Part shown: piece after piece, positions 1-64,000 of the stretch
Numbering within the stretch: the stretch's first letter is position 1
Layout of the letters: each line of letters opens with the position of its first letter
Origin: Patescibacteria group bacterium
Lineage (GTDB): Bacteria > Patescibacteriota > Patescibacteriia > Patescibacteriales > UBA12465
Direction: 5' to 3'
DNA: 64,000 nucleotides
NCBI GenBank assembly: GCA_041650775.1
Contig: JBAZKO010000001.1
Location: 1,030 to 65,029, forward strand
Translations under genes and position numbers: made by a program
The notes under the pieces: model-generated
The model's input: only the letters and a program-made list of their open reading frames with translations
Told to the model about the DNA's origin: nothing
The model's database searches: none

Positions 1-1277
1 CGACCGCCGTAAACGCCGGCGATAATCTTAGAACCGTCCGAATTTGATGCTAGCCCGTACCAACTTTTATCAACATCTCCGGCGGGCTGGGTTTCGGTCC
101 AAGTGGAGCCATAGTTGGAAGAGGTGTAGAGACGACCGGGGACAACACTGGTTACAAGTTTAGAACCGTCGAGATTGGACAATGAAGATTTCCAGCCGCG
201 ATTGTAATAACTAGCTGCTTGCTGTTCGACCCAGGTGGCACCATAATTGGAAGAAGTATAGATGCGACCGCCCTTTACTGCGGCCACAAGATGCGAACCG
301 TCGTCGCTGGAAGAAACGGCCTGCCAATTTTTATTTAAATCTCCGGCCGGTTGTGTTTCCGTCCAAGTGACGCCATAATCGGAAGAAATATATAAACGGC
401 CGGTGAGAGTGCCATATGCGCCAAGAATAACATATTTTCCACTCGAATCCGATGCTATTGGCCACCATTTTTGAGTAAGAGCTCCGGGTGGCGTACTGGT
501 AGCCCAGGTAAGACCGGAATCAGCGGAAGTATATACACGGCCATCATACACTGCGGCTACAAGATGCGAACCGTCGTCGCTGGAAGAAACGGCCTGCCAA
601 TTTTTATTTAAATCTCCGGCCGGTTGTGTTTCCGTCCAAGTGACGCCATAATCGGAAGAAATATATAAACGGCCGCCGTAAGCGCCGGCGATGATTTTAG
701 AGCCGTTAACGCTGGAAGCGATTGAATGCCAGGCGGCCGAAGGCAAGGTACTGGTAGCCCAAGTAGCACCAGAATCAGTTGAAAGATAAACACGACCGTT
801 ATTTACCCCAGCGATAAGATAAGAACCGCTTGAATCAACCGATAAGCTATACCAATTCTGATTACCGACCGTTGAAGGTGTAACGGTTATCCAGCTTCCG
901 CCATAATCGGATGAGGTATAAATACCACCCCCATAAACTGAAGCTACTAGATGCGAACCGTCGGCACTTGATGACAAACCATACCAATTTTGGTCACTAT
1001 CTCCGGCCGGACGGGTCTCCGTCCAGGTCACTCCGGAATCAGAAGAAATGTATAAACGACTGCCGTAAGCGCCGGCGATAAGACGTGAGCCATCAAAATT
1101 AGAAGCGGTTACCTGCCAAACTAAATTTGAATTGAGAGGAAATAATGTCGATATATCCGTCCAGGAATAATTCGCCGAAGCAATATTACAGAACGAAACC
1201 GCGCCAAAAATAAAAAGCGATATTAAAAAAATCTGAAAAAATTTTCTTCTAAAGTTGTTATTTATAAAACTGAACAT
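1..1277 (-). CDS. Secreted BNR/Asp-box repeat beta-propeller protein (C-terminal part runs off the left window edge)
   Basis: Absent from the ORF track because there is no stop in the window. My translation from the ATG at 1277 gives MFSFINNNFRRKFFQIFLISLFIFGAVSFCNIASA (signal/anchor). At least 8 blades of about 45 aa follow, each with an Asp-box-like motif: SSDSGVTW, SSDYGGSW, STDSGATW, SSDYGVTW (twice), SADSGLTW, SSNYGATW, SSNYGSTW. No in-frame stop down to position 1. Confidence 0.7.
   Translation of the reverse strand, partial: MFSFINNNFRRKFFQIFLISLFIFGAVSFCNIASANYSWTDISTLFPLNSNLVWQVTASNFDGSRLIAGAYGSRLYISSDSGVTWTETRPAGDSDQNWYGLSSSADGSHLVASVYGGGIYTSSDYGGSWITVTPSTVGNQNWYSLSVDSSGSYLIAGVNNGRVYLSTDSGATWATSTLPSAAWHSIASSVNGSKIIAGAYGGRLYISSDYGVTWTETQPAGDLNKNWQAVSSSDDGSHLVAAVYDGRVYTSADSGLTWATSTPPGALTQKWWPIASDSSGKYVILGAYGTLTGRLYISSDYGVTWTETQPAGDLNKNWQAVSSSDDGSHLVAAVKGGRIYTSSNYGATWVEQQAASYYNRGWKSSLSNLDGSKLVTSVVPGRLYTSSNYGSTWTETQPAGDVDKSWYGLASNSDGSKIIAGVYGG
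286..402 (-). repeat. Copy A of a perfect 117-bp intragenic direct repeat (partner at 559..675)
   Basis: Base-by-base comparison shows 286-402 identical to 559-675. The match extends to 277/550 with one mismatch. Confidence 0.9.
559..675 (-). repeat. Copy B of a perfect 117-bp intragenic direct repeat (partner at 286..402)
   Basis: Same comparison. The offset is 273 bp, which is 91 codons and in frame, about two propeller blades. Confidence 0.9.
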
Positions 1278-1299
1278 AAAATAATCCGAAATAATCCGC

Positions 1300-2334
1300 T
1301 CAAACCTTTACTTCCAAAACATTCCGGTAATAACTTTTTAGCGGTACCGGCAAGGACGACCCTAAAGCGCAAAAACTGGTTTCTTCCAGGGCGCCGACGA
1401 TTTCCCAAAATAGCTTATGATCAAATTTTTTCTGGCTGACCATTTCCGCCAAGCGATAAGTACCCTCGCGACAAGTCGTGCATTGGCCGCAACTTTGTTC
1501 CCGATAAAAATTTAGCCAATACCTAATTAGTTTATGGCTGTCAGTGCGCTTTCTATCATAAACCATAACGGAACCGGCGCCTTCGACCGGCGCGGCCAGT
1601 TGGCGGGAATTTAAAACTTCCCCGCTCGCCTCGCCGCCGACTTGGACGAAAAACGGCAATCTAGGATAATTATCGGTCCGGCGCAAAACTTCTTCAATAT
1701 TCAAATCGGCCGGCAAAAGATAAACTCCGGGATGTTTGGCCGCGCCCGCCACCGTATAAAACCTCGTCTGCTGATATTTATCTTCCGTGGCCAAACTGAC
1801 ATTATAAAAGGTTTCCGGATTATTGATTAAAGTCGGACGGCCGTAAAGGCCTTGTTCGGTCGGATAAGGCGGTTTTAAGCGCGGCTCGACCTTTTTCCCT
1901 TCTATTAAATTTAAAAGCGCGGTTTCTTCGCCGCTGATATAAGTCAGCCGCCCCGGTTTAATAAAGAATTCCGTTTTTTCTTCCAGGGAACGATATTTTT
2001 TAGACGCTAAAACGGCCTTTAAGCCGCCCGCATAATTTTTAAAATATTCCCGATTTAAAAAAATATATATCCGTTTGATTTTGGCCGAACCTAAAAACTG
2101 ATCGGCTAAATAAACGCCGTTAATAACTTCTCCCGGATAATGACGAAAAACATAACCGTCTTTTTTGACGCCCGGCTCCCCTTCCGCGCCGTTGACGATA
2201 ATATAACCCTGTTTTTTACCGGCCAGCACTCCTTTGACCGCCGCCCATTTCTTAGCCACCGGATAACAGGCTCCGCCCCGACCGACCAGGCCGGCCTCTT
2301 CTATTTTCTTAAGGATGTTTATTCTTGAAGCCAT
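1300..2334 (-). CDS. Stand-alone NuoF-like (complex I 51-kDa subunit family) FMN/NADH-binding iron-sulfur flavoprotein
   Basis: The ORF-track ORF is 1300..2364. I prefer the internal ATG at 2334 (MASRINILKK) because it clears the upstream stop at 2342. NuoF blocks present: GRGGACYPVAKKW, NGAEGEPGVKKD, SGEETALLNLIEG, PRLKPPYPTEQGLYGRPTLINNPET. The 4Fe-4S motif SCGQCTTCREG...FCALG is also present. Confidence 0.75.
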   Translation of the reverse strand: MASRINILKKIEEAGLVGRGGACYPVAKKWAAVKGVLAGKKQGYIIVNGAEGEPGVKKDGYVFRHYPGEVINGVYLADQFLGSAKIKRIYIFLNREYFKNYAGGLKAVLASKKYRSLEEKTEFFIKPGRLTYISGEETALLNLIEGKKVEPRLKPPYPTEQGLYGRPTLINNPETFYNVSLATEDKYQQTRFYTVAGAAKHPGVYLLPADLNIEEVLRRTDNYPRLPFFVQVGGEASGEVLNSRQLAAPVEGAGSVMVYDRKRTDSHKLIRYWLNFYREQSCGQCTTCREGTYRLAEMVSQKKFDHKLFWEIVGALEETSFCALGSSLPVPLKSYYRNVLEVKV

Positions 2335-2341
2335 GTTATTT

Positions 2342-3073
2342 TTATCTCGCTGTCCAGCCGCCATCGACGTAAATAATCGTACCGGTTACATATTTCGCGT
2401 CAGCGCTCGCCAGATATAAAGCGGCGTTCGCGATGTCCTGCGGTTCGCCGACATAACCGAGCGGCGTATTCGTCTTAATCATGTTACTAAAACCCTCATC
2501 CGCCAGAACCCCTTTCGTCATATTCGTGGCGATAAATCCCGGAGCGATGGCGTTCATCCTGATTCCCGCAGGCGCCAAATCCAAGGCGCCGGCGTGGGTT
2601 AATTGAACTACTCCGCCCTTAGTCGCACTATAAGCTACGGAACCGGCTAGTCCGACCGAGCCGAGAATGGAACTCATATTGATAATTGAACCTTTTATTC
2701 CTTTTTCTTTCATAATCCGGCCAGCCGCGCGGGCGCCATAAAAAACACCGGATAAATTAATATGCAGGGTTGTTTCCCAGACATCGTCAGCCGTATCTAA
2801 AATTCCGCCCAACGAACCGATGCCGGCGTTATTAACCATAATGTCTAAGCTACCGAATTTTTCCAAGGCGGTTTTGGCTAAAGCATCGACCGCGACCGGA
2901 TTGCTGACATCGCATTTTACGAAAATCGCGCGTGCCGGATCCAGCTTCAAATCGCCTTCATTGATATCAGAATAAATTACTTTCGCGCCTTCGGCCACGA
3001 AAAGATTGGCAATCGCTAAACCGATGCCGCTGGCGGCGCCGGTGACGATGGCGACTTTGTTTTCTAATTTCAT
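2342..3073 (-). CDS. Short-chain dehydrogenase/reductase (FabG / glucose 1-dehydrogenase-like)
   Basis: 243 aa with TGAASGIGLAIA (Rossmann motif), NNAGI, and the catalytic Ser...YSATK (YxxxK). Confidence 0.85.
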   Translation of the reverse strand: MKLENKVAIVTGAASGIGLAIANLFVAEGAKVIYSDINEGDLKLDPARAIFVKCDVSNPVAVDALAKTALEKFGSLDIMVNNAGIGSLGGILDTADDVWETTLHINLSGVFYGARAAGRIMKEKGIKGSIINMSSILGSVGLAGSVAYSATKGGVVQLTHAGALDLAPAGIRMNAIAPGFIATNMTKGVLADEGFSNMIKTNTPLGYVGEPQDIANAALYLASADAKYVTGTIIYVDGGWTAR

Positions 3074-3077
3074 AAAA

Positions 3078-4091
3078 TTATTTTATAAATTTTTTAAGAT
3101 AGTCGGCTAACTCCACAAAACGGTTAGAATAGCCCCATTCGTTATCGTACCAGGAAATGACTTTCAATAAATCGCCGCCGATAACGCGCGTGTTTTTCAA
3201 ATCGATAATGGCGCTGTGCGGATTGCCAATAATGTCGGTCGAAACCAGTTCTTCGTTCGAGGCTTCGATAATGCCTCGCATCCGGCCGCGCGCCGCCTTA
3301 ACAAACGCCCGATTGACCGCCTCGGCGGTCGTTTTTTTGTTCAAAACATAAACCGTATCGCAGAGAGAACCGACCGGCGTCGGAACGCGGACTGCCAGGC
3401 CGTCGAACTTCCCTTTTAGGCTCGGAATCGTTTCCGCGGTCGCGATGGCCGCGCCGGTTGTCGTCGGGATGATATTTATCGCCGCCGCCCGCGCCCGCCG
3501 TAGATCCTTATGCGGTCCGTCTACCAGGTTCTGGTCGGCGGTATAGGAATGGATGGTCGTCATCAAAGCCTTTTTAATACCGAAACTGTCTTTAATAACC
3601 TTTGTCGCCGGCGCCAAACAATTCGTCGTGCAGGAAGCGCAAGATAAAATATTATCGCTCTTGGCGATCTTATTCATATTTACTCCCGGTACGATTATTT
3701 TCACTCCACCCTTTTTGACCGGCGCGGAGAGAATTACTTTTTTCGCGCCCGCTTTCAGATGCAATTTCAAATCTTCTTTACTAGTAAATCGACCGGTACA
3801 TTCAAGAACAATATCGACTTTCAGCGCTTTCCAGGGCAACTGCGCCGGATCTTTGCCCGCCAAAACCGGAATCCGCCGGCCGTTGATCTTTAAAGCGTCT
3901 TTGGTCGCCGTTATTTCCTGTTTGGTCTGGCCGTAGCAGGAATCATATTGCAGAAGATGCGCCAAAGTCGCCGGATCAGTCAAATCATTGACGGCCACAA
4001 CCTGTAAATTAGGAAAACGCATCCAAATAACCTTGAAAGCGGCGCGACCGATACGCCCGAAACCGTTAATCGCGACATTGATTTTTTTCAT
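3078..4091 (-). CDS. gap: Glyceraldehyde-3-phosphate dehydrogenase
   Basis: INGFGRIGR at the N-terminus, the active-site block SCTTNCLAP, and WYDNEWGYS near the C-terminus. 337 aa. Confidence 0.95.
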   Translation of the reverse strand: MKKINVAINGFGRIGRAAFKVIWMRFPNLQVVAVNDLTDPATLAHLLQYDSCYGQTKQEITATKDALKINGRRIPVLAGKDPAQLPWKALKVDIVLECTGRFTSKEDLKLHLKAGAKKVILSAPVKKGGVKIIVPGVNMNKIAKSDNILSCASCTTNCLAPATKVIKDSFGIKKALMTTIHSYTADQNLVDGPHKDLRRARAAAINIIPTTTGAAIATAETIPSLKGKFDGLAVRVPTPVGSLCDTVYVLNKKTTAEAVNRAFVKAARGRMRGIIEASNEELVSTDIIGNPHSAIIDLKNTRVIGGDLLKVISWYDNEWGYSNRFVELADYLKKFIK

Positions 4092-4126
4092 ATTTAGATA
4101 AAAATTTAATAAATTATTCTTGAATT

Positions 4127-4135
4127 ATTATAGCA
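4127..4135 (-). promoter_or_regulatory. Possible extended -10 element (TGCTATAAT on the minus strand) upstream of gap
   Basis: Reverse complement of 4127-4135 reads TGCTATAAT, about 36 nt upstream of the gap ATG. No convincing -35. Confidence 0.3.
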
Positions 4136-4165
4136 TATTCGGTAAATTATTTAAAATGCCGCCTC

Positions 4166-4196
4166 AAACAAAAACTATTGCCTTTCGGGCAATAGT
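4166..4196 (-). terminator. Rho-independent terminator after ricT
   Basis: Minus strand has a 9-bp stem ACTATTGCC/GGCAATAGT with a 5-nt loop, followed by TTTTGTTT. It lies 27 nt downstream of the ricT stop. Confidence 0.6.
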
Positions 4197-4222
4197 CATT
4201 AAACGGAAAACTGTATTTTTTC

Positions 4223-5041
4223 CTACTTTTTATTCTTATTATGTCGGTTGATATCCACTTCGATGATCGTGTCCCGCTCCTCCGTTCTCGGCGACGAAAT
4301 TTTCACGTCGACGGTCTGTTTTAGAATATGATGGCCGGTAACAACGCCTGACGCTCCGTCGACGTTGACTTTAGTCCCGATTGGCGGCAATTTACCCGCC
4401 AATTCTTTATAGCCTTCATATTCATAAGACAGACAGCACATCAAACGTCCGCACATACCCGATATTCTTTCCGAACCGCGGTGGACGACTTGCTGGGCTT
4501 CCGCCATTTCCGAAGTGATGGAAGAAAATTCCGTTAAAAATCCGCGACAACAAAGACCACGGCCGCAGGGACCGCAATCGCCAGTGATTTTCGCTTCGTC
4601 GCGCGTCCCGATCTGCGTCAAGCGGATAGTGACGTTAAAATGAGCGGCCAAATCTTTGACCAATTCTCGAAAATCGACCCGGCCGTCGGAAATAAAAGCA
4701 AAGTTCATCCGATTACCCTCGAAAGAAAAATGGACGTCGACTAACTTCATGAATAGGCCGTGCCGTTCAATCATCCCGCGGCAGAATTCCAGCGCTTCTT
4801 CTTTCTGGGCGGCATCGGGTAGGCCGGCGACATCGTCATAGTTAGCTTTCCGAAGAATCGGTTTCACTTCCCGGTTGCTGGCGGCCGCCCCTTCTTCTTT
4901 GAAGATAGAAACTACCTTGCCCATTTCCGTTCCCAATTCCGTTTCGACGATTACATAATTACCGACCGACAAATCTAGTTTGCCGACGGAAAAATTATAA
5001 ACCTTATCCCAGGGAGCGAATTGTATCTGCGCAATCAGCAT
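4223..5041 (-). CDS. ricT: PSP1-domain protein RicT/YaaT family
   Basis: Blocks DGRVDFRELVKDLA, IGTRDEAK, GPCGRGLCC and SGMCGRLMCCLSYE match B. subtilis YaaT as I recall it. Confidence 0.85.
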   Translation of the reverse strand: MLIAQIQFAPWDKVYNFSVGKLDLSVGNYVIVETELGTEMGKVVSIFKEEGAAASNREVKPILRKANYDDVAGLPDAAQKEEALEFCRGMIERHGLFMKLVDVHFSFEGNRMNFAFISDGRVDFRELVKDLAAHFNVTIRLTQIGTRDEAKITGDCGPCGRGLCCRGFLTEFSSITSEMAEAQQVVHRGSERISGMCGRLMCCLSYEYEGYKELAGKLPPIGTKVNVDGASGVVTGHHILKQTVDVKISSPRTEERDTIIEVDINRHNKNKK

Positions 5042-5096
5042 AAAAGAATGAAAGAATATTAAAACTCTGGGACCGGAAGACGCGAGATCGACTTGA

Positions 5097-5891
5097 TTAT
5101 AGAGAGTAGCGGACGAATTTCAAAATATTCGCGCCGCCTAAAATGTCTTTGATTTTTTTCTTATCGTCCTTGATATATTCCTGTTCCAATAAGCAGACCT
5201 CCGAATAATATTTACCCATTTTACCCTCGACAATCTTATCAACCATATTCTCCGGTTTTCCTTCTTTTAACAGTTGCGCTTTATAGATTTCTTTTTCTTT
5301 AGCCATTTCCGTCGCGGAAACTTCCGCCGGCGCCAAATATTTCGGATTAGCCGCGGCTACTTGCATGGCTATTTCAGCCGCTAAAACTTCTTTACCCGGC
5401 TGGTCGAGCGCGACTAAGACGCCAATCTTATTGCCTAAATGGGAATAGGCGGCCACGGTCGCGCCGCTGACGATTTCCAGGCGTTTGACGCCCATTTTCT
5501 CGCCAATCGTTCCGCTCAAACTGGCTAAACTTTCCTGGACACTGCCGCCGTCCAGCGGCAAGCTCAAAAGATCTTCCACCGTGGCCGGCTTATTGATTTT
5601 AAGCAAATTCAAAAGCGTTTCCGCCAAAGACTGGAATTTCTCGTTGCGGGAGACAAAATCCGTTTCCGAATTAAGTTCCAGAATGTAACCTTCATTTTTC
5701 GCGTCGTTAGTCGCCACTTTCACCACGCCCTCGTTAGTTTCCCGGTCGGTGCGTTTGGCGGCCTTGGAGATTCCTTTCTTGCGCAAAATTTCCACGGCCT
5801 TATTGATATCATTACCCGCCTCATCCAGAGCCTTTTTGCAGTCTACCATGCCCGCTCCGGTCATTTCGCGTAATTGTTTTATGAGTTCCAT
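5097..5891 (-). CDS. tsf: Translation elongation factor Ts
   Basis: N-terminal UBA-like block LIKQLREMTGAGMVDCKKALDEAGNDINKAVEILRKKG and ELNSETDFV. Directly downstream of rpsB. Confidence 0.95.
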   Translation of the reverse strand: MELIKQLREMTGAGMVDCKKALDEAGNDINKAVEILRKKGISKAAKRTDRETNEGVVKVATNDAKNEGYILELNSETDFVSRNEKFQSLAETLLNLLKINKPATVEDLLSLPLDGGSVQESLASLSGTIGEKMGVKRLEIVSGATVAAYSHLGNKIGVLVALDQPGKEVLAAEIAMQVAAANPKYLAPAEVSATEMAKEKEIYKAQLLKEGKPENMVDKIVEGKMGKYYSEVCLLEQEYIKDDKKKIKDILGGANILKFVRYSL

Positions 5892-5941
5892 ATAATTTTA
5901 AATAATAAAGAGTATTTTTGTCCGGACTCGCCGGAATGTTT

Positions 5942-6634
5942 TTATTTAACTTCCTTCTTCACTCCCGTTAAAGCGTTTTTAATCGCCTCCAAAACCAATT
6001 TAATGGTTTTGGTGGAATCGTCGTTGGCCGGGATCGGATAATTAACCTCGTCCGGATTGACGTTAGTATCACAGATAGCGATAATCGGGATGTTCTTTTG
6101 TCTGGCTTCCATGACCGCTGTTTCTTCTTCTTTAATATCCCAAACAAATAAAGCGTCCGGTAATTTACTCAACGACGACAAACCGCCGACGCGGATTTCC
6201 AATTTTTTTATTTCCCGGTCAAAATTCAGACGTTCTTTTTTAGTATATTTTTCCAGTTTGCCGGTCTCCCGTTTCTCAATCAAATCTAAATATTTCTTAA
6301 CGGATTTTTTCACCACCGGAAAATTAGTCAAATAGCCGCCCAGCCATTTTCCGACGACATACGGCTGGCCGATTTCTTCCGCCATTTTTTTCAAAGGCGC
6401 GGCGACCTGGCTTTTAGTACCGATGAACAGAATACTTTTCCCTTCGGCTACCAGTTTAATCATAAATTCCAAAGCTTCCTGTAATTTTTCCTGTGTTTTT
6501 TTCAAATCGATGATGTAGACACCGTTCTTAGAAGTGAAAATAAATTGCTTCATTTTCGGATGCCAGCGGTTAGTCCGATGGCCGAAATGCATGCCGGCTT
6601 TCAGCATGTCTTCGATTTTTGGTACGTTTGTCAT
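5942..6634 (-). CDS. rpsB: 30S ribosomal protein S2
   Basis: MLKAGMHFGHRTNRWHPKM, FIGTK, and the canonical rpsB-tsf gene order. Confidence 0.95.
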   Translation of the reverse strand: MTNVPKIEDMLKAGMHFGHRTNRWHPKMKQFIFTSKNGVYIIDLKKTQEKLQEALEFMIKLVAEGKSILFIGTKSQVAAPLKKMAEEIGQPYVVGKWLGGYLTNFPVVKKSVKKYLDLIEKRETGKLEKYTKKERLNFDREIKKLEIRVGGLSSLSKLPDALFVWDIKEEETAVMEARQKNIPIIAICDTNVNPDEVNYPIPANDDSTKTIKLVLEAIKNALTGVKKEVK

Positions 6635-6664
6635 ATTTTTTCTTTTTTACGTCTGCTCGCTTCA

Positions 6665-6707
6665 CCCGCGTTTAACGCGGGAAGAAAAATAATGGCCATA
6701 AGGCCAT
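6665..6707 (-). promoter_or_regulatory. Two stem-loops in the putative rpsB 5' leader
   Basis: CCCGCG-TTTAA-CGCGGG at 6665-6681 and ATGGCC-ATAA-GGCCAT at 6692-6707. Neither is followed by a T-tract on either strand, so they are not terminators. Confidence 0.3.
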
Positions 6708-6769
6708 AGGAGCATGATAATTAATAATTAAAATAAGGCCTCAATTTAGAGACCAAACCTCTACCTAAT

Positions 6770-6798
6770 AATCTATATTAATATATGACTTTTGTCAA
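6770..6798 (-). promoter_or_regulatory. Candidate sigma70-type promoter for rpsB-tsf
   Basis: Minus strand reads TTGACA (6798-6793), a 17-nt spacer, then TAGATT (6775-6770). This implies a leader of about 128 nt. Confidence 0.35.
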
Positions 6799-6873
6799 TA
6801 AATAACCTTTTTATTTAATTTTAACTAATTTTCCTTTAATATAACTGTAATATGACCTATGACTAATCACATA

Positions 6874-6902
6874 TTGACATAATAATTTAATAATGTTATT
6901 AT
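6874..6902 (+). promoter_or_regulatory. Candidate promoter for the small plus-strand ORF
   Basis: TTGACA (6874-6879), a 17-nt spacer, then TATTAT (6897-6902). It sits 22 nt upstream of the ATG at 6924. Confidence 0.4.
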
Positions 6903-6923
6903 ATAGAATCAAATAGTTCTTTA

Positions 6924-7277
6924 ATGTCTAACCAAAAAATAATAACCATGAAAAAAATTTTTCTCGCGGTAATCGTTATTTTTTCTTCCTTGGCCATTGC
7001 TAAGGCGGAATCGAACAGCAAAGGCACTTTGAAAGATGTCGGAATAGTTAGAGCGGAATCGAACAGCAAAGGCACGTTTAAATCCGGTCAGCTGACTACC
7101 ATTTTAGTTCCCCATGTTAAATATACCAAACGGGGCATTAGAAACAAACACATTAAACTGACTTTCTGGCGGAAGACCAATAACTTCCAAACGTTATGTC
7201 TCTGGATTGTAGGAGAAAAAAACGACAACAGCTGTATGCATTCGCAGATTATCAAAAGGCGCTGTCTGGCCTATTAA
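6924..7277 (+). CDS. Small hypothetical secreted protein
   Basis: Signal-peptide-like MKKIFLAVIVIFSSLAIAKA, with an alternative start at 6948. Contains a duplicated AESNSKGT peptide encoded by a 23-nt direct repeat (7005-7027 and 7053-7075). It has its own promoter-like element and a strong terminator. The C-terminal half has an odd composition. Confidence 0.4.
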   Translation: MSNQKIITMKKIFLAVIVIFSSLAIAKAESNSKGTLKDVGIVRAESNSKGTFKSGQLTTILVPHVKYTKRGIRNKHIKLTFWRKTNNFQTLCLWIVGEKNDNSCMHSQIIKRRCLAY

Positions 7278-7294
7278 AAAAATGGTAAAATTAT

Positions 7295-7322
7295 AAAAAG
7301 CATTCTACGGAATGCTTTTTTT
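7295..7322. terminator. Bidirectional rho-independent terminator between convergent genes
   Basis: AAAAAGCATTC-TACG-GAATGCTTTTTTT, with an A-run on one side and a T-run on the other. Confidence 0.7.
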
Positions 7323-7339
7323 AATGATTAAATCATTTT

Positions 7340-8884
7340 TTACTGCTGATAAAAGGCCTTCATCGCCGCATTGAACTCCGCCGCCTGCTGATTATATTCA
7401 TTAACTTTCGTTCGATAATTCGCCAAAACGGCATTATACTGACTGACTAAATTATTATAGGTCGGAACAAGATCGTTGTATTCGACAATCTGCCCGCTGT
7501 TATAATAAGTATCCATTTGCGTCTTCATGGCGCTTAAATTATTTTCCCGCGTCCGCGAATCGTTCTCCAATTCATCAATGTCCGTCTGCCGCGCGTTCAA
7601 TTCATCCTTAGACGTTCTCAGAGCTTCGACTTTGGCGCGCGTCGCTGTTACGCCGCGATAAACCTGACCGGACGTTTCCTGATAAATTTCCATTTTTCCT
7701 AAACCGGCGGAATCAAACAGGCCGACTAGATCGTTATCCGGCGTTTGCGCCTGTCCGGAGCTGATGCTTTCGGGAATGACGCCTAAAGGAAAATAATTGG
7801 TGGTCTCGGCGTAACAATAACCGGAACCGTTGAGCGAATATTCCGCCGGGCAAGCAATCCCGACCGCGGTATGGTTACGTTCGGGAAAATCGAGAATCGC
7901 CGCGCCGTAACCGAGTTGTCGCAAAAGCGCCACGGCTAAGAAGGTCTTATCCGAACAGACGCCCTTATCCAAATATAAAGTTTCGTACGGATAGTAAGGA
8001 TTAGTGTTGCGGTTACCGTCAATCGCCAACTTCGCGTGATCGTAGGGGATATATTGAATCAAGGCCAGCGCAAATTCCGCCAGTTGATCGCTATTCCAAT
8101 CATTCGCGCCGGCTATCGTCTTTAATTTCGCGGCCAGGTCGACCAGCGAAACATCGCCTGATTTAACCTTTAGAAATAACCCGTAAAAAGCTTCTCGCAG
8201 ATTTGGCGGCTCTTCGGCACTGTTATAACTATAAACTTTCGGCGAATTTTTATAAGCCTTATATAAACTTTCCGATAAATTTTGGGTAAACTCGTAATTA
8301 TTTCCCTGATATTTAAAAGTAAAGCGGCTGATAACGGTTGTAGTGGAGGCCGATGGAACCGGATCGGCGGACGAAAGAGACGAGGATGAACCGGTCGCCG
8401 AAGCGGACGAAGAGGTAAAAATCGGAATCCGCGCTAAATCATTATTGGTAATACCAAGCCCTTTCGACCGCATCAGATTAAAAGAGTCTGTCGGGCGGCC
8501 GAGATAATATAATTTTAAATCCAAGGGATCAACGTAATAAGCCTGTCCCTTATCTTGGACTTTTAATAAAATCCGGCCGGCTAAACGGCGCGGCGCGATC
8601 TTTTGCCAAGTAGCGAAGTCAGCGTTGGTTATTCCCAGACCCAGAGAACGCATGATCTGAAAAGCGTCATCCGGCCGACCCAGATAATAACGCCTACTAT
8701 TTACCGGATTGACATACCAGGCCTGCCCCTTATCCTGGACGGCCAAGAGAATCCGGCCGTTTAAATTAGTCGCGGCTTGCGCCTCGGAAACGTTTGAAAA
8801 CGCTGGTGCCAGACTAAAAATGACGCCAAAACCGATAAACAGGATGGCTAAAAACAAAATCGGCTTAGACAATTTAAAATTCAT
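7340..8884 (-). CDS. Secreted protein with two GRILL-type repeats, a transglutaminase-like Cys-protease core and a C-terminal coiled coil
   Basis: N-terminal signal/TM segment ILFLAILFIGFGVIFSLAPAFS. Tandem modules at aa 43-150. Ser-rich linker. TGase-like core GVCSDKTFLAVALLRQLGYGAAIL...NHTAVGI. N/Q/Y-rich heptad tail YNNLVSQYNAVLANYRTKVNEYNQQAAEFNAAMKAFYQQ. Confidence 0.7.
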   Translation of the reverse strand: MNFKLSKPILFLAILFIGFGVIFSLAPAFSNVSEAQAATNLNGRILLAVQDKGQAWYVNPVNSRRYYLGRPDDAFQIMRSLGLGITNADFATWQKIAPRRLAGRILLKVQDKGQAYYVDPLDLKLYYLGRPTDSFNLMRSKGLGITNNDLARIPIFTSSSASATGSSSSLSSADPVPSASTTTVISRFTFKYQGNNYEFTQNLSESLYKAYKNSPKVYSYNSAEEPPNLREAFYGLFLKVKSGDVSLVDLAAKLKTIAGANDWNSDQLAEFALALIQYIPYDHAKLAIDGNRNTNPYYPYETLYLDKGVCSDKTFLAVALLRQLGYGAAILDFPERNHTAVGIACPAEYSLNGSGYCYAETTNYFPLGVIPESISSGQAQTPDNDLVGLFDSAGLGKMEIYQETSGQVYRGVTATRAKVEALRTSKDELNARQTDIDELENDSRTRENNLSAMKTQMDTYYNSGQIVEYNDLVPTYNNLVSQYNAVLANYRTKVNEYNQQAAEFNAAMKAFYQQ

Positions 8885-8911
8885 AAATAAAAGATCGATC
8901 GATTTAAAAAA

Positions 8912-9583
8912 TCAATCGACCAAAGTGACGAATAAATCTTCAGTCGGCGGCGTCGGCAAATGGCTGGCATCATTGATGTAGCTAATCTTAATATAACCGT
9001 CGCGGTCAATGACGAATTTATTAATCGACGACTGAAAAATTTCCAGAGACAAAAAGCCAATGACATCCGCGTTCAAAACGCCGGTAATCAAAGCTTTAAT
9101 AAAATTACCGTGGGAAAAAATCAAAACTTTTTTGCCTTTATTATGCCGGAACAGATCCGCCAGCGCCCGGCGAGCGACGGTCTGCATCTTGTCCAAATCC
9201 TTATCAAGCGTCCGGCGGCGGCGCAGTTTCTTCTCTCGCGTTTTTTCCGACATGTTAAAATATTTTATCTTATACCAATCGGTCCAGTCGATTTCATCCA
9301 GGCGGTAATCGATTAAAAGTTTCTTTCCGGATTTTTTAATATATTCGGCCGCGGTTTCCTGCGCCCGCTGTAAACCGCTCGCGTAAATTTTATCAAATTT
9401 CATCGTTAACAGCTTTTCCGTTAAGAATTTACGCTGTTTCAGTCCGGTTTTGGACAACGGCATATGATATTCGCCCAGTGTTTTTTCCAATCGATAATCC
9501 GGATGACAATGACGGACTAAAAAAATCTCCGTGTACGGTCGGCGCGTCTTCGGTTTTAATTTAACGTAGGGATTCTGATACAT
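8912..9583 (-). CDS. Histidine phosphatase family protein (phosphoglycerate-mutase-like)
   Basis: FLVRHCHPD (RHG-type motif) near the N-terminus and a second catalytic His in IFSHGNFIKAL. Confidence 0.8.
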   Translation of the reverse strand: MYQNPYVKLKPKTRRPYTEIFLVRHCHPDYRLEKTLGEYHMPLSKTGLKQRKFLTEKLLTMKFDKIYASGLQRAQETAAEYIKKSGKKLLIDYRLDEIDWTDWYKIKYFNMSEKTREKKLRRRRTLDKDLDKMQTVARRALADLFRHNKGKKVLIFSHGNFIKALITGVLNADVIGFLSLEIFQSSINKFVIDRDGYIKISYINDASHLPTPPTEDLFVTLVD

Positions 9584-9625
9584 AAAATAAGGTAATTATT
9601 TTTCCCAAAAAATCAAGGCTAAAAA

Positions 9626-10246
9626 TTAACGAAAATTTATTTCCGCGAACGGCCAATTTAATAAATGGCGCAAAATCGCTTCGACAAAATCGGCGCGACG
9701 ATTCTGATAATCCAAATAATAAGCGTGTTCCCAGACATCAATTGTCAATAAAGGCTTCAAGCCCCGCACCCAGGGGTTGTCGGCGTTCGCGGTCTTGATT
9801 ATTTTAAGCGTCTTTCCGTCTTTGACCAGCCAAACCCAACCGCTACCGAACTGGCTAACGGCCGCCGCTTTAAATTCCGCGTAAAAATTATCCAGAGATC
9901 CGAAAGTCGAATCAATCAAGGTCGATAATTCCGGCGTGATTGCCGGTGCCGCCTTTAACTGAGAATCTTCCGCTGGCGCTTCGGCCGGCCGCAAACTGTT
10001 CCAAAAAAAAGCGTGATTACAAGCTTGGGCGGCGTTATTAAATATTGCCGTTTGCGCCGGATCGGATGCGGTTTTTTTTATGATACTTTCCAGGGTCTCT
10101 TTTTCCAGTTCCGTGCCGGCCACCAGCTTATTCAAATTATCGATATAAGCTTGATGATGTTTGCCGTAATGGAAATCTAATGTCCGGACGGAGATATATG
10201 GTTCCAAAGCGGCCTGGTCATAAGGCAATAAAGGTAAGGTAAACAT
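9626..10246 (-). CDS. sod: Fe/Mn superoxide dismutase
   Basis: Metal-ligand blocks FHYGKHHQAY and DVWEHAYYLDYQNRR. I moved the start to the ATG at 10246 (MFTLPLLPY) because the ORF-track start at 10297 lies on a -10-like element. Confidence 0.9.
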   Translation of the reverse strand: MFTLPLLPYDQAALEPYISVRTLDFHYGKHHQAYIDNLNKLVAGTELEKETLESIIKKTASDPAQTAIFNNAAQACNHAFFWNSLRPAEAPAEDSQLKAAPAITPELSTLIDSTFGSLDNFYAEFKAAAVSQFGSGWVWLVKDGKTLKIIKTANADNPWVRGLKPLLTIDVWEHAYYLDYQNRRADFVEAILRHLLNWPFAEINFR

Positions 10247-10277
10247 ATTATTAAAAATTAATGAATAATTCATGTTT

Positions 10278-10286
10278 ATTATAACA
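10278..10286 (-). promoter_or_regulatory. Possible extended -10 (TGTTATAAT) for sod
   Basis: Reverse complement of 10278-10286 reads TGTTATAAT, about 32 nt upstream of the preferred sod ATG. Confidence 0.3.
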
Positions 10287-10313
10287 AAAAAATACATAAA
10301 AGACCATTTTGCT

Positions 10314-10341
10314 AAATAAAAAAGGCCGCTTATCGGCGACC
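10314..10341 (-). terminator. Rho-independent terminator after the pyrF-PRTase gene (copy 1 of an identical 28-mer)
   Basis: Minus strand reads GGTCGC-CGATAA-GCGGCC followed by TTTTTTATTT. The 28 nt are identical to 11975-12002. Confidence 0.6.
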
Positions 10342-10366
10342 TTTAAAAAACCATTTTCCAAAAATC

Positions 10367-11887
10367 TTATTTATTTTCCATTGCCTCCTTTAAAAGCGGC
10401 CATTGAAATTTCGGTTTGAGGATAATTTTTCCGGCGGCAACTATATCAGCCACTTCCGGGTCTTCTTGTTTATACTGATCCAATTTAACATCACAAGCGC
10501 TGATTACCGGAATACCTTCCCACTCCAACTTACCGGAACGATTAAAAGCGCATAAGATAGCGACTAATTTTCCGCCGTGACTTTCAATTAAGTCCTTAAT
10601 CTGTTCGGTAGTGGAAAAATTATTAGTAACATCTTCCACCAGAGCGATTAGATCGCCGGGATTAATCTCGTGCCGATCAATAACTAAAGTACTTTCTTCC
10701 CTGACATTTTTTTCTTTAACCGCGGCGACAGTCACCACTTTTTCAGCAAAGATTGTCGGACATTTTAAGGAACGGCCGATATCACCCGCCAATAGCAGAC
10801 CGCCCATAGGCGCTCCCAGAACTTTATTAATTCCTAGACCCGGCATTCTCGCTTCCGTAGAGATTAAATCGGCGAAATATTCCCTGACTGTCGGAAATGG
10901 TTCCGCTTTGGCGAAATTAAGATAAACAAAACCGACCAAATTCTTATGCTCGCTTAAGGCACCGACATATTTTTTGGCATAACAAACGACCGGACCAATA
11001 TATTTTCCGTCTCCATCTTTCGGACTTTCATAATAACCTTCGCAGTTGCGCAGGGTGGCTAAAGGGTCTCCGGGAACTACTAAACCGGCATCAACTTTAG
11101 CCAATTCTTCCAGAGTTAACCGACGGCTTGTGGCGGCGCTGATTTCTTTTTCCGGATTACCCTTGGTTAATTGCGCTCCCATAACCAAATAGGTAGCGCC
11201 AGCTTCCAAGGCTTTCCTCGCGCCAGTCACTCTTTTCTGATGTTCATCCTTTTTTTTCATCCATTCATCACGAATACCGGGAACGATAAAGTTATAATCT
11301 GCTGGCAGATTTTTCTTCAAAAAATTCAATTCCTGAGGCGAACAAACAACCAGGTCGAACGGTTCGAGGGTAATATCCAAATTCTTATCTTTAATTAATT
11401 TTTGATAAGCTTTTCGAATATTAACAAGGTCGTTATAAATCTTAACTTCCGGGGATTGTCCGAAACGAGCCTGGCATTCGTCGACGCTGATATCGGTTAC
11501 CATACTAACCATAGCTAATTTAGTTTGCGGCAATAAAACTCTTAATTTCAGGAGTGTTTCCGCGCTGACTTGCGAACTGACCGTCAGGATTTCCGGAGTG
11601 ATACCGGGAGCGGCATACTTTTTCAAAACATTTTCCACTGTGGCGGAAACATCGTAAATTTTCAAGTCCAAAAAAATACCAGCGGAAACCTTATGCGCCA
11701 TTAGGATGCTCCTGATACTTTTAATAATGTCCGGCCCACCAAAATCGATATTATGGACGCCGTCATTTAATTTAATAAAAGCCAATAAATTAGCTAAATC
11801 CGGAAGGTCAATCAAGCTTTTAATGGTTTCCAGCAGTTTAAAACCGCTTTCATAGCCGTCGAAAGGCAGAATAATCACTCTTTTCAT
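10367..11887 (-). CDS. Fusion protein: OMP-decarboxylase-fold domain (PyrF-like, N-terminal) plus type I phosphoribosyltransferase domain (PyrE-like, C-terminal)
   Basis: N-terminal half: ILPFDG, FIKLNDG, FLDLKIYDVSAT (DxKxxD), VPGIR and ATYLVMGAQLT align to E. coli PyrF blocks as I recall them. C-terminal half: PRPP-loop-like LIALVEDVTNNFSTTEQ. Start moved to the ATG at 11887 (MKRVIILPF). Confidence 0.65.
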   Translation of the reverse strand: MKRVIILPFDGYESGFKLLETIKSLIDLPDLANLLAFIKLNDGVHNIDFGGPDIIKSIRSILMAHKVSAGIFLDLKIYDVSATVENVLKKYAAPGITPEILTVSSQVSAETLLKLRVLLPQTKLAMVSMVTDISVDECQARFGQSPEVKIYNDLVNIRKAYQKLIKDKNLDITLEPFDLVVCSPQELNFLKKNLPADYNFIVPGIRDEWMKKKDEHQKRVTGARKALEAGATYLVMGAQLTKGNPEKEISAATSRRLTLEELAKVDAGLVVPGDPLATLRNCEGYYESPKDGDGKYIGPVVCYAKKYVGALSEHKNLVGFVYLNFAKAEPFPTVREYFADLISTEARMPGLGINKVLGAPMGGLLLAGDIGRSLKCPTIFAEKVVTVAAVKEKNVREESTLVIDRHEINPGDLIALVEDVTNNFSTTEQIKDLIESHGGKLVAILCAFNRSGKLEWEGIPVISACDVKLDQYKQEDPEVADIVAAGKIILKPKFQWPLLKEAMENK

Positions 11888-11947
11888 CAGTACAAAGTTT
11901 AAGTTAATACTATATTTATGATTTTTAAATAACAAAATAATTAAGTT

Positions 11948-11976
11948 ATTTTAATTAAAAATTAAAAAAATGTCAA
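11948..11976 (-). promoter_or_regulatory. Candidate promoter for the pyrF-PRTase fusion gene
   Basis: Minus strand reads TTGACA (11976-11971), a 17-nt spacer, then TAAAAT (11953-11948). It abuts the upstream terminator. Confidence 0.45.
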
Positions 11977-12002
11977 ATAAAAAAGGCCGCTTATCGGCGA
12001 CC
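11975..12002 (-). terminator. Rho-independent terminator after the DUF45 gene (copy 2 of an identical 28-mer)
   Basis: Same hairpin and T-tract as 10314-10341, with 28/28 identity. Confidence 0.6.
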
Positions 12003-12004
12003 AT

Positions 12005-12370
12005 TTAAATTACCCCTCTCTTCAACTGACGGCGCAGTTCTTTATAATCCGGCAGAATCCGCGCCACTAAACTCCAAAATTGCGGCGAATGATTAAATTC
12101 TTCCAAATGGCAGAGCTCATGAACGACAATATAATCACGAACGCGATCCGGCAAATTAAGCAGGCGATAGCTGAAATTGAGATTGCCTCTCCGGGAACAG
12201 CTCCCCCAACGCGTCTTCTGATTGCGGACGCTAACTCGATTATATTTAAAACCGTAAAAGCAGTTAAAATATTCCAGCCGTTCGCCAATCAGCGTCCGCG
12301 CTTCCTCTCTCCGTGCCAGATAATCAAAGCGACGGCGGCGCGCGAATAAACTAGATGCCAAGTTATACAT
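12005..12370 (-). CDS. DUF45/YgjP-type (M48-like) zinc metallohydrolase
   Basis: TRWGSCS block and HELCHLEEFNHSPQFW (HExxH). 121 aa, short for the family. Overlaps rlmN by 8 nt. Confidence 0.75.
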   Translation of the reverse strand: MYNLASSLFARRRRFDYLARREEARTLIGERLEYFNCFYGFKYNRVSVRNQKTRWGSCSRRGNLNFSYRLLNLPDRVRDYIVVHELCHLEEFNHSPQFWSLVARILPDYKELRRQLKRGVI

Positions 12371-13418
12371 ACCCCTTTCTCTTCCCTCTCAACTGCCCGC
12401 AAGCCGCGGCAATCTCCGTGCCAAAACTGAGACGCACGGTCGTCGGTACATTTTCTTTTTCCAAAATCTTTTTAAAAGCGTCTATTCGTTCGCGTTCCGA
12501 AGGTTTAAATTTTCCGGTCGCGTTATAAGGAATCAGATTAACCATATACAGCGGATTTTTTATCAATTCCGCGAGTTCCAGCGCGTTCTTGTCGCTATCA
12601 TTAACGCCTTTGATCATCAGGTATTCGAACATGACGCGCCGTCCGGTGCGAGAAATATAGTTGTCGACCGCCTGGAATATCTCGCGGAGCGGATATTTTT
12701 TAGCCACCGGAATCAACTCGCGGCGCAAACTGTCGTTCGGGGCGTGCAGTGAAATTGCCAGGTTTATTTGAATCTTTTCTCCGGCCAAACGCTTGATTCC
12801 TTCCGTTAAGCCGACGGTAGAAACTGATAGGCGGCGAGCGCCAATATTCATCGTCTCCGGATTATTCAAAAATTTGACGGCCTTAATGAACTCCGCGTAA
12901 TTTAGGAATGGTTCACCCATGCCCATAAAAACGATATTGTCTATTTTTTCACCCTTGCCTTCCGCTTTCAGCCGCCGCGCCCAAAAAATTACCTGTTCCG
13001 TGATTTCTTCGGCCGTTAAATTTCGGCTGAAGCCGTTCATTCCGGTCGCGCAAAAAGCGCAACCCAAAGGACAGCCCGCCTGGGAAGAAACGCAAATCGT
13101 ATTGCGGCCGGTTGATTTCTCCACTGTTTCCGCTTTCTCCGTCTTTTCGCCTCTCTGCCGGATCAAAACCGTTTCGATTATTTCTCCGTCCGTCAAAGTA
13201 ATCAAAGCTTTCTCGCTTTTTCGCCCGCCGGCGGTCTTAAAGATTTGCGCTTTAATTTCCAAGGGACATTCCGCTGTCAATTGCTCGCGTAAAATTTTGG
13301 GCAGACTGGACGCTTCGCTCCAAACGGAAATATAATCCTGAAACAGCGCTTTATTGATTTGCGCGTAACGGAATTTCGGTTCGTTTTTTAAGATTTCTGA
13401 TAATTTGTCTAAATTCAT
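12363..13418 (-). CDS. rlmN: 23S rRNA/tRNA (adenine-C2)-methyltransferase, radical SAM RlmN family
   Basis: CPLGCAFCATG (CxxxCxxC), GMGEP, C-terminal AACGQL, and a length typical of the family. Confidence 0.9.
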   Translation of the reverse strand: MNLDKLSEILKNEPKFRYAQINKALFQDYISVWSEASSLPKILREQLTAECPLEIKAQIFKTAGGRKSEKALITLTDGEIIETVLIRQRGEKTEKAETVEKSTGRNTICVSSQAGCPLGCAFCATGMNGFSRNLTAEEITEQVIFWARRLKAEGKGEKIDNIVFMGMGEPFLNYAEFIKAVKFLNNPETMNIGARRLSVSTVGLTEGIKRLAGEKIQINLAISLHAPNDSLRRELIPVAKKYPLREIFQAVDNYISRTGRRVMFEYLMIKGVNDSDKNALELAELIKNPLYMVNLIPYNATGKFKPSERERIDAFKKILEKENVPTTVRLSFGTEIAAACGQLRGKRKGYV

Positions 13419-13425
13419 TTGATTA

Positions 13426-14535
13426 TTATTTTTTCTTTAGAATAATCTTTACAATCTCGCTCCGGCTGGAAGTTCTGATTGGCGGTCCCCAGGTGCCGGC
13501 GCCGCCGTTAATGATAATGGAAAAATCGCCCTCCTGAAACAAACCGTAACCATAGCCGTGATGCGCCAATTTCGCAACCAGATTAAAAGGAAATAACTGT
13601 CCGTCATGCGTATGGCCGGAAAGCTGTAAATCGATACCGGCGCTTTTGGCCAGCGGGACATTTTTGGGAGCGTGAAAAAGCAAAATACTCGGTTTCCTCT
13701 GATCATAATTCACCTGCTTTAAAATCGCCGCTTCCAGATCGAAATCGCTGTTAAAAGAATAATTAATGCCGATAATCTGCAGGCCGCTAACCGTTTCCAT
13801 CTTGTTATCCAGAATACGCACCGGATTTTCTTTTAAAAGGTTGATGACGCGGTTGAACCCCAAATACAAATCATGATTGCCGAAACTATAATAGATTCCG
13901 CTCGGCGTCCGTAGTTTGCTGAACGGATGGTTCATCCAGGAAAAATCCGCTTCCATGCCATCAAAGAGATCGCCGGTAATGAAAACCGCCTCCGGTTTAA
14001 GATTGTCGACGCGGGCGATTAAGCGGGAAAAGAATCTTTTTCGATAAACCGGTCCGAGATGGACGTCGGAAACCTGTACTACGACTTTATTATTCCAATA
14101 ATCCGGCAGGTCTTTGATAGCTACTTCATATTCGATAACCTGCGGATTCCAGGCGTTATATAAACCGTAGAGAGACACCAGACTCGCACCGCCGAAAAAA
14201 ATAAATTTCATGATACCGGCCGGTACGGTGAAATCAAAAACTACTCCGAATAACCGGAAGAATAAAATTAAAATAGCCATCAAACCGAAATTGACCAGCA
14301 AGCCGATCCAGAAACCGGCAATCATATAATACCAACGGGTAAACGGATTATCCCATTTATGGATCAAGTAAGAAGCGATAATTGTGCTGACAAATAAAAA
14401 AGAAATCAGGGAGATAAGGATAAAATGGTGTTGCCAAGCGGCGATATGCAGTAATTTGGTGACGGCCAGCCAAAAAACGGCGTGTCCGAGGAAGACCGCG
14501 AGAATTGAAACCGCAAAAAATATTAATTGCATCAT
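13426..14535 (-). CDS. Membrane-anchored metallophosphoesterase
   Basis: Several N-terminal TM helices, then the calcineurin-like motifs VSDVHLG, GDLFDG, GNHD and GHTHDGQ. Confidence 0.85.
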   Translation of the reverse strand: MMQLIFFAVSILAVFLGHAVFWLAVTKLLHIAAWQHHFILISLISFLFVSTIIASYLIHKWDNPFTRWYYMIAGFWIGLLVNFGLMAILILFFRLFGVVFDFTVPAGIMKFIFFGGASLVSLYGLYNAWNPQVIEYEVAIKDLPDYWNNKVVVQVSDVHLGPVYRKRFFSRLIARVDNLKPEAVFITGDLFDGMEADFSWMNHPFSKLRTPSGIYYSFGNHDLYLGFNRVINLLKENPVRILDNKMETVSGLQIIGINYSFNSDFDLEAAILKQVNYDQRKPSILLFHAPKNVPLAKSAGIDLQLSGHTHDGQLFPFNLVAKLAHHGYGYGLFQEGDFSIIINGGAGTWGPPIRTSSRSEIVKIILKKK

Positions 14536-14555
14536 AAAACCGGCGGAAATTAACT

Positions 14556-15644
14556 TTATTTATTAGGTTTTCTCAGACTTTCAAGTAATTTCTGATAAAA
14601 CTCCAGATTATTCAAACTGGCCAATTTATGCCCCAAAGATTCGTTCATTTTAAACAAATGGTGCAAGTAGGAACGCGAATGGGTTTTTAACTCACTTATC
14701 TTACTGTTTTTATTAATCGGTGTAAAGTCGGCGGCAAATTTAGCGTTATTGATGTTGACTGTCTGCTTCGCCGCGAACAATTTACCGTGTCTGCCTTCCC
14801 GCGTCGGAATAACACAATCAAACATATCCCAGCCCCAGGACGCACAGCGGATAATATCTTCCGGCGTACCGATGCCCAAAGCGAAACGTAATTTATCCGC
14901 GGGAATAAAACTAGCGGTGCGGCGCAAGACTTCGCCTAAAAATTTACCTTCTTTATCGACCGGACGCGCGCCAAAACCGTAACCGTCAAAACCGATTTTT
15001 ACTAATTCCTTAGTACAGTCTTCCCGCAAATCAATTTCCGCGCCGCCCTGGATAACGGCAAACAGCAGAGGTCGTTTCGAACCGCGCAGTTTCCGTTTCT
15101 TAATTTGTCTCTCATATTCAAACTTGCAACGCTTCGCCCAGGCAACTGTTCGCGCCACCGCTTTCTCTAAATCGCGGCGGGAAAATTCATTTGGCGGGCA
15201 GTCGTCGAGACAAACCATCATATCGACACCGAGCGCGAATTGGATCTGAATCGATTTTTCCGGTGTCAGTTCATGTTTTGAACCGTCTAAAGGCGAACGG
15301 AAGATAACTTTATCATCGCTGATATTCCCCGCTCCCGGATTACGATGGATTAAAGAAAAAACTTGATAGCCGCCGGAATCGGATAAAAGCGGCCCGGACC
15401 AATTCATAAATTTATGTATTCCGCCGGCCTTTTCCAGAACGCGCAAACCGGGCTGTAAATACAGATGAAAAGTATTAACAACCAGCGCTTCGGTTTTTGT
15501 TCGTCTCACCTCTCCATTATCGGTCAATTTTACAAAACCCCGCGTCGCGTCCGGCATGAAGAACGGCGTTTTCAAAACACCGTGAGCGGTTTTAATTTCG
15601 CCCCAACGACCACCGGATTTTTTCGTTTTAATCAATCTGAACAT
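14556..15644 (-). CDS. tgt: tRNA-guanine transglycosylase (queuine tRNA-ribosyltransferase) family, with the zinc site lost
   Basis: TPFFMPDATRG, LSDSGGYQVFSL and GIGTPEDI...WDMFDCVIPTR are present. The usual CxCxxC...H zinc ligands read S314, I316, L319 and N345. Confidence 0.9.
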   Translation of the reverse strand: MFRLIKTKKSGGRWGEIKTAHGVLKTPFFMPDATRGFVKLTDNGEVRRTKTEALVVNTFHLYLQPGLRVLEKAGGIHKFMNWSGPLLSDSGGYQVFSLIHRNPGAGNISDDKVIFRSPLDGSKHELTPEKSIQIQFALGVDMMVCLDDCPPNEFSRRDLEKAVARTVAWAKRCKFEYERQIKKRKLRGSKRPLLFAVIQGGAEIDLREDCTKELVKIGFDGYGFGARPVDKEGKFLGEVLRRTASFIPADKLRFALGIGTPEDIIRCASWGWDMFDCVIPTREGRHGKLFAAKQTVNINNAKFAADFTPINKNSKISELKTHSRSYLHHLFKMNESLGHKLASLNNLEFYQKLLESLRKPNK

Positions 15645-15646
15645 AT

Positions 15647-17659
15647 TTATTGCACCACTCCCGAATTATTCAAGCCGGCGACATCATCATCCTCTAGTTT
15701 GGTCGTCTTCGGATCGGTTTTTCTGATAATCGTGTCTTTGGTTTCCGTATCCATGGCGCTCACGGTCGAACCGGGCGATAAAACTAAAATTTTATTGCGG
15801 TCGGATTCGCCGGGGGTGATGCTAATATCGAATTCAGCGTCCACGCGATAAACTGAAACCGGCAAACGACCGATTTCCCAAATTATCTGCCGGCTCGTTT
15901 CATCATAATATAGATTACCGACATTAGTCGCGTTTTTTCCTCCCCAAGAAACGTAATTCGGCAAATTAAAAACGACGCGCGTATCGGTTAGTTCATGTAA
16001 ATTATTCTTCACTACCCAATAGACCTTAAAACTGGTCTGACGGTTAACTTGCGGCGGCAATGATCCCGAACCGACCGGAATATTATCGACGTTAAAATAA
16101 CGGATTTCTTCGTTTAAACTCAAGTCGCTATTGATCCGGCTGGTAATCGTATTACTTTTATTATCTTGCCCTTTAACCGGCTTGTTATTCATGCCATATT
16201 GCCCATAAGCGGTAATCACCAAATTTTTACCCAGATCGCCGTCCTTAAAAAGCAAAAGACCGAGAGAAAAATCAACCGCGCCTTCCTGCCCCGGTTTTAT
16301 TTCCGCCAACTCCGGAATCTCCTGCTTTGTCCAGATAATTGAGTTGTTCTGAATTTGGCCGCCTTTTTCGTTCTGCAAAGAATTCCAATCCAGGAAATCG
16401 CCGCTCAGAGCCGCCATGACCACCACGTCTTTATAGGAACTGTCGCCACGGTTAGAATAGGTCAACGAATAATTCAGGGGCTGACCGAAAGTGATTGCAC
16501 CGTCGTTTTTGGAACCGTTCAAGAATAAAGTCAGATTCAAATCGCTGTTGACCAGTTCCGGTTTAATTATTTTTTCCCAGAAAACATAAGCCTGGCCGTC
16601 TTCGGTTTTCTTTTCCAGACGCACCTTGATTTCTAAATTATCCGATTTTTTCTTAATTTTATAAGTCAGAGGCACTTCTTGGCGGCCTAAAGCCGGATTC
16701 AAACCGCTCACCTGCCAGCTGGCGCCGCCGGTTTTGACTACCGCAATTTTTTCCGCCGTCGGTCCGGTGCCGACGGGACTACTGGTCGCTTTTTGATCGC
16801 CGGTAACAACCGCCGCGTCCGTTTCGGCTGGCAAAGAAAAGGCGATGTTAAAATCACCTAGGTAGTTATTCTGCCCTTCGGAAAAGATCAATGTCATCTC
16901 ATTATCCTGATTCAAAAAAGCAGTATTAGAATAATCCAAATCAACACGCCAACCCGGACCGCCGCTTAAAGTCGCGGCCGAAGCCTCTTTCTTGAACTGG
17001 CTAGTGAAACTGCCCGGCAGATAGCTTAAACGGCCGGAAATAACATTGACCGAATCGGCCGGACTGATTAATTTTCCGATAATCGTCAAAGTCGCGTTGC
17101 CGCCCGGAGCCAAATCCGGCAAAGCCCAGCCGTAATTACCGCTGGTCGGCGGGATATTGGCCGCGGTAAAAATAAAATTTTCCGGATATTGCAATTCCAG
17201 ATGCACCTGCGACAAAGGATATTTCGTCGGATTATGATAGTCGATTTTGTAAGAAAATTCTTCGCCGGCCAGAATCTTTTCCGGAGCGGTAATTTTCAAT
17301 TCCAAAGAATTAATATCGCCGCCCCGATTGAAAAAATAAAAATAAACGAGATAAGCGGCTAAAGCTATCAAGGCCAGGAGCAATAACCGGCGAAATAAGC
17401 GGACCAGAAAAATCGGCCGCTTTCTGGCCTTCATCGTCTGCACATCCGCCCGGCGCCCTTTTTTATCGCTGTAGATTTCCAAAAGATTGGAATCGATTTC
17501 CTGTTCGCGCACTTCCTGTTTCATGACGCGCTCGAAAGTCGACACTTCTTTCTCCGTCGGCATCGGCCGTTCCACGAAAGAAGATAGACTCGATTCCTCT
17601 TCCCGGCCGACACGCAAGACTCTCTTTATTTTTTTTTCAGGCATACAGTTATATCGCAA
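15647..17659 (-). CDS. Hypothetical single-pass membrane protein with a large beta-rich ectodomain
   Basis: Charged N-terminus, one TM segment (LLLLALIALAAYLVYFYFF), then about 560 aa of repetitive beta-strand-like sequence. No catalytic motif recognised. Confidence 0.5.
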   Translation of the reverse strand: MRYNCMPEKKIKRVLRVGREEESSLSSFVERPMPTEKEVSTFERVMKQEVREQEIDSNLLEIYSDKKGRRADVQTMKARKRPIFLVRLFRRLLLLALIALAAYLVYFYFFNRGGDINSLELKITAPEKILAGEEFSYKIDYHNPTKYPLSQVHLELQYPENFIFTAANIPPTSGNYGWALPDLAPGGNATLTIIGKLISPADSVNVISGRLSYLPGSFTSQFKKEASAATLSGGPGWRVDLDYSNTAFLNQDNEMTLIFSEGQNNYLGDFNIAFSLPAETDAAVVTGDQKATSSPVGTGPTAEKIAVVKTGGASWQVSGLNPALGRQEVPLTYKIKKKSDNLEIKVRLEKKTEDGQAYVFWEKIIKPELVNSDLNLTLFLNGSKNDGAITFGQPLNYSLTYSNRGDSSYKDVVVMAALSGDFLDWNSLQNEKGGQIQNNSIIWTKQEIPELAEIKPGQEGAVDFSLGLLLFKDGDLGKNLVITAYGQYGMNNKPVKGQDNKSNTITSRINSDLSLNEEIRYFNVDNIPVGSGSLPPQVNRQTSFKVYWVVKNNLHELTDTRVVFNLPNYVSWGGKNATNVGNLYYDETSRQIIWEIGRLPVSVYRVDAEFDISITPGESDRNKILVLSPGSTVSAMDTETKDTIIRKTDPKTTKLEDDDVAGLNNSGVVQ

Positions 17660-17669
17660 ATTATTAATT

Positions 17670-20129
17670 TTATTTTATCGGTTCATTCTTTCCCGTCAAG
17701 ATAGAATAATATTTGTCGGAATTGATTTGAGCGGTAATATCCCAGCCGCCGGTACCGTTTAAATTTTCCGGATAACGCCAAAAAATACGCCAATCATCGG
17801 GTAAAATCAAATGGCCGGAAAATTCACTCGCTTTCGCGCCCGGCTGTTTCTGAACCAACAAGGAATGAGGCCACAATTCGGTCGCGTCGGGATTGAACCA
17901 GTTGTTCAGCCGTTTCCACCCGCTTTCGTCCGCCGGCTTACTCCAAAAATTAAAAGGCAGACGATATCTTAAGACGATTACCGTCGTTTCGCCCGGATCG
18001 ACCAGCGTCCAATTAGCGAAAACCGTCTTATTATTTTCCGGATAAATTTTCGTTCCGGAGGTCGGATCAGTAACGGCGGAATTTTCCGCGGCCAATAAGG
18101 GGTTATCTTCCCAAGACTCTTCCGGCCTAGCCTGCAGATATTTTTCGTCTGGCGACTGAAAACCGGTGGCGCTTAGAAGTTCACTGCCTAAGGGTACATA
18201 AACTCTCAGCCAATCGACATTTCTAACCCCGGTCAGCGGTGTATTCTTTATGCCGTTATGCGTCAGGGCAATCGTGAGCGTATTTACAATCACTCCGTCG
18301 GATCCGACTTCGCTCGTAATTTCGATCTTCTCGCTTATTTCCCGATCGGATTTCTGTCCAGCGATGTTAGTGTTAACAACCGACAAATAATCTTTAGCGG
18401 TATCTTTTATTTCTCCCGCCCAATTAAGCTTGGCGACTTCCGCCTGTAAAGTCGGATCGGTAAAATAAAGCAAAATCTGCTTTTCGGTCATATTTTCTTC
18501 AAAGAGCGTAATAATTTTTAACAGATTTTCTTTGGTCAGCTTCTGCGGCAAAACTTCTAAAATTTTCGCCAATAAATCACCGATGATTTTTTTCGGCTTA
18601 TTGGCGGCGTTGACCTCCAGCCCTTGCTTCAGAGGAACCGTTGCCGCTACCGGCGTCGAAGTCGCCGGCAAAACAGCGACCGCTTCCGGATTAGTCTTCG
18701 CCAAATTTTCCCGCTCCGTCACTTTCTGAACTGTTTCCCAAAAATTATCAGCGTTTATAATTAACCCGTATTCCGCGCTTAAATCGATTGGCCCGGTAAT
18801 TTCCAATAAACGTTCAATGACCGTCGGTGTCACACTGATGACTCCGTCCACGCTGGGACCGTCGCTTTTTTCATAGAACCACATTAAATTACGAGCCGTA
18901 GTCGGCCAATCCGGCCACCAATTAGCGTCCCAAAAATGCCAAAGAGGATTAACCAGCCAGAGTGGTCGCGGCGCGGCGACGAGGACGCTCAAGCCCGCTT
19001 CGGTATCGTAAGAACCGCCGCCCGGAACTTCTAAATTACGGATTTTTCCATCGCGCAAATCGACTAGAGCGTAACTGCCCAGAAAACCGCCGCTGGCCCG
19101 CAGTTCGGCGTTGTTTTGAAAAACCAGCAAATATCTTTTATCGCGGCTTAAACCCAATATCTCTTTCAGCTTATCGCCGGTTGTCACGAAATTATCTAAA
19201 TTTTCCGCCAACAGTACCACCTGCTTATTTAAAAACTCAAATTTATCGCGATAATTATCGGGTAAATTAGCCGAATTGATTTTTTTCACTATTTGCTCCA
19301 GTTCTCTGATATCTTTAACCGCGGCGTGACCGTAAGTCAGAAAGTTATCCAATGTCCCGCGGAAATCATTCTTGTCGCCGTTAAATAAACTATCGGTCGC
19401 CAGCACCAAATTGCCGCCCAAGGACGAAGCGCTGGCGCCCGCCGCTAAAAATTTCTTGCTTTCCGCCGCTAGTTTAATCTGCGGATTATCCGATAAGGCC
19501 GCTAAAGACAGGAGCGAATCATTTATCTTATTCAAATCCGACTGTGCCGATAAAAAGCTTTCGCCAGCAGAACGAAAGTTGAGATCGGCACCCTGAAAAT
19601 CCAGCTTGGCGGCCGAAGCGGCGGCGGACATCAGACTATCCAAAGCCGACTGCGACTTACCGACGATTTTCCCTTCCCAGGCGCGCCAATCCAATAGTTC
19701 AAAATAAGACAAAAATTTAAGCGACGCAATCAGCAAAAACAAAACTAAAATGAAAGAAAAGGAAGAATGATACCAGGGAACGATTTTCGCCGCCGGCGTT
19801 TTAAAAAAGGGCCGACCTTTAAACCGCGGCGCGGCGCGAAAAATCCGTTCTTGTTCTCTGAAAAATTCCCGCCAACGATTTTTCGGCGCGCGGCGAAACA
19901 GGTTTCTAAAAAAATTCGGAAACGGACTTCGGAAAGAGCTAAAAACACTCCCCAATCTCTCCCGAGCGATGCTTAATTTAAAGTTCAAATTCACTCCCCG
20001 ATCGTTTCTTCTTTTTATCCGTTTTTCCAAAACAAGTCGGCCGGTCGGACGCAGATCCACGACAAAATTAGAGAAACGTTCTCTGTCCGGGTTATCCTTG
20101 TTAAATTTATTTTTTTTATTGTCAACCAT
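17670..20129 (-). CDS. DUF4012-domain membrane protein
   Basis: Basic N-terminus, one TM segment, and the block RYLLVFQNNAELRASGGFLGSYALVDL that I recognise as the DUF4012 signature. Confidence 0.7.
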   Translation of the reverse strand: MVDNKKNKFNKDNPDRERFSNFVVDLRPTGRLVLEKRIKRRNDRGVNLNFKLSIARERLGSVFSSFRSPFPNFFRNLFRRAPKNRWREFFREQERIFRAAPRFKGRPFFKTPAAKIVPWYHSSFSFILVLFLLIASLKFLSYFELLDWRAWEGKIVGKSQSALDSLMSAAASAAKLDFQGADLNFRSAGESFLSAQSDLNKINDSLLSLAALSDNPQIKLAAESKKFLAAGASASSLGGNLVLATDSLFNGDKNDFRGTLDNFLTYGHAAVKDIRELEQIVKKINSANLPDNYRDKFEFLNKQVVLLAENLDNFVTTGDKLKEILGLSRDKRYLLVFQNNAELRASGGFLGSYALVDLRDGKIRNLEVPGGGSYDTEAGLSVLVAAPRPLWLVNPLWHFWDANWWPDWPTTARNLMWFYEKSDGPSVDGVISVTPTVIERLLEITGPIDLSAEYGLIINADNFWETVQKVTERENLAKTNPEAVAVLPATSTPVAATVPLKQGLEVNAANKPKKIIGDLLAKILEVLPQKLTKENLLKIITLFEENMTEKQILLYFTDPTLQAEVAKLNWAGEIKDTAKDYLSVVNTNIAGQKSDREISEKIEITSEVGSDGVIVNTLTIALTHNGIKNTPLTGVRNVDWLRVYVPLGSELLSATGFQSPDEKYLQARPEESWEDNPLLAAENSAVTDPTSGTKIYPENNKTVFANWTLVDPGETTVIVLRYRLPFNFWSKPADESGWKRLNNWFNPDATELWPHSLLVQKQPGAKASEFSGHLILPDDWRIFWRYPENLNGTGGWDITAQINSDKYYSILTGKNEPIK

Positions 20130-20145
20130 TTTTATATGTTACGCC

Positions 20146-21339
20146 TTAGGAATTCAAAACTTCGCGATAAATTTCCAAAGTCCGATGGGCGCATTCCCAC
20201 CAATTATATTTTTTCGCCTGAACAGCCCCCCGGCGCGTTAAATCAACCCGTAAATTATCGTCATTTAAAACCCGCCGGATTTTCTCCAGCATTTCCGCTT
20301 CATCTTCCGGATTAAAATACAAAGCCGCGTCACCGAGCACCTCCGGCAGACTGGTCCGATTCGAACTGATAACCGGACAGCCATTAGCCATCGCTTCCAG
20401 CGGTGGCAAGCCAAAACCCTCATATAAAGAAGGAAAAATATAAACCCGCGCGGCGGCGTAAAAAATCTCCAATTGGGCGTCCGGCACGTATCCCGGAAAA
20501 ATTATCGGACTATTAAAATTTTCTTTCTGCCATAAATTCAGAGCGCGGGCAAAAGCCTGAATCCGTTCATAAAAATAATCCGCGCGGCCGACCAAAACCA
20601 GACGCAATTCCGGCTGGACGGCGTACAGGCGACTAAAGACCCTAAGTAATGCCTCCAGATTCTTATGCGGATAAGCGTTACCGACATAGAGCAAAAAATT
20701 CTGGGGGATGTGATATTGATTTAAAGTTTCCCGACTGTCTAATTTTGAGACAAATAAGGAATCTCGGCCTTTGGATAAATTGGCCACGCCTTCATAAGTA
20801 ACGGCGATTTTCGTCGGTGAAATATGAAATTTTTTAACGATGTCGTTTTTGGTAAATTCGGAAACCGTAATAACTTTTTTCGCCCGTTTCAAAGCGCAAA
20901 AAATCACCAGCCGGTAGGCGAAATTCTTTAAATAATAAACGAACCGGTGGCGCGTCGTGGCGCGGATCGTCGGGAAATGCGTCAAGATCAAATCATGGAT
21001 AGTGACCACGAATTTGGCCGGCGTTAAAATCGGCACGTTGAAATGCGGAAAATGAACCAGATCTAATTTTTCCCGCCACAAATAAAAAGGCAGGATTACT
21101 TGCTCCCGCCAAGAATACCAACGGCAGGAGATTTTTACTTTCTTCACCCGTTTATCGTCGTTTATAAATTCGTCGAAATTATCCGGACTTAAAAAAATGA
21201 CATAATTAAAACCGGCGCCGCCATCAGGCGACGGATCGGCGCTCGCTATCTTCATGATATTGTCGACCACTTCCTGCGTATACCGACCCAAGCCTTTGCC
21301 GATCGGACCGTAGAAGCGGGCATCGATGCCGATTCTCAT
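20146..21339 (-). CDS. Glycosyltransferase family 4 (GT-B)
   Basis: C-terminal EGFGLPPLEAMANGCPVISS (E-x7-E type motif). 397 aa. Confidence 0.85.
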   Translation of the reverse strand: MRIGIDARFYGPIGKGLGRYTQEVVDNIMKIASADPSPDGGAGFNYVIFLSPDNFDEFINDDKRVKKVKISCRWYSWREQVILPFYLWREKLDLVHFPHFNVPILTPAKFVVTIHDLILTHFPTIRATTRHRFVYYLKNFAYRLVIFCALKRAKKVITVSEFTKNDIVKKFHISPTKIAVTYEGVANLSKGRDSLFVSKLDSRETLNQYHIPQNFLLYVGNAYPHKNLEALLRVFSRLYAVQPELRLVLVGRADYFYERIQAFARALNLWQKENFNSPIIFPGYVPDAQLEIFYAAARVYIFPSLYEGFGLPPLEAMANGCPVISSNRTSLPEVLGDAALYFNPEDEAEMLEKIRRVLNDDNLRVDLTRRGAVQAKKYNWWECAHRTLEIYREVLNS

Positions 21340-21350
21340 GCGCGGTAAAA

Positions 21351-22826
21351 TTAAATCGTCGGTAAATTAGGGGGCGGCGGCGCGTCTTTAAGCGCCAAAT
21401 CGTCTTTAAGCGTCGAATTTGTTTGATAGGCCGCTTGGACTGTGCCGGTTGATTTCGCTCCGGTGCTGGTTAAATTTTCATTAAAAATATCCGGCAAAGA
21501 CGAAGCCTTTTCTTCCGCCAACGGCAAAGAAGCTGGCGCGTCGGCCTTGCGACCCGGCGCTTTCTGCATCATCGCCGCTTTAACGTTAGCTTCGACTGGA
21601 AAATGCCAAATAGTCGCCAATTCTTCAATATTAAACAATCCCGGTCTCCGGCCGCGCGAATCAGATCGACTGATATAAGCCTTAAAAATTTTTCGTTTTT
21701 TCTCGATCAGGCGCGGTGCTCTTAAAAAATACTGGGCCTTCGTCATAGTCATATCCATATCCGGCTTTAAATTATTAAGATCTAAAGACGCGAATTGTTT
21801 CATAAAACCGACCAGGCCATTGGCCACCTTCGCCTTATTCATCACTTCTCTTTTAGCGACATAAACCGCCCTGATTTTAGCTTCAAAACCTAATTTGGAG
21901 GCTTTAATCTGAATGCCTTCCACTTTGCGTTTCTCTCCGGGAGTAAGATCCATCATCGTTTTCGGCCGCTCTTCTTTCTTATCGCCGGATTCGACATCGC
22001 CCCAAATAGGATAAAGGATTTCGCTGGCGTTACCGAGCGCTTCCACGCCCTTGAGCGCTAAGCCTGTCTTACTCTTGTCCTTACGGCCAAAAATTTTATT
22101 GATTTCTTTTTCTGAATCTTTAACCCAATCGAAACCGGTCGGGATAACGATTATCTGGAACCAGAGCTGTTCCCCCTGACGCAGGGAACCGCAAAGATCC
22201 ATCAGACTCGCCATCGGGTCTTTAAATTGCGTTTCGCTCGGTCCCATCTGATGTTCGAATTCCTGATAACATTTAATCGGATAAGCACTGGAATCTTTTT
22301 GGATGAATTCCGTCCCCCAAATATCATATTCTTCGTCCGGAACATTCTGCGGTACCGTCTCGGTATAATCGTCCACCTCGGAAATTTCCGCATCCGGATA
22401 TTGCGAATAAACCGCGGATTCGACCAGATTGCGGAATTCCACCGGCGTCCAAATCAAAAACTGCGTGTATCCTTCCAGACTGACTATCTCAAAACTGAAT
22501 GATTTTTGAAATTGCCCTTCGAACCATTTTTCAAAAAAGTTGATAGAACCGTGGGCCCCGGCGAGATAGGTGAACATATTTTCCACTGCCTTCGGCGATT
22601 GCTCGTTGCCTCGAGGAACATCAATAGCTAAAAGAACATTCCGGTGACTTTTTCCCCACTGTATCCGAATCCATAATAAATAAACTTCTCTGACCCCGAT
22701 TAAAAAAACAACAGCGATGGCCAGCCAGCCGAAATTACCCATGAAAACCCAAAACATCTGTTCGGAGGGCAGATTAAAAAACTGTTCAATGCCGGAAGTA
22801 TTAATGACAATATCCATAAAAATCAC
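21351..22826 (-). CDS. Hypothetical membrane-anchored protein
   Basis: One N-terminal TM segment (WLAIAVVFLIGV). The blocks LLAIDVPRGNEQSPKAVENMFTYLAGAHG and ELATIWHFP recall N-terminal modules of TraD/HerA-like ATPases in CPR genomes, but no Walker A motif is present. Confidence 0.5.
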   Translation of the reverse strand: MIFMDIVINTSGIEQFFNLPSEQMFWVFMGNFGWLAIAVVFLIGVREVYLLWIRIQWGKSHRNVLLAIDVPRGNEQSPKAVENMFTYLAGAHGSINFFEKWFEGQFQKSFSFEIVSLEGYTQFLIWTPVEFRNLVESAVYSQYPDAEISEVDDYTETVPQNVPDEEYDIWGTEFIQKDSSAYPIKCYQEFEHQMGPSETQFKDPMASLMDLCGSLRQGEQLWFQIIVIPTGFDWVKDSEKEINKIFGRKDKSKTGLALKGVEALGNASEILYPIWGDVESGDKKEERPKTMMDLTPGEKRKVEGIQIKASKLGFEAKIRAVYVAKREVMNKAKVANGLVGFMKQFASLDLNNLKPDMDMTMTKAQYFLRAPRLIEKKRKIFKAYISRSDSRGRRPGLFNIEELATIWHFPVEANVKAAMMQKAPGRKADAPASLPLAEEKASSLPDIFNENLTSTGAKSTGTVQAAYQTNSTLKDDLALKDAPPPPNLPTI

Positions 22827-22884
22827 CTGGCTATTACCAGCCAGCCGGGAAAAAATTTATAGTCATATTTTACCATATAACCCT

Positions 22885-22919
22885 AAAAAAATAAAACCCG
22901 ATTCAGTGAGAATCGGGTT
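22885..22919 (-). terminator. Rho-independent terminator after the sigma-like gene
   Basis: Minus strand has a 10-bp stem AACCCGATTC/GAATCGGGTT with a 5-nt loop, followed by TTATTTTTTT. Confidence 0.65.
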
Positions 22920-22954
22920 CTATTTATTTATAAGTCTGGTTTTGTTTTTTAGGG

Positions 22955-23995
22955 TTATTTCTGCCAGTCTTTCAGGCCGTAAGTGCCGCGGCTGACCAAG
23001 ACATAACGGCCGTCCAAAATCAATTCATTATGAACGGTAGCGGCATTAGCCGTTTTCTTGTCAAATTTCATTTCGTTGATCTGTTTGGCGATTTCCGTAA
23101 AATGCAAAGGGTGACCGACATGCTTTAAGATTAAATAAATCTTATCGTTAACCGTTTTCGGTTTCACTTCGCCCCAATTGGCAACGCCCCATTCGCCATA
23201 TTTGTTCCGTTCCAAATTTTTTATGGACTGCATCAGGGAGTATAAGATTTTATTACTGTTGATGATTTCCGCCTTATCGGGAAAAGTTTGGCTCTTAAAA
23301 ATCGGGGTGATATCGGAACTGGCGGCGGGGTTCAATTTAGACTGATTCTTATTGTAAGTTTCCAATTTCTTAAGCAGGTCAAGCAATTCTTCGGTCGTAA
23401 AAGTCTTTTTCAAACCTTCGACTTTGTTAAGCAAATCATCGGCCAATTCTTCCAAATGACTGACATCGGCGTCCTTAGTCTTAAAAGAATGATTGAATTT
23501 GTCAGACTCTTCCACCGAATCCCAATCATCGTTCATCAATTTAGAAATCAAAAAATTAAAATGATTGCGATAAATCTGGCGGGTATTTTCATAGCTGGGA
23601 TCGTCGGTTTTAATTTCATTGTTAATTTCCAGGCAGATAACCGTTAAGATATCCAAAAGATAATCGCGTCTAATCAGCCCGCCGTGTTCGCCCAATAAAT
23701 GTTGGACGGTTTCTCTTAAAGTCGAAATGGAAGATTCCAGGTTTTCCAGCTTCTTGATTTTTTTAATGCTGGCCGCCTCTATCTGACGCACCCGTTCTCT
23801 GGTTAATTTATGCAGACCGCCGATTTTTTCCAGGGTTTCTCCTTTGTCGCCTTTCAAACCAAAACGACGGGATAAAATATCCTTTTCGCGATCCAGCAAA
23901 TCAGAGAACAAAGAGTTGACGATACTGATTCCATCCAGACGAGTCAATTCTTCAGACTTCTCTTCCTTAATCATTTTTTCTAATAAATTTTCCAT
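22955..23995 (-). CDS. Sigma-70 region-4-like HTH protein with a C-terminal HARE-HTH domain
   Basis: The N-terminal block ILSRRFGL...TLEKIGGLHKLTRERVRQIEAASIKKIKKL is region 4 only. The C-terminal block IYLILKHVGHPLHFTEIAKQI...YVLVSRGTYGLKDW resembles the RpoE-delta/HARE winged HTH. Confidence 0.65.
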   Translation of the reverse strand: MENLLEKMIKEEKSEELTRLDGISIVNSLFSDLLDREKDILSRRFGLKGDKGETLEKIGGLHKLTRERVRQIEAASIKKIKKLENLESSISTLRETVQHLLGEHGGLIRRDYLLDILTVICLEINNEIKTDDPSYENTRQIYRNHFNFLISKLMNDDWDSVEESDKFNHSFKTKDADVSHLEELADDLLNKVEGLKKTFTTEELLDLLKKLETYNKNQSKLNPAASSDITPIFKSQTFPDKAEIINSNKILYSLMQSIKNLERNKYGEWGVANWGEVKPKTVNDKIYLILKHVGHPLHFTEIAKQINEMKFDKKTANAATVHNELILDGRYVLVSRGTYGLKDWQK

Positions 23996-24056
23996 ATTAA
24001 TAAAAAAATCGCACCGTTTTATTTAATTCCTACTTAATTTATCACATTATTTTACA

Positions 24057-25058
24057 TTAGTCAAGACCTGAAAGCCGCCAAAGTCGAAAATATTGTTTCA
24101 AGAGAAATCTCTCTAATATAAGCGAAAATATAAACATTAAAACTAAATTAACCATAATCTTCAGCCGGCCGGTGATATTTTGTTTTTTCCAATGTTTGAC
24201 AAAAATTAAATGTTGACCCAAAAAAGACCAGGAACGAACCAGCCGGCTTTTTTGGCGACGATCTGAAAGCGCGTTCCAAATTCCCTTGCCCGACGAAACG
24301 GCCGTGCGGTCATGATAAATTACGGCGGTGGGAACCAAACGCGATTCGTAGCCGGCCAAGAATAAACGATAAGCCAGATCGCAATCTTCCTTATACATAA
24401 AGAACCGTTCGTCGAAATACTGTATTTTTTTATTTTCCGCCGGACCGCGGCGTTCGGCGATTTTCGCCAGAGTGTTCAGACGAAATAAGCCGGCCGCGCC
24501 TGAAGGTCCGAGTATCGCCGCTTGATCGTATTGGCCGGAGTCGGCCAAACCTTGGCCTAAATCCAAAAATTTTAAACCGGGACGCAGGACCAGACCGCAA
24601 GAATCAATATCATTAGTCTTAGTCCGGCCGACAAAATCCCAGCGCCGGATTTTCGGGGCGGCCGAAGCTAAGTTTCCCTCTTGATCCAAGGCGGTTATCA
24701 ATTCTTTGATCGCCGTTGGCTCCAAGATCGTGTCCGGATTAATGACTAAAAAATATTCAGCACCGGCGGCCAGCGCCGAATCTATTAAAATATTATAAGC
24801 GGCGCCGAATCCCAGATTCCGTCCGACGGTTAGATATTCGGCTGACTGCCGCGGTTTGGACGGTTGATCAAAACCGGAATTATAGGCTTCCAGAGCCAGA
24901 CGATTTACTTTATTGTCCGGCGAACTATTATCAAAAACATAAACCCGGTAATCGTCCGGCGCTAAAAAAGAAAGAGCCGCTTCTAGGCTCGGCAAAAAAT
25001 AAGCCAAATATTTGGCGCTGGCTTCGTTATAGACGACGAATCCGACGGCTAATTTCAT
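24057..25058 (-). CDS. Glycosyltransferase family 2 (rhamnosyltransferase-like)
   Basis: GT-A N-terminus (VVYNE..., VFDNSSPD, GFGAAYN) and an ED-containing acceptor loop. Overlaps rfbA by 4 nt. Confidence 0.8.
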   Translation of the reverse strand: MKLAVGFVVYNEASAKYLAYFLPSLEAALSFLAPDDYRVYVFDNSSPDNKVNRLALEAYNSGFDQPSKPRQSAEYLTVGRNLGFGAAYNILIDSALAAGAEYFLVINPDTILEPTAIKELITALDQEGNLASAAPKIRRWDFVGRTKTNDIDSCGLVLRPGLKFLDLGQGLADSGQYDQAAILGPSGAAGLFRLNTLAKIAERRGPAENKKIQYFDERFFMYKEDCDLAYRLFLAGYESRLVPTAVIYHDRTAVSSGKGIWNALSDRRQKSRLVRSWSFLGQHLIFVKHWKKQNITGRLKIMVNLVLMFIFSLILERFLLKQYFRLWRLSGLD

Positions 25059-25780
25059 ATAATCATCTTAGCGGCTAATTTTTCTTTGGCGAAATTCTGA
25101 GCTTTAAGCAAACTATCGAAACTGCCGGCGTCGAACCATTCCCCTTCAACCATCGCCACTTCCAGCTCTCCTTTTTCCAGATACCAATTATTAACTTCCG
25201 TAATTTCCAATTCACCGCGCGCGCTCGGTTTCATATTCTTGGATATTTCCACGACGCGCTTATCATAAATATATAAGCCGGTGACCGCGTAATCACTTAA
25301 AAACTCACTCGGCTTTTCCACGATTTTTTCCGCCCTATTTTCAGAATTAAATTTAACCACCCCGAATTTTTCCGGATCGGATACTTTCTTGGCGAACACT
25401 CTGGCACCGCCTTTGAAGCTTTTAATAGCCGCCGTAAAATCATCTTCGAAAATATTGTCCCCTAGGATCATCACTACGTCTTCGTTATCAATAAAATTCT
25501 CGCCGATGATAAAAGCCTGAGCCAAACCTTCTGGATGATCCTGAATTTCATAAGTGAATTTTACGCCGAATTCCTTGCCCGAGCCAAGGAGATTGAGGTA
25601 GTCGCCGGCTCTTTCCGGCGCGACGATAATCAGAATCTCCTTAATGCCGGCTTTAATCAAGGTATTCAAGGGATAATAAATCATCGGGCGATTATAAATC
25701 GGCAATAATTGCTTACTGGTGATTTTAGTCAACGGGCGGAGGCGCGTACCCGAGCCGCCGGATAAAATGATTCCACGCAT
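25055..25780 (-). CDS. rfbA: Glucose-1-phosphate thymidylyltransferase (short form)
   Basis: MRGIILSGGSGTRLRPLTKITSKQLLPIYNRPMIYYPL and GLAQAFIIGENFI...LGDNIF match RmlA blocks. Confidence 0.85.
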   Translation of the reverse strand: MRGIILSGGSGTRLRPLTKITSKQLLPIYNRPMIYYPLNTLIKAGIKEILIIVAPERAGDYLNLLGSGKEFGVKFTYEIQDHPEGLAQAFIIGENFIDNEDVVMILGDNIFEDDFTAAIKSFKGGARVFAKKVSDPEKFGVVKFNSENRAEKIVEKPSEFLSDYAVTGLYIYDKRVVEISKNMKPSARGELEITEVNNWYLEKGELEVAMVEGEWFDAGSFDSLLKAQNFAKEKLAAKMII

Positions 25781-25823
25781 ATTTTTACGGTTAAAATAAA
25801 CTTTAATGATTAAATAAAATCCC

Positions 25824-26723
25824 TTAACTCTTTTGAGTCTTCTCCTCTTCTTTTGATTTTGACCGGTCGATTTCCAGATAATCCGCTAGCGCCAGTTTCC
25901 AATTTCGCATTTTCCGAACCTTAGTATTCTTCAAAACGGAAAATTTAGGCCGCCTAGCGGCGCGCACCAAATTTTCGCCGCGTATCGGCCGCAGAGCGAT
26001 TTTTATTTTTTTCAGCCGGAAGAATTCCGACGCGGCTTCATACCAGGTGACCGGCCCTTCGTTAACCAGATGATAAACTCCGAACGGCACTTCCAGTTCC
26101 CAAAGACGTTTCGACGCTTCCGCCAAATCCGGCGTATAGGTAAAGCAACTCCGTTCTTCGTTAACGACCGTCAGTTCTTCCTTATTTTGCGCCAAACCGA
26201 AAATGATGTCAAAAAAACTGGGCTTGGCTTGCGGACTTAAGCCCAGCGGTCCGAAAAGCTTGGAAGTCCTAATCAGGTAATATTTTAAACCGCTTCCGGC
26301 GCGCCGCAAAATCTCCTGTTCACCCTGGAATTTGCTCTCGCCATATTTATTAACCGGATTCGGCACATCGTCTTCCCGGAAATCCGATTTTGATTCTGTC
26401 CCGTTAAAAACATAATCCGAAGAATAGTGGAATAAAACCGCTTCCGTCGCCAGTGCTAAATCAGCCAGTTTCGCCGGCAATTCAACATTCAGTTTCCAGG
26501 CAATTTTATATTCCTCTTTATCTTCGCATTTATCTACGGCATTATAGGCGACAGCGTTGATGATTACCGTCGGTTTGAGTTCGCGGATTTTTTCCGTCAG
26601 CAAGGTAAAATTCAAAACATCCAGTTCTTCCCTGTCCCAGGAAACGACCTCGTAATCCGCCGCGAATGATCTTGTCAGTTGCGTTCCCAGGTTTCCCCGG
26701 CCGCCAATAATAAGAATAGTCAT
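25824..26723 (-). CDS. rfbD: dTDP-4-dehydrorhamnose reductase
   Basis: ILIIGGRGNLG, NAVAYNAVDKCE, SSDYVFNG and YGESKFQGE (YxxxK) follow the RmlD pattern. Confidence 0.8.
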   Translation of the reverse strand: MTILIIGGRGNLGTQLTRSFAADYEVVSWDREELDVLNFTLLTEKIRELKPTVIINAVAYNAVDKCEDKEEYKIAWKLNVELPAKLADLALATEAVLFHYSSDYVFNGTESKSDFREDDVPNPVNKYGESKFQGEQEILRRAGSGLKYYLIRTSKLFGPLGLSPQAKPSFFDIIFGLAQNKEELTVVNEERSCFTYTPDLAEASKRLWELEVPFGVYHLVNEGPVTWYEAASEFFRLKKIKIALRPIRGENLVRAARRPKFSVLKNTKVRKMRNWKLALADYLEIDRSKSKEEEKTQKS

Positions 26724-26744
26724 GGCTCCAGTATAATTTATATA

Positions 26745-26773
26745 TTGACAAAAATCAAGAAAAACTATAAAAT
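26745..26773 (+). promoter_or_regulatory. Candidate promoter of the plus-strand two-gene operon
   Basis: TTGACA (26745-26750), a 17-nt spacer, then TAAAAT (26768-26773). Confidence 0.45.
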
Positions 26774-26829
26774 TAAAAGAATTTAGTCATTTAACAATTT
26801 GTAAATATTCACCAAAAAATAGAAAAAAG

Positions 26830-27768
26830 ATGAAAAAGATGCTTATGCTTTTGATGACGATTATCAGCTATGCCGGCTATTGCGGCTCTACTGGCCCGGC
26901 CGGAGCGATAATCAACTATGACGGCCAATGGCTGATTTTGGAAAAAAATCAATTGCTTAATCCGCGCGGCCAACTATTCGTGAACCTGGCGATCAAATCC
27001 GGACGGAACGTTCCCGATGTCTGGTACAGAATCTACGGCCCGTTCAACGGCGGAAATGTTTACGTCGTCCGCGACACGCTGATTTCGGCCAGCGGTATCA
27101 CGAATTCGGAAACGAGCAGACGCGCTTATGACGTCTGGCGAACCAGAAAACCTTTGGTTGAGGAAACGCAAAAAGCGGATTTTAAATGGTTACCTTTTTG
27201 GGGGGAAACCTCTAAAAGCCAAAAAATCTTGGAATATCGGAACCGATCTATCGTCAGGGAGTTAAAACTGTCGGAAGAATCGGTTATTTTCTTCGGAAAT
27301 ATCTTTTTGTTCCTCATCCTCATCGCAGTCGGTATCTTCATCCGAAATTTGTTCAATAACTATGGTGTCGTTAATATTTTATTGGTAGCCATCCTTTATT
27401 TTATGATACCGGTTATCTATCTGCTGTTTCAAAGATGGGCGGTCAGCACTTGGCTAGTATCAATAATCCTGATTATGACCATACTTCTATTTCGCGCTTT
27501 CGATCATGGCCACCGCGAACTTAAAGACTGGACCAACCAAAAAAGAAGATATTTCGGTTTGGCCTTTAATGGCGGCGGCGCAGTCTTAATCGGCCTGATT
27601 CTTTGGTCTTCAATGGGACACTGGCAATTTATGCCATTTTCTCTAATCGCTTTTACGATCGCCTCTTTCCTGCCCTTCGGTTACGGAAAGTTCGATCTTG
27701 AAGGCCGTTTTACTCCTGAAATTTTAAAAAACGAATCAAAAAAAGAAGATCATGAAAAATCCGTTTAA
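26830..27768 (+). CDS. Hypothetical membrane protein (signal peptide, ectodomain of about 130 aa, about 5 TM helices)
   Basis: MKKMLMLLMTIISYAGYCGS leader and several long hydrophobic segments after aa 150. No recognisable domain. Confidence 0.5.
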   Translation: MKKMLMLLMTIISYAGYCGSTGPAGAIINYDGQWLILEKNQLLNPRGQLFVNLAIKSGRNVPDVWYRIYGPFNGGNVYVVRDTLISASGITNSETSRRAYDVWRTRKPLVEETQKADFKWLPFWGETSKSQKILEYRNRSIVRELKLSEESVIFFGNIFLFLILIAVGIFIRNLFNNYGVVNILLVAILYFMIPVIYLLFQRWAVSTWLVSIILIMTILLFRAFDHGHRELKDWTNQKRRYFGLAFNGGGAVLIGLILWSSMGHWQFMPFSLIAFTIASFLPFGYGKFDLEGRFTPEILKNESKKEDHEKSV

Positions 27769-28936
27769 ATTTTTAGGTTACTTTTCTAAAAATATCGCGC
27801 CGCCAAAGGTCGGAGCGATCGGAGAAGTAAAAAAAATAGCCGGACCGAAGGAAGAAACGACTGGACCGGATTTCCTGCGCCTGGGAAAAATATTTTGTGA
27901 CCACTTCGACAATCCTTCAGCTAAAAATTTAAAACAGCTGGAAGAAGAATTCGACAGGCAATGGAAAAAACTCAGAAACGATGATGACTTGGTTTCATTT
28001 CGATATTTTGCGCCGCCGACCCGCTGGTCGATAGTAGCCGACGAGGCTCTGAAATCGATTAACGATCCGAAAAAACTAAAACTTTTTTGCGAGCATTCCC
28101 CCCAGAACGCAATCAGTAAACTTTCTCTTTTTAAAAAATGGGAAAGAGCCAGCTGGGATTTCCTGAAAAACAACAATGATCTGGTTATCCTGGCCAACGG
28201 AGCCAAATATCTGACGGAAGATTACCAGCAGGAGATTACCTTTCTGATCTCCGGCGAAATGACGCGAATTAAAGATGACAAACGCGCTCTGGCGCTTCTG
28301 GAAAAAATGGACGGTCCGGTTGATTTATCGGAGAAAGCGCAAAGAAATCTTTTTCGAATCATCAAAAACTCCTCTGATGGCTTTATGCTAGTCTGTAAAT
28401 TATCCTTACCCGCCCCATTATTTCGTTCCGGTGAGCGTCAAAATCAGGTTCAAAAAATTTGGGACGAGGTAATCCTGGAAAAAGTGCTGGAAGCAGAGAC
28501 ACTGGAGGAGGCGGAAGAAAAAATCTGCCAGGCGCGAACCGGTTTCGTTTTAGTGCCGGAAATCTGCGAGCATTTGATCTGGTTGGCGAGACCGCGCCAG
28601 CCGAAAACAGAGATTTTAAGGCTTCTGGAAAAAAATGAAATCACCGCCAAAAATCAAGAGCAAAATAAAATAAATTACCAAGTCGGCTGGAAAGCGTATC
28701 AGCTACTCGCCCGCTATCACGGCCGAGACAGTTTTTGGGCCGCTTTGGCTTTACAGCAATGGCAGGAATCATTATTAGCTAAAAATGATCTGGACGAAAA
28801 AGAACTGATTAAACTTTGGGGACAATTACCGGAAAAAAATCAGCTCAACGATTATCTGGAAAAAGTTTATCTGCGCCGATTAGTCAGAAAAAAAATAAAT
28901 CTGACCGGACCGGAACCTATCCGGAAAACGGCTTAA
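27752..28936 (+). CDS. Hypothetical, probably all-helical cytoplasmic protein
   Basis: 394 aa, rich in K, E and L. No motif recognised. Overlaps the upstream gene by 17 nt. Confidence 0.5.
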   Translation: MKNPFKFLGYFSKNIAPPKVGAIGEVKKIAGPKEETTGPDFLRLGKIFCDHFDNPSAKNLKQLEEEFDRQWKKLRNDDDLVSFRYFAPPTRWSIVADEALKSINDPKKLKLFCEHSPQNAISKLSLFKKWERASWDFLKNNNDLVILANGAKYLTEDYQQEITFLISGEMTRIKDDKRALALLEKMDGPVDLSEKAQRNLFRIIKNSSDGFMLVCKLSLPAPLFRSGERQNQVQKIWDEVILEKVLEAETLEEAEEKICQARTGFVLVPEICEHLIWLARPRQPKTEILRLLEKNEITAKNQEQNKINYQVGWKAYQLLARYHGRDSFWAALALQQWQESLLAKNDLDEKELIKLWGQLPEKNQLNDYLEKVYLRRLVRKKINLTGPEPIRKTA

Positions 28937-28942
28937 AAATAA

Positions 28943-28971
28943 AAGCCCTCTATATAATAAGAGGGCTTTTT
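28943..28971. terminator. Bidirectional rho-independent terminator (plus-strand operon; probably also murF)
   Basis: AAGCCCTC, a 10-nt loop, then GAGGGCTT, flanked by an A-run upstream and a T-run downstream. Confidence 0.65.
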
Positions 28972-29170
28972 AATTTTTACGGTTCGGTTTTTAACCGAAA
29001 GTGATCGTGGCCGTCAGCTTTTTCAGCCGAATATTTTCCTTTTCCGCTTCCAGCCAATCGGAAACGACCCGGGTTGCTCCTTGAGCAATTATCCGAAAAA
29101 ATTTTCTTAGCGTTTTCATGATCTATCTTTTTAAAAAGAACAATATTATATAAAATATTTATCAACAAAA

Positions 29171-30457
29171 TTAAATTTCCCAGTCCTTTCCCTGCCGAAC
29201 CAATAGTTCTTCCGCCCGTTCCGGCTCCGCCATTATTTCTTTGATTATTTTTTCCAACCGCATTCCCTGCGAGCCCTTAACCAAAATAACATCGCCGGCT
29301 TTAAGCCGATTCTGCAGGAACCGGCCGGCCTCTTCCGCCCGGTCGAAACAAAAAACATAATTGTCGGCCAGACCCGCTTCTACGGCACCGCGCGCGATGT
29401 CGCGCGCCTTTTCGCCGACGGCGATCAAGCAACCAAGGCCGCTTTCGGCCGCCTTCGCGCCGACTAAGCGATGCCCCTCTTCCGTATAATGCCCGATTTC
29501 TAGCATGTCACCCAAAACAGCATACTTGGACGCCGCGTCGTCCGTCTTCAGGCGGCGCAAAACATCTAAAGCGCTAATCGCCGCTTCCGGCGAAGAATTA
29601 TAAGTATCATCAATGATAAAAGTCTTCTTAATTCCCGGCAGAACATTCATCCGTCCGGGCGGCAAAGAGAAATCGCTCAAAGCGCGAGCGATTTCCACTA
29701 GGTTAAGATCAAAATAAAGACCGACTGCGGCCGCGGCTAAAGCGGCGTAAATCGCCGTTTCAGTCATAACCGCGCTCATAAAAACCGGCACAATTGAACC
29801 CTTATAATTCATCTTGAAGTTAAGTCCGGAAAATTCATAGTTCCCTTTGGTAAAATTATAAACAATATCCTGAGCCAACAAATCCGCTCCCGCTTGCAAA
29901 CCGTAAGTCAAAACCCGCGCTTGACTGGCTCCGGCCATCTCTCGCGTCAAATCGTTATCGTAATTTAAAATCGCCAGACCCTTGTTATCCAAACTTTCTA
30001 TCAAGCCCTGTTTCTCTTTCTTGATATTTATGAGACTGCCAAAATATTCCAGATGTGAATAGCTGACCGCGGTGACCAGACCGACTTGCGGTTTCACGAT
30101 TCCCGTCAGATAGGCCATATCACCCGGTCGGTCGACACCCATCTCCAAAACCAAGACTCGAGGATAATCCCGATCCGTAATCAAAATCAATCTCAGCGCC
30201 CGGAAAAAGACTAACAGCCAGCCGCCGATATTTCGGCCGGCCGATTCGGCGCCGATAACCGTCAAAGGAAAACCGATTTCATTATTATAGTTTTTCGGAC
30301 TGAGCCGGGCTGTCAGTTTATCCTTCAAAACCGCGCCCACCGCCTCTTTGGCGCTGGTTTTGCCGATGGAGCCCGTAATCCCGACGACTACCGGCTGATA
30401 TTTTTTCAAAATCAGCCGCGCCAGCATTCTAAGTTTTAACTGCAATATCTTCTTCAT
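29171..30457 (-). CDS. murF: UDP-N-acetylmuramoyl-tripeptide--D-alanyl-D-alanine ligase
   Basis: VVGITGSIGKTSAKE P-loop, Mur-ligase middle and C-terminal blocks (DDTYNSSP, VLGDMLEIG). Start moved to the ATG at 30457 (MKKILQLKL), which clears the ftsI stop at 30466. Confidence 0.9.
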   Translation of the reverse strand: MKKILQLKLRMLARLILKKYQPVVVGITGSIGKTSAKEAVGAVLKDKLTARLSPKNYNNEIGFPLTVIGAESAGRNIGGWLLVFFRALRLILITDRDYPRVLVLEMGVDRPGDMAYLTGIVKPQVGLVTAVSYSHLEYFGSLINIKKEKQGLIESLDNKGLAILNYDNDLTREMAGASQARVLTYGLQAGADLLAQDIVYNFTKGNYEFSGLNFKMNYKGSIVPVFMSAVMTETAIYAALAAAAVGLYFDLNLVEIARALSDFSLPPGRMNVLPGIKKTFIIDDTYNSSPEAAISALDVLRRLKTDDAASKYAVLGDMLEIGHYTEEGHRLVGAKAAESGLGCLIAVGEKARDIARGAVEAGLADNYVFCFDRAEEAGRFLQNRLKAGDVILVKGSQGMRLEKIIKEIMAEPERAEELLVRQGKDWEI

Positions 30458-30465
30458 AAAATTTT

Positions 30466-32433
30466 TTATTGGCGCGTCTTCGGAACCTGATAATATTTCA
30501 GCATGAAGTCGGCAACTTCCGTCCACAGAGGCAAAGCCGAACCTTCGGCGTATTGTACATCCTTGGGATCATCTATCTTCGTCAACATCACGAAAGCCGG
30601 ATCATCAATCGGCGCGATGCCGACGAAAGTATGGATATATTTGTCTTTACTATAGCCGCCGCCGACCGCGACTTGCGCCGTTCCGGTCTTGCCGCCGATA
30701 TAATAGCCGTCGATATAAGCGCGCTTGGAATGTCCCAATTCCACGACATTGACCAACATAGCCGAAATGGTCGAAGCGGTCTTGTCGCTAATAATCCGGC
30801 TCAGCTGTTTCGGTAAAAGATCTTCCCGCTGGCCGCCGCGGACAATCGCCTTGACTATATAAGGCTTCATTAAAATCCCGCGGTTAGCGATTGCCTGGTA
30901 AGGCATAATCATCTGAAGCGGCGTAGCGGCGATTCCCTGACCGAAGGAAGCGGTAGCGGCGTCGATTTCTTTAATTTTGCCGCTTAAAAGATTGCCGATA
31001 TTGCCGGCGCTTTCCGCGCCCAATTCAATCCCCGTCTTTTCCCCGAAACCGTATTTCTTAACATAATCGGCGAATACTTTCGACCCGACCTGACGCATGG
31101 CAAAAATCGCGCCCGTATTCAAAGAATTTTCTAAAACCACATTCATATCGACCACGCCGTGCGGACCGTGCGTTGAAAAATCGGAATTTTTAATCGGTTT
31201 CGACCAGCCATTAATCATTATTTGCCCCTCGTCTTTATAAGTCGTCGAAGGCAAAACTTTCCCCTGATCCAGCGCGATGGACATCGTCACGGTTTTGAAC
31301 ACCGAGCCCGGTTCATATTGATAAAGCAAGGCAGGATTATTATAAACGCTGATATCACTGACATCTTTGTAATCGTTGGGATTAAAATCCGGCACCGAGC
31401 ACATGGCGATAATCGCGCCGGTTTTCGGATTCATAACGACTACCGAACCGCCGTCCGCGCCGTGTTTCTTGACCGCTTCTTTCAATTTTTCACAAGCGAC
31501 GAATTCAACATTGCGATCAACCGTCAGAATCAGATCGGCGCCGTTTTCCGGTTTGATGTATTCCCGATCATTAACGATAATAACATTCCCCTGGCCGCCC
31601 TTTTCCGATTTGAGCGAACCGTATTTGCCGAATAATTCATCATTAAAAAATTCTTCCAGTCCGTAACGGCCTTTACTTTCTCCGTCTCCGTAACTGACAA
31701 AACCCAGAAGATGCGCGCCGATTTCATTTTCCGGATAATAACGAAATTTTTTCAAATCAAAACCGATTCCCGGAATTTTTAATTCTTTCGTCACTCCGCC
31801 CGAATTTTCTGCCGCGGGCGCGCTATTCTTAAAAACCACTTTATCATTTTTCAACTCCAAATCAGCGGCCGCGAGCGGCGTGGAAGTGGTAGTGGCCAGA
31901 AAGGCAAATAATTTCAGCAAATCGGCGTTATCCACTTTTTTATTCTCCAGCGGTTCGTAAACATCACCTGGTTTGTCCAGACGCTTCAGGTAAGCGGCCA
32001 GTAATTCTTCTTTCGTCGTTGTCGCTATAATCGCCGGCGTGCCGCTGGCTTGACCTTTCATCTCCGCCTCTAAACGCGGCCGATCAAAAAACTCATAAAA
32101 CTTTTCCGCCAATTCCCGCGGCTTAGTGACCTCTTTGGGCACGGCGTATAAAACCGCCAAATCTTTATTGGTCGCCGCCGGATACAATTTTTCTTGGCCG
32201 TTCGTATTTTCCGTAAAAAAAATTTTGCCGCGTTCCGGTTCCAGTTGGCTGGAAACCTGATGCTGATTGGCGGCCAGAGCCGTATAGAGATCGCATTGCC
32301 TGATTTGCACGCTAAACAACTTATACAATAACGAACCGGCTAATAAAAAAACGATCGCGACGACTAAACGCCAGCGACCCGTATTGATTTTGACCTTTGT
32401 CGGACGGGAATTATTTTGAGAATCGCGCCACAT
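30466..32433 (-). CDS. ftsI: Class B penicillin-binding protein (FtsI/PBP2-type transpeptidase)
   Basis: N-terminal TM segment, SVFK (SxxK), SLN (SxN) and KTGTA (KTG) motifs, and its dcw-cluster position. Confidence 0.9.
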   Translation of the reverse strand: MWRDSQNNSRPTKVKINTGRWRLVVAIVFLLAGSLLYKLFSVQIRQCDLYTALAANQHQVSSQLEPERGKIFFTENTNGQEKLYPAATNKDLAVLYAVPKEVTKPRELAEKFYEFFDRPRLEAEMKGQASGTPAIIATTTKEELLAAYLKRLDKPGDVYEPLENKKVDNADLLKLFAFLATTTSTPLAAADLELKNDKVVFKNSAPAAENSGGVTKELKIPGIGFDLKKFRYYPENEIGAHLLGFVSYGDGESKGRYGLEEFFNDELFGKYGSLKSEKGGQGNVIIVNDREYIKPENGADLILTVDRNVEFVACEKLKEAVKKHGADGGSVVVMNPKTGAIIAMCSVPDFNPNDYKDVSDISVYNNPALLYQYEPGSVFKTVTMSIALDQGKVLPSTTYKDEGQIMINGWSKPIKNSDFSTHGPHGVVDMNVVLENSLNTGAIFAMRQVGSKVFADYVKKYGFGEKTGIELGAESAGNIGNLLSGKIKEIDAATASFGQGIAATPLQMIMPYQAIANRGILMKPYIVKAIVRGGQREDLLPKQLSRIISDKTASTISAMLVNVVELGHSKRAYIDGYYIGGKTGTAQVAVGGGYSKDKYIHTFVGIAPIDDPAFVMLTKIDDPKDVQYAEGSALPLWTEVADFMLKYYQVPKTRQ

Positions 32434-32437
32434 ATAA

Positions 32438-32779
32438 TTACTTCTTGGCGACGGCGGAACGGTTGACGGACAAATATTCGACCTCGCCGACGGCGACCAT
32501 ATTTAACCCCTTTGTCCGGGAATTCAAAGAATAATAGGATTGCGTCGAATTGACCGCTTCTTCGTTCGCCATTTTCTCGCCGGCCAGAACCGCTACCTGA
32601 GATTTCAAATCACGCAGAACGAATCCCTGAACCGTCAGATTATTGATATTAATTAAATAAAAAGCGCCAAAAAAAGCGATGACGGCGAATAAACCTAAAT
32701 TGAAATATTTTAGATTAAAACCGCGGCTTTTAACCGGGCAGTTCAACCGAGTGGCGTAACAATTCACGATTTTGGTCAT
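32438..32779 (-). CDS. FtsL-like small bitopic cell-division protein
   Basis: Single TM segment (LGLFAVIAFFGAFYLI) followed by a short helical region. It sits between rsmH and ftsI, where ftsL usually lies. Confidence 0.5.
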   Translation of the reverse strand: MTKIVNCYATRLNCPVKSRGFNLKYFNLGLFAVIAFFGAFYLININNLTVQGFVLRDLKSQVAVLAGEKMANEEAVNSTQSYYSLNSRTKGLNMVAVGEVEYLSVNRSAVAKK

Positions 32780-32845
32780 ACTGTTGGAGCAAGCCCGCTG
32801 ATGCGGGAAGTAGATTGGCGTTAATAAATTATCTTAATTTGAAAA

Positions 32846-33736
32846 TTATCCTATTTTGGCCGCGGCGCGCAACTTGGCGCTCCGGGCGCGGAAATTATTG
32901 GCCGTTTCGGCGGCGGCGGGAATCAACGGCCGTTTAGTCAGAATTTGTAAATTCTCCTGAGCCTTAAAAAATCTTTTAACAATCCGATCTTCGCCACTAT
33001 GAAAAGAAACTACTACCAAGCGCCCCTGAGGCTTAAGAAGATCGACCGCGACCGGCAAAACTTCGGCCAGGACTTCCAACTCTCCATTCGTTTCCATCCG
33101 GAGCGCCTGAAAAATTCTGGTGGCCGGATGAATCTTAGAATGGAAGCGGAAAGGAACGATTTTCTCCACGATTCCCGTTAAATCAGCGGTGGTAGAAATT
33201 CTTTTCGTCCGCCGCGCTTCGACAATCGCTTTAGCAATCTGATAAGCCCGGCGCTCCTCGCCATATTCCCGGAAAATCCTGGTTAATTCCAATAGAGGGT
33301 ACCGATTGACTATCTCTTCAGTCGAATGTCCGACGGCCGGACCGAAAGCCATATCGAGCGGACGTTCTCCTTTAAAAGAAAAACCGCGCGTCTCATCATC
33401 CAGTTGCGCCGAGGATAGGCCAAGATCAAACACCACCCCATCAAATTTAGCGGCCGCTGAAAAATTAGCGGCGACAATCTCTTTTAAATTTTTAAAATTA
33501 TCTTGAACCAAAACTATATTATTTAACTGTCTGGTCTTAATTTCCCAAGCGGCGTTTTTAAGCGCCAATTCATCCAAATCAATACCCAGGATTTTTCCCG
33601 ACTCGCCGACTTTCTCCGCGAGCGCCATCGTGTAACCGGCGCCACCCAAAGTACAATCAATGAACCGGCCGCCGTTTCGAGGGTTAAGATATTTCAGAAC
33701 CTCCGTTAACATCACCGGCACATGAAAGTAAGCCAT
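32846..33736 (-). CDS. rsmH: 16S rRNA (cytosine1402-N4)-methyltransferase
   Basis: HVPVML, IDCTLGGAGY, DLGLSS and SFHSGEDRIVK blocks. Downstream of mraZ. Confidence 0.95.
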   Translation of the reverse strand: MAYFHVPVMLTEVLKYLNPRNGGRFIDCTLGGAGYTMALAEKVGESGKILGIDLDELALKNAAWEIKTRQLNNIVLVQDNFKNLKEIVAANFSAAAKFDGVVFDLGLSSAQLDDETRGFSFKGERPLDMAFGPAVGHSTEEIVNRYPLLELTRIFREYGEERRAYQIAKAIVEARRTKRISTTADLTGIVEKIVPFRFHSKIHPATRIFQALRMETNGELEVLAEVLPVAVDLLKPQGRLVVVSFHSGEDRIVKRFFKAQENLQILTKRPLIPAAAETANNFRARSAKLRAAAKIG

Positions 33737-33742
33737 AAAATT

Positions 33743-34174
33743 TTAAATTCCCAGATTTCCCAGCTCCGCGGCAATCGCGTTACTATTCTTTTCCGCTTCG
33801 CTCTTATATTTATTCCAGGCGGTTTCATTCCAGATTTCCAAATGATTATAAAGACCGGCGATGATGACACTTTTTTTCACGTTGGAAAATTCCCGCAAAT
33901 ACTCCGGCAGAGTGACTCGGCCCTGATTGTCAAATTCCACGTCCATCGCGCCGGCCAGCATATGACGCATAAAGGCGCGGGCTGGCGCCTGACTAATCGG
34001 CAAAGAAGCAAACTTTTGCGCAATCTTTTCAAACTGTTCTTTAGAATACAAAAATAAGCAGTTGTCCAAACCCTTGGTGACGACTGCTCCTTTTTTTAAG
34101 ATGGCACGGAACTTAGCCGGAATGGCCAGACGTCCTTTGTCATCGAGATTATGATTGTATTCGCCGATGAACAT
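33743..34174 (-). CDS. mraZ: Transcriptional regulator MraZ
   Basis: MFIGEYNHNLDDKGRLAIPAKFR and a second GRVTLP repeat. The ORF-track start at 34219 is a TTG extension, so I prefer the ATG at 34174. Confidence 0.9.
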   Translation of the reverse strand: MFIGEYNHNLDDKGRLAIPAKFRAILKKGAVVTKGLDNCLFLYSKEQFEKIAQKFASLPISQAPARAFMRHMLAGAMDVEFDNQGRVTLPEYLREFSNVKKSVIIAGLYNHLEIWNETAWNKYKSEAEKNSNAIAAELGNLGI

Positions 34175-34222
34175 AGAATAATTAAAGAGGCGGAGACGGA
34201 GACAGAGAAATGAAGACAAACA

Positions 34223-34274
34223 AATTCACCACTCTTCCCCATAATTCACCTTACAAGTATGATTATACACCACC
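34223..34274 (-). promoter_or_regulatory. Candidate MraZ operator boxes
   Basis: Minus strand has GGTGAATT at 34250-34243 and again at 34230-34223, exactly 20 nt apart. GGTGGTG at 34274-34268 lies inside the promoter spacer. Confidence 0.3.
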
Positions 34275-34290
34275 GATACCCTATGGTCAA
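34262..34290 (-). promoter_or_regulatory. Sigma70-type promoter of the mraZ/dcw operon
   Basis: Minus strand reads TTGACC (34290-34285), a 17-nt spacer, then TATAAT (34267-34262). Confidence 0.55.
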
Positions 34291-34316
34291 CACTAATCTT
34301 TATGTTAAAATAAGCC

Positions 34317-34353
34317 AAAAAAAATAACAAAAAACCACTTATCAACAAGCGGT
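34317..34353 (-). terminator. Rho-independent terminator after the cysS-dus-tsaB-like unit
   Basis: Minus strand reads ACCGCTT-GTTGAT-AAGTGGT (7-bp stem with one G-U pair), followed by TTTTTGTTATTTTTTTT. Confidence 0.65.
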
Positions 34354-34438
34354 CTTCTTAATCTAAAATAATTGGTTAAAATACCCTAAAAGTTTTCAAC
34401 AACTAATGCACAAGCTAAAAACAAAACGCCGCCATTGT

Positions 34439-34855
34439 TTATTCCGAACTTCCCGGAATTTTCTTCGCTTTCCCGATATTCGGTTCATGATTATAAAGCG
34501 GCTCGACAACAGAATAGCGCGCGAATTTCTTGATTTTTTTTAAATCTTTCGCCAGCACTCGCGATTCCCCGACCACCGGGATTTTTAAAGCGTAAGCCAG
34601 CGCGTTGGCGGTAATGACGCCGATGCGTAGCGCCGTAAAACTGTCGCCGCGATCGGCGACAACAATTTTTTTGAGCGCGCTTAATTTTATTTTTTGCGCC
34701 CGCAGAAGCCGATCGATTGCCGGCAATAACTTTTCCGCCTGCTGTCGCGCGGCTTTAAATTTTTTCCGCGCAACGATTTTTGTTCCGGAGCGACTGGCGC
34801 GCGACAAGATAATAATTATTTCCGCTCGGTCGGCGGTATTGATATGGAGAGTCAT
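34439..34855 (-). CDS. Truncated TsaB/YeaZ-like protein (N-terminal half only)
   Basis: LHINTA and the block DRGDSFTALRIGVITANALAYALKIPVVG resemble TsaB GPGSFTGLRIG. The protein is only 138 aa, against about 230 aa for TsaB. Confidence 0.5.
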   Translation of the reverse strand: MTLHINTADRAEIIIILSRASRSGTKIVARKKFKAARQQAEKLLPAIDRLLRAQKIKLSALKKIVVADRGDSFTALRIGVITANALAYALKIPVVGESRVLAKDLKKIKKFARYSVVEPLYNHEPNIGKAKKIPGSSE

Positions 34856-34858
34856 AAA

Positions 34859-35857
34859 TTATTTTTCCGTCAAAAATATTTTTTTAATATCTTTTAAATC
34901 GTTGACCCGCACGAGCCTTTCCCTCAGCTTAGCCGCGCCGGGCAGTCCCTGCGCGTACCAAACCAGATGCTTTCGGAATTCAACGATGCCTGTTTTCCCT
35001 TTTAACTTCTGCACCAAACCGGCCTGATCCAGCGCGATTCTGAAAATCTGCCGCGGTTTTAAATCGATAATCCGGTCGGTTTTAATTTCTTTAAACAGCC
35101 ACGGCCGACCCAAAACGCCGCGCGCCAAGCCCAAGCCCGCGGCGCCGCTTTCTTTTAAAGCCTTTTTAGCGCCCGCTAAATCAGAGACTCCGCCGTTAGC
35201 TAAAATCACTCCTTTAAAAAATTTCCGCGCCGTTTTTATTATTTTTAAATCTGGCGTCCCGGCTAAACCTTGGCTTAAAGTTCGCCCGTGAATCATCACG
35301 GCCGCCAGCGGCAAATCGGAAATATTTTTCAAAAACTTAAGCGCGTCAACTTCACCGGCCCGCGCTCTAATCTTCACGGATACCGGCAAATCCGTATTGG
35401 CCAAGACCGCCTGAAGAACGGCGCGAGAATTTTCCAAATTCTTCATGAGACCGGCGCCGGCATCCTGTTTAACGATCTTATTGGCCGGACAGCCGAAATT
35501 AATATCCAGGCCATCGGGTTTTACTAATTTTGTTATAATCCGCGCCGCCGCCGCGAAATGTTCGGGATTTGAACCGAAAAGCTGGACGACATAATATTTT
35601 TCCTGCCGCCGGTCAAAACGCAAAAGCTCCAAAGTCGCGTTCCGGCGAGTAGCTTTTTTACCGCGAGCGCTCTTTTTTCCGTCTCGGTCGGCGGCGTAAA
35701 AAAGCGCTGTGGCCGAAGCCATCTCGCTATATAAAACATCCGCCCCGTATTTTTTACAAATTTGACGGAAGGCGGAAGCGGTGAACCCGGCCATAGGCGC
35801 GAGTGCTAAAATCGGTTTTTTCCGCTTAGTCAGTTTTTTCCAAAAATTTTTAGGCAT
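34859..35857 (-). CDS. dus: tRNA-dihydrouridine synthase
   Basis: LAPMAGFTASAFRQI, INFGCPANKIV (catalytic Cys) and IANGG blocks. Confidence 0.9.
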   Translation of the reverse strand: MPKNFWKKLTKRKKPILALAPMAGFTASAFRQICKKYGADVLYSEMASATALFYAADRDGKKSARGKKATRRNATLELLRFDRRQEKYYVVQLFGSNPEHFAAAARIITKLVKPDGLDINFGCPANKIVKQDAGAGLMKNLENSRAVLQAVLANTDLPVSVKIRARAGEVDALKFLKNISDLPLAAVMIHGRTLSQGLAGTPDLKIIKTARKFFKGVILANGGVSDLAGAKKALKESGAAGLGLARGVLGRPWLFKEIKTDRIIDLKPRQIFRIALDQAGLVQKLKGKTGIVEFRKHLVWYAQGLPGAAKLRERLVRVNDLKDIKKIFLTEK

Positions 35858-35887
35858 CTTCTTTCTTATTTTAAACTCTTCTTTTTT

Positions 35888-37336
35888 TTATTTTTTATCT
35901 TGGCTCAGCCGGCTTAATTTATAAGCTTCTTTTCCATCTTCAATTAAATATCCGCTCTTCTCTATTTCCAACCGGAGTTTATCCGCTTCTGCCCAATTTT
36001 TTTCAGCGCGAGCAGATTGGCGGCGTCGCACCAGAGATTGGATATCTTCCGGCAAATCAGTTAACCGTAATTCCTCCGCTTCGGCGTCGGCTTTTTCCAA
36101 ACCCAAACCGAAAACTTGGTCAAAATCCAAAATCGTCGCCAATTTATCAGCCGGGCTCAGCTTTGATTTCAGAACCGAAAAAACGACGGCCAAGGCTTTC
36201 GGTAAATTCAGATCATCATTAATCGCCGCCAAGAACTTTTCGGAGAACTTCTTGTCAATCACGCCTTCAGCGTTCTTGAGAGCCGGATCAGCGACCCGAG
36301 CGGCGCGCAAAGCAGAAATCTGAACCAAGAGACTAGCCAGACCCTCCGCCGCCTGCCGCAAATTTTCTTCACTGTACTCCATCGGTTTGCGATAATGAAT
36401 CTGCAAAGCGGCGAAACGATAAGCGAGCGGATTGATTCCTGGCTTTATAAAAGCGTTATCCAGTGTCAAAAAATTAGCGGCGCTTTTAGCCATTTTCTTG
36501 CCGCCGGCAATATTCAAAAACGCGCCATGTAGCCAATAATTAAAAAACTTCTTACCGGTTGCGGCTTCGCTCTGCGCAATTTCGTTGGTATGATGAATAT
36601 TAATATGATCAATGCCACCACAATGAATATCCAGTTCGCCGCTCAGATATTTTAAACTCATCGCCGAACATTCAATATGCCAACCCGGAAAACCTTTACC
36701 CCAAGGAGATTCCCATTCCATCTGACGTTTTACCGCGACGGGCGAAAGTTTCCATAAAGCGAAATCAGTCGGATTCTTCTTTTCTGGATTTTTTTCCACG
36801 CGCGCCCCTTCCCTTAGTTCCGCCAAAGGCAAATGGCTGAGCTTGTTATAATTTTCGATTTTAGCAGTATCAAAATAGAGGCCGTCGGTCGTCCTATAGG
36901 TATAACCTTTTTCCTCTAGGGTCTTAATCAACGCTATTTGTTCCGGAATATTATCCGTCGCCCGGCACCAAATTTTCGGCTCCTCGATATGCAGAGTCGC
37001 CAAATCCTTCCGGAAAGCGGCGGTGAAAAATTCGGCGATTTCCCAGGCGTTCTTTCCTTCCCGCGCCGCGCCAAGTTCCAATTTATCTTCCCCCATATCC
37101 CGGTCGCCGGTCAGATGGCCGACATCGGTGATGTTCATGACATGTTTAACCTCATAGCCGTTATATTCCAGAACGCGCCGCAAAAAATCTTCAAACAGGT
37201 AAGTCCGCAGATTGCCGATATGGGCGAAATTATAAACGGTCGGGCCGCAGGTATACAAGCCGACGACGCCGGCCCGGAGCGGCCGGAATTCTTCCTTATG
37301 GCGCGAAAGCGTATTGTACAAAGATATTACCGGCAT
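35888..37336 (-). CDS. cysS: Cysteine--tRNA ligase
   Basis: [15 protein letters not shown] (HIGH), KMAKS (KMSKS) and WHIECS zinc-site blocks. Confidence 0.95.
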
Positions 37337-37400
37337 ATTTAGCGCTTTAATTCATTAACGAATTTTTCCAACTTATCACCATAACTATCTTGTCCTTAAA

Positions 37401-37577
37401 TTATTGTTCCAACTCTTGAAAACGATTCTTATATTTCGGCTCTTTCCGTTTCTTATCCGAGTGAATCCGCCCTTTAAGCGAACCGGCTTTCCCTGCTTCC
37501 CAAGCCGAACGGCCGAACGCGCGAACCGCCGCTTTCTTAAGATCCGTCTCTTTAATCTTTATTATTTCTTTGCTCAT
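37401..37577 (-). CDS. Small basic hypothetical protein (58 aa), below the ORF-track size cutoff
   Basis: My translation: MSKEIIKIKETDLKKAAVRAFGRSAWEAGKAGSLKGRIHSDKKRKEPKYKNRFQELEQ. A GGAGAG sits 8 nt upstream of the ATG. It fills an otherwise empty gap on the dominant strand. Confidence 0.4.
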   Translation of the reverse strand: MSKEIIKIKETDLKKAAVRAFGRSAWEAGKAGSLKGRIHSDKKRKEPKYKNRFQELEQ

Positions 37578-37593
37578 ATTTCAATCTCTCCGA

Positions 37594-38190
37594 CTAAAAT
37601 ATAAATTTCCCTTCACTGCTTATTTCCCGCCGCTTTTTCCGGTCGGACGGGAACTCTGCCGCCCGCAGTTTTTCCGGCAAATCCTCCTTATCGCCTGGGC
37701 GACCGACGGCAATCATTGCCGCTATTTCATAAGCGGCAGGAATATTCAAATTAAAACGCGCGGCTTCATAATCAAACCCGCTCATCGCATGAGCGATTAA
37801 ACCGCGGCTGACCGCTTCCAGGGCCAAATTTTCCCAGGCGGCGCCGGCGTCGAAAAGAGCGGTTCGGTTGGGCTGATCGTTATAAGCAAAATTCTTCTGC
37901 GCCAAAATCAAAATCAAAACCGCCGCTTTTTTAACCCAAATCTGATTCGGCGCGGCTAAAACGGAAAATAATTTTTCCCAATCCGGCGTGTTATTCTTAA
38001 CATAAATAAAACGCCAAGGCTGAGCATTATAAGCGGATGGCGCCCATTTGGCGGCCTCGAACAAGGCCATTAATTCCTCTTCGCTCACCGGTTCGCCGCT
38101 TAAGGCCCGCGGCGACCAACGCCACAAAAGAAGCGGATTGATTTCTCTCTCCGGCTGGCGAAATTCTTTTATGTTGAGATCTTCAGCCAT
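37594..38190 (-). CDS. Nitroreductase family protein
   Basis: RWSPRAL...APSAYNAQPWRFIYV, the typical nitroreductase N-terminal block. 198 aa. Confidence 0.85.
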   Translation of the reverse strand: MAEDLNIKEFRQPEREINPLLLWRWSPRALSGEPVSEEELMALFEAAKWAPSAYNAQPWRFIYVKNNTPDWEKLFSVLAAPNQIWVKKAAVLILILAQKNFAYNDQPNRTALFDAGAAWENLALEAVSRGLIAHAMSGFDYEAARFNLNIPAAYEIAAMIAVGRPGDKEDLPEKLRAAEFPSDRKKRREISSEGKFIF

Positions 38191-38196
38191 ATAATT

Positions 38197-38273
38197 TGGT
38201 GGTCGTTAGTGGACTCGAACCACTGACCTCCGCGATGTGAACGCGGCGCTCTAACCAACTGAGCCAAACGACC
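38197..38273 (-). tRNA. tRNA-Val (anticodon CAC), CCA encoded
   Basis: Manual cloverleaf: acceptor stem GGTCGTT/AACGACC, D arm GCTC..GAGC, anticodon stem CCGCG/CGCGG with loop TTCACAT, T arm AGTGG-TTCGAGT-CCACT, then ACCA at the 3' end. Confidence 0.9.
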
Positions 38274-38300
38274 GATTCGTCGGCAACCCCGTCCGTTCGT

Positions 38301-38531
38301 CTATTCTTCCGGACCGCTATAGTCGACGCCCACAATCGTAATCAGCTCGTCGGTAATCTTGATATGCCGTTTCTCATCCGCGATAATTTCTCGCAAATCC
38401 TCTTTATCTTCTTCATTATCCACTAATTCCAAAAGTTCGGAACAAAGAGCCAAAGCGCGTTTTTCGCTTTCCAGACCCTTTTCCAGATTGCCTAAAATGC
38501 CGGATTTGGTCATGTTGCATTGCTTGTCCAT
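38301..38531 (-). CDS. Small two-helix protein, ferritin/rubrerythrin-like half (paralog B)
   Basis: 76 aa with LEKGLESEKRALALCSELLEL and IIADEKRHIKI (ExxH). Aligns along its length with the upstream 74-aa ORF. Confidence 0.5.
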   Translation of the reverse strand: MDKQCNMTKSGILGNLEKGLESEKRALALCSELLELVDNEEDKEDLREIIADEKRHIKITDELITIVGVDYSGPEE

Positions 38532-38532
38532 A

Positions 38533-38757
38533 TTATTTGTAATTAGCTTTAATCTTGTCGATCATCAGGCGATGCTTGCGCGATTCGTCAGCCAAAATTT
38601 TCATCTTAGCGCGGATTTCCGGACCTTGTTCCGCCGGAAAACAATTTTCCACGCCCAAACCGAGCAGTGTATCGTACAGCCAAATTAAACTGCTTTCCGT
38701 CTCCTCTTCGGCTTCCAGTTTAAGTAATAATTCGGCGCGGGTTTTTACTTGTTCCAT
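38533..38757 (-). CDS. Small two-helix protein, ferritin/rubrerythrin-like half (paralog A)
   Basis: 74 aa with LEAEEETESSLIWLYDTLLGL and ILADESRKHRLMI. Its stop is 1 nt from the start of paralog B. Confidence 0.5.
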   Translation of the reverse strand: MEQVKTRAELLLKLEAEEETESSLIWLYDTLLGLGVENCFPAEQGPEIRAKMKILADESRKHRLMIDKIKANYK

Positions 38758-38784
38758 ATATTTTTATATTATTAGGCCTTATTT

Positions 38785-38871
38785 TGGTGCCCGGAGGGGG
38801 ATTTGAACCCCCAAGGGATTGCTCCCGCAGCGTTCTGAACACTGTGTGTCTACCAATTTCACCATCCGGGC
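38785..38871 (-). tRNA. tRNA-Leu (anticodon CAG), long variable arm, CCA encoded
   Basis: Manual cloverleaf: acceptor stem GCCCGGA/TCCGGGC, anticodon stem CAGTG/CGCTG with loop TTCAGAA, variable arm CGGGAGCAATCCCTT, T arm GGGGG-TTCAAAT-CCCCC, then ACCA. Confidence 0.9.
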
Positions 38872-38931
38872 GTCTGAATATAGTTTGCCATAAAAATTTG
38901 GGGTTGTAAATGACTAAAAGTCGTCCGAAAG

Positions 38932-38961
38932 TTGACAAAGGTCTTTAATATATACTAATAT
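38932..38961 (+). promoter_or_regulatory. Candidate promoter for the 39007 ORF
   Basis: TTGACA (38932-38937), an 18-nt spacer, then TAATAT (38956-38961). Confidence 0.4.
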
Positions 38962-39006
38962 CTATTCAGTAGAATTAACATCAGTGTTTAACGAAAAAAT
39001 AAGAAG

Positions 39007-39312
39007 ATGAATAAGAAAAGTTTTAACGCTTACTACCAAGGGCCGGTAATAGTGGTAAAAAATTCCGCCCGCTACAAAGACGGCGAAGTTCTGATTTCAA
39101 TCGGTGAAAAAGTCGGCGGTCGGATAAAGAACGTCAAATCGGTGGATATTAATGAGCTTTCGATGGATGAAAATCTAAGAAGCCTGATAATAAAAACCGT
39201 CTTGAACACCGCTCGAAAAAACGGTTTAATCGAAAAAAAACCAATCAAACCGATTAAAATCGCGCCTGCCCATTATTTTCCCCAATTCGGTAAGCAAATG
39301 CAATTAACTTAA
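39007..39312 (+). CDS. Hypothetical protein (101 aa)
   Basis: The ORF has a promoter-like element upstream and a strong terminator downstream. No motif recognised. Confidence 0.45.
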   Translation: MNKKSFNAYYQGPVIVVKNSARYKDGEVLISIGEKVGGRIKNVKSVDINELSMDENLRSLIIKTVLNTARKNGLIEKKPIKPIKIAPAHYFPQFGKQMQLT

Positions 39313-39332
39313 ATTTTGTTTAAACACATCAG

Positions 39333-39364
39333 AGCCAACCGGACCATATTCGGTTGGCTTTTTT
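39333..39364 (+). terminator. Rho-independent terminator
   Basis: AGCCAACCG, a 9-nt loop, then CGGTTGGCT, followed by TTTTT. Confidence 0.7.
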
Positions 39365-39415
39365 CTTTTCCGGATAATTCGTTTCTGGACGTCGATTCCG
39401 TGATATAATGTAATT

Positions 39416-40039
39416 ATGCTCAATCTTGATACCGAACAACTATATTTTAACCAAGGCTATAAACTCATTGCCGGCGTGGACGAAGCCGGACGCGGGCCGT
39501 TGGCCGGGCCGGTCGTGGCCGCCGCCGTGGTTATCGGGCCGGATTTTAAAATCGATGACGCCGATCTAGAACTCGTCGCCGATTCCAAAAAACTGACGCC
39601 GGCACGGCGAGAAAAACTTTTCGGCATCATTAAGACCAAAGCACTGGCGGTGGAAATCGGCCTGGCGGACAATGAAACTATTGATAGAATAAATATCCTG
39701 CAAGCCAGCTTTCTAGCCATGCGGCGGGCGATTTTCAAATTAACGGTCGAACCGGATTATGTTCTGACCGACGGGAAATTCCAGATTCCCAAACTGAATA
39801 AACCGCAAACGGCGATTATCTCGGGAGACGCGAAAGTCTGGACTATCGCCGCCGCCTCCATAATTGCCAAAGTCAGTCGCGACTGGCTGATGCGCGAACT
39901 GGATAAAAAGTATCCCGAGTATCTGTTCGCGAAACACAAAGGCTACGGCACGAAACTGCATCTGGAGATGATTGAAACTTACGGCCCCTGTTCTATCCAC
40001 CGCCGAAGTTTCGCGCCGATAAAAAACCTGATAAAATAA
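39416..40039 (+). CDS. rnhB: Ribonuclease HII
   Basis: GVDEAGRGPLAGPVVAAAV, DSKKLT and IIAKV blocks. 207 aa. Confidence 0.95.
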   Translation: MLNLDTEQLYFNQGYKLIAGVDEAGRGPLAGPVVAAAVVIGPDFKIDDADLELVADSKKLTPARREKLFGIIKTKALAVEIGLADNETIDRINILQASFLAMRRAIFKLTVEPDYVLTDGKFQIPKLNKPQTAIISGDAKVWTIAAASIIAKVSRDWLMRELDKKYPEYLFAKHKGYGTKLHLEMIETYGPCSIHRRSFAPIKNLIK

Positions 40040-40053
40040 TAAGTTCCCAAAAC

Positions 40054-40084
40054 AAAAGACCCTTCGATACCGAAGGGTCTTTTT
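40054..40084. terminator. Bidirectional rho-independent terminator between convergent genes
   Basis: AAAA, then GACCCTTCG-ATAC-CGAAGGGTC, then TTTTT. Confidence 0.7.
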
Positions 40085-40105
40085 AGTATTTCCAATCGCT
40101 TAGAA

Positions 40106-41302
40106 TTACTTAACTTCTTCCACGGAAATCTGGCGTAAGTTGTCGTTGGTAATGCCTAAGCCCAGAGTCCGCATAACGCTGAAAGCGTCAGCCGGACGGC
40201 CGAGATAATGCATCTTCAAATCAACCGGATTTACGTAGTAAGCCTTGCCATGATCTTCGACTTTCAAGAGGATGCGGCCGGCTAATCTAACCGGGGCCTT
40301 GCCCTTATAAGAGTCGAAATTCTTGTTGTTGATGCCTAAACCTAATTTACGCATTATGTTGAAAGCATCAGCCGGACGGCCTAAGAAATATTTGGCCTGA
40401 TTAACCGGATTAACATACCAAGCTTCGCCTTTGCTCTGGACCTGCAATAAAATGCGGCCAGCCAAACGCTTAGCTAAAGCCTTATTAATCTTCTTAACCA
40501 GATTCTTTTCCGTCGCGATGAAACTGGCAGTATTACCGGAACCGCCGGAAATTACTCCTTCGCCGGTTACCGTCACGGTCGTCGCCTCGTCGATGACGCC
40601 GCAAACTTTCTTCGCCGCTTCCTGTTGAGCCGCGGTCAAAGTGCAGTTGTTCGGCGTGCGAGAAATGATACCGCGATACTGGTAGCCCGCAAAGCAAGCT
40701 ACGGCATAATCGCCATAGGTAACACTGGAGCAGATCGAGGTCGAACTGCCGCCACCGCCTCCACCACCGCCCGAACTAGCCGTAATCGCACCGGTCGCGG
40801 TGTAATCTATCGGCTTGGTATAATTAGCCGCATCCGCGCCGCCGAGGGTATAAACAACCGTAATGGTTTTGCTCGCTCCCACGGTCGCCGAGTTATAAGT
40901 CGCCGCCGCAGTAACCGTTACGGTCTCGCCGCTAGCTACTCCAACCAAAGTGCCGGCGGTTACGGCCGCAGTCGTATTACCGTCATATACTTTTGATGTC
41001 GTTAACGTCGGAGTCGTAATCGTCAATTGAGTCAACGCGCGCTGACCATAACCATAATCATACTCATAATCGGTGTTTGTAGCGCTACCGCCGATACGAT
41101 AGCCATTGGAGTTATCATCATAATCTTCGCCATAGCCGTAGCCATAGCCATAACCCCAACCGACAGGATCACCTGTTTCACGGGTGAATTGCGCGTACAA
41201 ATTCGGACCGAAAACCAGAGCGAAAACGCCGACGACCAAAAAGCCGAAAATCGCCTTCGCTAGCTTACTTTCCGAAAAAATAAAACTTTTTATTTTTTTC
41301 AT
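40106..41302 (-). CDS. Secreted adhesin-like protein: Tyr/Gly-rich segment, YDG/MBG-type Ig-like domain, poly-Gly linker, 4-Cys domain and two C-terminal GRILL-type repeats
   Basis: Signal/TM segment FGFLVVGVFALVF. GYGYGYGYGEDYDD. KVYDGNTTAAV...GGADAANYT (YDG/MBG-like). SSGGGGGGGSS. Tandem modules at aa 282-389. Confidence 0.7.
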   Translation of the reverse strand: MKKIKSFIFSESKLAKAIFGFLVVGVFALVFGPNLYAQFTRETGDPVGWGYGYGYGYGEDYDDNSNGYRIGGSATNTDYEYDYGYGQRALTQLTITTPTLTTSKVYDGNTTAAVTAGTLVGVASGETVTVTAAATYNSATVGASKTITVVYTLGGADAANYTKPIDYTATGAITASSGGGGGGGGSSTSICSSVTYGDYAVACFAGYQYRGIISRTPNNCTLTAAQQEAAKKVCGVIDEATTVTVTGEGVISGGSGNTASFIATEKNLVKKINKALAKRLAGRILLQVQSKGEAWYVNPVNQAKYFLGRPADAFNIMRKLGLGINNKNFDSYKGKAPVRLAGRILLKVEDHGKAYYVNPVDLKMHYLGRPADAFSVMRTLGLGITNDNLRQISVEEVK

Positions 41303-41482
41303 TTTTTTAATTTAGATATTGTTTAAAAATAATTATAAAATTACGTAATTTTCGTAATCATTTTTAAACGGATTTATTTTAATTCGACCTTTATACAGAA
41401 ATTATACTCCTTTTTAGTTTTCATAACAACCGATTTTTGTCAAAAGTTATCCACAGGAGACCGAATAAACTAAACTACTATT

Positions 41483-42148
41483 TCATTCAATATTAGCGGC
41501 CCTTTCCCGTTTATTATCACGGTATAGTTCCCTGATTTGCGTCAAGGCGGTAATGACTAAAAAGTAGTAAGCGTAAATGGCAAAAATTTCAGCTAAAACA
41601 TCTTTTTTAAAAATCAAAAAGAAGGGACAAGAAACTAAAAAAACAAGAGCCGCACCGGCGGCATAGCGGCTATCAAGAATGAAGAGAAAAGAAATTAGGC
41701 CGTAAAGCAAAATTAAAAATTCCAGCGGATTAATATATTTAAACAGCGAGAAAACCAAAACTAAAACTACAACTGCGACTTTCAACCAGTCGCATTTTTT
41801 GACTAACGCTAGTCTCCGCCAAGCCCAGGAAAAAAAATTTTGTGTTTTATTCCGAGTCAGGATTAAAAAAAATTTTAAAGCTCCTTTCCAGGAATGAGCG
41901 GAAAAATAATTAAAAATCCGGAGGTGGGAGACAAGAATAAATAAAAGTGTAAATAAAACTACGGCCGAATGAAAAGCCGGCCAGAAAAAAAACGAGCGCC
42001 AAGTTTTCGACCATAAGGAAATAAACAAAGCCAAAAAATAAAATCCCAAAAAATAAGGATAGAATTTCCTGACTTTGTCGGCCAATTCCGCGCCCAAAAT
42101 CTTCCGGTCAATCTTCTCTTGATTTTTTTCTTCAATTTTAGTGGACAT
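41483..42148 (-). CDS. Hypothetical polytopic membrane protein
   Basis: About 6 hydrophobic helices. Overlaps the flippase gene by 11 nt. No motif recognised. Confidence 0.5.
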   Translation of the reverse strand: MSTKIEEKNQEKIDRKILGAELADKVRKFYPYFLGFYFLALFISLWSKTWRSFFFWPAFHSAVVLFTLLFILVSHLRIFNYFSAHSWKGALKFFLILTRNKTQNFFSWAWRRLALVKKCDWLKVAVVVLVLVFSLFKYINPLEFLILLYGLISFLFILDSRYAAGAALVFLVSCPFFLIFKKDVLAEIFAIYAYYFLVITALTQIRELYRDNKRERAANIE

Positions 42149-43418
42149 ATTTTTTTCGATCGGTTAAATAATCAGACCAGCATAAACCCAGTAAAAATAA
42201 ACTAAGGCCGCCGAAAATCAGAACCAAAGACCAAACTATCTGCCAAAGATCGGTGTGGAAAAGGCTGATTAGGATAATTTCAGCCGCCGCGCCTAAAGTT
42301 AAAATGACCAGACCGGAACGGCGGGAGAGAGCCAAAAAATATTGAGCCAGAACCGTCAGCAAAGTCAGAGCCAACATCGCCCAAGCGAAAACCGGCAGGT
42401 ACGGAGCGAGTGCCAGATATTTAACCCCGACCACAAGCTTAATAACGAACTCCGGAAAAATAGAAATAAACAGCGCGGCCGGAACCGCTAAAAGCGCCAT
42501 CAGCCCCAAAGATTTAGCTAGGACGAAATACTTGCGGGAACTGAAGTCGTCTTTCAGGCCGGCAATCACCGGGAACATTACCAAAGGCACGGAACTGCCG
42601 ATGAAAAAAACTATTCGGCCGATAGTAAGAAGCGCACCGTAAAGACCGGCCTCTTCCGGTGAAAAAAAATATTTGACGAACAGCATATCGAAATTATAAA
42701 AAAACTGCGACAGCACGGTGAACCATAAGACCAAAGAAGCGTAGCGCCAAATCTTATTGAAAGAACCGGAAAAATCTTTGGCTACAGCCGGCAGGCCGAC
42801 TCGCTTAATCTGCCAAAAACTGAAAATAAAAGACGGTAGGCTACTTAACCCTAGGGCGAAAGAAGCGCCGATAAATCCGAACGGCCAAAATATCACTAAA
42901 GCGACTATTAACAACAAGCGACTTAGAGCATCCAAAAAACTACTGAAAGACAGAGCGGAAAAATATTGGCGGCCGGTTAAAAGCGCACGATTGACTATCA
43001 AGGGGAAAGTATAAACCAGGCTCAAAGCGGCGATGACGATAGTCACCGGCCGGCTGATTTTAAACAGCTCATTAAAAAATCCGGAGAACACCGCGACCAG
43101 CGCGAATAAAATAATCCCCAGATAAAAAAGGCGGCTGGTGGCGCGGCGGCGCAGGGATTTTATCTCTTCCGGCGCGGCGACCGACAAAACCGAAAATTCT
43201 TTAGTGAACGCTGTATTTATTACCACACCGATAATTCCCAGAACCGTCAGGAAAGACAGAAGCGCCTGATAGTCGCCGTATTCCGGAATCGTCAGGCGGC
43301 GCGTCAAAAGCGGATGAACCAGATAATTCAAAGCGGACGACAAAAAAGTGACCACCGTCAAAACAAAAGTCCCGCGCACGAATTTATCGGTCAGTAGTGT
43401 TTTAAGATTTAATTTCAT
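42138..43418 (-). CDS. Polysaccharide flippase (Wzx/MOP superfamily)
   Basis: 426 aa with about 12 TM helices and a composition typical of oligosaccharide flippases. Lies in a glycan-locus context. Confidence 0.7.
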   Translation of the reverse strand: MKLNLKTLLTDKFVRGTFVLTVVTFLSSALNYLVHPLLTRRLTIPEYGDYQALLSFLTVLGIIGVVINTAFTKEFSVLSVAAPEEIKSLRRRATSRLFYLGIILFALVAVFSGFFNELFKISRPVTIVIAALSLVYTFPLIVNRALLTGRQYFSALSFSSFLDALSRLLLIVALVIFWPFGFIGASFALGLSSLPSFIFSFWQIKRVGLPAVAKDFSGSFNKIWRYASLVLWFTVLSQFFYNFDMLFVKYFFSPEEAGLYGALLTIGRIVFFIGSSVPLVMFPVIAGLKDDFSSRKYFVLAKSLGLMALLAVPAALFISIFPEFVIKLVVGVKYLALAPYLPVFAWAMLALTLLTVLAQYFLALSRRSGLVILTLGAAAEIILISLFHTDLWQIVWSLVLIFGGLSLFLLGLCWSDYLTDRKKYVH

Positions 43419-45114
43419 AAACCAATAGAGTAGCCGTTTCTTTTATTAAACGCAAATATGACAAGTCATTTAACCAGCCGTATTTTTTCCAGTCGACTTC
43501 TTTCGCTAAAATAATATAACGGATAGGCGAACCAGCCGGAACCGGCGAGCCGTCTTTCCCCTGCACCCTCAGCCAAGCGGCCACGGCCGCGCTGTCGTAA
43601 TTCTGGCTATTATCATAAATTCCACCGTATTCCATATTCGTCCCACTGATAACTGGGCAGGTAAAAAACACCGGCGCCGGATTAGCGATCACTTTTCCTG
43701 CCCAGTTAAAACTCAGATACATGTGCCAGGGCAAGAATAAAATTTTATCGGAACAGCTATAAGACTGGGTCGCCCGATTAACTAAAAAACTGTTAACTTC
43801 ATACCAATCGGCCGGATACGGCGTCGATTTAACCTGATTGTTAAAACCCCAAAGTAAGGACGGCGTCTGCGTAACAATTATAACAGCGAGAACAACGGCA
43901 CTTAAGCGGCGATGGCTCTTAACCAATTTAAAATCTTTTAAACGATTGACGCCAAGCGTCAAATAAAACAAATAAATCGGAATTATGACCGCCACCAATT
44001 TCTGTGGCTCGCGCAAACCCTTATACAGAGGCAGATGATCATAAAGAAACATCGTCAGTCCGCCAGTGAGCGGCGACTTGATGCCGACCGCTAAGGAGAC
44101 GGCCAGACTGAAAATAAAAATCAGACCGGCGCTAAAAATCTTTTCGTCGCGACTGCGTTTCCGAAAACTTAAGTAGACGCCATAAAAAATCAGCGGCGTT
44201 AATAAAATGAAGCTTCTCTGCCAGCCGGGAGCGTCCGTTAAGTCAAAATATCGAAACTGTTCCTTGCCCCAGAAACCGGACATCAGCAAAACATTGGTAA
44301 AAGTTTCTGTTCCATCTTTACCGGCGGTCTGGAAAGCGGATAAATCCTGAGTGGTTATTCCCTGCTGGACGAAAGAGGTTAAAGGAGAGGCTTTAAAAAT
44401 CAAAGCTACTAGCCAATTGGCGTTAATAAGCAAAACGATGACTAAAGAAAATAATAAAGCCAGCCAAAACTTCTTAATCGACTTTAATATTATCATTTCC
44501 CGACGTTTCAGAAACAATAAGATAAAAAACAATAAATAAAAAAGAGCTAGGAAAAAAATAAAATGAAGAGCGGATAACAGGACTAGAGCGCTAAAAACAG
44601 CGGCCAACCGTAAATTTTTAAAATCCAAAGTCTGCCAAGCTTTAAAAAGATAAGCGCCGGCAAAAAGCAAACAGCCGTAAGCGATTAAGACACTAAATTG
44701 GCCATAGAGCGCTCGGTCATAAACGAAGGGATTAAATAGGGCGAATAGGCTAAGAACAAAAACCAGACCGCGAGAAGAAACCGGCCCGCCCGTCGCGCTC
44801 TCCAACCAATCGCGCGCCAAAACTGTTTTAACGAAAAATCGCCCGCCCAATAAAATAAGAAACAAAACGCCGGTAATAAAAATCTTCTCCAAGAAAGCAA
44901 TCGAAAAAATAAAAGACAATCCCTTAATTATCAAATTAAATAAGAACCAGACATTAGTCCAATCAAGATTAATATTCATCCCCCACGCCATATCGGTCAA
45001 AAAAAGATAACCCGAATGCAGTAGCCAAGGAGCTACAATCGCTAAAATAACTAAAACATAGCCACAGAAGGAGATCAATAACCGATTAATTTTTAGCTTT
45101 TTAAATAAATTCAT
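43402..45114 (-). CDS. Large polytopic membrane protein with a C-terminal extracytoplasmic domain (possible GT-C-fold glycosyltransferase or polymerase)
   Basis: About 11-13 TM helices over aa 1-400, then a soluble domain of about 160 aa. The call rests on architecture only. Confidence 0.45.
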   Translation of the reverse strand: MNLFKKLKINRLLISFCGYVLVILAIVAPWLLHSGYLFLTDMAWGMNINLDWTNVWFLFNLIIKGLSFIFSIAFLEKIFITGVLFLILLGGRFFVKTVLARDWLESATGGPVSSRGLVFVLSLFALFNPFVYDRALYGQFSVLIAYGCLLFAGAYLFKAWQTLDFKNLRLAAVFSALVLLSALHFIFFLALFYLLFFILLFLKRREMIILKSIKKFWLALLFSLVIVLLINANWLVALIFKASPLTSFVQQGITTQDLSAFQTAGKDGTETFTNVLLMSGFWGKEQFRYFDLTDAPGWQRSFILLTPLIFYGVYLSFRKRSRDEKIFSAGLIFIFSLAVSLAVGIKSPLTGGLTMFLYDHLPLYKGLREPQKLVAVIIPIYLFYLTLGVNRLKDFKLVKSHRRLSAVVLAVIIVTQTPSLLWGFNNQVKSTPYPADWYEVNSFLVNRATQSYSCSDKILFLPWHMYLSFNWAGKVIANPAPVFFTCPVISGTNMEYGGIYDNSQNYDSAAVAAWLRVQGKDGSPVPAGSPIRYIILAKEVDWKKYGWLNDLSYLRLIKETATLLVYEIKS

Positions 45115-46211
45115 TTCAAAGTATTTTTGTCTAATATTCTATTATTAAATTTCGTCCAAGTAACTTCGTTATATATAGCTAAACCAATGGCGTCTAAACC
45201 GGCGACACTTAAATGTAAATTGTCGCCATAATCATAGGCGGATAGAAGAGTATCAGCGATAGCAGGATCCATCAAGACAGGGTAAGTATCAACTACGTAA
45301 TCTATCCCCGTAGCAGTATTTTTAATCCAAGTATTTATAGTTTGCAAATTAGCTAATCTGCCAGAAGTGTAACCCGAGCTCCCCTTGAATGGGCTAAGGG
45401 TTAAGGCAACTACCTTCAACCCGGTATTATGCGCTGCGGTATACATTGCCTGGAGATTTGATTCAATGGCGGTATTGTCAACATCATATATCACATCAAC
45501 AATTCCGCCCCAAATAATCACGTATTCAGCATCAAGATTACTTAATATGTCATCGTTAAATCTAGCTAGCATTTGCGCAGTATAATTTCCTCCGATTCCA
45601 AAATTATTGCCATTCCATTTCTTCCCTAAAAGTGATAATAAACTATTTAAATAAGCATGATTGGTGGTATTGAAAGCAGTCAAACTATCTCCGATAGAAT
45701 ATATTTGATGAACTTGATTTGCAAATGTAGACGAATTAACTTTGATATAACTCAAATCTTTATTACTGATGCCAAGCCCTAATTTTTTCATTGTATTATA
45801 AGCCTCGGGGCCATCCTTTAAATAGTGCAAACTTCCATCAAATCCCACATAATAGGCCTCGCCCCTGGACTCCACTTGGAGAAAAATCCTCCCTTTTTGT
45901 TTTATTGCCAAATTTTTATTATTGTTAATTTTTTCTAAATCGGCATTTGTTATGCCCACGCCGAAACTCCGCATTATATTATAAGCATCACCCCCATTCC
46001 TCATATAATATCTCTCCGTCGTCGTTGGGTGGACATACCAGGCTTCACCATTATTTTCCACCTGAAGCAATATTCTACCTCTTAAGTGGTTACTCAGCGA
46101 TTCGGCTTTTAGCGGTATGGTTGGAGTGATTAATATGATAATAAATACCAACCCTTTAAAAATGCCTGATAATATATTTAAATATTTTTTACCTCGCATA
46201 AGATTTAACAA
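45111..46211 (-). CDS. Secreted SGNH/GDSL hydrolase with two N-terminal GRILL-type repeats
   Basis: Signal/TM segment, then tandem modules at aa 45-153. SGNH blocks: IYSIGDSLTAF (block I), GIGGNY (II), IIWGGIVD (III) and DNLHLS (V, DxxH). Confidence 0.75.
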   Translation of the reverse strand: MLNLMRGKKYLNILSGIFKGLVFIIILITPTIPLKAESLSNHLRGRILLQVENNGEAWYVHPTTTERYYMRNGGDAYNIMRSFGVGITNADLEKINNNKNLAIKQKGRIFLQVESRGEAYYVGFDGSLHYLKDGPEAYNTMKKLGLGISNKDLSYIKVNSSTFANQVHQIYSIGDSLTAFNTTNHAYLNSLLSLLGKKWNGNNFGIGGNYTAQMLARFNDDILSNLDAEYVIIWGGIVDVIYDVDNTAIESNLQAMYTAAHNTGLKVVALTLSPFKGSSGYTSGRLANLQTINTWIKNTATGIDYVVDTYPVLMDPAIADTLLSAYDYGDNLHLSVAGLDAIGLAIYNEVTWTKFNNRILDKNTLK

Positions 46212-46219
46212 AGTAAATA

Positions 46220-49006
46220 TTAATATTTTTTATTTTTCCTCCTCCAACTATAAATTAAATAACCCAGACAATTAAATAAAGTTAGGCTGGTAATAAATAA
46301 TCCGATATAAAATAATCTCTGCGGCCAAAATTCAATAATCAATTCCATATCATAACTACCATCAGCATTTTTGTGGCAATTATTCGTTGGGGTGCAAATC
46401 TTATCAGTATCAATCAGCCAGCTATTAGCGTAACTATTAGCCAACAAATGATCAGTGTTATCAGCTACCGGCTGTTTGAACCAAGTCTCATAGAAATGAC
46501 CGGTGGATAAGTTATTATTTTGGATAGTGCCTTGAATATTTTTAGAGATAAAATCAATTTTATATTTTTCAAGATAATCCAAATTCTCTTTGTTGTCCTC
46601 AAATTTTTTATGTTTTATAACCCGCTCCACCCCATTTCCCAAATCAGTGATTAACCCCTGAGTTATAAAATAGTCAACTTCATCGCGACTGGCCTGATCA
46701 TCGCTATTCCCGTCCAAAACTTTATAATCAACTAACTTTATTTCATCAACTTTATTTCCAACATTTCTATTACCTAAATATACTTTCCAGCCGTCATGAA
46801 AAGATTCACCAAAAATCAAGGGAAAACTTTTCCGAGCATGATGAACGACAACGCGATATTTAATCGGATTAATCTTTCTGAATTCAAGTACTGGTGACTC
46901 AGACTCCTGTTCGCGCGATATCTTATCATAATAATTTATCTTTTTATTCAAATCAAATTTTAATTCGTTTAATCTAATATTATTATCAACTAATTCTTTT
47001 TTTTGTTTCTTAGCCAACAAATTATCTTTTTCCAAATCAGAGGAAGTTATTCGTGTTTCCAGATCACCAATCTCAATTTTAATCTTCCGACAAACATCAT
47101 TCTCCTCCCCTATATTAATATTATTGCTAGATATTAAAGCACCGAGTTTATCAAGACCCATTTGATTATTCTGATTTTGTTCTTGGAAATAAACAGCGGA
47201 ACGGATTTGATAACAAGGATTAAAAACAATATCCGAAAGTCTATTAATTGAACCAGAGGATATTATTATAGATTTAGTGGTGTAAAAAGTAGGCAAAAAA
47301 TAGTCGTTCTTGAATAATTTAATAGAACCAGATTCCCACTTACTCATTTTCAGTGAAAAAAGTTCATTTAATTCTGTTATATTTTCTTTTTCTTTAAAAC
47401 CAAAGGAGGGCACGATATCGGCGTTAATTAAAATCTTTCTAATGTTAAAAATGCTTAGACTATTTTCTACATTCTCATTGGAAAAATTATTATAAATTAT
47501 GTCAAATTTGCTACCCCAATAAGTAGCAACAAAGGATTTATTTAGAGCCAGCATTATTGGATCCATACCTCGATAGTACTTATTACTACCATGATTCAAC
47601 ATAGTAATCTGATAGTTAAGTGAACCGGGTAAAGATAATAATCGATAATCAAGCTTATCATTATTTATAACTTGTCTGACTTGCTGATACTCAGTTTTAT
47701 CAATAAATTTTCTAGTAACGAAATCGACTTTATTTAAACTAAAATCAGGAATAAAGTTTAATGTCAAAAATGGTATACTACAAACAACTAAATACCCACC
47801 CAGAAGATAAAAATTAAACCGCCCTTTCTTTTGGATCATGGCGAATACCAATGTCAATGTAAATATAAAGGCTAGCAAAACACCAAATTTTTCCCAAGGA
47901 CTTTTAAAAATATAGAAAAGCGGCGCATAGTTCATTAAAAACATGTAGATGTTTGCGAACGGATTGTTAGCGCCTTTTGTTAAAAATAGAACAATTAAAA
48001 ACGTAACTAAAACGACAATTTTAGCTTTTTGCCATTTTTGATTTTTTATAAATAAAGATCCGGCAATAATCAACAAAGGAATATATAATATTATTTTAAC
48101 AAAATTATTATCGTAAAATTGTACGATAGAAGAGTTATAATAATAACTGGGAAAAATAAATGATCCTAAAAAACGAAGTGATAACAATTGGCTCATCATT
48201 GATCCGAAACCGCTACTACTATTAATCCAATTGATAGCGATATCTCTTGTATAAAAAATATGAGCATCAAAAAATGCAAATTTAAAAAAAGGCAATAACC
48301 ACCAAAAATTAAATAATACAAAACTTAGTTCTAAAATAACAAAATTCATCAAAATTCTTTTCGCTTTTAATTTATTCTCTTGCAGATAAGAAATTATGAT
48401 GAGCGACATTAACAAAAAAATATGGAAAATCGCAAAATAAGGGATGCCTGCAAAGGAAAAAGAAACTAAGGCAGTAAAAATTCCGAAATAAATAAATAAC
48501 TTCTTGTAATTTAGAAAATATTTATAGAGAATACTAAACGTAATCGGCAAGACAAATAACAGCGCCAAGTTCCAGAATGTCTGTCCATAAAGATGAATAG
48601 CCGAGAAAGGGTTAAAAATGTAAAAAAGACTAATTAAAATCGATGTCTTTAACTCAATTTTTAAACATTTATCCAATAAAAAAAACATCGCTATAAACGG
48701 TAGAAAATAAATCAAAAAGACGCTAATTGTATTAACTGTTTTAACAGACATTCCGATGTTATATAAAAAATCGAAAAAATCAAATATCCCAACAGGGAAA
48801 TTCACTAATGAATTGGGCGCGCCAAGTCCGCCAGTTAAAGGTAGCCAAGTGTGCCCATATAGATTTTTTACCAAACTTACATCTAAAAAGTAATTCCCTT
48901 CTCCTCCTAATATTAAAAAATTATTTGAAAAAATTGTTATTATAGTTAAAAAGAATATAATAACAGCCCCAATAAAAATATTTTTCTTGTTTATTAATCT
49001 ATTCAT
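46220..49006 (-). CDS. Giant polytopic membrane protein (928 aa) with an ectodomain of about 480 aa and a C-terminal TM anchor (possible GT-C-fold enzyme)
   Basis: At least 12 TM helices in aa 1-420, a coiled-coil stretch (LEKDNLLAKKQKKELVDNNIRLNELKFDL), and a terminal TM segment LFYIGLFITSLTLFNCLGYLIYSW. Very AT-rich. Confidence 0.45.
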   Translation of the reverse strand: MNRLINKKNIFIGAVIIFFLTIITIFSNNFLILGGEGNYFLDVSLVKNLYGHTWLPLTGGLGAPNSLVNFPVGIFDFFDFLYNIGMSVKTVNTISVFLIYFLPFIAMFFLLDKCLKIELKTSILISLFYIFNPFSAIHLYGQTFWNLALLFVLPITFSILYKYFLNYKKLFIYFGIFTALVSFSFAGIPYFAIFHIFLLMSLIIISYLQENKLKAKRILMNFVILELSFVLFNFWWLLPFFKFAFFDAHIFYTRDIAINWINSSSGFGSMMSQLLSLRFLGSFIFPSYYYNSSIVQFYDNNFVKIILYIPLLIIAGSLFIKNQKWQKAKIVVLVTFLIVLFLTKGANNPFANIYMFLMNYAPLFYIFKSPWEKFGVLLAFIFTLTLVFAMIQKKGRFNFYLLGGYLVVCSIPFLTLNFIPDFSLNKVDFVTRKFIDKTEYQQVRQVINNDKLDYRLLSLPGSLNYQITMLNHGSNKYYRGMDPIMLALNKSFVATYWGSKFDIIYNNFSNENVENSLSIFNIRKILINADIVPSFGFKEKENITELNELFSLKMSKWESGSIKLFKNDYFLPTFYTTKSIIISSGSINRLSDIVFNPCYQIRSAVYFQEQNQNNQMGLDKLGALISSNNINIGEENDVCRKIKIEIGDLETRITSSDLEKDNLLAKKQKKELVDNNIRLNELKFDLNKKINYYDKISREQESESPVLEFRKINPIKYRVVVHHARKSFPLIFGESFHDGWKVYLGNRNVGNKVDEIKLVDYKVLDGNSDDQASRDEVDYFITQGLITDLGNGVERVIKHKKFEDNKENLDYLEKYKIDFISKNIQGTIQNNNLSTGHFYETWFKQPVADNTDHLLANSYANSWLIDTDKICTPTNNCHKNADGSYDMELIIEFWPQRLFYIGLFITSLTLFNCLGYLIYSWRRKNKKY

Positions 49007-49015
49007 TTGTAAATT

Positions 49016-49489
49016 TTAATTTATCATCTTAATAATTTTAGCCGGAACTCCGGCCACAACTGAATAATCCGGCACATCTTTTGTAACCACGCTTCCTGCG
49101 GCCACAACCGAATGTTTTCCAATTGAAACACCTGGCAATATTATCACGTTTGCACAAATCCATGATCCTTTGCCAATGAAAACAGGCTTAGATTCGGATC
49201 CTTGAGACACGATATCTAGGTTCCTATTTTCATATATATGATTTTCGGTATATATTTTAACACCATGAGCCAATAAGACATCACTCTCTATCACCAATCC
49301 GCCATTTCCATTAATCACCGTACCAAATTGAATAGTAATATTATCGCCGACGGAAATACCCCGCAGTCCGCTTATGAAACAACTACTGGAAACCGCGAAC
49401 GACTTGCCGGTTCTTTTTAGAAAAAACGAGTAAAAAAAACCTCGGGTATAATAACTCGTCTTAATAAGAAAGTAAATAATTTTTTGCAT
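49016..49489 (-). CDS. Hexapeptide-repeat (LbH) acetyltransferase
   Basis: Repeated [LIV]-G-x4 turns (VGDNITIQ, IGKGSWICANVIILPGVSIGKHSVVAAGSVV). 157 aa. Confidence 0.8.
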   Translation of the reverse strand: MQKIIYFLIKTSYYTRGFFYSFFLKRTGKSFAVSSSCFISGLRGISVGDNITIQFGTVINGNGGLVIESDVLLAHGVKIYTENHIYENRNLDIVSQGSESKPVFIGKGSWICANVIILPGVSIGKHSVVAAGSVVTKDVPDYSVVAGVPAKIIKMIN

Positions 49490-49505
49490 AAGACTCTTTA
49501 GATTA

Positions 49506-50393
49506 TTAATATTTCTTACAAATAAATGTTAAATCCTCATTGCTAAAAAATTTAAAAAGTGGATATAAAGGATAAATCAAAAATTTTATTGGTGATTTTC
49601 TAATTGACCAAAATAAATCAAGTGGATAATCATAAAATTCATTTTTTATACTAACAACTTTTAATTTATTTCTTGCGCAAGCTTTATAGATAGTACTCCT
49701 ATTGGGGATATTTAAATGCCTAGGGGAATCAAGATGAAACCAGTTTTCTTTTCCAAATCTAAATCCCAAACTTTTGTTATTAGGAACTTGAAAAACTAAA
49801 ATACCGTTGTCTTTTATTATTTCCCGTGCTTTTTTAAATAAACTCATGGGCTTTTCTAAGTGTTCCATGACATGCCATAATGTTATAACATCAAATTTTT
49901 TTTCACCGAAATTTATTAGCTCTACAGGCTTATTATAAACATCAATTTTTTTTCTTCTACATATTTCTACTCCTTCAGGATTTATTTCTATACCGTTTTT
50001 TTCAAAAATATCCGAATCTAAACTCAACAAAAACCCTCCCCGGCCACAACCAATATCCAAAATAGAAAGTTTTTCTCTGCCCTTAAAATACCTACGAATA
50101 TATTTTTCTTTAATTTTAGAAAATAAAAACTTATATAAAGACGCCCAGCAACGATTGGTAGACTTGTTTTCTCCATTCTCTAAATAATAACTAACCTCGT
50201 AATACTTTTCATAATAGTTATCACCTACTTCAATGTTGGGAATAAACAAGCATCCACAGTCCAAACATTTATATACGGGAAATCTTTCCTTTTTTTCTAC
50301 TATATTTTTCCCATGGGTATTGAAAGATGAAAAGGAATACTTCGTATCTTCGCTACTGCAGAATCTACATTTATTTGGCATTTTTACATTCAT
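49506..50393 (-). CDS. Class I SAM-dependent methyltransferase with an N-terminal CxxC...CxxC zinc ribbon
   Basis: CRFC...CLDCGC, then ILDIGCGRGGF (motif I). Alternative start at 50381. Confidence 0.8.
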   Translation of the reverse strand: MNVKMPNKCRFCSSEDTKYSFSSFNTHGKNIVEKKERFPVYKCLDCGCLFIPNIEVGDNYYEKYYEVSYYLENGENKSTNRCWASLYKFLFSKIKEKYIRRYFKGREKLSILDIGCGRGGFLLSLDSDIFEKNGIEINPEGVEICRRKKIDVYNKPVELINFGEKKFDVITLWHVMEHLEKPMSLFKKAREIIKDNGILVFQVPNNKSLGFRFGKENWFHLDSPRHLNIPNRSTIYKACARNKLKVVSIKNEFYDYPLDLFWSIRKSPIKFLIYPLYPLFKFFSNEDLTFICKKY

Positions 50394-51204
50394 AGATAGT
50401 TATGTAAGAATTTTCAATTTCTTCTTTTTCAGACGTCAATTTATAATTTACCGCTAAAGCATTATTTTTGGATTCTCTACAAAAAAACAACTTCTTTAAA
50501 AAAACCGGTAAATGCCGTGCGATAAATCTAATAATTTCAAATTGGGAAATAAGCGATAATATTTTATCCTTCATCTTTCTACTTTTTTCCTCATACGACC
50601 ACCCGTTTTCTTTCATTTTTCTTAAAGACTCGTTATCTATTTGCCCATAGCACACAACACTTAAAAAATATTTCTCTAAAATTTCCGCTAATTCCATGGG
50701 GCGGTATTCATAAATATGAAAAGGCATAATAGGATGTTTTAATCCGCTGGAAGTAATATTTTTATTTACTGTCGCTAAAAAAAAGGTTCCTTCATTTTTT
50801 AATAAATTCTTAATATCTGTTAAATAATACTCACAATTTTCCCGATCTATATGCTCTATCACTTGAAAAGAAGTAATGACGTCATATTTTGTGAGAATGT
50901 TTTTATTAAAAGTGAACTCTAAATTCTTATTCTTATTATAAAAAAAAATATTTTTCTTGATAGTGTTCTTATCTATATCAAACCCGACAACAGCTCTTTT
51001 TGTAAATCTTGAAAGATACTCGGTGCCATACCCGCCGCCGCAACCATAGTCAAGAACGAAGTCCGTATCTTTAATCTTACTTTCAGCAAACTTATACGCA
51101 AATTGCAAAACAGCCTCTATTTCCTCAAACCTTGTATACAGAATCGGTCTTTCGCCAGTATTGATCAATTCTAAATAAATTTTACTAAGAATATTTCTCA
51201 TCAT
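50371..51204 (-). CDS. Class I SAM-dependent methyltransferase
   Basis: VLDYGCGGGYG (motif I) and FQVIEHI (post-II). Confidence 0.8.
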   Translation of the reverse strand: MMRNILSKIYLELINTGERPILYTRFEEIEAVLQFAYKFAESKIKDTDFVLDYGCGGGYGTEYLSRFTKRAVVGFDIDKNTIKKNIFFYNKNKNLEFTFNKNILTKYDVITSFQVIEHIDRENCEYYLTDIKNLLKNEGTFFLATVNKNITSSGLKHPIMPFHIYEYRPMELAEILEKYFLSVVCYGQIDNESLRKMKENGWSYEEKSRKMKDKILSLISQFEIIRFIARHLPVFLKKLFFCRESKNNALAVNYKLTSEKEEIENSYITIYECKNAK

Positions 51205-51213
51205 ATCGCTGAT

Positions 51214-52023
51214 TTAAAAAATATTAGATTTAGAGACATTCCTTGCCACCTTACGCATTATAATAAAATGATGGTGCGAAAATAGCGAGAGCGGAGTTCG
51301 GGATATGGTAGCATCAAGAAGAGCGAGCGGGCGTGTTATAATATTAGCAATTTTTTGCAATACGCCGGGGAAATGTTCAGGAAAAAAATCCGTCATCGCA
51401 CAAAACACCGGCTCAAAAGACGATGAAAACTTTTTGAGCAATTCTTTCCGCGAGAACAAAATTTCATGACTCCGCACAAGAAACTCAGTAAGTGCATATC
51501 TATTTGGTGTTCTGGATATAACGATTAGACCGGATGGTTTAAGCACTCGGGTCATCTCAGTAATAACCTTATCTAATATCTGTGAGGGGACATGCTCAAT
51601 GACAGCATGGACAAAAATATGATCAAATTGTGCATCCGTGAAAGGGATATGGGTACCATCAAAATAGTTAAAATTTAAATTAATTGAACAGTCAGTAATA
51701 TTTTTCCAAAGAGTCATCTGTGATGATTTACCAGCGGTCTTAAAGACATCTTGTATTTCCTCGCCTACATCATAAATATCAATGGCTTCCACTAGATATC
51801 CCATCTTAGATAAAACAAAACTTGTGAATCCTGAGCCGCAGCCGAAATCTAAAATTCGTATATTCTTATCTTCACCTGCGAGTGAAGCAAATTTTGAAAA
51901 AATAGGGTAAAAACCATTAACATATGGATAGGAATGAAAAAGAAAATTCTCTTTAACAAACCCACTCTGATTAAGAATTTCGACAAATTGAGCGAATAGT
52001 TTACTAAAATATTTTTTATTCAT
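51214..52023 (-). CDS. Class I SAM-dependent methyltransferase
   Basis: ILDFGCGSGFT (motif I) and HAVIEHV. Confidence 0.8.
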   Translation of the reverse strand: MNKKYFSKLFAQFVEILNQSGFVKENFLFHSYPYVNGFYPIFSKFASLAGEDKNIRILDFGCGSGFTSFVLSKMGYLVEAIDIYDVGEEIQDVFKTAGKSSQMTLWKNITDCSINLNFNYFDGTHIPFTDAQFDHIFVHAVIEHVPSQILDKVITEMTRVLKPSGLIVISRTPNRYALTEFLVRSHEILFSRKELLKKFSSSFEPVFCAMTDFFPEHFPGVLQKIANIITRPLALLDATISRTPLSLFSHHHFIIMRKVARNVSKSNIF

Positions 52024-53240
52024 AATAAAGTTTTTTCAAAAACGGCAGAATATATCTTCTTTGCACGAATATTCCAGTCCCATACTTCAACTACTAAATC
52101 GCGCGCCTCTTTTGAAATTTTATCATATAAATCATTATCTTTCAGTAGTTTAAAAATATTTTCTGCAAATTGTTTTTTATTACCCTGGGCAGTCTTAATA
52201 AATCCCTTAGGATAATACGTCCTCAGGGCTTCCAGATCAAAACTCACACCCGGCAAACCCCAAGCCATACCTTCAGCTGAAGCCATGCCTCCACTATCAT
52301 AGATTGCCGGATGAAGTATGAGTTTTGACTCTTTAAAAACATTATATTTTTCCGGTCCATCCATAAAACCCAATAAATTAATATTATCTTCTAGTTTTAA
52401 ATTTTTTATTTTTTCCCTAACTTTATCTTCCAAAGGACCAATCCCTATCATAGCTAATTTAGCCCCCTTTTCCAGTTCGCAAACTCTTTTCCAAATATCA
52501 ATAAGTTCTAAAACTCCTTTTTGATAATGGAATCTGCCAACAAAACAAGCATCATACATTCTTTTGTTAACTGGAATAATATTATTTTCTTTAAAATATT
52601 TTTCTGATTCTGTGATATCCACCCCTCCCTGGACAACAATAATTTTTGACCTATTTCTTTTTTTAGTTATAAATTTTTTTACGTCCGGATCTGAGGTGAC
52701 AAAAACATAGTCAGCATATTTTTTTACAAAAAAATATGATAATCTTTGCGTCAACCAATAGAAAAATCCTCTTAACCAATTTTTTCCTTTATAAGGAGAG
52801 TTCCCATCTAGAGGATTCGGCGCGAATAAATAATAACCCGCAATCCATTTAATTTTCGGATTCTTAAGCTTAGTATATAGCGCAGGAACAAAATCTGAAT
52901 AGAAATCAGAGGTGGAATAGATGTAATCAATATTTTTAATTTTCTCCCAATTATTTTTTAAGGCTACTATGCCCTTATAAGCTCTCCGAAAAGTACATTT
53001 TATAAAATCTACTAATGAGTTATTAAAAGATACTACTACATCTGTCTGGATAAACTCTATTTCATCGTTAAATATTTCATGAATATAGTTGGTTATTGTT
53101 TCTGGTCCGACTAAAATTATCTCTGATTTATTTTTCCAATTTTTTAGAAGCTCGGTCCAAATACGAGTTCCGCCGGAATCAATGAAAACTCTACTATTAG
53201 ATTTACCCCCAAAACCATTTACAATAAAGGCTATTTTCAT
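52020..53240 (-). CDS. Glycosyltransferase family 4 (GT-B)
   Basis: C-terminal GGMASAEGMAWGLPGVS (E-x7-E-like). 406 aa. Confidence 0.8.
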   Translation of the reverse strand: MKIAFIVNGFGGKSNSRVFIDSGGTRIWTELLKNWKNKSEIILVGPETITNYIHEIFNDEIEFIQTDVVVSFNNSLVDFIKCTFRRAYKGIVALKNNWEKIKNIDYIYSTSDFYSDFVPALYTKLKNPKIKWIAGYYLFAPNPLDGNSPYKGKNWLRGFFYWLTQRLSYFFVKKYADYVFVTSDPDVKKFITKKRNRSKIIVVQGGVDITESEKYFKENNIIPVNKRMYDACFVGRFHYQKGVLELIDIWKRVCELEKGAKLAMIGIGPLEDKVREKIKNLKLEDNINLLGFMDGPEKYNVFKESKLILHPAIYDSGGMASAEGMAWGLPGVSFDLEALRTYYPKGFIKTAQGNKKQFAENIFKLLKDNDLYDKISKEARDLVVEVWDWNIRAKKIYSAVFEKTLL

Positions 53241-53305
53241 AACTATTATATACTTTTTAAAATTTAATACAACAGTATATTAATTATATCTAGTTTTATT
53301 TCTAA

Positions 53306-54601
53306 TTATTTTAAAAATTCTCCAAAAGATTTAATCACATAATTAAGCATTTCTTTTGTCAGCCCCGGATAAACACCAATCCAGAAAGTATTATTCATGA
53401 CTTCATCGGTATTTTTCAAATCCCCGGAAATTCTGTAATTAATATTATAATTTTTAAAATAAGGCTGTTTTGTTACGTTACCAGCAAACAACAAACGCGT
53501 ACCGATTTTTTTATCATTTAAATATTTTAATAATCCTTCTCTAGAAAATCCTGCCTCTGGTTTGATTGTTAATAAAAATCCAAACCAACTCGGATCCGCT
53601 TCGCTATTCCAACTGGGCAAAATAAAATACTTTTCTAATTTTTTAAAAGCGGCATAAAGATAAGCGAAATTATCTTTTCTTTTTTGAATAAATTTAGGAA
53701 GTTTATCAAGCTGAACCAACCCCAAAGCGGCCTGAATGTCAGTAATCTTCAGGTTATAACCGATTTCACTATAAATGTATTTATGGTCATAGCCTTGGGG
53801 TAAATCACCAAGTTTCCAGTTAAAACGATTCTTGCAAAAATTATCAACCCCGGTCGAACAGACGCAATCACGACCCCAATCTCGCAATGATCTCACTATC
53901 TTACTTAAGATGGGGTCATTAGTCAAAATCGCCCCTCCTTCCGCCATAGTAATATGATGCGCGGGATAAAAACTGCAGGTTGATATATGACCAAAAGTTC
54001 CGGTAAATTGTCCATTATATTTTGAACCTAAGGCATCACAGTTATCTTCAATGAACCAGAGATTATATTCGTCACAAATTTTCCTTAATTCAGCTACCTC
54101 AAAAGGGTTACCGAGAGTGTGGGCAATAAAAACTGCTTTAGTCTTAGGAGTGATGGCTTTTTTAATAGATTCCAGAGATGCATTATAAGTTCCCAGCATA
54201 ACATCCACAAAAACTGGGATAAACCCGTTCTGAATAATCGGATTAACGGTAGTCGGAAAACCAGCGGCAACAGTAATCACTTCGTCCCCCTTTTTAAGAC
54301 GTTTCTCGTCCGGCAATCGAAAAGAAGTAAGAGCGCTAAGTGCCAATAAATTAGCGGAAGAACCGGAATTAACGGCGACACAAAACTTTAAACCCAAAAA
54401 ATCTGCCAGACTTCTTTCAAATTCAGCGGCGTATTTCCCTTCTGTCCACCAGCCCTCCATAACTGCGTTAACCATATTAATCAATTCTTTTTCATCAAAA
54501 ACTTTTCCCGAAACAGGGACTAGTGATTCTCCGGGGATAAAAAGCTTATGGGAAAACCGGGACTTAAATATTTTTTTGATTTCTGAATGTAAAGCGTCCA
54601 T
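53306..54601 (-). CDS. ddhC: CDP-6-deoxy-L-threo-D-glycero-4-hexulose-3-dehydrase (E1; RfbH/DdhC/AscC family)
   Basis: Long collinear blocks match Salmonella RfbH as I recall it: GDEVITVAAGFPTTVNPIIQNGFIPVFVDV, SFYPAHHITM (His replaces the PLP Lys), GYNLKITD, DPSWFGF, IGTRLLFAGN and FWIGVYPGLT. The Fe-S motif C-X57-C-X1-C-X7-C is present by direct count. Confidence 0.9.
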   Translation of the reverse strand: MDALHSEIKKIFKSRFSHKLFIPGESLVPVSGKVFDEKELINMVNAVMEGWWTEGKYAAEFERSLADFLGLKFCVAVNSGSSANLLALSALTSFRLPDEKRLKKGDEVITVAAGFPTTVNPIIQNGFIPVFVDVMLGTYNASLESIKKAITPKTKAVFIAHTLGNPFEVAELRKICDEYNLWFIEDNCDALGSKYNGQFTGTFGHISTCSFYPAHHITMAEGGAILTNDPILSKIVRSLRDWGRDCVCSTGVDNFCKNRFNWKLGDLPQGYDHKYIYSEIGYNLKITDIQAALGLVQLDKLPKFIQKRKDNFAYLYAAFKKLEKYFILPSWNSEADPSWFGFLLTIKPEAGFSREGLLKYLNDKKIGTRLLFAGNVTKQPYFKNYNINYRISGDLKNTDEVMNNTFWIGVYPGLTKEMLNYVIKSFGEFLK

Positions 54602-54610
54602 AATAATATT

Positions 54611-55489
54611 CTACAAATGTTCTAAAAATAATTTTTTATCAAAATTCGGTAAAATTGTCTTATAGTATTCCACTAATTTAGCAATGGCCTCTTTTAAATC
54701 AATAAACTCCAATTCAGGAAATTCTTTTTTTAACTTGCTTATATCACAGGTGTACTCATTATTAAGCCCATCTTTAAATATTTTAATCGGCAAATCCTTA
54801 TTAGTAACTTCCAAAATCATCCTGGCAATAGTCAAAAGATCAACCCGCTGGCCGCTGCCGACATTATAAAAAACATCCTTCGGCTTGTTCTCTATAATTC
54901 TATCTATAACCTTGGCGGCGTCATTAATATAAAGATAATCAAAATAAACGTTCTGATTAATCGTTAATGGGAGGTTCAGCAGGGCCTTACAAATTGAATT
55001 AGAAATAAATCTGGTTTTAAAATCTTCATATTTTCCGAATACCCCGAAAAAACGAAGATGAGTAATAAAATCTGTGCCGACCGCCAATTTAGCCATCGTG
55101 AATTTCGCCAAGCCATATTCATCTTCAGGAATATTACGACCGAAGTCTTTTTCATTAACCAGGCGCAAACTTTGAGATTTATCATATTCCGCTCCAGAGC
55201 CGAAAACAATCATCCTATTAAAATATTCCTTAGCGGCCAACAGATTATAAAAAATAATCAAGTTACTCTTTAAAATGTCCAGCTGAATATTACTTTTCCG
55301 GTTGCCGCCGGTTGCCGCCGTATGCAAAATCAATTCCGGGCGATTAATTTTTATATATTCAAAAACAGACCGAGAATCCAAAAGATTCAGTTCCGACCGC
55401 CGCGGTGCCAATATTTCATATTTATCCTTCAAAATTTCCAGGATATTCTTACCGATAAAACCATTGCCGCCAGTTAATAAAATTTTCAT
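54611..55489 (-). CDS. NAD(P)-dependent extended SDR (sugar-nucleotide ketoreductase/epimerase; YerF- or RfbJ/RfbS-like role)
   Basis: MKILLTGGNGFIGKNI and YGLAKF (YxxxK). 292 aa. Lies between the ThDP enzyme and E1. Confidence 0.65.
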   Translation of the reverse strand: MKILLTGGNGFIGKNILEILKDKYEILAPRRSELNLLDSRSVFEYIKINRPELILHTAATGGNRKSNIQLDILKSNLIIFYNLLAAKEYFNRMIVFGSGAEYDKSQSLRLVNEKDFGRNIPEDEYGLAKFTMAKLAVGTDFITHLRFFGVFGKYEDFKTRFISNSICKALLNLPLTINQNVYFDYLYINDAAKVIDRIIENKPKDVFYNVGSGQRVDLLTIARMILEVTNKDLPIKIFKDGLNNEYTCDISKLKKEFPELEFIDLKEAIAKLVEYYKTILPNFDKKLFLEHL

Positions 55490-55496
55490 ACGAATT

Positions 55497-57242
55497 TTAT
55501 CGTAAAAATTTTTCTTTTAAGATCCTTAACATTTTCTTCTTCTCATCATCTAAGAATGGGGCTTGATTTTCAATTGATTCTCCATAGACAACCTTGGGCC
55601 GAAGTGTGGATTGCGGGCTTAATTCTACTTCAATAATCGCCGGACCCTGAAAGTTAATTATTTTATTATATAAATTAAAGCCAGTGGATTTTTTTATTTT
55701 AAAATATTTAATATCGTAGGCGCCAGCAATCTTTTTTATATTGGGGCAAGAATAACCAATAACCGTTGACTGATAATTCTTATCAAAATACTGATCTTGG
55801 AATTCTCTAACCATTCCCAGGGAGTTATTATTTAAAACGAATATTTTGATTGCCAGATTATTTAATTTTACGGTCTCCAGTTCTTGGATATTGACTTGGA
55901 AACCGCCGTCCCCCATAAAGGCATAAACTGGCCGAGTCTTACCACCGCAGTAAGCGCCGATTGACGCCGGTAAAGAAAAGCCCATCGCCCCCATGCCGCC
56001 GCTAAACATCAAGTTCTGTCCTTCTTTGATTTTCCATGATTGCGCCAACCACATCTGATTTTGCCCGACATCAGCTACGATTATAGAATTTTCCGACACC
56101 GCTTTTGAAAAATTACTAAAAAATAGGTTAGGATTACAATATCCATCCTCCTCTGAATATTTATCGTTAAAATTCTCCTCGACCGATTTAATAAAATCCA
56201 GCCATTTTGTCTTAATCTTAATTTCTAAATTGTCCAGGCTGTCAAAAAAAATATTCAAATCAGTATTAATGAAAAAATAATCCTTAAAATCGTCTTTCTT
56301 TGAAAACCCATCAATATCCACATGAAAAATCTTAGCTTGAGTGGCAAATAAATTCGGATTACCGGTCTGTCTCAAATCCAACCTTGAGCCCAAAACAATT
56401 ATTAAATCGGCATTAGCCAAGACGATATTAGCGCTCCGATTACCATAGGTACCGATAAAACCCGAATAATTATTCTGTTCGATAGCAATTTCTCCTAAAC
56501 CCAAAAGTGAACTTACTGACGGTAAGCTATTATTATTCAAGAAATTTTTCAACTTATCTTTTGTCTTAGAAATTTTTATACCATTACCAAATAAAACAAC
56601 CGGCGCCTTAGATTCTTCCAACAACTGCGACAATTTTTTAAAATCGGAATAAAGCCTGCCTCTCTCTTTGTCCTTTTCTTTATATTCTTCTGAATCAATG
56701 AATCTTTTGAGTGTTGCCGGTTCTATCTCAGCTGTTTGGACATTAAAAGGTATATCCAACAAAACAGGACCCGGACGATCAGTCTTCATTAAAAACAAAG
56801 ATTTTTCCAATTCATACAAAATCTCGTTTGGTTCTAAAATTAACTTGGCGTATTTAGTGATGCCTTTGACCATTTCCACGACATCCAGTTCTTGAAAACC
56901 ATTTTGTCTGACATTCTTACTGTTACGTAAATCCTTGGAGTTAACTTGTCCGGTAATGAATAAAGCTGGAGTTGAATCAAAATAACAACTTCCAATAGCC
57001 GTGACCATATTAGTTGCGCCAGGACCACTAGTAGAAATGGCGACGCCAAAATTTTTTCCAGAACGAGCATAACCTTCGGCCGCGAATCCGGCCGCTTGTT
57101 CATGTCGTGCCGGCAGACAATCGATCCCAGATAACCGACTGATTGAATCCTCTAAATTTGCAATCATGCCTCCAGTAAAATCAAAAACTATTCCAATGCC
57201 TTGGTTTTTTAAAAATTCAGCGATAAAGTCCGAACATTTCAT
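55497..57242 (-). CDS. Thiamine-diphosphate-dependent enzyme, acetolactate-synthase large-subunit family (YerE-like by context)
   Basis: N-terminal PYR domain (HEQAAGFAAEGYARSG...STSGPGATNM) and C-terminal ThDP motif GDGGFQVN...NNNSLGMV. 581 aa. Confidence 0.85.
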   Translation of the reverse strand: MKCSDFIAEFLKNQGIGIVFDFTGGMIANLEDSISRLSGIDCLPARHEQAAGFAAEGYARSGKNFGVAISTSGPGATNMVTAIGSCYFDSTPALFITGQVNSKDLRNSKNVRQNGFQELDVVEMVKGITKYAKLILEPNEILYELEKSLFLMKTDRPGPVLLDIPFNVQTAEIEPATLKRFIDSEEYKEKDKERGRLYSDFKKLSQLLEESKAPVVLFGNGIKISKTKDKLKNFLNNNSLPSVSSLLGLGEIAIEQNNYSGFIGTYGNRSANIVLANADLIIVLGSRLDLRQTGNPNLFATQAKIFHVDIDGFSKKDDFKDYFFINTDLNIFFDSLDNLEIKIKTKWLDFIKSVEENFNDKYSEEDGYCNPNLFFSNFSKAVSENSIIVADVGQNQMWLAQSWKIKEGQNLMFSGGMGAMGFSLPASIGAYCGGKTRPVYAFMGDGGFQVNIQELETVKLNNLAIKIFVLNNNSLGMVREFQDQYFDKNYQSTVIGYSCPNIKKIAGAYDIKYFKIKKSTGFNLYNKIINFQGPAIIEVELSPQSTLRPKVVYGESIENQAPFLDDEKKKMLRILKEKFLR

Positions 57243-57278
57243 AAAACGCTATTTTAAAAGCTCGACTTGATAAATAAA

Positions 57279-58241
57279 TTATCTATGCCAATACTTCTTA
57301 TACCATTCAAAGGTTTCTTTTACTCCCTCTTCAAAAGTATAATTTGATTTCCAACCCAAAACCTCAGCCGCTTTCTCGTAATTAAGGCTCTGGAAAGGAA
57401 TCTCATTCTTCTGATTATTACTTATTTTATATTTACATTTTTTATCAACCACTTCGGAAACTTTTTCTATTAACTGTAAAACAGAAAAATTATAACCGGT
57501 ACTGAAATTAAAAGCCTCACCTCTGGCTTTATCAATATTTTCCATCAGCAGAATATAGCCGTCAGCGACATCCTTAACATAGACATAATCACGAACAAAA
57601 GTTCCGTCGCTTCTTATTTCCAGAGTTTCATCGAAAATAAGAGCCTTCATTATTCCCGGTATAATACGATTAATGTTCAGATCTCCCGGACCGTAAATAT
57701 TCCCGAAACGGCTTACCGCCACCGGCAAACCATAGGTCTTAGCGTAGGTTCTGGTTATCAGATCCGCGCAAGATTTAGAGACGTCATAAGGATGATCTCC
57801 GGCCATGGCCGCGACTTCCGTGGCGTTATCGCATTTTTTTCCATACGCTTTATCACTAGAAGCAACAACTATTCCTTTTATACTCGGACAATGGCGCGCC
57901 GCCTCTAAAATATTAACCGTTCCCATAATATTAGTTTCCAATGCTTCCCTAGGATTAATAAACGCGGTCGGAACTATCGGCTGAGCGGCGATGTGAAAAA
58001 TATATTCAATTTCATATTTAGAGACAACATCAAACACTCGATTATAATCCTTAATATCACAAATAGCGGAGATAGTCTTTTGATCTAAATTCTTCTCCAT
58101 AAAGTAAGAACGAAAATCTTTTGACCGTCTGGTAATAAATACCGCGGCTTCCTGCTCGACCAGCTTTTCGGCAATATGTCCACCAACTAAACCGGTCGCG
58201 CCGGTAATAAGGATATTCCTACCTTTAAAGTAATTACTCAT
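57279..58241 (-). CDS. NAD-dependent sugar-nucleotide 4,6-dehydratase (probable CDP-glucose 4,6-dehydratase)
   Basis: ILITGATGLVGGHI, SSDKAYG and HPYDVSKSCADL resemble the RfbG/DdhB blocks TSDKCY and DPYSNSKGCAEL. Confidence 0.6.
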   Translation of the reverse strand: MSNYFKGRNILITGATGLVGGHIAEKLVEQEAAVFITRRSKDFRSYFMEKNLDQKTISAICDIKDYNRVFDVVSKYEIEYIFHIAAQPIVPTAFINPREALETNIMGTVNILEAARHCPSIKGIVVASSDKAYGKKCDNATEVAAMAGDHPYDVSKSCADLITRTYAKTYGLPVAVSRFGNIYGPGDLNINRIIPGIMKALIFDETLEIRSDGTFVRDYVYVKDVADGYILLMENIDKARGEAFNFSTGYNFSVLQLIEKVSEVVDKKCKYKISNNQKNEIPFQSLNYEKAAEVLGWKSNYTFEEGVKETFEWYKKYWHR

Positions 58242-58382
58242 ACGTTTTATTATTTAGGCGAATTTCTATATGATTAAGCTAATTTCTACTCGGAGTTATT
58301 GCTATTTTTATGTATTCTTTAATAAATTGCTTATTTAAATGATAAATCATTTTCGTTTTAAAATCAATAAAAAAGACCCTAA

Positions 58383-58874
58383 CTAAAATTTAGATAGGGC
58401 CATCGGTATAACCACCATTTTATGATGATCTACAGTCTCTACCGGCAAAGCATCAATTAAAAACCATGCACCATTGCTATTGGGCAATGTTTCTACCTCA
58501 CACGCAAATATCAAATGAACAACATGCCCTCTTTTTTCGTGAAGATTATTGTCAAAACCGGCGAATTTTTTATTTAAAATTTTTCCGATATCTTCCTTTT
58601 CTTCCAGCCGTGTGAATGCACTTTCTGTCGTTTCCCCCGTCCTTAAAAAGGTGCCGGGACAATGCCAAAGCCCTCCATAAGATTCTTCTTCTTTTCTTTT
58701 TGAGAGGAATATTTCCTTACCTTTAGGCGTGTTTCTTAATATAACCGCTTCTATAGCTATTCCAATCGTAATGCGCGCTAATTCATTAAATAATTCTGTC
58801 CCATATGGTAACTTAGGGCTAACTCTTTTTAAAGCTTTAGCCGCATTTTTATTATCATTATCGTAAATGTTCAT
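58383..58874 (-). CDS. NUDIX-like hydrolase
   Basis: GGLWHCPGTFLRTGETTESAFTRLEEKEDIG approximates the Nudix box GX5EX7REUXEEXGU, but with imperfect spacing. Confidence 0.45.
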   Translation of the reverse strand: MNIYDNDNKNAAKALKRVSPKLPYGTELFNELARITIGIAIEAVILRNTPKGKEIFLSKRKEEESYGGLWHCPGTFLRTGETTESAFTRLEEKEDIGKILNKKFAGFDNNLHEKRGHVVHLIFACEVETLPNSNGAWFLIDALPVETVDHHKMVVIPMALSKF

Positions 58875-59043
58875 TTTTCTTTTCCTTTCCTTTTTAAAGA
58901 ATTTATTTTTTCATTTCTAACTTAGCATAATACCATATCTAATAAATTATGTCAACAAAAACCATTTATACTGCTGCTAGTCTAGTCCTTAATAATAAGT
59001 ATTTTTACCCAATATTAAACATAAAAAATCTATCTTTAAAAAC

Positions 59044-59829
59044 TTAATCCCAAACTTTCCAAAATGGGTCATTAATCCAATATTTATTTAATTCCTCAAC
59101 TTCTTTATAGGTATCCATGCATTTCCATTTGCCCTCGTGTTCAAACATGGACAATTCTCCCTTTAGCGCCAAGGGGTCAAAGGCCTGTTCAATCATTGTA
59201 TTAGGTTTAATTAAATCTAAAAATTCATTTTTAAAAACCATGAAACCGCCATTAATTAAATCCTGCGATTGCGCCTTGATAGTGTCAGTAATACCGGTTT
59301 GGTAAAAATCTCTAATTTTCTTAGATTCCTTATCATAGTCCAGCAGGCCAAAACGACCTTCCCGACGCGCGCCAGTTATCGTGGCAATCGTATTCTGGCT
59401 TTTATGAAAAGCCACTAATTTATTTATATCGATATCGGCGACGCCGTCGCCATAAGTCACCATAAAATCCTCATCACCGATATATTTTTTTAGTTTTCTC
59501 ACTCTTTCTCCAGTCAATGTCTCTAAACCGGTTTCAACGAATGTTATCTTAAAGTCATCGCAATCATTATTATGGAAAGTCACTTCATTATCTTTAGTAC
59601 TTAGGGTAAAGTTATTCAAAAGAGTTCGCCAATGAAGAAAATATTCCTTTATCATATCGCCGCGATAACCTAAGGCAAGGATAAATTCATTATATCCATA
59701 ATAGGAATAGATTTTCATGATATGCCATAAAACCGGCTTGCCACCAACACTAACTAGTGGCTTTGGTTTGAATTCTGTTTCCTCTTTCATTCTAGTTCCT
59801 TGTCCGCCGCAAAGAATTATTGTTTTCAT
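59044..59829 (-). CDS. ddhA: Glucose-1-phosphate cytidylyltransferase
   Basis: MKTIILCGGQGTRMKEETEFKPKPLVSVGGKPVLWHIMKIYS, TYGDGVADIDI, INGGFMV and FEHEGKWKCMDT are collinear with Salmonella RfbF as I recall it. Confidence 0.9.
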   Translation of the reverse strand: MKTIILCGGQGTRMKEETEFKPKPLVSVGGKPVLWHIMKIYSYYGYNEFILALGYRGDMIKEYFLHWRTLLNNFTLSTKDNEVTFHNNDCDDFKITFVETGLETLTGERVRKLKKYIGDEDFMVTYGDGVADIDINKLVAFHKSQNTIATITGARREGRFGLLDYDKESKKIRDFYQTGITDTIKAQSQDLINGGFMVFKNEFLDLIKPNTMIEQAFDPLALKGELSMFEHEGKWKCMDTYKEVEELNKYWINDPFWKVWD

Positions 59830-60830
59830 AAAATATTACTTAAATATTTTTTTATAAAAAACCAACCGTAGCTTAATGTGAAAATAAAACACATCAAAGG
59901 GTGTAGGAACCAGGCGATATCGCGTACAAAAAGATAGCCCTTGACTGCCCGTAAAAACGGCGGAATAAACGTTAGATTGGCAAATATCATCAAAATCAGA
60001 CGGATTGTGTCTTTTTTTTGAAACACACCATATTCTCTTTTTATTTTATCAGCGGAATAGACCTTGGCCCATAATAACCTCCTTTTTAAAAAAGAGAGAA
60101 AACCAATATTTATATAATGGATTATATGCCTATTCTTGACAAAAGCAAAAGTATCATAGCCTTTTCGTATTAAACTGACACACATATCAATATGGGCGAC
60201 ATTTTCTTTATAATCCATTTTGTCCAGCATCTCTTTTCTTATTAAGAATCCATTGGCGCCGATAGTCGGAATTTTTGCGATATCCGCTACAAATTTAACT
60301 TTATAATATTCCCCCCAATCTTGGGCGTCGCCAAAAGAATGCCAAATCAAATTATTATCATACGGCCCACGATCGGCTTTCCCTAAACCCACAGCTATCG
60401 GATCACATCCGCCAATTAGAGCAAAATAACGAGATAAAATCGGATCGGTTTTTCTGTAGCCATATCTTAAAGTCTCACAAGCCACGATTTCTTGATTCTC
60501 GAATGTCTTTACCATCTCGGATAAAGCATCTTTTTCCTGAAAACGATTATCAGCAGAAAAGAAAAGAATAAAATCAGATTGCGCTGTTTGTAACGCTATC
60601 CCCCCTCTAATATTAGGCCAATCTCTTAATTCCGGTCGAGAAATTACAGTTGCTTCATATTTGTGAGCAATTTTTAAAGTTCCGTCGCTAGACCCGCCAT
60701 CGACAAGCAAAATATCAATTAAATTTTGATCATAATCTTGATTTCTGATAGAACTTAAACAATCCTCCAAAATCAATTCATCATTATAGGAAATCATTGC
60801 GACTGTGATGGAATAATCTTTTTTTATCAT
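59826..60830 (-). CDS. Glycosyltransferase family 2 with a C-terminal membrane region
   Basis: ITVAMISYNDE...LLVDGGSSDGT and FFSADN (DxD-like), with TM helices at the C-terminus. Overlaps ddhA by 4 nt. Confidence 0.8.
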   Translation of the reverse strand: MIKKDYSITVAMISYNDELILEDCLSSIRNQDYDQNLIDILLVDGGSSDGTLKIAHKYEATVISRPELRDWPNIRGGIALQTAQSDFILFFSADNRFQEKDALSEMVKTFENQEIVACETLRYGYRKTDPILSRYFALIGGCDPIAVGLGKADRGPYDNNLIWHSFGDAQDWGEYYKVKFVADIAKIPTIGANGFLIRKEMLDKMDYKENVAHIDMCVSLIRKGYDTFAFVKNRHIIHYINIGFLSFLKRRLLWAKVYSADKIKREYGVFQKKDTIRLILMIFANLTFIPPFLRAVKGYLFVRDIAWFLHPLMCFIFTLSYGWFFIKKYLSNIL

Positions 60831-60867
60831 TATAAATTTATATTACAATTTCATCTTATCAAAACAT

Positions 60868-62391
60868 TTACTTTCCAAAATCCACTAAATGTCCCAAAAC
60901 CTTCAAACCGGAACGCCAAAGAAATTTAATATCCGCCCAGGAACGAACCGCGGCGACTTTGCGTAGAATGAATTGTGGCGTCATAAACGACTTATATAAT
61001 CCCTGCGTCATTTCTTTAACTTCCGCCGTTGTCAAGTCACATTTCATCACCTGTTCCCGCTGGTCAAAGCGGTCGTAATCCTGAAAATTCAATAGGTTAT
61101 TCTCCCGGCAATAGGCGTAGAGCGGCGTACCCGGATAAGGGATTAAAACCGTGCCTTGGAGAGTATCAACATATCCTTTCTTGAATAAATTACCGGCCAG
61201 CTCTACTGTCCGCCGCGCGTCTTCCCGGCTCTCCCAAGGGTAACCAATCATCGCCGTAATATGCGGCTCAAGCCCTGCCTCCTTACACATCTTCAAACCA
61301 GGTTCAATCTCCTCGACCTTCAAATTCTTGTTGATCGCGTCCAGAGTCTTCTGATTGGCTGATTCTAAACCGAAAAGGATGAAGCGGAATCCAGCCCCTT
61401 TCATCAGGCGCCAGGTTTCCGACTCGCGGATGCCGGTAATGCGCATATTGCAACTCATCGTCACCTGTTTATTATACCCCCGTTCAATCATTCCCGTACA
61501 GAATTCCTGAAGCCACGGGCCAATCGGCAAAGAGCCGGAATCTTCCATTATTTCCTTAACGCCTAGATCAATCAGATGCCCGACCTCGTCGAGCGCTAAA
61601 CGCGCCGAACGCGTGCGAAAATTATTACCCGGGAAAAGGGTCGTCCAACTACAGAAACTGCATCTCCCCCACCAACAATCCCGACCACTCATCATATAGG
61701 TCCCGGGGGTGTATTTGAAATTGCCGTTCTGATAGGCGTATAGATACCACTTGGTTAATTCACGGTCGATTTCCGGAAGCGTATTCAGATCATGCAAATG
61801 ATAATCCTGTCGGAGGCCGCTATTTTTAAATTCAGCGTTTTTAAATTCGCCGTCCGTCCAATTTATTTCTTCATTTTTACCGACTGCGTCCCAGACGCCC
61901 GCGACCCGAGAATGCCAGCCCGGCTCTAACTCCGCTTTCCCTTGTAAAAATTTAACGAGGTTCGCCAAGCCGAAGTCATAATCGCCGCCCGCCAAAACAT
62001 AATCGACCTGGCAATAGCGCAGGCTTTCTTCCGGTTGCGCCGTCGCGTGATCGCCGACTAAGACGATTTTCAGCGGCCAGTCGGCCTTGGCTTTTAATTC
62101 ATTTATTATCCGCCAATGGCGTTTGACGACCGGAGTCTTGGTTTCTATCATCACTAAATCCGGGCGGGCGGCAATAAGACGCGCGCGCCAGTCTTCATAG
62201 TTCAAACCCTCGGCAATCCCGTCGTCCCAAAAGACTTCCTCGCCGTTTCGCTTCAAAAGCGTCGCCGCGTAGGCGGGAATGACCGGATAGATATAGGTCG
62301 GGCTATTGAACCATTGGAACTGGCGATTCTGCCCCAGGAGCGGAATGCCTTTTTCTGAGGTAAGAGGGGGATAGGAAATAAAAATTTTCAT
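60868..62391 (-). CDS. B12-binding-domain radical SAM protein
   Basis: N-terminal Rossmann-like B12 domain (DLVMIETKTP...IVLVGDHAT). Cys triad SGRDCWWGRCSFCSW. GLESANQ and IGYPWES blocks. Confidence 0.8.
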   Translation of the reverse strand: MKIFISYPPLTSEKGIPLLGQNRQFQWFNSPTYIYPVIPAYAATLLKRNGEEVFWDDGIAEGLNYEDWRARLIAARPDLVMIETKTPVVKRHWRIINELKAKADWPLKIVLVGDHATAQPEESLRYCQVDYVLAGGDYDFGLANLVKFLQGKAELEPGWHSRVAGVWDAVGKNEEINWTDGEFKNAEFKNSGLRQDYHLHDLNTLPEIDRELTKWYLYAYQNGNFKYTPGTYMMSGRDCWWGRCSFCSWTTLFPGNNFRTRSARLALDEVGHLIDLGVKEIMEDSGSLPIGPWLQEFCTGMIERGYNKQVTMSCNMRITGIRESETWRLMKGAGFRFILFGLESANQKTLDAINKNLKVEEIEPGLKMCKEAGLEPHITAMIGYPWESREDARRTVELAGNLFKKGYVDTLQGTVLIPYPGTPLYAYCRENNLLNFQDYDRFDQREQVMKCDLTTAEVKEMTQGLYKSFMTPQFILRKVAAVRSWADIKFLWRSGLKVLGHLVDFGK

Positions 62392-62418
62392 AATTTCTAA
62401 AATGTGATCTCACTTAGA

Positions 62419-63429
62419 CTAACGCAACTTGCTTTTTAAATTTTTTAGCGTTAAACCTTTTAAAAAATTAAATCCGTAAATCAGGTGCGTCAAAAAAATA
62501 TAATAAACGGCGTTCAGGGCGACCAGCGGATTTTTTTCGTAGTGACGGATATCGAACAGCGCCTTTACCAGCGCCAGCAGATAAACCAGCCAGCCAATTC
62601 CATACAATTTCCAGACGATTCCGCCTGAAACTTTATCCTGTCCAAAAATTCCGCCGGCGACCATCAGATCGAGAATAAAACCCAGAACCACGAATGACAG
62701 AAAGACGCTCGGAATAAAATATTTTAGTTTGCAGGATGTTTCCGGATATTTCTTGGCAAAAAAACCGCGGTGGACGCCATAGCCGGCAACCTGTTTCAGA
62801 TGCTTCCCCAAACCCGATCGGCGGTGATGATAGGCGATGAGCGCCGGATCATAAACGATGCCGTCCGGATATTTCTTAATTAAATCTAAACATAACTTCG
62901 TATCCTCGCCCGGCCAATACTCGCTGTCAAAGCCGTTCAGCTCCGCGAAAACCGCTTTCCGAATCGAGAAATTGACGCTCGGCCAGTCGTCGACAATCCG
63001 TTTAGCGCCGCTCGGCGCGTACCTTTCCGGATTACCGCCGGACAACGGACTTAAAAAAACCGCGCCCGATACTTTTTGCCAGAAATTATCATCCGGCGGC
63101 GTAATTGCCGGCCCACCGACGGCTTTCACTTTTTCGTTCGCGAAGTCCTGTTCCAATATCTCCAAAAAATTATTGGCCGGATAAGCGTCATCATCGATAA
63201 ACACTAAAATTTCTCCCGCGGCTTCGTTAATCGCCCGCGTCCGCTTCACGGCCGGACCGACATGGCCGGTCGCAATCTGTTTTGTCTGCGGCCAGGTTTC
63301 CGCGTTCGTTTCATCCGGATAAATTATGATTTCATAATCCTCGCGGCTAACGCCCAAAATTTTCGGCACGGCTTCGCGGATATAATCGTTAATCGTTTTG
63401 ACCGGGATGATGAAACTAAATCTGATCAT
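62419..63429 (-). CDS. Glycosyltransferase family 2 with C-terminal TM helices
   Basis: FSFIIPVKT, FIDDDAYP (DxD) and GEDTKL, with TM helices after aa 240. Confidence 0.8.
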   Translation of the reverse strand: MIRFSFIIPVKTINDYIREAVPKILGVSREDYEIIIYPDETNAETWPQTKQIATGHVGPAVKRTRAINEAAGEILVFIDDDAYPANNFLEILEQDFANEKVKAVGGPAITPPDDNFWQKVSGAVFLSPLSGGNPERYAPSGAKRIVDDWPSVNFSIRKAVFAELNGFDSEYWPGEDTKLCLDLIKKYPDGIVYDPALIAYHHRRSGLGKHLKQVAGYGVHRGFFAKKYPETSCKLKYFIPSVFLSFVVLGFILDLMVAGGIFGQDKVSGGIVWKLYGIGWLVYLLALVKALFDIRHYEKNPLVALNAVYYIFLTHLIYGFNFLKGLTLKNLKSKLR

Positions 63430-64000
63430 AAATCCAACTTTCTTTTCTTTTTTAAAACATACAACGGCCGACCTAAAACCTCATTATGGATATGGGCGAT
63501 ATATAAAGCGACCAAGCCGAGCGAACATAAAACGATGCCGACTAAGAAAGTTATCAAAAGCGCCAGTTGCGCCGGACCGGAAAAACTGGAAGCGAAGTGC
63601 CAATGCGCCAGATACTTGCCGATTAAAACGTATAAGCCGAAAGGACCGGCGATAAATATGATCAGCAAACCGAGATAACCAGCCCATTTGAGCGGAATCA
63701 GGCTTAAGGAAATAAAACTATTCATCGCCAAACTAACCAATTTGCCAAAACTGTAAGACGGCCGGCCGTTTTTTCTTTCCCGCGCTTCGAAATAAATATA
63801 GTCGCAGTTAAAACCGAGCCAGGCGATAAGCGCCCTGGTCATTCTCTGATGCTCCGGGAATTTGTTGAATTGGTCTATCACTTGCCGATCCAGCAGACGA
63901 AAATCGGTCGCGTTCGGGATTAAGGCGGTAGAGGAAATCCAACCGATAATCTTATAAAATAAGAACGAACCATAATGTTTGATGAAACCGCATTTTTTAT
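63426..64000 (-). CDS. GtrB/ArnC-like family 2 glycosyltransferase (polyprenyl-phosphate sugar transferase type); N-terminal part lies off the right edge
   Basis: The ORF-track start at 63881 is a GTG. My upstream translation stays open to position 64000 (...FLFYKIIGWISSTALIPNATDFRLLDRQVIDQF...). Two C-terminal TM helices are typical of the family. Confidence 0.75.
   Translation of the reverse strand, partial: KKCGFIKHYGSFLFYKIIGWISSTALIPNATDFRLLDRQVIDQFNKFPEHQRMTRALIAWLGFNCDYIYFEARERKNGRPSYSFGKLVSLAMNSFISLSLIPLKWAGYLGLLIIFIAGPFGLYVLIGKYLAHWHFASSFSGPAQLALLITFLVGIVLCSLGLVALYIAHIHNEVLGRPLYVLKKKRKLDL

Follow-up and report, generated by a model that had tools for sequence, protein, structure and literature searches.

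A tandem module of exported Patescibacteria proteins as a candidate cell-envelope anchor

Module-bearing genes at the locus

The window, that is, the whole 64-kb stretch of DNA that was analysed, carries six copies of a short protein module, two of them in tandem in each of three minus-strand genes designated p1, p2 and p3. Their features, and the gene cluster around p3, are as follows.

p1, transglutaminase-like protein
7340..8884, minus strand: 514-aa ORF, predicted secreted (ORF and Pfam)
8774..8884, minus strand: signal-peptide-like N-terminus, aa 1-37 (inferred from sequence)
8435-8758, minus strand: tandem pair as delimited in the earlier note, residues 43-150
8591..8764, minus strand: unit a, aa 41-98, AWYV type (HMM E 9e-34)
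8423..8584, minus strand: unit b, aa 101-154, AYYV type (HMM E 4e-32)
8336..8422, minus strand: Ser/Thr/Ala-rich low-complexity spacer between pair and passenger, aa 155-183 (sequence)
7853..8083, minus strand: transglutaminase-like core, aa 268-344 (Pfam, weak)

p2, YDG protein
40106..41302, minus strand: 398-aa ORF (ORF and Pfam)
40817-41029, minus strand: YDG domain, aa 92-162 (Pfam E 7e-16)
40136-40459, minus strand: tandem pair as delimited in the earlier note, residues 282-389
40286..40465, minus strand: unit a, aa 280-339 (HMM E 1.3e-33)
40109..40285, minus strand: unit b, aa 340-398, reaching the protein C-terminus (HMM E 8e-33)

p3, SGNH esterase
45111..46211, minus strand: 366-aa ORF with signal, tandem pair and SGNH/GDSL esterase (ORF and Pfam)
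45198-45695, minus strand: Lipase_GDSL_2, aa 173-338 (Pfam E 6.6e-19)
45753-46079, minus strand: tandem pair as delimited in the earlier note, residues 45-153
45903..46085, minus strand: unit a, aa 43-103, with YYMRNGGDAY in place of YYLGRPxDAF (HMM E 4e-33)
45720..45899, minus strand: unit b, aa 105-164, more divergent than any other copy and one residue shorter by deletion (HMM E 2e-28, alignment)
42138..63429, minus strand: surface-glycan biosynthesis gene cluster (context; Pfam)

The N-terminus of p1 reads as a basic n-region, a hydrophobic core and a cleavage-type motif of the SEA/AQA kind, followed by the tandem pair, a Ser/Thr-rich linker, the transglutaminase-like core and a C-terminal coiled coil. 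The core was matched by Pfam hmmscan to DUF553 (E 1.6e-4; its 21.6 bits lie just above the cutoff of 20.5) and to Transglut_core (E 7.9e-4), and its assignment as transglutaminase-like is thus a weak one. Genes flanking p1 have their closest relatives in Falkowbacteria-type MAGs, and p1 orthologues stand in conserved synteny beside housekeeping genes at 35 of 80 related loci; no record with exactly the p1 sequence was found. In p2, a signal- or TM-like N-terminus is followed by a Tyr/Gly-rich stretch, the YDG domain, a Gly run and the C-terminal pair; by analogy, this layout may be called adhesin-type, with the pair in the position that the wall anchor occupies in Gram-positive adhesins. The pair therefore lies directly behind the signal-like N-terminus in p1 and p3 and at the C-terminus in p2, and is fused to three different partner domains, as the earlier note had proposed.

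The cluster that encloses p3, and that ends just upstream of p2 in this one window, encodes a flippase, a GT1 and two GT2 glycosyltransferases, a DegT aminotransferase, epimerases/dehydratases, methyltransferases, an acyltransferase and two large unannotated membrane proteins. GC content is 0.31-0.36 at 44-60 kb and about 0.45 elsewhere in the window. A tie between this cluster and the ligand of the module would be speculative. The unit a sub-type of p3 (YYMRNGGDAY) is common in the protein database. As a separate observation, one p3-type gene found elsewhere, P0287, is a 93-aa remnant inside a defence island.

Relationships among the six copies

All six peptide strings quoted in the earlier note occur verbatim in the sequence. 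When the six-frame ORFs of the window were searched with an HMM of the six copies, exactly six matches were obtained, with independent E values of 1e-28 to 1e-34; no seventh copy was found among these ORFs, the next best match having E 0.05. The coordinates and copies of the proposed module of about 48 aa were thus confirmed, and its size was refined to a conserved core of about 50 aa with a repeat period of 60-62 aa.

Pairwise residue identity among the copies is 23-35 of 48 positions. Fewer than two thirds of the identical residues share the same codon, and nucleotide identity among the window copies is 0.53-0.69; the scarcity of shared codons at identical residues indicates that similarity has been maintained by selection at the protein level. 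The copies are old duplications rather than recent repeats. In p1 and p2, the first copies (AWYV) are closer to each other than to the second copies in their own proteins (AYYV), and the same applies to the second copies; it is the pair itself that is inherited as a unit.

Family size, distribution and conservation

A profile built from the six copies and searched against 1.84 billion representative proteins matched 3,585 protein clusters at E<=1e-3, of which 2,457 also passed E<=1e-30. More than 582 module loci were found in species-representative genomes, and paralogues are frequent, with three genes in the 64-kb window and several loci per MAG. All named sources of module proteins are Patescibacteria. 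An occurrence in Gammaproteobacteria was rejected: the 28 loci titled 'uncultured Gammaproteobacteria' are wrongly named, because the genes around them show synteny with Falkowbacteria/Patescibacteria loci and identities of up to 90-97%.

Conservation across 408 units is high, G3, I5, G13, A15, Y17, P20, G29-R30-P31, D33-A34-F35, M38-R39, G42 and G44 each being kept in more than 90%. The units are slightly basic on average (median pI 8.3, mean net charge +0.6), which is too little for a strong electrostatic signature of binding to an anionic polymer. Two module stretches are present in 143 of the 150 top representatives, and in 85 of 91 tight pairs unit a carries W where unit b carries Y. The earlier suggestion that the module always occurs as a tandem pair held within the window and failed outside it, where the module is also found singly, in threes and as pairs separated by longer linkers. 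Of 40 long inter-unit linkers, 38 are filled by Ca-binding TSP3-type DxDxDG motifs. Many stand-alone pair proteins, of about 150 aa, are likewise found in the database.

No phage copy was detected by tblastn in 50,697 phage genomes. An IMG/VR contig (L081) encodes a secreted trypsin-like protease with one unit, adjoining a possible lysin, a papain-like peptidase located between two small TM proteins. The C-terminal 65 aa of this peptidase show a weak resemblance to a whole unit (hhalign P 0.0028, probability 11%; hmmsearch E 0.003-0.009), and the single homologue found for it has a different C-terminus.

Carrier proteins and their passengers

Position and partners were surveyed in 148 representatives, export being judged by a hydrophobic-segment heuristic, not by SignalP. 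An N-terminal signal-like hydrophobic segment is present in 138 of the 146 representatives starting with Met, as well as in all three window proteins; the proposed extracytoplasmic location is therefore borne out, and signal-like segments are the rule among these representatives. The module directly follows the signal-like segment in 118 of 148 representatives and is C-terminal in 27, so that it is terminal in 145. Other anchors are practically lacking in this set: neither an LPXTG motif nor a lipobox was found in any of the 148 proteins, and an extra TM-like segment in only one. This lack is equally compatible with freely secreted proteins.

About 80 Pfam families were found as partners in the 148 representatives, with the module placed at either terminus, in agreement with the portability suggested previously. 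Among the matches listed, TSP3 was counted 27 times, CAP 11, Trypsin_2 7, PA14 5 and fn3 4, and further partners include transglutaminase-like, subtilase, C25, Kazal, CARDB and DUF11 domains and an SNase+LTD combination. Classical peptidoglycan hydrolases are missing from the families listed (for 110 proteins, the 25 most frequent of 60). Long flexible spacers separate the module from its passengers, as in p1 and p2. By analogy, the partners resemble those typical of wall-associated proteins.

Relation to known domains and predicted structure

An AF2 model of the pair (pLDDT 83.6, pTM 0.74) predicts a b-b-b-a-b(-a) topology for each unit, with the two units packed together, and suggests that the pair forms one body. 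In unit a of p1, strands are predicted at 5-8, 14-18 and 25-27, a helix at 31-41 and a strand at 43-45; unit b has the same order of elements. The fourth strand is seen in the pair model and is absent from the single-unit model. Foldseek searches gave nothing significant, the lowest E values being 3.4 (pair) and 1.2 (single unit) against PDB and 0.54 against BFVD, and the best match of a profile sequence search against PDB was TarP at E 0.19.

Three full proteins (at E<=1) and three isolated pairs (at E<=10) were compared with Pfam by hmmscan. No credible match to the module was found in Pfam (to E<=10 for the isolated pairs), NCBIfam or PHROGs, the PHROG matches (E 0.001-0.006) each spanning only about 20 residues, and no description of the module was found in the literature library searched, also by its motif strings. 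The view that the family is unnamed is thus upheld, with no match to a characterised domain in these sequence databases or in PDB by sequence or fold.

SLH domains, which have a helical fold, anchor S-layer proteins and exoenzymes to wall polymers. The module resembles them in its unit of about 55 aa, in tandem copies that pack together, in its location at the C-terminus or directly behind the signal peptide, in its fusion to a wide range of unrelated exoproteins, of which a genome has several paralogues, and in being more conserved than its passengers. It differs from them in that it gave no match to the SLH profile (PF00395), occurs as a rule in two copies rather than three, is confined to Patescibacteria among named sources, and has a unit of three predicted strands plus a helix instead of a helical fold. 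LysM domains have a b-a-a-b topology and about 44 aa, in contrast to the b-b-b-a-b(-a) predicted here, and the LysM profile (PF01476) matched neither the full proteins (E<=1) nor the isolated pairs (E<=10). Profiles of SH3b, CW_binding_1 (PF01473), CWB2 (PF04122), PG_binding_1 and SPOR likewise gave no match at E<=10, a threshold at which HMMER filters may hide very weak matches. With all of these families, including LysM, the module shares the character of a small repeated extracytoplasmic terminal domain set off by a spacer from a catalytic domain; unlike theirs, its partners, among the families listed, are not dominated by peptidoglycan hydrolases.

The WW domain and the lambda integrase arm-binding domain, the best-scoring Foldseek matches of a single unit, share with it a short three-stranded antiparallel meander with conserved aromatics and Pro, and in lambda Int a helix follows the sheet as well. 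However, the Foldseek values for these comparisons (E 1.2-2.4, TM 0.30-0.42) are below any threshold, and both are intracellular peptide- or DNA-binding domains of unrelated biology. WW (PF00397) was specifically rejected, with a Pfam E of 0.11 over 12 residues and YAP WW2 as the best Foldseek match (E 1.2, TMq 0.30).

Proposed function and alternatives

The module is real, portable, terminal, exported, without other anchors, highly conserved and, among named sources, lineage-restricted. From this architecture we infer surface targeting, ligand binding and the identity of the ligand. Our main reading, to which we give a probability of about one half, is that the module is a lineage-specific, portable envelope-anchoring module, which would be a functional analogue of SLH, LysM and CWB2 and a member of none of these families. 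SLH, LysM, CWB2 and choline-binding repeats mediate non-covalent wall attachment in other monoderm bacteria. In general, anchoring domains can be swapped, occur on numerous proteins of a genome and are better conserved than their passengers (bioRxiv 10.1101/2025.04.02.646754).

In the mechanism proposed, the module would be an independent extracytoplasmic domain of about 50-55 residues, specific to Patescibacteria (CPR) and usually present as a tandem pair. Carrier proteins would be exported by an N-terminal Sec-type signal, leaving the pair either at the N-terminus of the mature protein or at its very C-terminal end, from which a flexible spacer would lead to a variable passenger, such as a peptidase, esterase, nuclease, CAP or adhesin-type domain. 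The pair would then hold this passenger non-covalently on the envelope through a conserved ligand, either peptidoglycan or a secondary wall glycan.

Alternatively, the module may bind peptidoglycan or a surface glycan of a host bacterium, and thereby deliver peptidases, nucleases or esterases or mediate attachment. According to PMC12206443, all cultivated Patescibacteria are episymbionts, and the degradative or adhesive passengers (trypsin-like, subtilase, SNase, PA14, CARDB, YDG), together with carrier proteins that have no other anchor, would suit such a role. However, very high conservation across lineages argues for an invariant ligand, whereas hosts are diverse, peptidoglycan being a ligand that would fit both; and the syntenic position of p1 beside housekeeping genes looks more like a function at the cell's own envelope. 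We consider host targeting unlikely.

Docking in the manner of dockerin and cohesin, by which the pair would plug diverse exoproteins onto a conserved scaffold made of protein (an S-layer, a pilus or a membrane receptor, for example), seems quite unlikely. Duplicated short units, terminal placement on varied secreted enzymes of many types, and TSP3-type Ca-binding motifs nearby are dockerin-like, and the extreme conservation would suit co-evolution with one partner protein. Nevertheless, the module has no sequence match to dockerins and its Ca-type motifs lie in the linker, not within the unit; no cohesin-like partner was identified, and no receptor candidate recurs beside module genes at the loci inspected. 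The many pair-only proteins, moreover, fit glycan-binding modules, for which such a form is common, better than dockerins, for which it is unusual.

A module without external ligand, acting as a cap for export, folding or stability or as a prodomain that keeps the passenger inactive until processing, is improbable. In favour of this role, the module immediately follows the signal peptide in 80% of representatives, and several passengers are peptidases, but its C-terminal placement in other proteins, its stand-alone forms, its non-enzyme passengers (fn3, PA14, CARDB, CAP) and the long flexible spacers all speak against this role. Finally, a diverged uL30-like, RNA-binding ribosomal domain, suggested by a phmmer match of the p1 pair to PDB (E 0.89, with a common GRPxD...R.LGL...TN stretch) and by the JGI name 'ribosomal protein L30/L7E' on the module-only proteins P0008 and P0040, can be dismissed, as the 53-sequence unit profile did not recover it from PDB at E<=10, Pfam Ribosomal_L30 (PF00327) was unmatched at E<=10, Foldseek returned no L30, and module proteins are exported.

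Envelope anchoring thus remains our preferred reading. More tentatively, the module may belong to a general surface-display system specific to Patescibacteria, in which the pair, a fold without solved relative, is combined with a wall glycan that is peculiar to the lineage and is the product of clusters such as that at 42-63 kb, or else to a device that fixes hydrolases and adhesins to hosts; we regard this as possible, with the odds against it. The SLH/pyruvylated-SCWP or CWB2/PSII systems of Firmicutes would be the counterparts of such a display system.

Biological implications

The ultra-small Patescibacteria make up a large part of bacterial diversity, and almost none have been cultured; how they build their surfaces and attach to hosts is largely unknown. 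The module offers a sequence tag by which their surface proteome may be predicted, since it is easily recognised and marks thousands of predicted exported proteins, and it is clearly a candidate to be curated as a new domain family. Misleading annotations can also be corrected, namely 'Ribosomal protein L30/L7E' on module-only proteins and 'Gammaproteobacteria' on Patescibacteria MAGs. The pair, as a defined small protein of about 115 aa, lends itself to binding, structural and localisation work, and may find use as an anchor in surface display or in fluorescent probes for labelling such cells in environmental samples.

Six copies in the window

The six copies of the module lie in three minus-strand open reading frames (ORFs). 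An earlier note, made from the sequence alone, had given three coordinate ranges, each of which falls inside one of these ORFs, and the six peptide strings quoted there match exactly.

7340-8884, minus strand: p1, 514 aa; tandem pair, transglutaminase-like core and long C-terminal coiled coil
40106-41302, minus strand: p2, 398 aa; YDG domain, with the pair ending at the C-terminus
45111-46211, minus strand: p3, 366 aa; pair and Lipase_GDSL_2 (SGNH esterase)

The hidden Markov model proposed in that note, built from the six copies and run unfiltered on the complete set of six-frame ORFs from the window, recovered all six (independent E 1e-28 to 1e-34), and no seventh copy better than E 0.05 was found. 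The partner domains named earlier were also recovered in Pfam, namely the transglutaminase-like core of p1 weakly (DUF553 E 1.6e-4, Transglut_core E 7.9e-4), YDG in p2 (E 7e-16) and Lipase_GDSL_2 in p3 (E 6.6e-19). All three N-termini are basic, followed by a hydrophobic segment with an Ala-x-Ala-type motif at its end; as proposed, the pair follows the signal in p1 and p3 (about 3-10 residues past the motif) and is C-terminal in p2. The suggested module length of about 48 aa holds for the conserved core (about 50 aa), although the full repeat period is longer (60-62 aa). p2 also carries, at aa 45-90 and 177-190, an acidic stretch rich in Tyr and Gly (GYGYGYGYGEDYDD...YEYDYGYG), which follows the signal, and an eight-Gly run before a Cys-containing region; its N-terminus is common to the orthologues P0114 and P0203.

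Pairwise, the copies have 23-35 of 48 core residues in common, the same codon is used at fewer than two-thirds of identical residues, and nucleotide identity is 0.53-0.69. Because codon sharing is low, the copies are not recent DNA repeats but old duplicates, whose protein sequence selection has held alike. In p1 and p2, the first copies (AWYV) are closer to each other than either is to its own second copy (AYYV), and the second copies likewise, so the pair rather than the single unit was passed between genes.

Spread and conservation

Searched against 1.84 billion cluster representatives, the six-copy profile matched 3,585 proteins at E<=1e-3, of which 2,457 reach E<=1e-30, with two matched stretches in nearly all of the best 150 of the 3,585. 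A pattern scan of GTDB (one genome per species) confirmed at least 582 module stretches. Informative organism names were all patescibacterial (Falkowbacteria, Parcubacteria, Uhrbacteria, Magasanikbacteria or 'Patescibacteria group'), and as far as these named sources tell, the module is confined to Patescibacteria. A gammaproteobacterial origin was rejected for 28 loci from GTDB species-representative MAGs titled 'uncultured Gammaproteobacteria bacterium' (L004, L006, L008, L009, L012, L014 and 22 more): their flanking genes are syntenic with Falkowbacteria/Patescibacteria loci and up to 90-97% identical, and the titles are therefore wrong.

More than 90% of 408 units retain each of the residues G3, I5, G13, A15, Y17, P20, G29-R30-P31, D33-A34-F35, M38-R39, G42 and G44. 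A sub-type in which YYM-x-[DN]G-x-x-AY replaces YYLGRPxDAF is common in the database and includes p3. A 93-aa remnant of a p3-type pair, starting inside the first unit (P0287; L082 8001-8282, L083 4756-5037), belongs to a defence island, whose other genes encode methyltransferases, an AlwI-type restriction enzyme, an OLD-family nuclease and AAA_15/RloB.

Architecture of module proteins

Frequent lack of signal peptides, named earlier as an argument against a surface module, was not seen among 148 representatives (P0100-P0247): a hydrophobic segment lies at the N-terminus of 138 of the 146 that start with Met. The module directly follows this segment in 118/148, is C-terminal in 27 and internal in 2. 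Neither a C-terminal LPXTG-like signal nor a lipobox was found in any of the 148, one has an additional TM-like segment, and module proteins are without other recognisable anchors. Many database proteins, about 150 aa long, are made up almost wholly of the pair and a signal-like segment.

In tight pairs, with a linker of <=8 aa like those in the window, core position 16 is W in the first unit and Y in the second (85/91), and representatives with 9-30-aa or ~63-aa linkers have W/W; two TSP3-type DxDxDG calcium-binding motifs occur in 38/40 of the ~63-aa linkers. The supposed portability was borne out, since partners span about 80 Pfam families, most commonly TSP3_bac (27), CAP (11), Trypsin_2 (7), PA14 (5) and fn3 (4). 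Others are transglutaminase-like, subtilase, peptidase C25, Kazal, PEBP, YHYH, beta-propellers, CARDB, DUF11, SNase plus lamin-tail domain and NAGPA, and many partners are without a match in Pfam. The partner families listed, which for 110 of the proteins are the 25 most frequent of 60, include no classical peptidoglycan hydrolase.

Proposed role

As a domain, the pair is discrete and portable, is exported, lies at protein termini and shows extreme conservation. By analogy, we give a probability of about one half to the reading that it binds a conserved envelope component and would so retain its passenger at the cell surface. Known anchoring domains are swappable between proteins, occur in many proteins per genome and are better conserved than the functional domains joined to them (bioRxiv 10.1101/2025.04.02.646754), and anchoring by the pair would match this behaviour.

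The genomic settings of p1, p2 and p3 were also considered. p1 lies among housekeeping genes (histidine phosphatase, 8912-9583; ribosomal protein S2, 5942-6634), with syntenic orthologues in 35/80 related loci, beside the histidine phosphatase gene in Falkowbacteria-type genomes; this retention, at 45-60% identity across the loci compared, suggests a core envelope function. p2 and p3 are associated with a glycan cluster.

42138-63429 (21 kb), minus strand: surface-glycan biosynthesis cluster, with p3 inside and p2 just downstream
43402-45114, minus strand: large multi-TM protein flanking p3, 570 aa
46220-49006, minus strand: large multi-TM protein flanking p3, 928 aa

The cluster encodes a Wzx-type flippase, GT1, two GT2, a DegT aminotransferase, sugar epimerases/dehydratases, three methyltransferases, a hexapeptide acyltransferase, a TPP enzyme, NUDIX, an NTP-transferase and a radical-SAM/B12 protein. 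Pfam gave no match at E<=1e-3 for the two multi-TM proteins; within the island they may serve as GT-C-type glycosyltransferases or as polymerases. GC content falls to 0.31-0.36 in the cluster core (especially 44000-60000) against about 0.45 elsewhere in the window, so the island may have been acquired horizontally. The p3 esterase plausibly acts on wall glycans, and its location, at one locus, is circumstantial support for an envelope function of the module.

No module was found by tblastn in 50,697 phage genomes. One IMG/VR contig carries it (L081, IMGVR_UViG_3300038315_001257; regions 5903-6940, plus strand, and 3650-5180, minus strand), in a gene with a signal, one unit, a Pro-rich spacer and a trypsin-like peptidase. 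In an adjoining gene group, which may be a lysis cassette, two small TM proteins flank a papain-like peptidase of 320 aa. The peptidase ends in 65 residues that align weakly to a whole unit (hhalign P 0.0028, probability 11%; hmmsearch E 0.003-0.009). Its single homologue matches it in the catalytic part and differs at the C-terminus, which places a domain boundary there. If the peptidase were a lysin and a diverged unit served it as wall-binding domain, wall binding would be favoured.

Binding of the pair to the host cell envelope instead is rather unlikely, and docking to a protein scaffold slightly more so. An export or stability role without any ligand is improbable. A uL30-like identity is effectively refuted: uL30 was the only match that phmmer gave among all PDB sequences (E 0.89), the likeness is confined to a short GRPxD...LGL stretch, and uL30 was not recovered with a profile of 53 diverse units, whose best PDB match was TarP (E 0.19). 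The JGI name 'ribosomal protein L30/L7E' on two module-only secreted proteins (P0008, P0040) is, judged from these comparisons, probably false.

A new family and its meaning

No credible match to the module was found in NCBIfam, PHROGs or Pfam (searched at E<=1 with the full proteins and at E<=10 with the isolated pairs), and no description in the literature searched, also by motif strings; the earlier failure to name a family thus stands for these sources and for PDB sequences. In an AlphaFold2 model of the p1 pair (51-sequence alignment; pLDDT 83.6, pTM 0.74), each unit is predicted as strand-strand-strand-helix-strand followed by a short helix. A unit modelled alone (78 sequences; pLDDT 79, pTM 0.55) keeps three strands and the helix and loses the fourth strand; this loss and the pair's high pTM together suggest that the units pack against each other as a single body. 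Foldseek found nothing significant in PDB (best E 3.4 for the pair, 1.2 for the unit) or, for the pair, in BFVD (best E 0.54). The top non-significant matches (TM 0.30-0.42) were WW domains, sharing only a simple three-stranded sheet with the predicted unit, and the lambda integrase arm-binding domain, sharing only such a sheet and a helix.

The pair would work like SLH, LysM, CWB2 and choline-binding repeats, with SLH closest in layout. Profile matches to these families are absent and the predicted topology differs, and hence the module is not filed under them; it represents a new sequence family of a functional kind already known, with a predicted fold that is possibly new. Unnamed domains are common in these genomes. 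The present one stands out by its abundance and conservation, its small size allows direct experiments, and it is relevant to the surface organisation of uncultured episymbionts.

Follow-up and report, generated by a model that had tools for sequence, protein, structure and literature searches.

Gene content and organization of the locus

The window analysed here is a 64-kb stretch of DNA from a CPR bacterium, and the inference of a CPR host is borne out by the fact that an identical 581-aa protein is recorded from a 'Patescibacteria group bacterium' MAG. In the ORF listing of the window, six minus-strand ORFs, all co-directional, fill the region 53306-59829 (Table 1), which confirms the coordinates and strand of the original prediction. 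From the dehydratase to the E1 gene the intergenic gaps are short (36, 7 and 9 bp), with the SDR gene starting 7 bp past the stop codon of the ThDP gene, and the NUDIX-like gene is bordered by wider gaps of 169 bp and 141 bp. Family scans and PDB searches agree with the labels initially given to these genes, and the assignments are upheld for five of the six; the NUDIX-like gene probably does not belong to the pathway. The operon is part of a low-GC island of ~16 kb (29-38% GC vs 45% in the rest of the window), which also includes a GT2 gene (35% GC), with a 4-bp overlap between its stop and the start of ddhA. The further methylation and acetylation envisaged for the product have candidate genes downstream, viz. 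three methyltransferases and a hexapeptide acetyltransferase, and the Wzx-type flippase and the MmpA-like protein probably export or assemble the glycan.

Table 1. Genes of the predicted sugar operon and of the surrounding glycan island
Feature	Position	Strand	Remarks
Glucose-1-phosphate cytidylyltransferase (DdhA/RfbF-like)	59044..59829	-	261 aa
NUDIX-like protein, degenerate Nudix box	58383..58874	-	163 aa
Short-type NDP-glucose 4,6-dehydratase, predicted CDP-specific	57279..58241	-	320 aa
YerE-like ThDP (probably also FAD) carboligase	55497..57242	-	581 aa
Extended SDR, predicted NADPH-dependent ketoreductase, positional analogue of YerF	54611..55489	-	292 aa
E1 (DdhC/RfbH), PMP- and [2Fe-2S]-dependent CDP-4-keto-6-deoxyglucose 3-dehydrase	53306..54601	-	431 aa
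GT4 glycosyltransferase, three class-I SAM methyltransferases, hexapeptide O-acetyltransferase	45111..53240	-	same orientation, low-GC island
928-aa membrane protein (about 11 TM segments), GDSL esterase or acyltransferase	45111..53240	-	same orientation, low-GC island
Wzx-type flippase	42138..45114	-	426 aa; PF01943 + PF13440
MmpA-like membrane protein	42138..45114	-	570 aa, about 11 TM segments; NF053599 95 bits, under cut-off
GT2 glycosyltransferase	59826..60830	-	PF00535 62 bits

Enzymes predicted to form and deoxygenate the nucleotide sugar

The DdhA/RfbF label of the cytidylyltransferase is upheld by its best family match, TIGR02623 (263 bits, under the cut-off of 300), and by a full-length PDB match of 207 bits to 1TZF, the Glc-1-P cytidylyltransferase of Salmonella typhi, the next PDB match being at 63 bits; it shares 41% identity with the DdhA of Yersinia canariae. 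For the 4,6-dehydratase, the SSDKAYG and PYDVSKSCADL blocks described as RfbG-like are present, as are the S-D-K and YxxxK motifs, and the best family is TIGR02622 (209 bits, the dTDP-glucose dehydratase model scoring 162 bits). However, the protein is a short variant, and it scores under the TIGR02622 cut-off of 278; its PDB match to the CDP-glucose 4,6-dehydratase 1RKX (136.6 bits) is level with that to a GalE entry, and its identity to Yersinia DdhB is 27%. The short-type dehydratase occurs in 11 loci including the window, none of which also contains a classical ~360-aa DdhB. Since both DdhA and the dehydratase are under the NCBIfam equivalog cut-offs, their specificity for CDP is not certain.

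The E1 protein is far above the cut-off for its family (NF011936, 688 bits vs 423), matches 3BCX/3BB8 in the PDB at 548 bits and is 54% identical to its Yersinia canariae counterpart. It retains His220 and the Fe-S ligands Cys193, Cys251, Cys253 and Cys261. Although E1 keeps its [2Fe-2S] ligands, an E3 is missing: no E3/DdhD reductase, FNR-like protein or ORF with a ferredoxin motif is found anywhere in the 64-kb window. A model for an E1 of this kind is provided by SpnQ of the spinosyn forosamine pathway, an E1 homologue and Fe-S/PMP 3-dehydrase likewise lacking a dedicated reductase gene, which uses general reductase pairs with ferredoxin or flavodoxin in place of an E3 (PMC8987622). However, the substrate of SpnQ is of the dTDP-2,6-dideoxy type, and its pathway, which belongs to actinomycete secondary metabolism, has no ThDP branching step.

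The NUDIX-like protein, which had been counted as a sixth member of the pathway, matches PF00293 weakly (25.8 bits), is weakly similar to E. coli Gmm (pairwise E = 8e-6), and its Nudix box reads G-x5-GE-x7-RLEEKEDIG where the standard is REUxEExGU. Its gene is absent from the closest relatives, at 73-79% (L002, L003 and L005), in which ddhA abuts the dehydratase gene, and its homologues (45-54%) adjoin rpoD/dnaG, i.e. a housekeeping context, and not sugar genes. Because of this, the gene is probably a lineage-specific insertion lying outside the pathway. The core order ddhA-dehydratase-ThDP-SDR-E1 is identical in the same relatives; of the six-gene block proposed as a search target in related genomes, the five-gene core is conserved there and the NUDIX-like gene is not.

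The ThDP enzyme and the adjacent predicted reductase

The ThDP enzyme contains three TPP domains in the family scan, and it shares with the biosynthetic AHAS (IlvB/IlvI/IlvG) the three-domain ThDP/FAD fold, 28-32% identity, the catalytic Glu of the HEQ motif and the GDG...NN motif. Its top NCBIfam matches are also AHAS large-subunit models (413-419 bits); however, it is under the equivalog cut-offs of all AHAS models (413 vs 538 bits), and in a PDB search the top match is 5AHK from Pseudomonas protegens (371 bits, vs 281 bits for AHAS). The identity of 5AHK to P. protegens proteins is 83-100%, and its orthologues in P. protegens and Yersinia canariae are present in ddhD-ddhA-ddhB-ddhC-yerE-yerF clusters; based on these matches and the literature, we take 5AHK to be the enzyme published as PpYerE. 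The window enzyme and the YerE orthologue of Yersinia canariae share 36% identity. The phylogeny proposed for deciding its affinities, in which the window enzyme, 80 genome loci and 5AHK were compared with AHAS, places all of the former in a YerE-like clade apart from AHAS with 100/100 bootstrap support. Members of this clade are additionally distinguished by a six-residue insertion with RQxGFQE, which is present in 83/83 of them, inclusive of the window enzyme, and absent from the outgroups AHAS, Gcl and PoxB. The expectation that no ilvN partner would be found also proved correct, as ilvN/ilvH was detected neither in the window nor in any of the 80 related loci. An independent metagenome control gave a complete separation between loci with the signature and ddh genes and those with ilvN and no signature: where the ThDP gene bears RQxGFQE, ddhA or E1 is nearby in 21/32 loci and ilvN in 0/32, and where it lacks RQxGFQE, 36/48 loci have ilvN/H nearby and 0/48 have ddh genes.

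The gene context of the ThDP enzyme is likewise conserved. Within 8 kb of the ThDP gene, DdhA is encoded in 66/82 loci and an E1/DegT homologue in 68/82. The ThDP homologues that lie beside ddhA and E1 genes span many phyla, other CPR lineages among them, which supports the yersiniose-like reading of the operon.

The SDR matches PF01370 (98.8 bits) and has the reductase-type motifs TGGNGFIG, Arg-Arg after strand beta-2, GSGAEY and YGLAK, whereas the Cys109/His179 epimerase pair of GDP-fucose synthase is missing. Members of its subfamily (35-42% identity) follow the ThDP gene in 12 loci, in 10 of which the two genes are immediate neighbours, and in roughly 45/82 loci the ThDP gene has a non-dehydratase SDR next to it, just as yerE has YerF beside it in Yersinia. 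The proposed analogy with the YerE/YerF pair therefore stands with regard to position but not orthology, as this SDR is only remotely related to the YerF of Yersinia and Pseudomonas. Its closest characterised relatives are RmlD, GDP-fucose synthase and HldD, i.e. sugar 4-ketoreductases/epimerases (E 1e-9 to 1e-6), and in view of this resemblance, its presumed target carbonyl is assigned from gene position only.

Proposed pathway and alternative explanations

The most likely role of the operon is to supply a surface glycan with a yersiniose-type sugar, i.e. a CDP-activated 3,6-dideoxy sugar with a carbon branch. We consider it quite probable that five enzymes, encoded in a CPR surface-glycan island, lead to a 3,6-dideoxyhexose which is CDP-activated and branched at C-4. 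Building on the observed gene identities, family placements, conserved synteny and retained catalytic and cofactor residues, we infer the chemical steps, electron donor, donor keto acid and stereochemistry. DdhA would convert Glc-1-P and CTP into CDP-glucose, from which the short 4,6-dehydratase would form CDP-4-keto-6-deoxyglucose. The 3-OH would then be removed by E1 with PMP and its [2Fe-2S] cluster, and since no dedicated E3 is present, the two electrons for this step would be supplied by a general system, with ferredoxin or flavodoxin, whose genes lie elsewhere. The YerE-like enzyme would next decarboxylate a 2-oxo acid, most likely pyruvate since no aldolase gene is present, and attach the resulting acyl-anion equivalent to the 4-keto sugar at C-4, after which the adjacent NADPH-type SDR would reduce the side-chain carbonyl to give a 1-hydroxyalkyl branch. 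The sugar would probably be transferred by the downstream GT4, the glycan may be further modified by the methyltransferases and the acetyltransferase, and its export would fall to Wzx.

YerE-like enzymes that have been characterised are ketone-accepting carboligases acting on CDP-3,6-dideoxy-4-keto-glucose (PMC12247030, PMC9306805). Their donor specificity is strongly variable, ErwE rejecting pyruvate, and ErwE, MyGE and JanthE using C4-C8 donors. If the donor in the present case is not pyruvate, or if a non-YerF reductase imposes another stereochemistry, then the same pathway will give a branch which is longer than two carbons or otherwise different, and the product will be a new branched sugar rather than yersiniose A/B. 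The different subfamilies of the SDR and YerF, and the three methyltransferases and acetyltransferase that follow in the same orientation, are also in keeping with such an outcome. However, it is judged unlikely, as the cluster is without an aldolase or other keto-acid gene, whereas the erwiniose cluster has ErwI/ErwJ, and Val478, which corresponds to V479 in the published numbering of P. protegens YerE, is conserved together with the surrounding LGMVR motif. It is much less plausible that the SDR reduces the ring keto group at C-4 in the manner of a paratose/abequose synthase, with an unbranched 3,6-dideoxyhexose as the main product and another or minor role for the ThDP enzyme. The nearest characterised relatives of the SDR are in accordance with this, but the ThDP gene has the dehydratase gene on one side and, after a gap of 7 bp, the SDR gene on the other, it shows tight co-conservation with E1 and DdhA in different phyla and is often flanked by a non-dehydratase SDR, and a ring reductase and the ThDP enzyme would compete for one substrate. 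Lastly, the reading of the ThDP enzyme as a normal acetohydroxyacid synthase, serving branched-chain amino acid synthesis and found among sugar genes by chance, is effectively refuted, despite its top family models and the JGI annotation of its homologues as acetolactate synthase, by its sub-cut-off scores, separate clade, YerE-type insertion, lack of ilvN/ilvH in the window and the 80 related loci, and the metagenome control, where real AHAS loci carry ilvN and no ddh genes.

Relationship to other clusters

The yersiniose-type pathway favoured here belongs to a cluster family that is already known and widespread, to which the CPR operon is a slightly unusual addition, its novelty being mainly taxonomic. 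Yersinia pseudotuberculosis O:VI makes yersiniose A by a pathway that has a counterpart in P. protegens, and both systems share with the window the cytidylyltransferase for Glc-1-P, the 4,6-dehydratase, the ThDP enzyme of the YerE clade with an extended SDR directly after it, and an E1 in which His220 and all four Fe-S cysteines are kept. However, the window is without the E3/DdhD of those systems, its gene order is A-(NUDIX)-B-yerE-SDR-C instead of D-A-B-C-E-F, its dehydratase is of the 320-aa short type and its SDR is not orthologous to YerF. The host also differs, and as it is a CPR bacterium, an LPS O-antigen is an unlikely acceptor. More similar in their SDR are the YerE-like clusters from MAGs or isolates of Campylobacterota and Elusimicrobiota (e.g. 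L031, L037, L022 and L015), in which the same subfamily (36-42%) directly follows the ThDP gene, E1 has the Fe-S ligands with no E3 nearby, and the ThDP clade neighbours that of CPR; they differ in having the classical ~360-aa DdhB. These clusters are compared as genomic analogues only. Within CPR, the YerE-like loci of Saccharibacteria/Paceibacterota (L006-L010) differ from the window in that their SDR is of the true YerF type and their 3-dehydratase, encoded on the opposite strand, lacks the three C-terminal Fe-S cysteines and is thus ColD-like and E3-independent. However, these loci also have an adjacent DdhA gene, and in the tree the sister group of the window enzyme is formed by their ThDP enzymes, with which it shares 48-53% identity.

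Gene content and genomic setting of the cluster

The six open reading frames named in the original prediction are all present on the minus strand of the window and have the sizes that it claimed; family-model and structure searches agree with the labels that it gave to their products, and the scores are given with the individual proteins. The attribution of the cluster to a CPR bacterium is likewise correct, as a MAG of a "Patescibacteria group bacterium" encodes exactly this 581-aa ThDP protein, and its nearest relative (79% identity) comes from a "Parcubacteria group bacterium". The block lies within a low-GC island whose genes are all co-directional, and the locus has the appearance of a gene cluster for a surface glycan. 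The remaining part of the window is of housekeeping character, with the dcw cluster, rmlA, rmlD, cysS and tRNAs.

Coordinates of features in the window and in two related loci
Feature	Coordinates	Strand	Remarks
Six-gene block	53306-59829	-	ddhA, NUDIX-like, short 4,6-dehydratase, ThDP enzyme, SDR, E1
Low-GC island	~45.1-60.8 kb		GC 29-39% vs 45% elsewhere in the window
GT2 gene			In the island; overlaps ddhA
Downstream island genes			GT4, three SAM methyltransferases, hexapeptide acetyltransferase, 928-aa ~11-TM membrane protein, GDSL protein
MmpA-like membrane protein and Wzx-type flippase			Just past the low-coordinate island edge; same orientation
Promoter-like site	58927-58955	-	TTGACA-17-TATTAT, extended TG; just upstream of the NUDIX-like gene
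B12-binding radical SAM gene	60868-62391	-	Between two GT2 genes; GC 50%, outside the low-GC island
PgfS/ArnC-like ORF	63426-64000	-	151 aa, C-terminal part; start beyond the window end
Second, separate deoxysugar module	24057-26723	-	RmlD (dTDP-4-dehydrorhamnose reductase family), RmlA-like nucleotidyltransferase, GT2
YDG-domain protein	40106-41302	-	398 aa; just outside the glycan island
Classical DdhB	L005:8916-9997		356 aa; in place of the 320-aa short dehydratase
Split transketolase and TylF-like methyltransferase	L019:11792-14278		Between the YerE-like gene and a window-type SDR gene

The top family of the radical SAM protein is HpnJ (140 bits, far under the cut-off), and a role in glycan or lipid modification is possible for it. 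The YDG-domain protein may be a surface protein. Further, as the ORF for the PgfS/ArnC-like polyprenyl-phosphate glycosyltransferase runs off the end of the window, the glycan locus may extend past 64 kb.

The ThDP enzyme and its distinction from AHAS

Based on sequence searches against Pfam, NCBIfam and PDB, the 581-aa protein is a three-domain ThDP enzyme. AHAS models are its top NCBIfam matches, yet all of them score far under their cut-offs (viz. 413.5 bits vs 538 for TIGR00118, the AHAS large subunit, and 419 bits vs 738 for NF006524). Among solved structures, the top match is the Pseudomonas protegens entry 5AHK with 371 bits, in comparison to about 281 bits for the plant and E. coli AHAS, and the window protein shows 36% identity to the YerE orthologue of Yersinia canariae and 36-37% identity to characterised members of the YerE-like family. 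The 5AHK sequence itself shows 83-100% identity to proteins from P. protegens and 68% to those from several Yersinia species, and its orthologues in P. protegens and Y. canariae are found in the canonical order ddhD-ddhA-ddhB-ddhC-yerE-yerF. We take 5AHK to be the published P. protegens YerE entry, which agrees with these results on identity and synteny. Structures have been reported for both P. protegens YerE and JanthE (reviewed in PMC12247030), the JanthE structure being 8RPH (PMC12188165).

Relatives of the ThDP enzyme were collected from GTDB, each species being represented by one genome, and the best 80 of more than 552 matches (38-73% identity) were kept. A neighbour-joining tree was then constructed for 88 sequences, including the window protein, the 80 genome loci, 5AHK, E. 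coli IlvB, IlvI, Gcl and PoxB, and Arabidopsis AHAS. In this tree, the window protein, the 80 genome loci and 5AHK form one clade apart from AHAS with bootstrap support of 100/100. A six-residue insertion followed by the motif RQxGFQE, which is our own operational marker of the YerE-like family, is present in all 83 of 83 members of this clade (inclusive of the window protein and 5AHK) and is not found in Arabidopsis AHAS, IlvB, IlvI, Gcl or PoxB. Additionally, tblastn searches with E. coli IlvH and IlvN gave a best E value of 0.88 within the window and no matches in the 80 related loci.

An unplanned control was provided by a single-protein metagenome scan, for which poor patterns had been chosen and which retrieved no close relatives (identity of 45% or less) but returned both kinds of ThDP enzymes. 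Where the RQxGFQE signature is present, ddhA or E1 is found nearby in 21 of 32 cases and ilvN in none of the 32; where it is absent, ilvN or ilvH is nearby in 36 of 48 cases and ddh genes in 0 of 48. Thus, the signature divides the ddh-linked from the ilvN-linked metagenome loci, with no exceptions. In the window, the ThDP gene shares an operon with ddhA, the 4,6-dehydratase and E1, i.e. with the predicted makers of the CDP-4-keto-3,6-dideoxyhexose acceptor.

Since five lines of evidence and the metagenome control are in agreement, the reading of the protein as an AHAS is rejected, being ruled out by the scores under the cut-offs, the tree topology, the missing ilvN, the signature of the insertion and the metagenome loci, and its predicted membership in the YerE-like family is supported. 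The outcome that the original prediction had named as refuting it, clustering with AHAS together with an ilvN partner, was thus not observed.

Predicted synthesis of the CDP-4-keto-6-deoxyhexose

The 261-aa protein is a predicted glucose-1-phosphate cytidylyltransferase (DdhA/RfbF). TIGR02623 is by far its top NCBIfam model, with 263 bits (under the cut-off of 300), and the DdhA reference structure 1TZF is matched end to end with 207 bits. For the 320-aa SDR, the top family is CDP-glucose 4,6-dehydratase (TIGR02622, 209 bits, under the cut-off of 278), and both of the strings ascribed to it earlier, SSDKAYG and PYDVSKSCADL, were found; they contain the S-D-K motif (with an Asp-Lys pair rather than Asp-Glu) and the Y-x3-K motif. 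However, this enzyme is shorter than classical DdhB, which is about 357-360 aa long. The short type is present in 11 loci, and in none of these 11 is a classical DdhB found beside it. In L005, one of the related genome loci compared with the window, a classical DdhB stands in place of the short enzyme, even though its ThDP enzyme and DdhA are 73% and 84% identical to those of the window. This mutual exclusion, together with the classical type in L005, argues that the short and classical dehydratases do the same job, and the occurrence of the classical type in so close a relative means that the dehydratase has undergone non-orthologous replacement within one CPR sub-lineage.

E1 and its electron supply

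The 431-aa product of the last gene of the block is, in terms of sequence, unambiguously E1/DdhC/RfbH, as had been predicted. It exceeds the cut-off of the equivalog NF011936 (688 bits vs 423) and matches the E1 reference structure 3BCX with 548 bits. In the alignment with 3BCX, the position of the PLP lysine is occupied by His (H220), and the [2Fe-2S] motif C-X57-C-X1-C-X7-C is retained as C193, C251, C253 and C261. Because His220 and all four [2Fe-2S] ligands are retained, E1 is predicted to require electrons and not to be of the ColD type. However, no E3 (DdhD) was detected in the 64-kb window, either by tblastn and BLAST with Flavobacterium, Yersinia and Pseudomonas E3 queries or by a purpose-built E3 HMM, and a regex search of the same 64 kb found no ferredoxin motifs.

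The cognate E3 (DdhD/AscD), a reductase with Fer2 and FNR domains, is likewise not seen alongside E1 in most related loci. Among 64 loci whose E1 retains the complete Fe-S ligand set (the window being one of them), an FNR-type protein is encoded within 10 kb in 14 and in none of the other 50; Sphingobacteriia, Flavobacteriia and the gammaproteobacterial reference loci account for most of the dedicated E3 genes seen. An analysis of family co-occurrence across 82 loci also brought out no conserved reductase family as a substitute. We know of no biochemical study of an Fe-S E1 operating on CDP sugars without a dedicated E3, and the electron supply to E1 is the main gap in the pathway. A precedent is provided by SpnQ, an Fe-S E1 homologue which has no E3 and functions with general ferredoxin or flavodoxin reductase pairs (PMC8987622). 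Based on this precedent, the absence of E3 from the window and the retention of the Fe-S ligands in E1, we infer that the electron donor is probably a housekeeping system encoded elsewhere.

The SDR in the YerF position

The gene for the 292-aa extended SDR (PF01370) starts 7 bp past the ThDP gene. In its position immediately downstream of the ThDP gene and in its Ser/Tyr/Lys catalytic set, where GSGAEY and YGLAK of the SDR align with SSGAAY and YGAAK of YerF, this protein resembles YerF, to which the original prediction had compared the pair of genes, but it is not an orthologue of YerF. Genuine YerF is a 310-aa PF01370 protein encoded straight after yerE in Yersinia and Pseudomonas, and its pairwise BLAST alignments with the window SDR cover only parts of the proteins, with 25-28% identity (E = 3e-5 and 1e-3). 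When YerF was searched by BLAST against all ORFs of the loci, there was no window match at 1e-3, and true YerF types were identified in L006-L010, L012, L029 and L069; such orthologues follow the ThDP gene in loci from Saccharibacteria, Paenibacillus, Nitrospirota and Zixibacteria. The window SDR represents a second subfamily (35-42% identity), whose members follow the ThDP gene in loci from Elusimicrobiota and Campylobacterota, mostly as its direct neighbour, and in Bacteroidota a third subfamily is encoded immediately upstream of the ThDP gene. At least three unrelated SDR subfamilies fill the YerF position across these clusters. The N-terminus of the window SDR is of the NADPH type (TGGNGFIG...PRRSELNLLD) and very like that of GDP-fucose synthase, but the Cys109/His179 epimerase pair of the latter enzyme is lacking. 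We read the protein as a putative plain ketoreductase, and its gene position suggests the side-chain carbonyl as its target.

Proposed pathway and its significance

The chemical steps proposed here are all drawn from the identities of the genes and established knowledge of their families. DdhA would convert Glc-1-P and CTP to CDP-Glc, which the short dehydratase would then convert to CDP-4-keto-6-deoxy-Glc. E1 would carry out the C-3 deoxygenation, drawing its electrons from a ferredoxin or flavodoxin system of general function. The YerE-like enzyme would add an acyl group onto C-4, most likely from pyruvate, since an aldolase such as that of the erwiniose cluster is absent here, and the side-chain carbonyl would be reduced by the SDR with NADPH. 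A glycosyltransferase of the cluster would transfer the sugar, its methylation or acetylation being possible, and Wzx would export the glycan.

We consider it quite probable that the locus encodes a YerE-type branched 3,6-dideoxyhexose pathway. Most of the remaining likelihood is taken by the same pathway yielding a different branch or stereochemistry, while an unbranched product or an AHAS accounts for very little of it. The logic of this YerE-type pathway is that of yersiniose; however, the window cluster differs from the yersiniose pathway in its missing E3, its non-orthologous reductase and dehydratase, its gene order and its CPR host. We regard as rather unlikely the stronger proposal that the product is not yersiniose itself but an undescribed branched deoxysugar presented at the cell surface of an episymbiotic CPR bacterium, with C-3 deoxygenation by an Fe-S E1 that has no dedicated E3. 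Such a sugar could differ from yersiniose due to reduction by a non-YerF reductase, another stereochemistry or donor, or O-methylation or acetylation.

In a limited literature search, no paper was found on a dideoxyhexose or CDP-glucose pathway in CPR bacteria. The cluster follows a known pathway logic and does not overturn current understanding; it is a useful annotation that should not surprise a specialist. Nonetheless, very little is known of the surface chemistry of CPR/Patescibacteria although these organisms are host-attached, and a rare branched dideoxy sugar would provide them with a concrete, testable surface determinant. For enzymology, a divergent YerE-like carboligase joins a family prized for chiral tertiary alcohols, and the locus points to a common architecture in which an Fe-S E1 occurs without its E3 reductase. 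The cluster is a reasonable target for both CPR-surface glycobiology and biocatalysis.

Conservation and distribution of the cluster

The original prediction called for a search of related genomes for the six-gene block. The order ddhA-dehydratase-ThDP-SDR-E1 is unchanged in L002 and L003 (a Parcubacteria bin, 79% identity) and in L005 (73%), so that a five-gene core is conserved, but the NUDIX-like gene is not present in any of these three loci. The 163-aa product of this gene is matched weakly by PF00293 (25.8 bits, just over the cut-off of 21.1), its Nudix box is degenerate (RLEEKEDIG where GX5EX7REUXEEXGU expects REUxEExGU), and the spacers of the gene are unusually long (169 and 141 bp). 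Homologues of the protein are few, with 45-54% identity, and occur beside rpoD and dnaG in CPR-like contigs and not with sugar genes. The protein weakly resembles E. coli Gmm; EvaA-like 2,3-dehydratases also belong to the Nudix superfamily, but there was no Pfam match of the protein to the 2,3-dehydratase family. A core role for the gene, whether as a CDP-sugar hydrolase resembling Gmm or as a 2,3-dehydratase resembling EvaA, is therefore rejected, in view of its absence from the closest relatives and the rpoD/dnaG context of its homologues, and the gene is removed from the pathway block. The promoter-like site next to it agrees with a sigma-70-like consensus at 11 of 12 positions and is the top such match in an 8-kb region, although this is a consensus match only.

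Of the 82 loci analysed, 66 have a DdhA homologue no more than 8 kb from the ThDP gene, 68 have an E1/DegT homologue and 75 have extended SDRs. These loci belong to Bacteroidota, Bacillota, Campylobacterota, Elusimicrobiota, other CPR lineages and two archaeal bins, and as the linkage to ddhA, E1 and SDR recurs across many phyla, the YerE-like cluster type is common. Within the CPR, L006-L010 (Saccharibacteria and Paceibacterota) differ from the window in that their 3-dehydratase, whose gene is on the opposite strand, keeps His220 but is without the three C-terminal Fe-S cysteines and is thus ColD-like, and the SDR after the ThDP gene is of the true YerF type. These loci are predicted to encode a second CPR version of the pathway, one that is not dependent on E3, and due to their presence the pathway is seen to recur across CPR in public MAGs.

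The two archaeal loci, L040 and L073 (Methanobacteriota and Methanotrichaceae MAG contigs), carry a YerE-like ThDP gene (41-42% identity) alongside DdhA, a short-type dehydratase and an Fe-S E1 (54-59% identity), and a branched-sugar pathway may be present in methanogens, provided that the binning is right. In the Arcobacter caeni locus L019, the transketolase is split into an N-terminal half and a second protein holding the pyrimidine-binding part and the C-terminal half, and as it accompanies the YerE-like gene, this sugar cluster contains two different ThDP systems.
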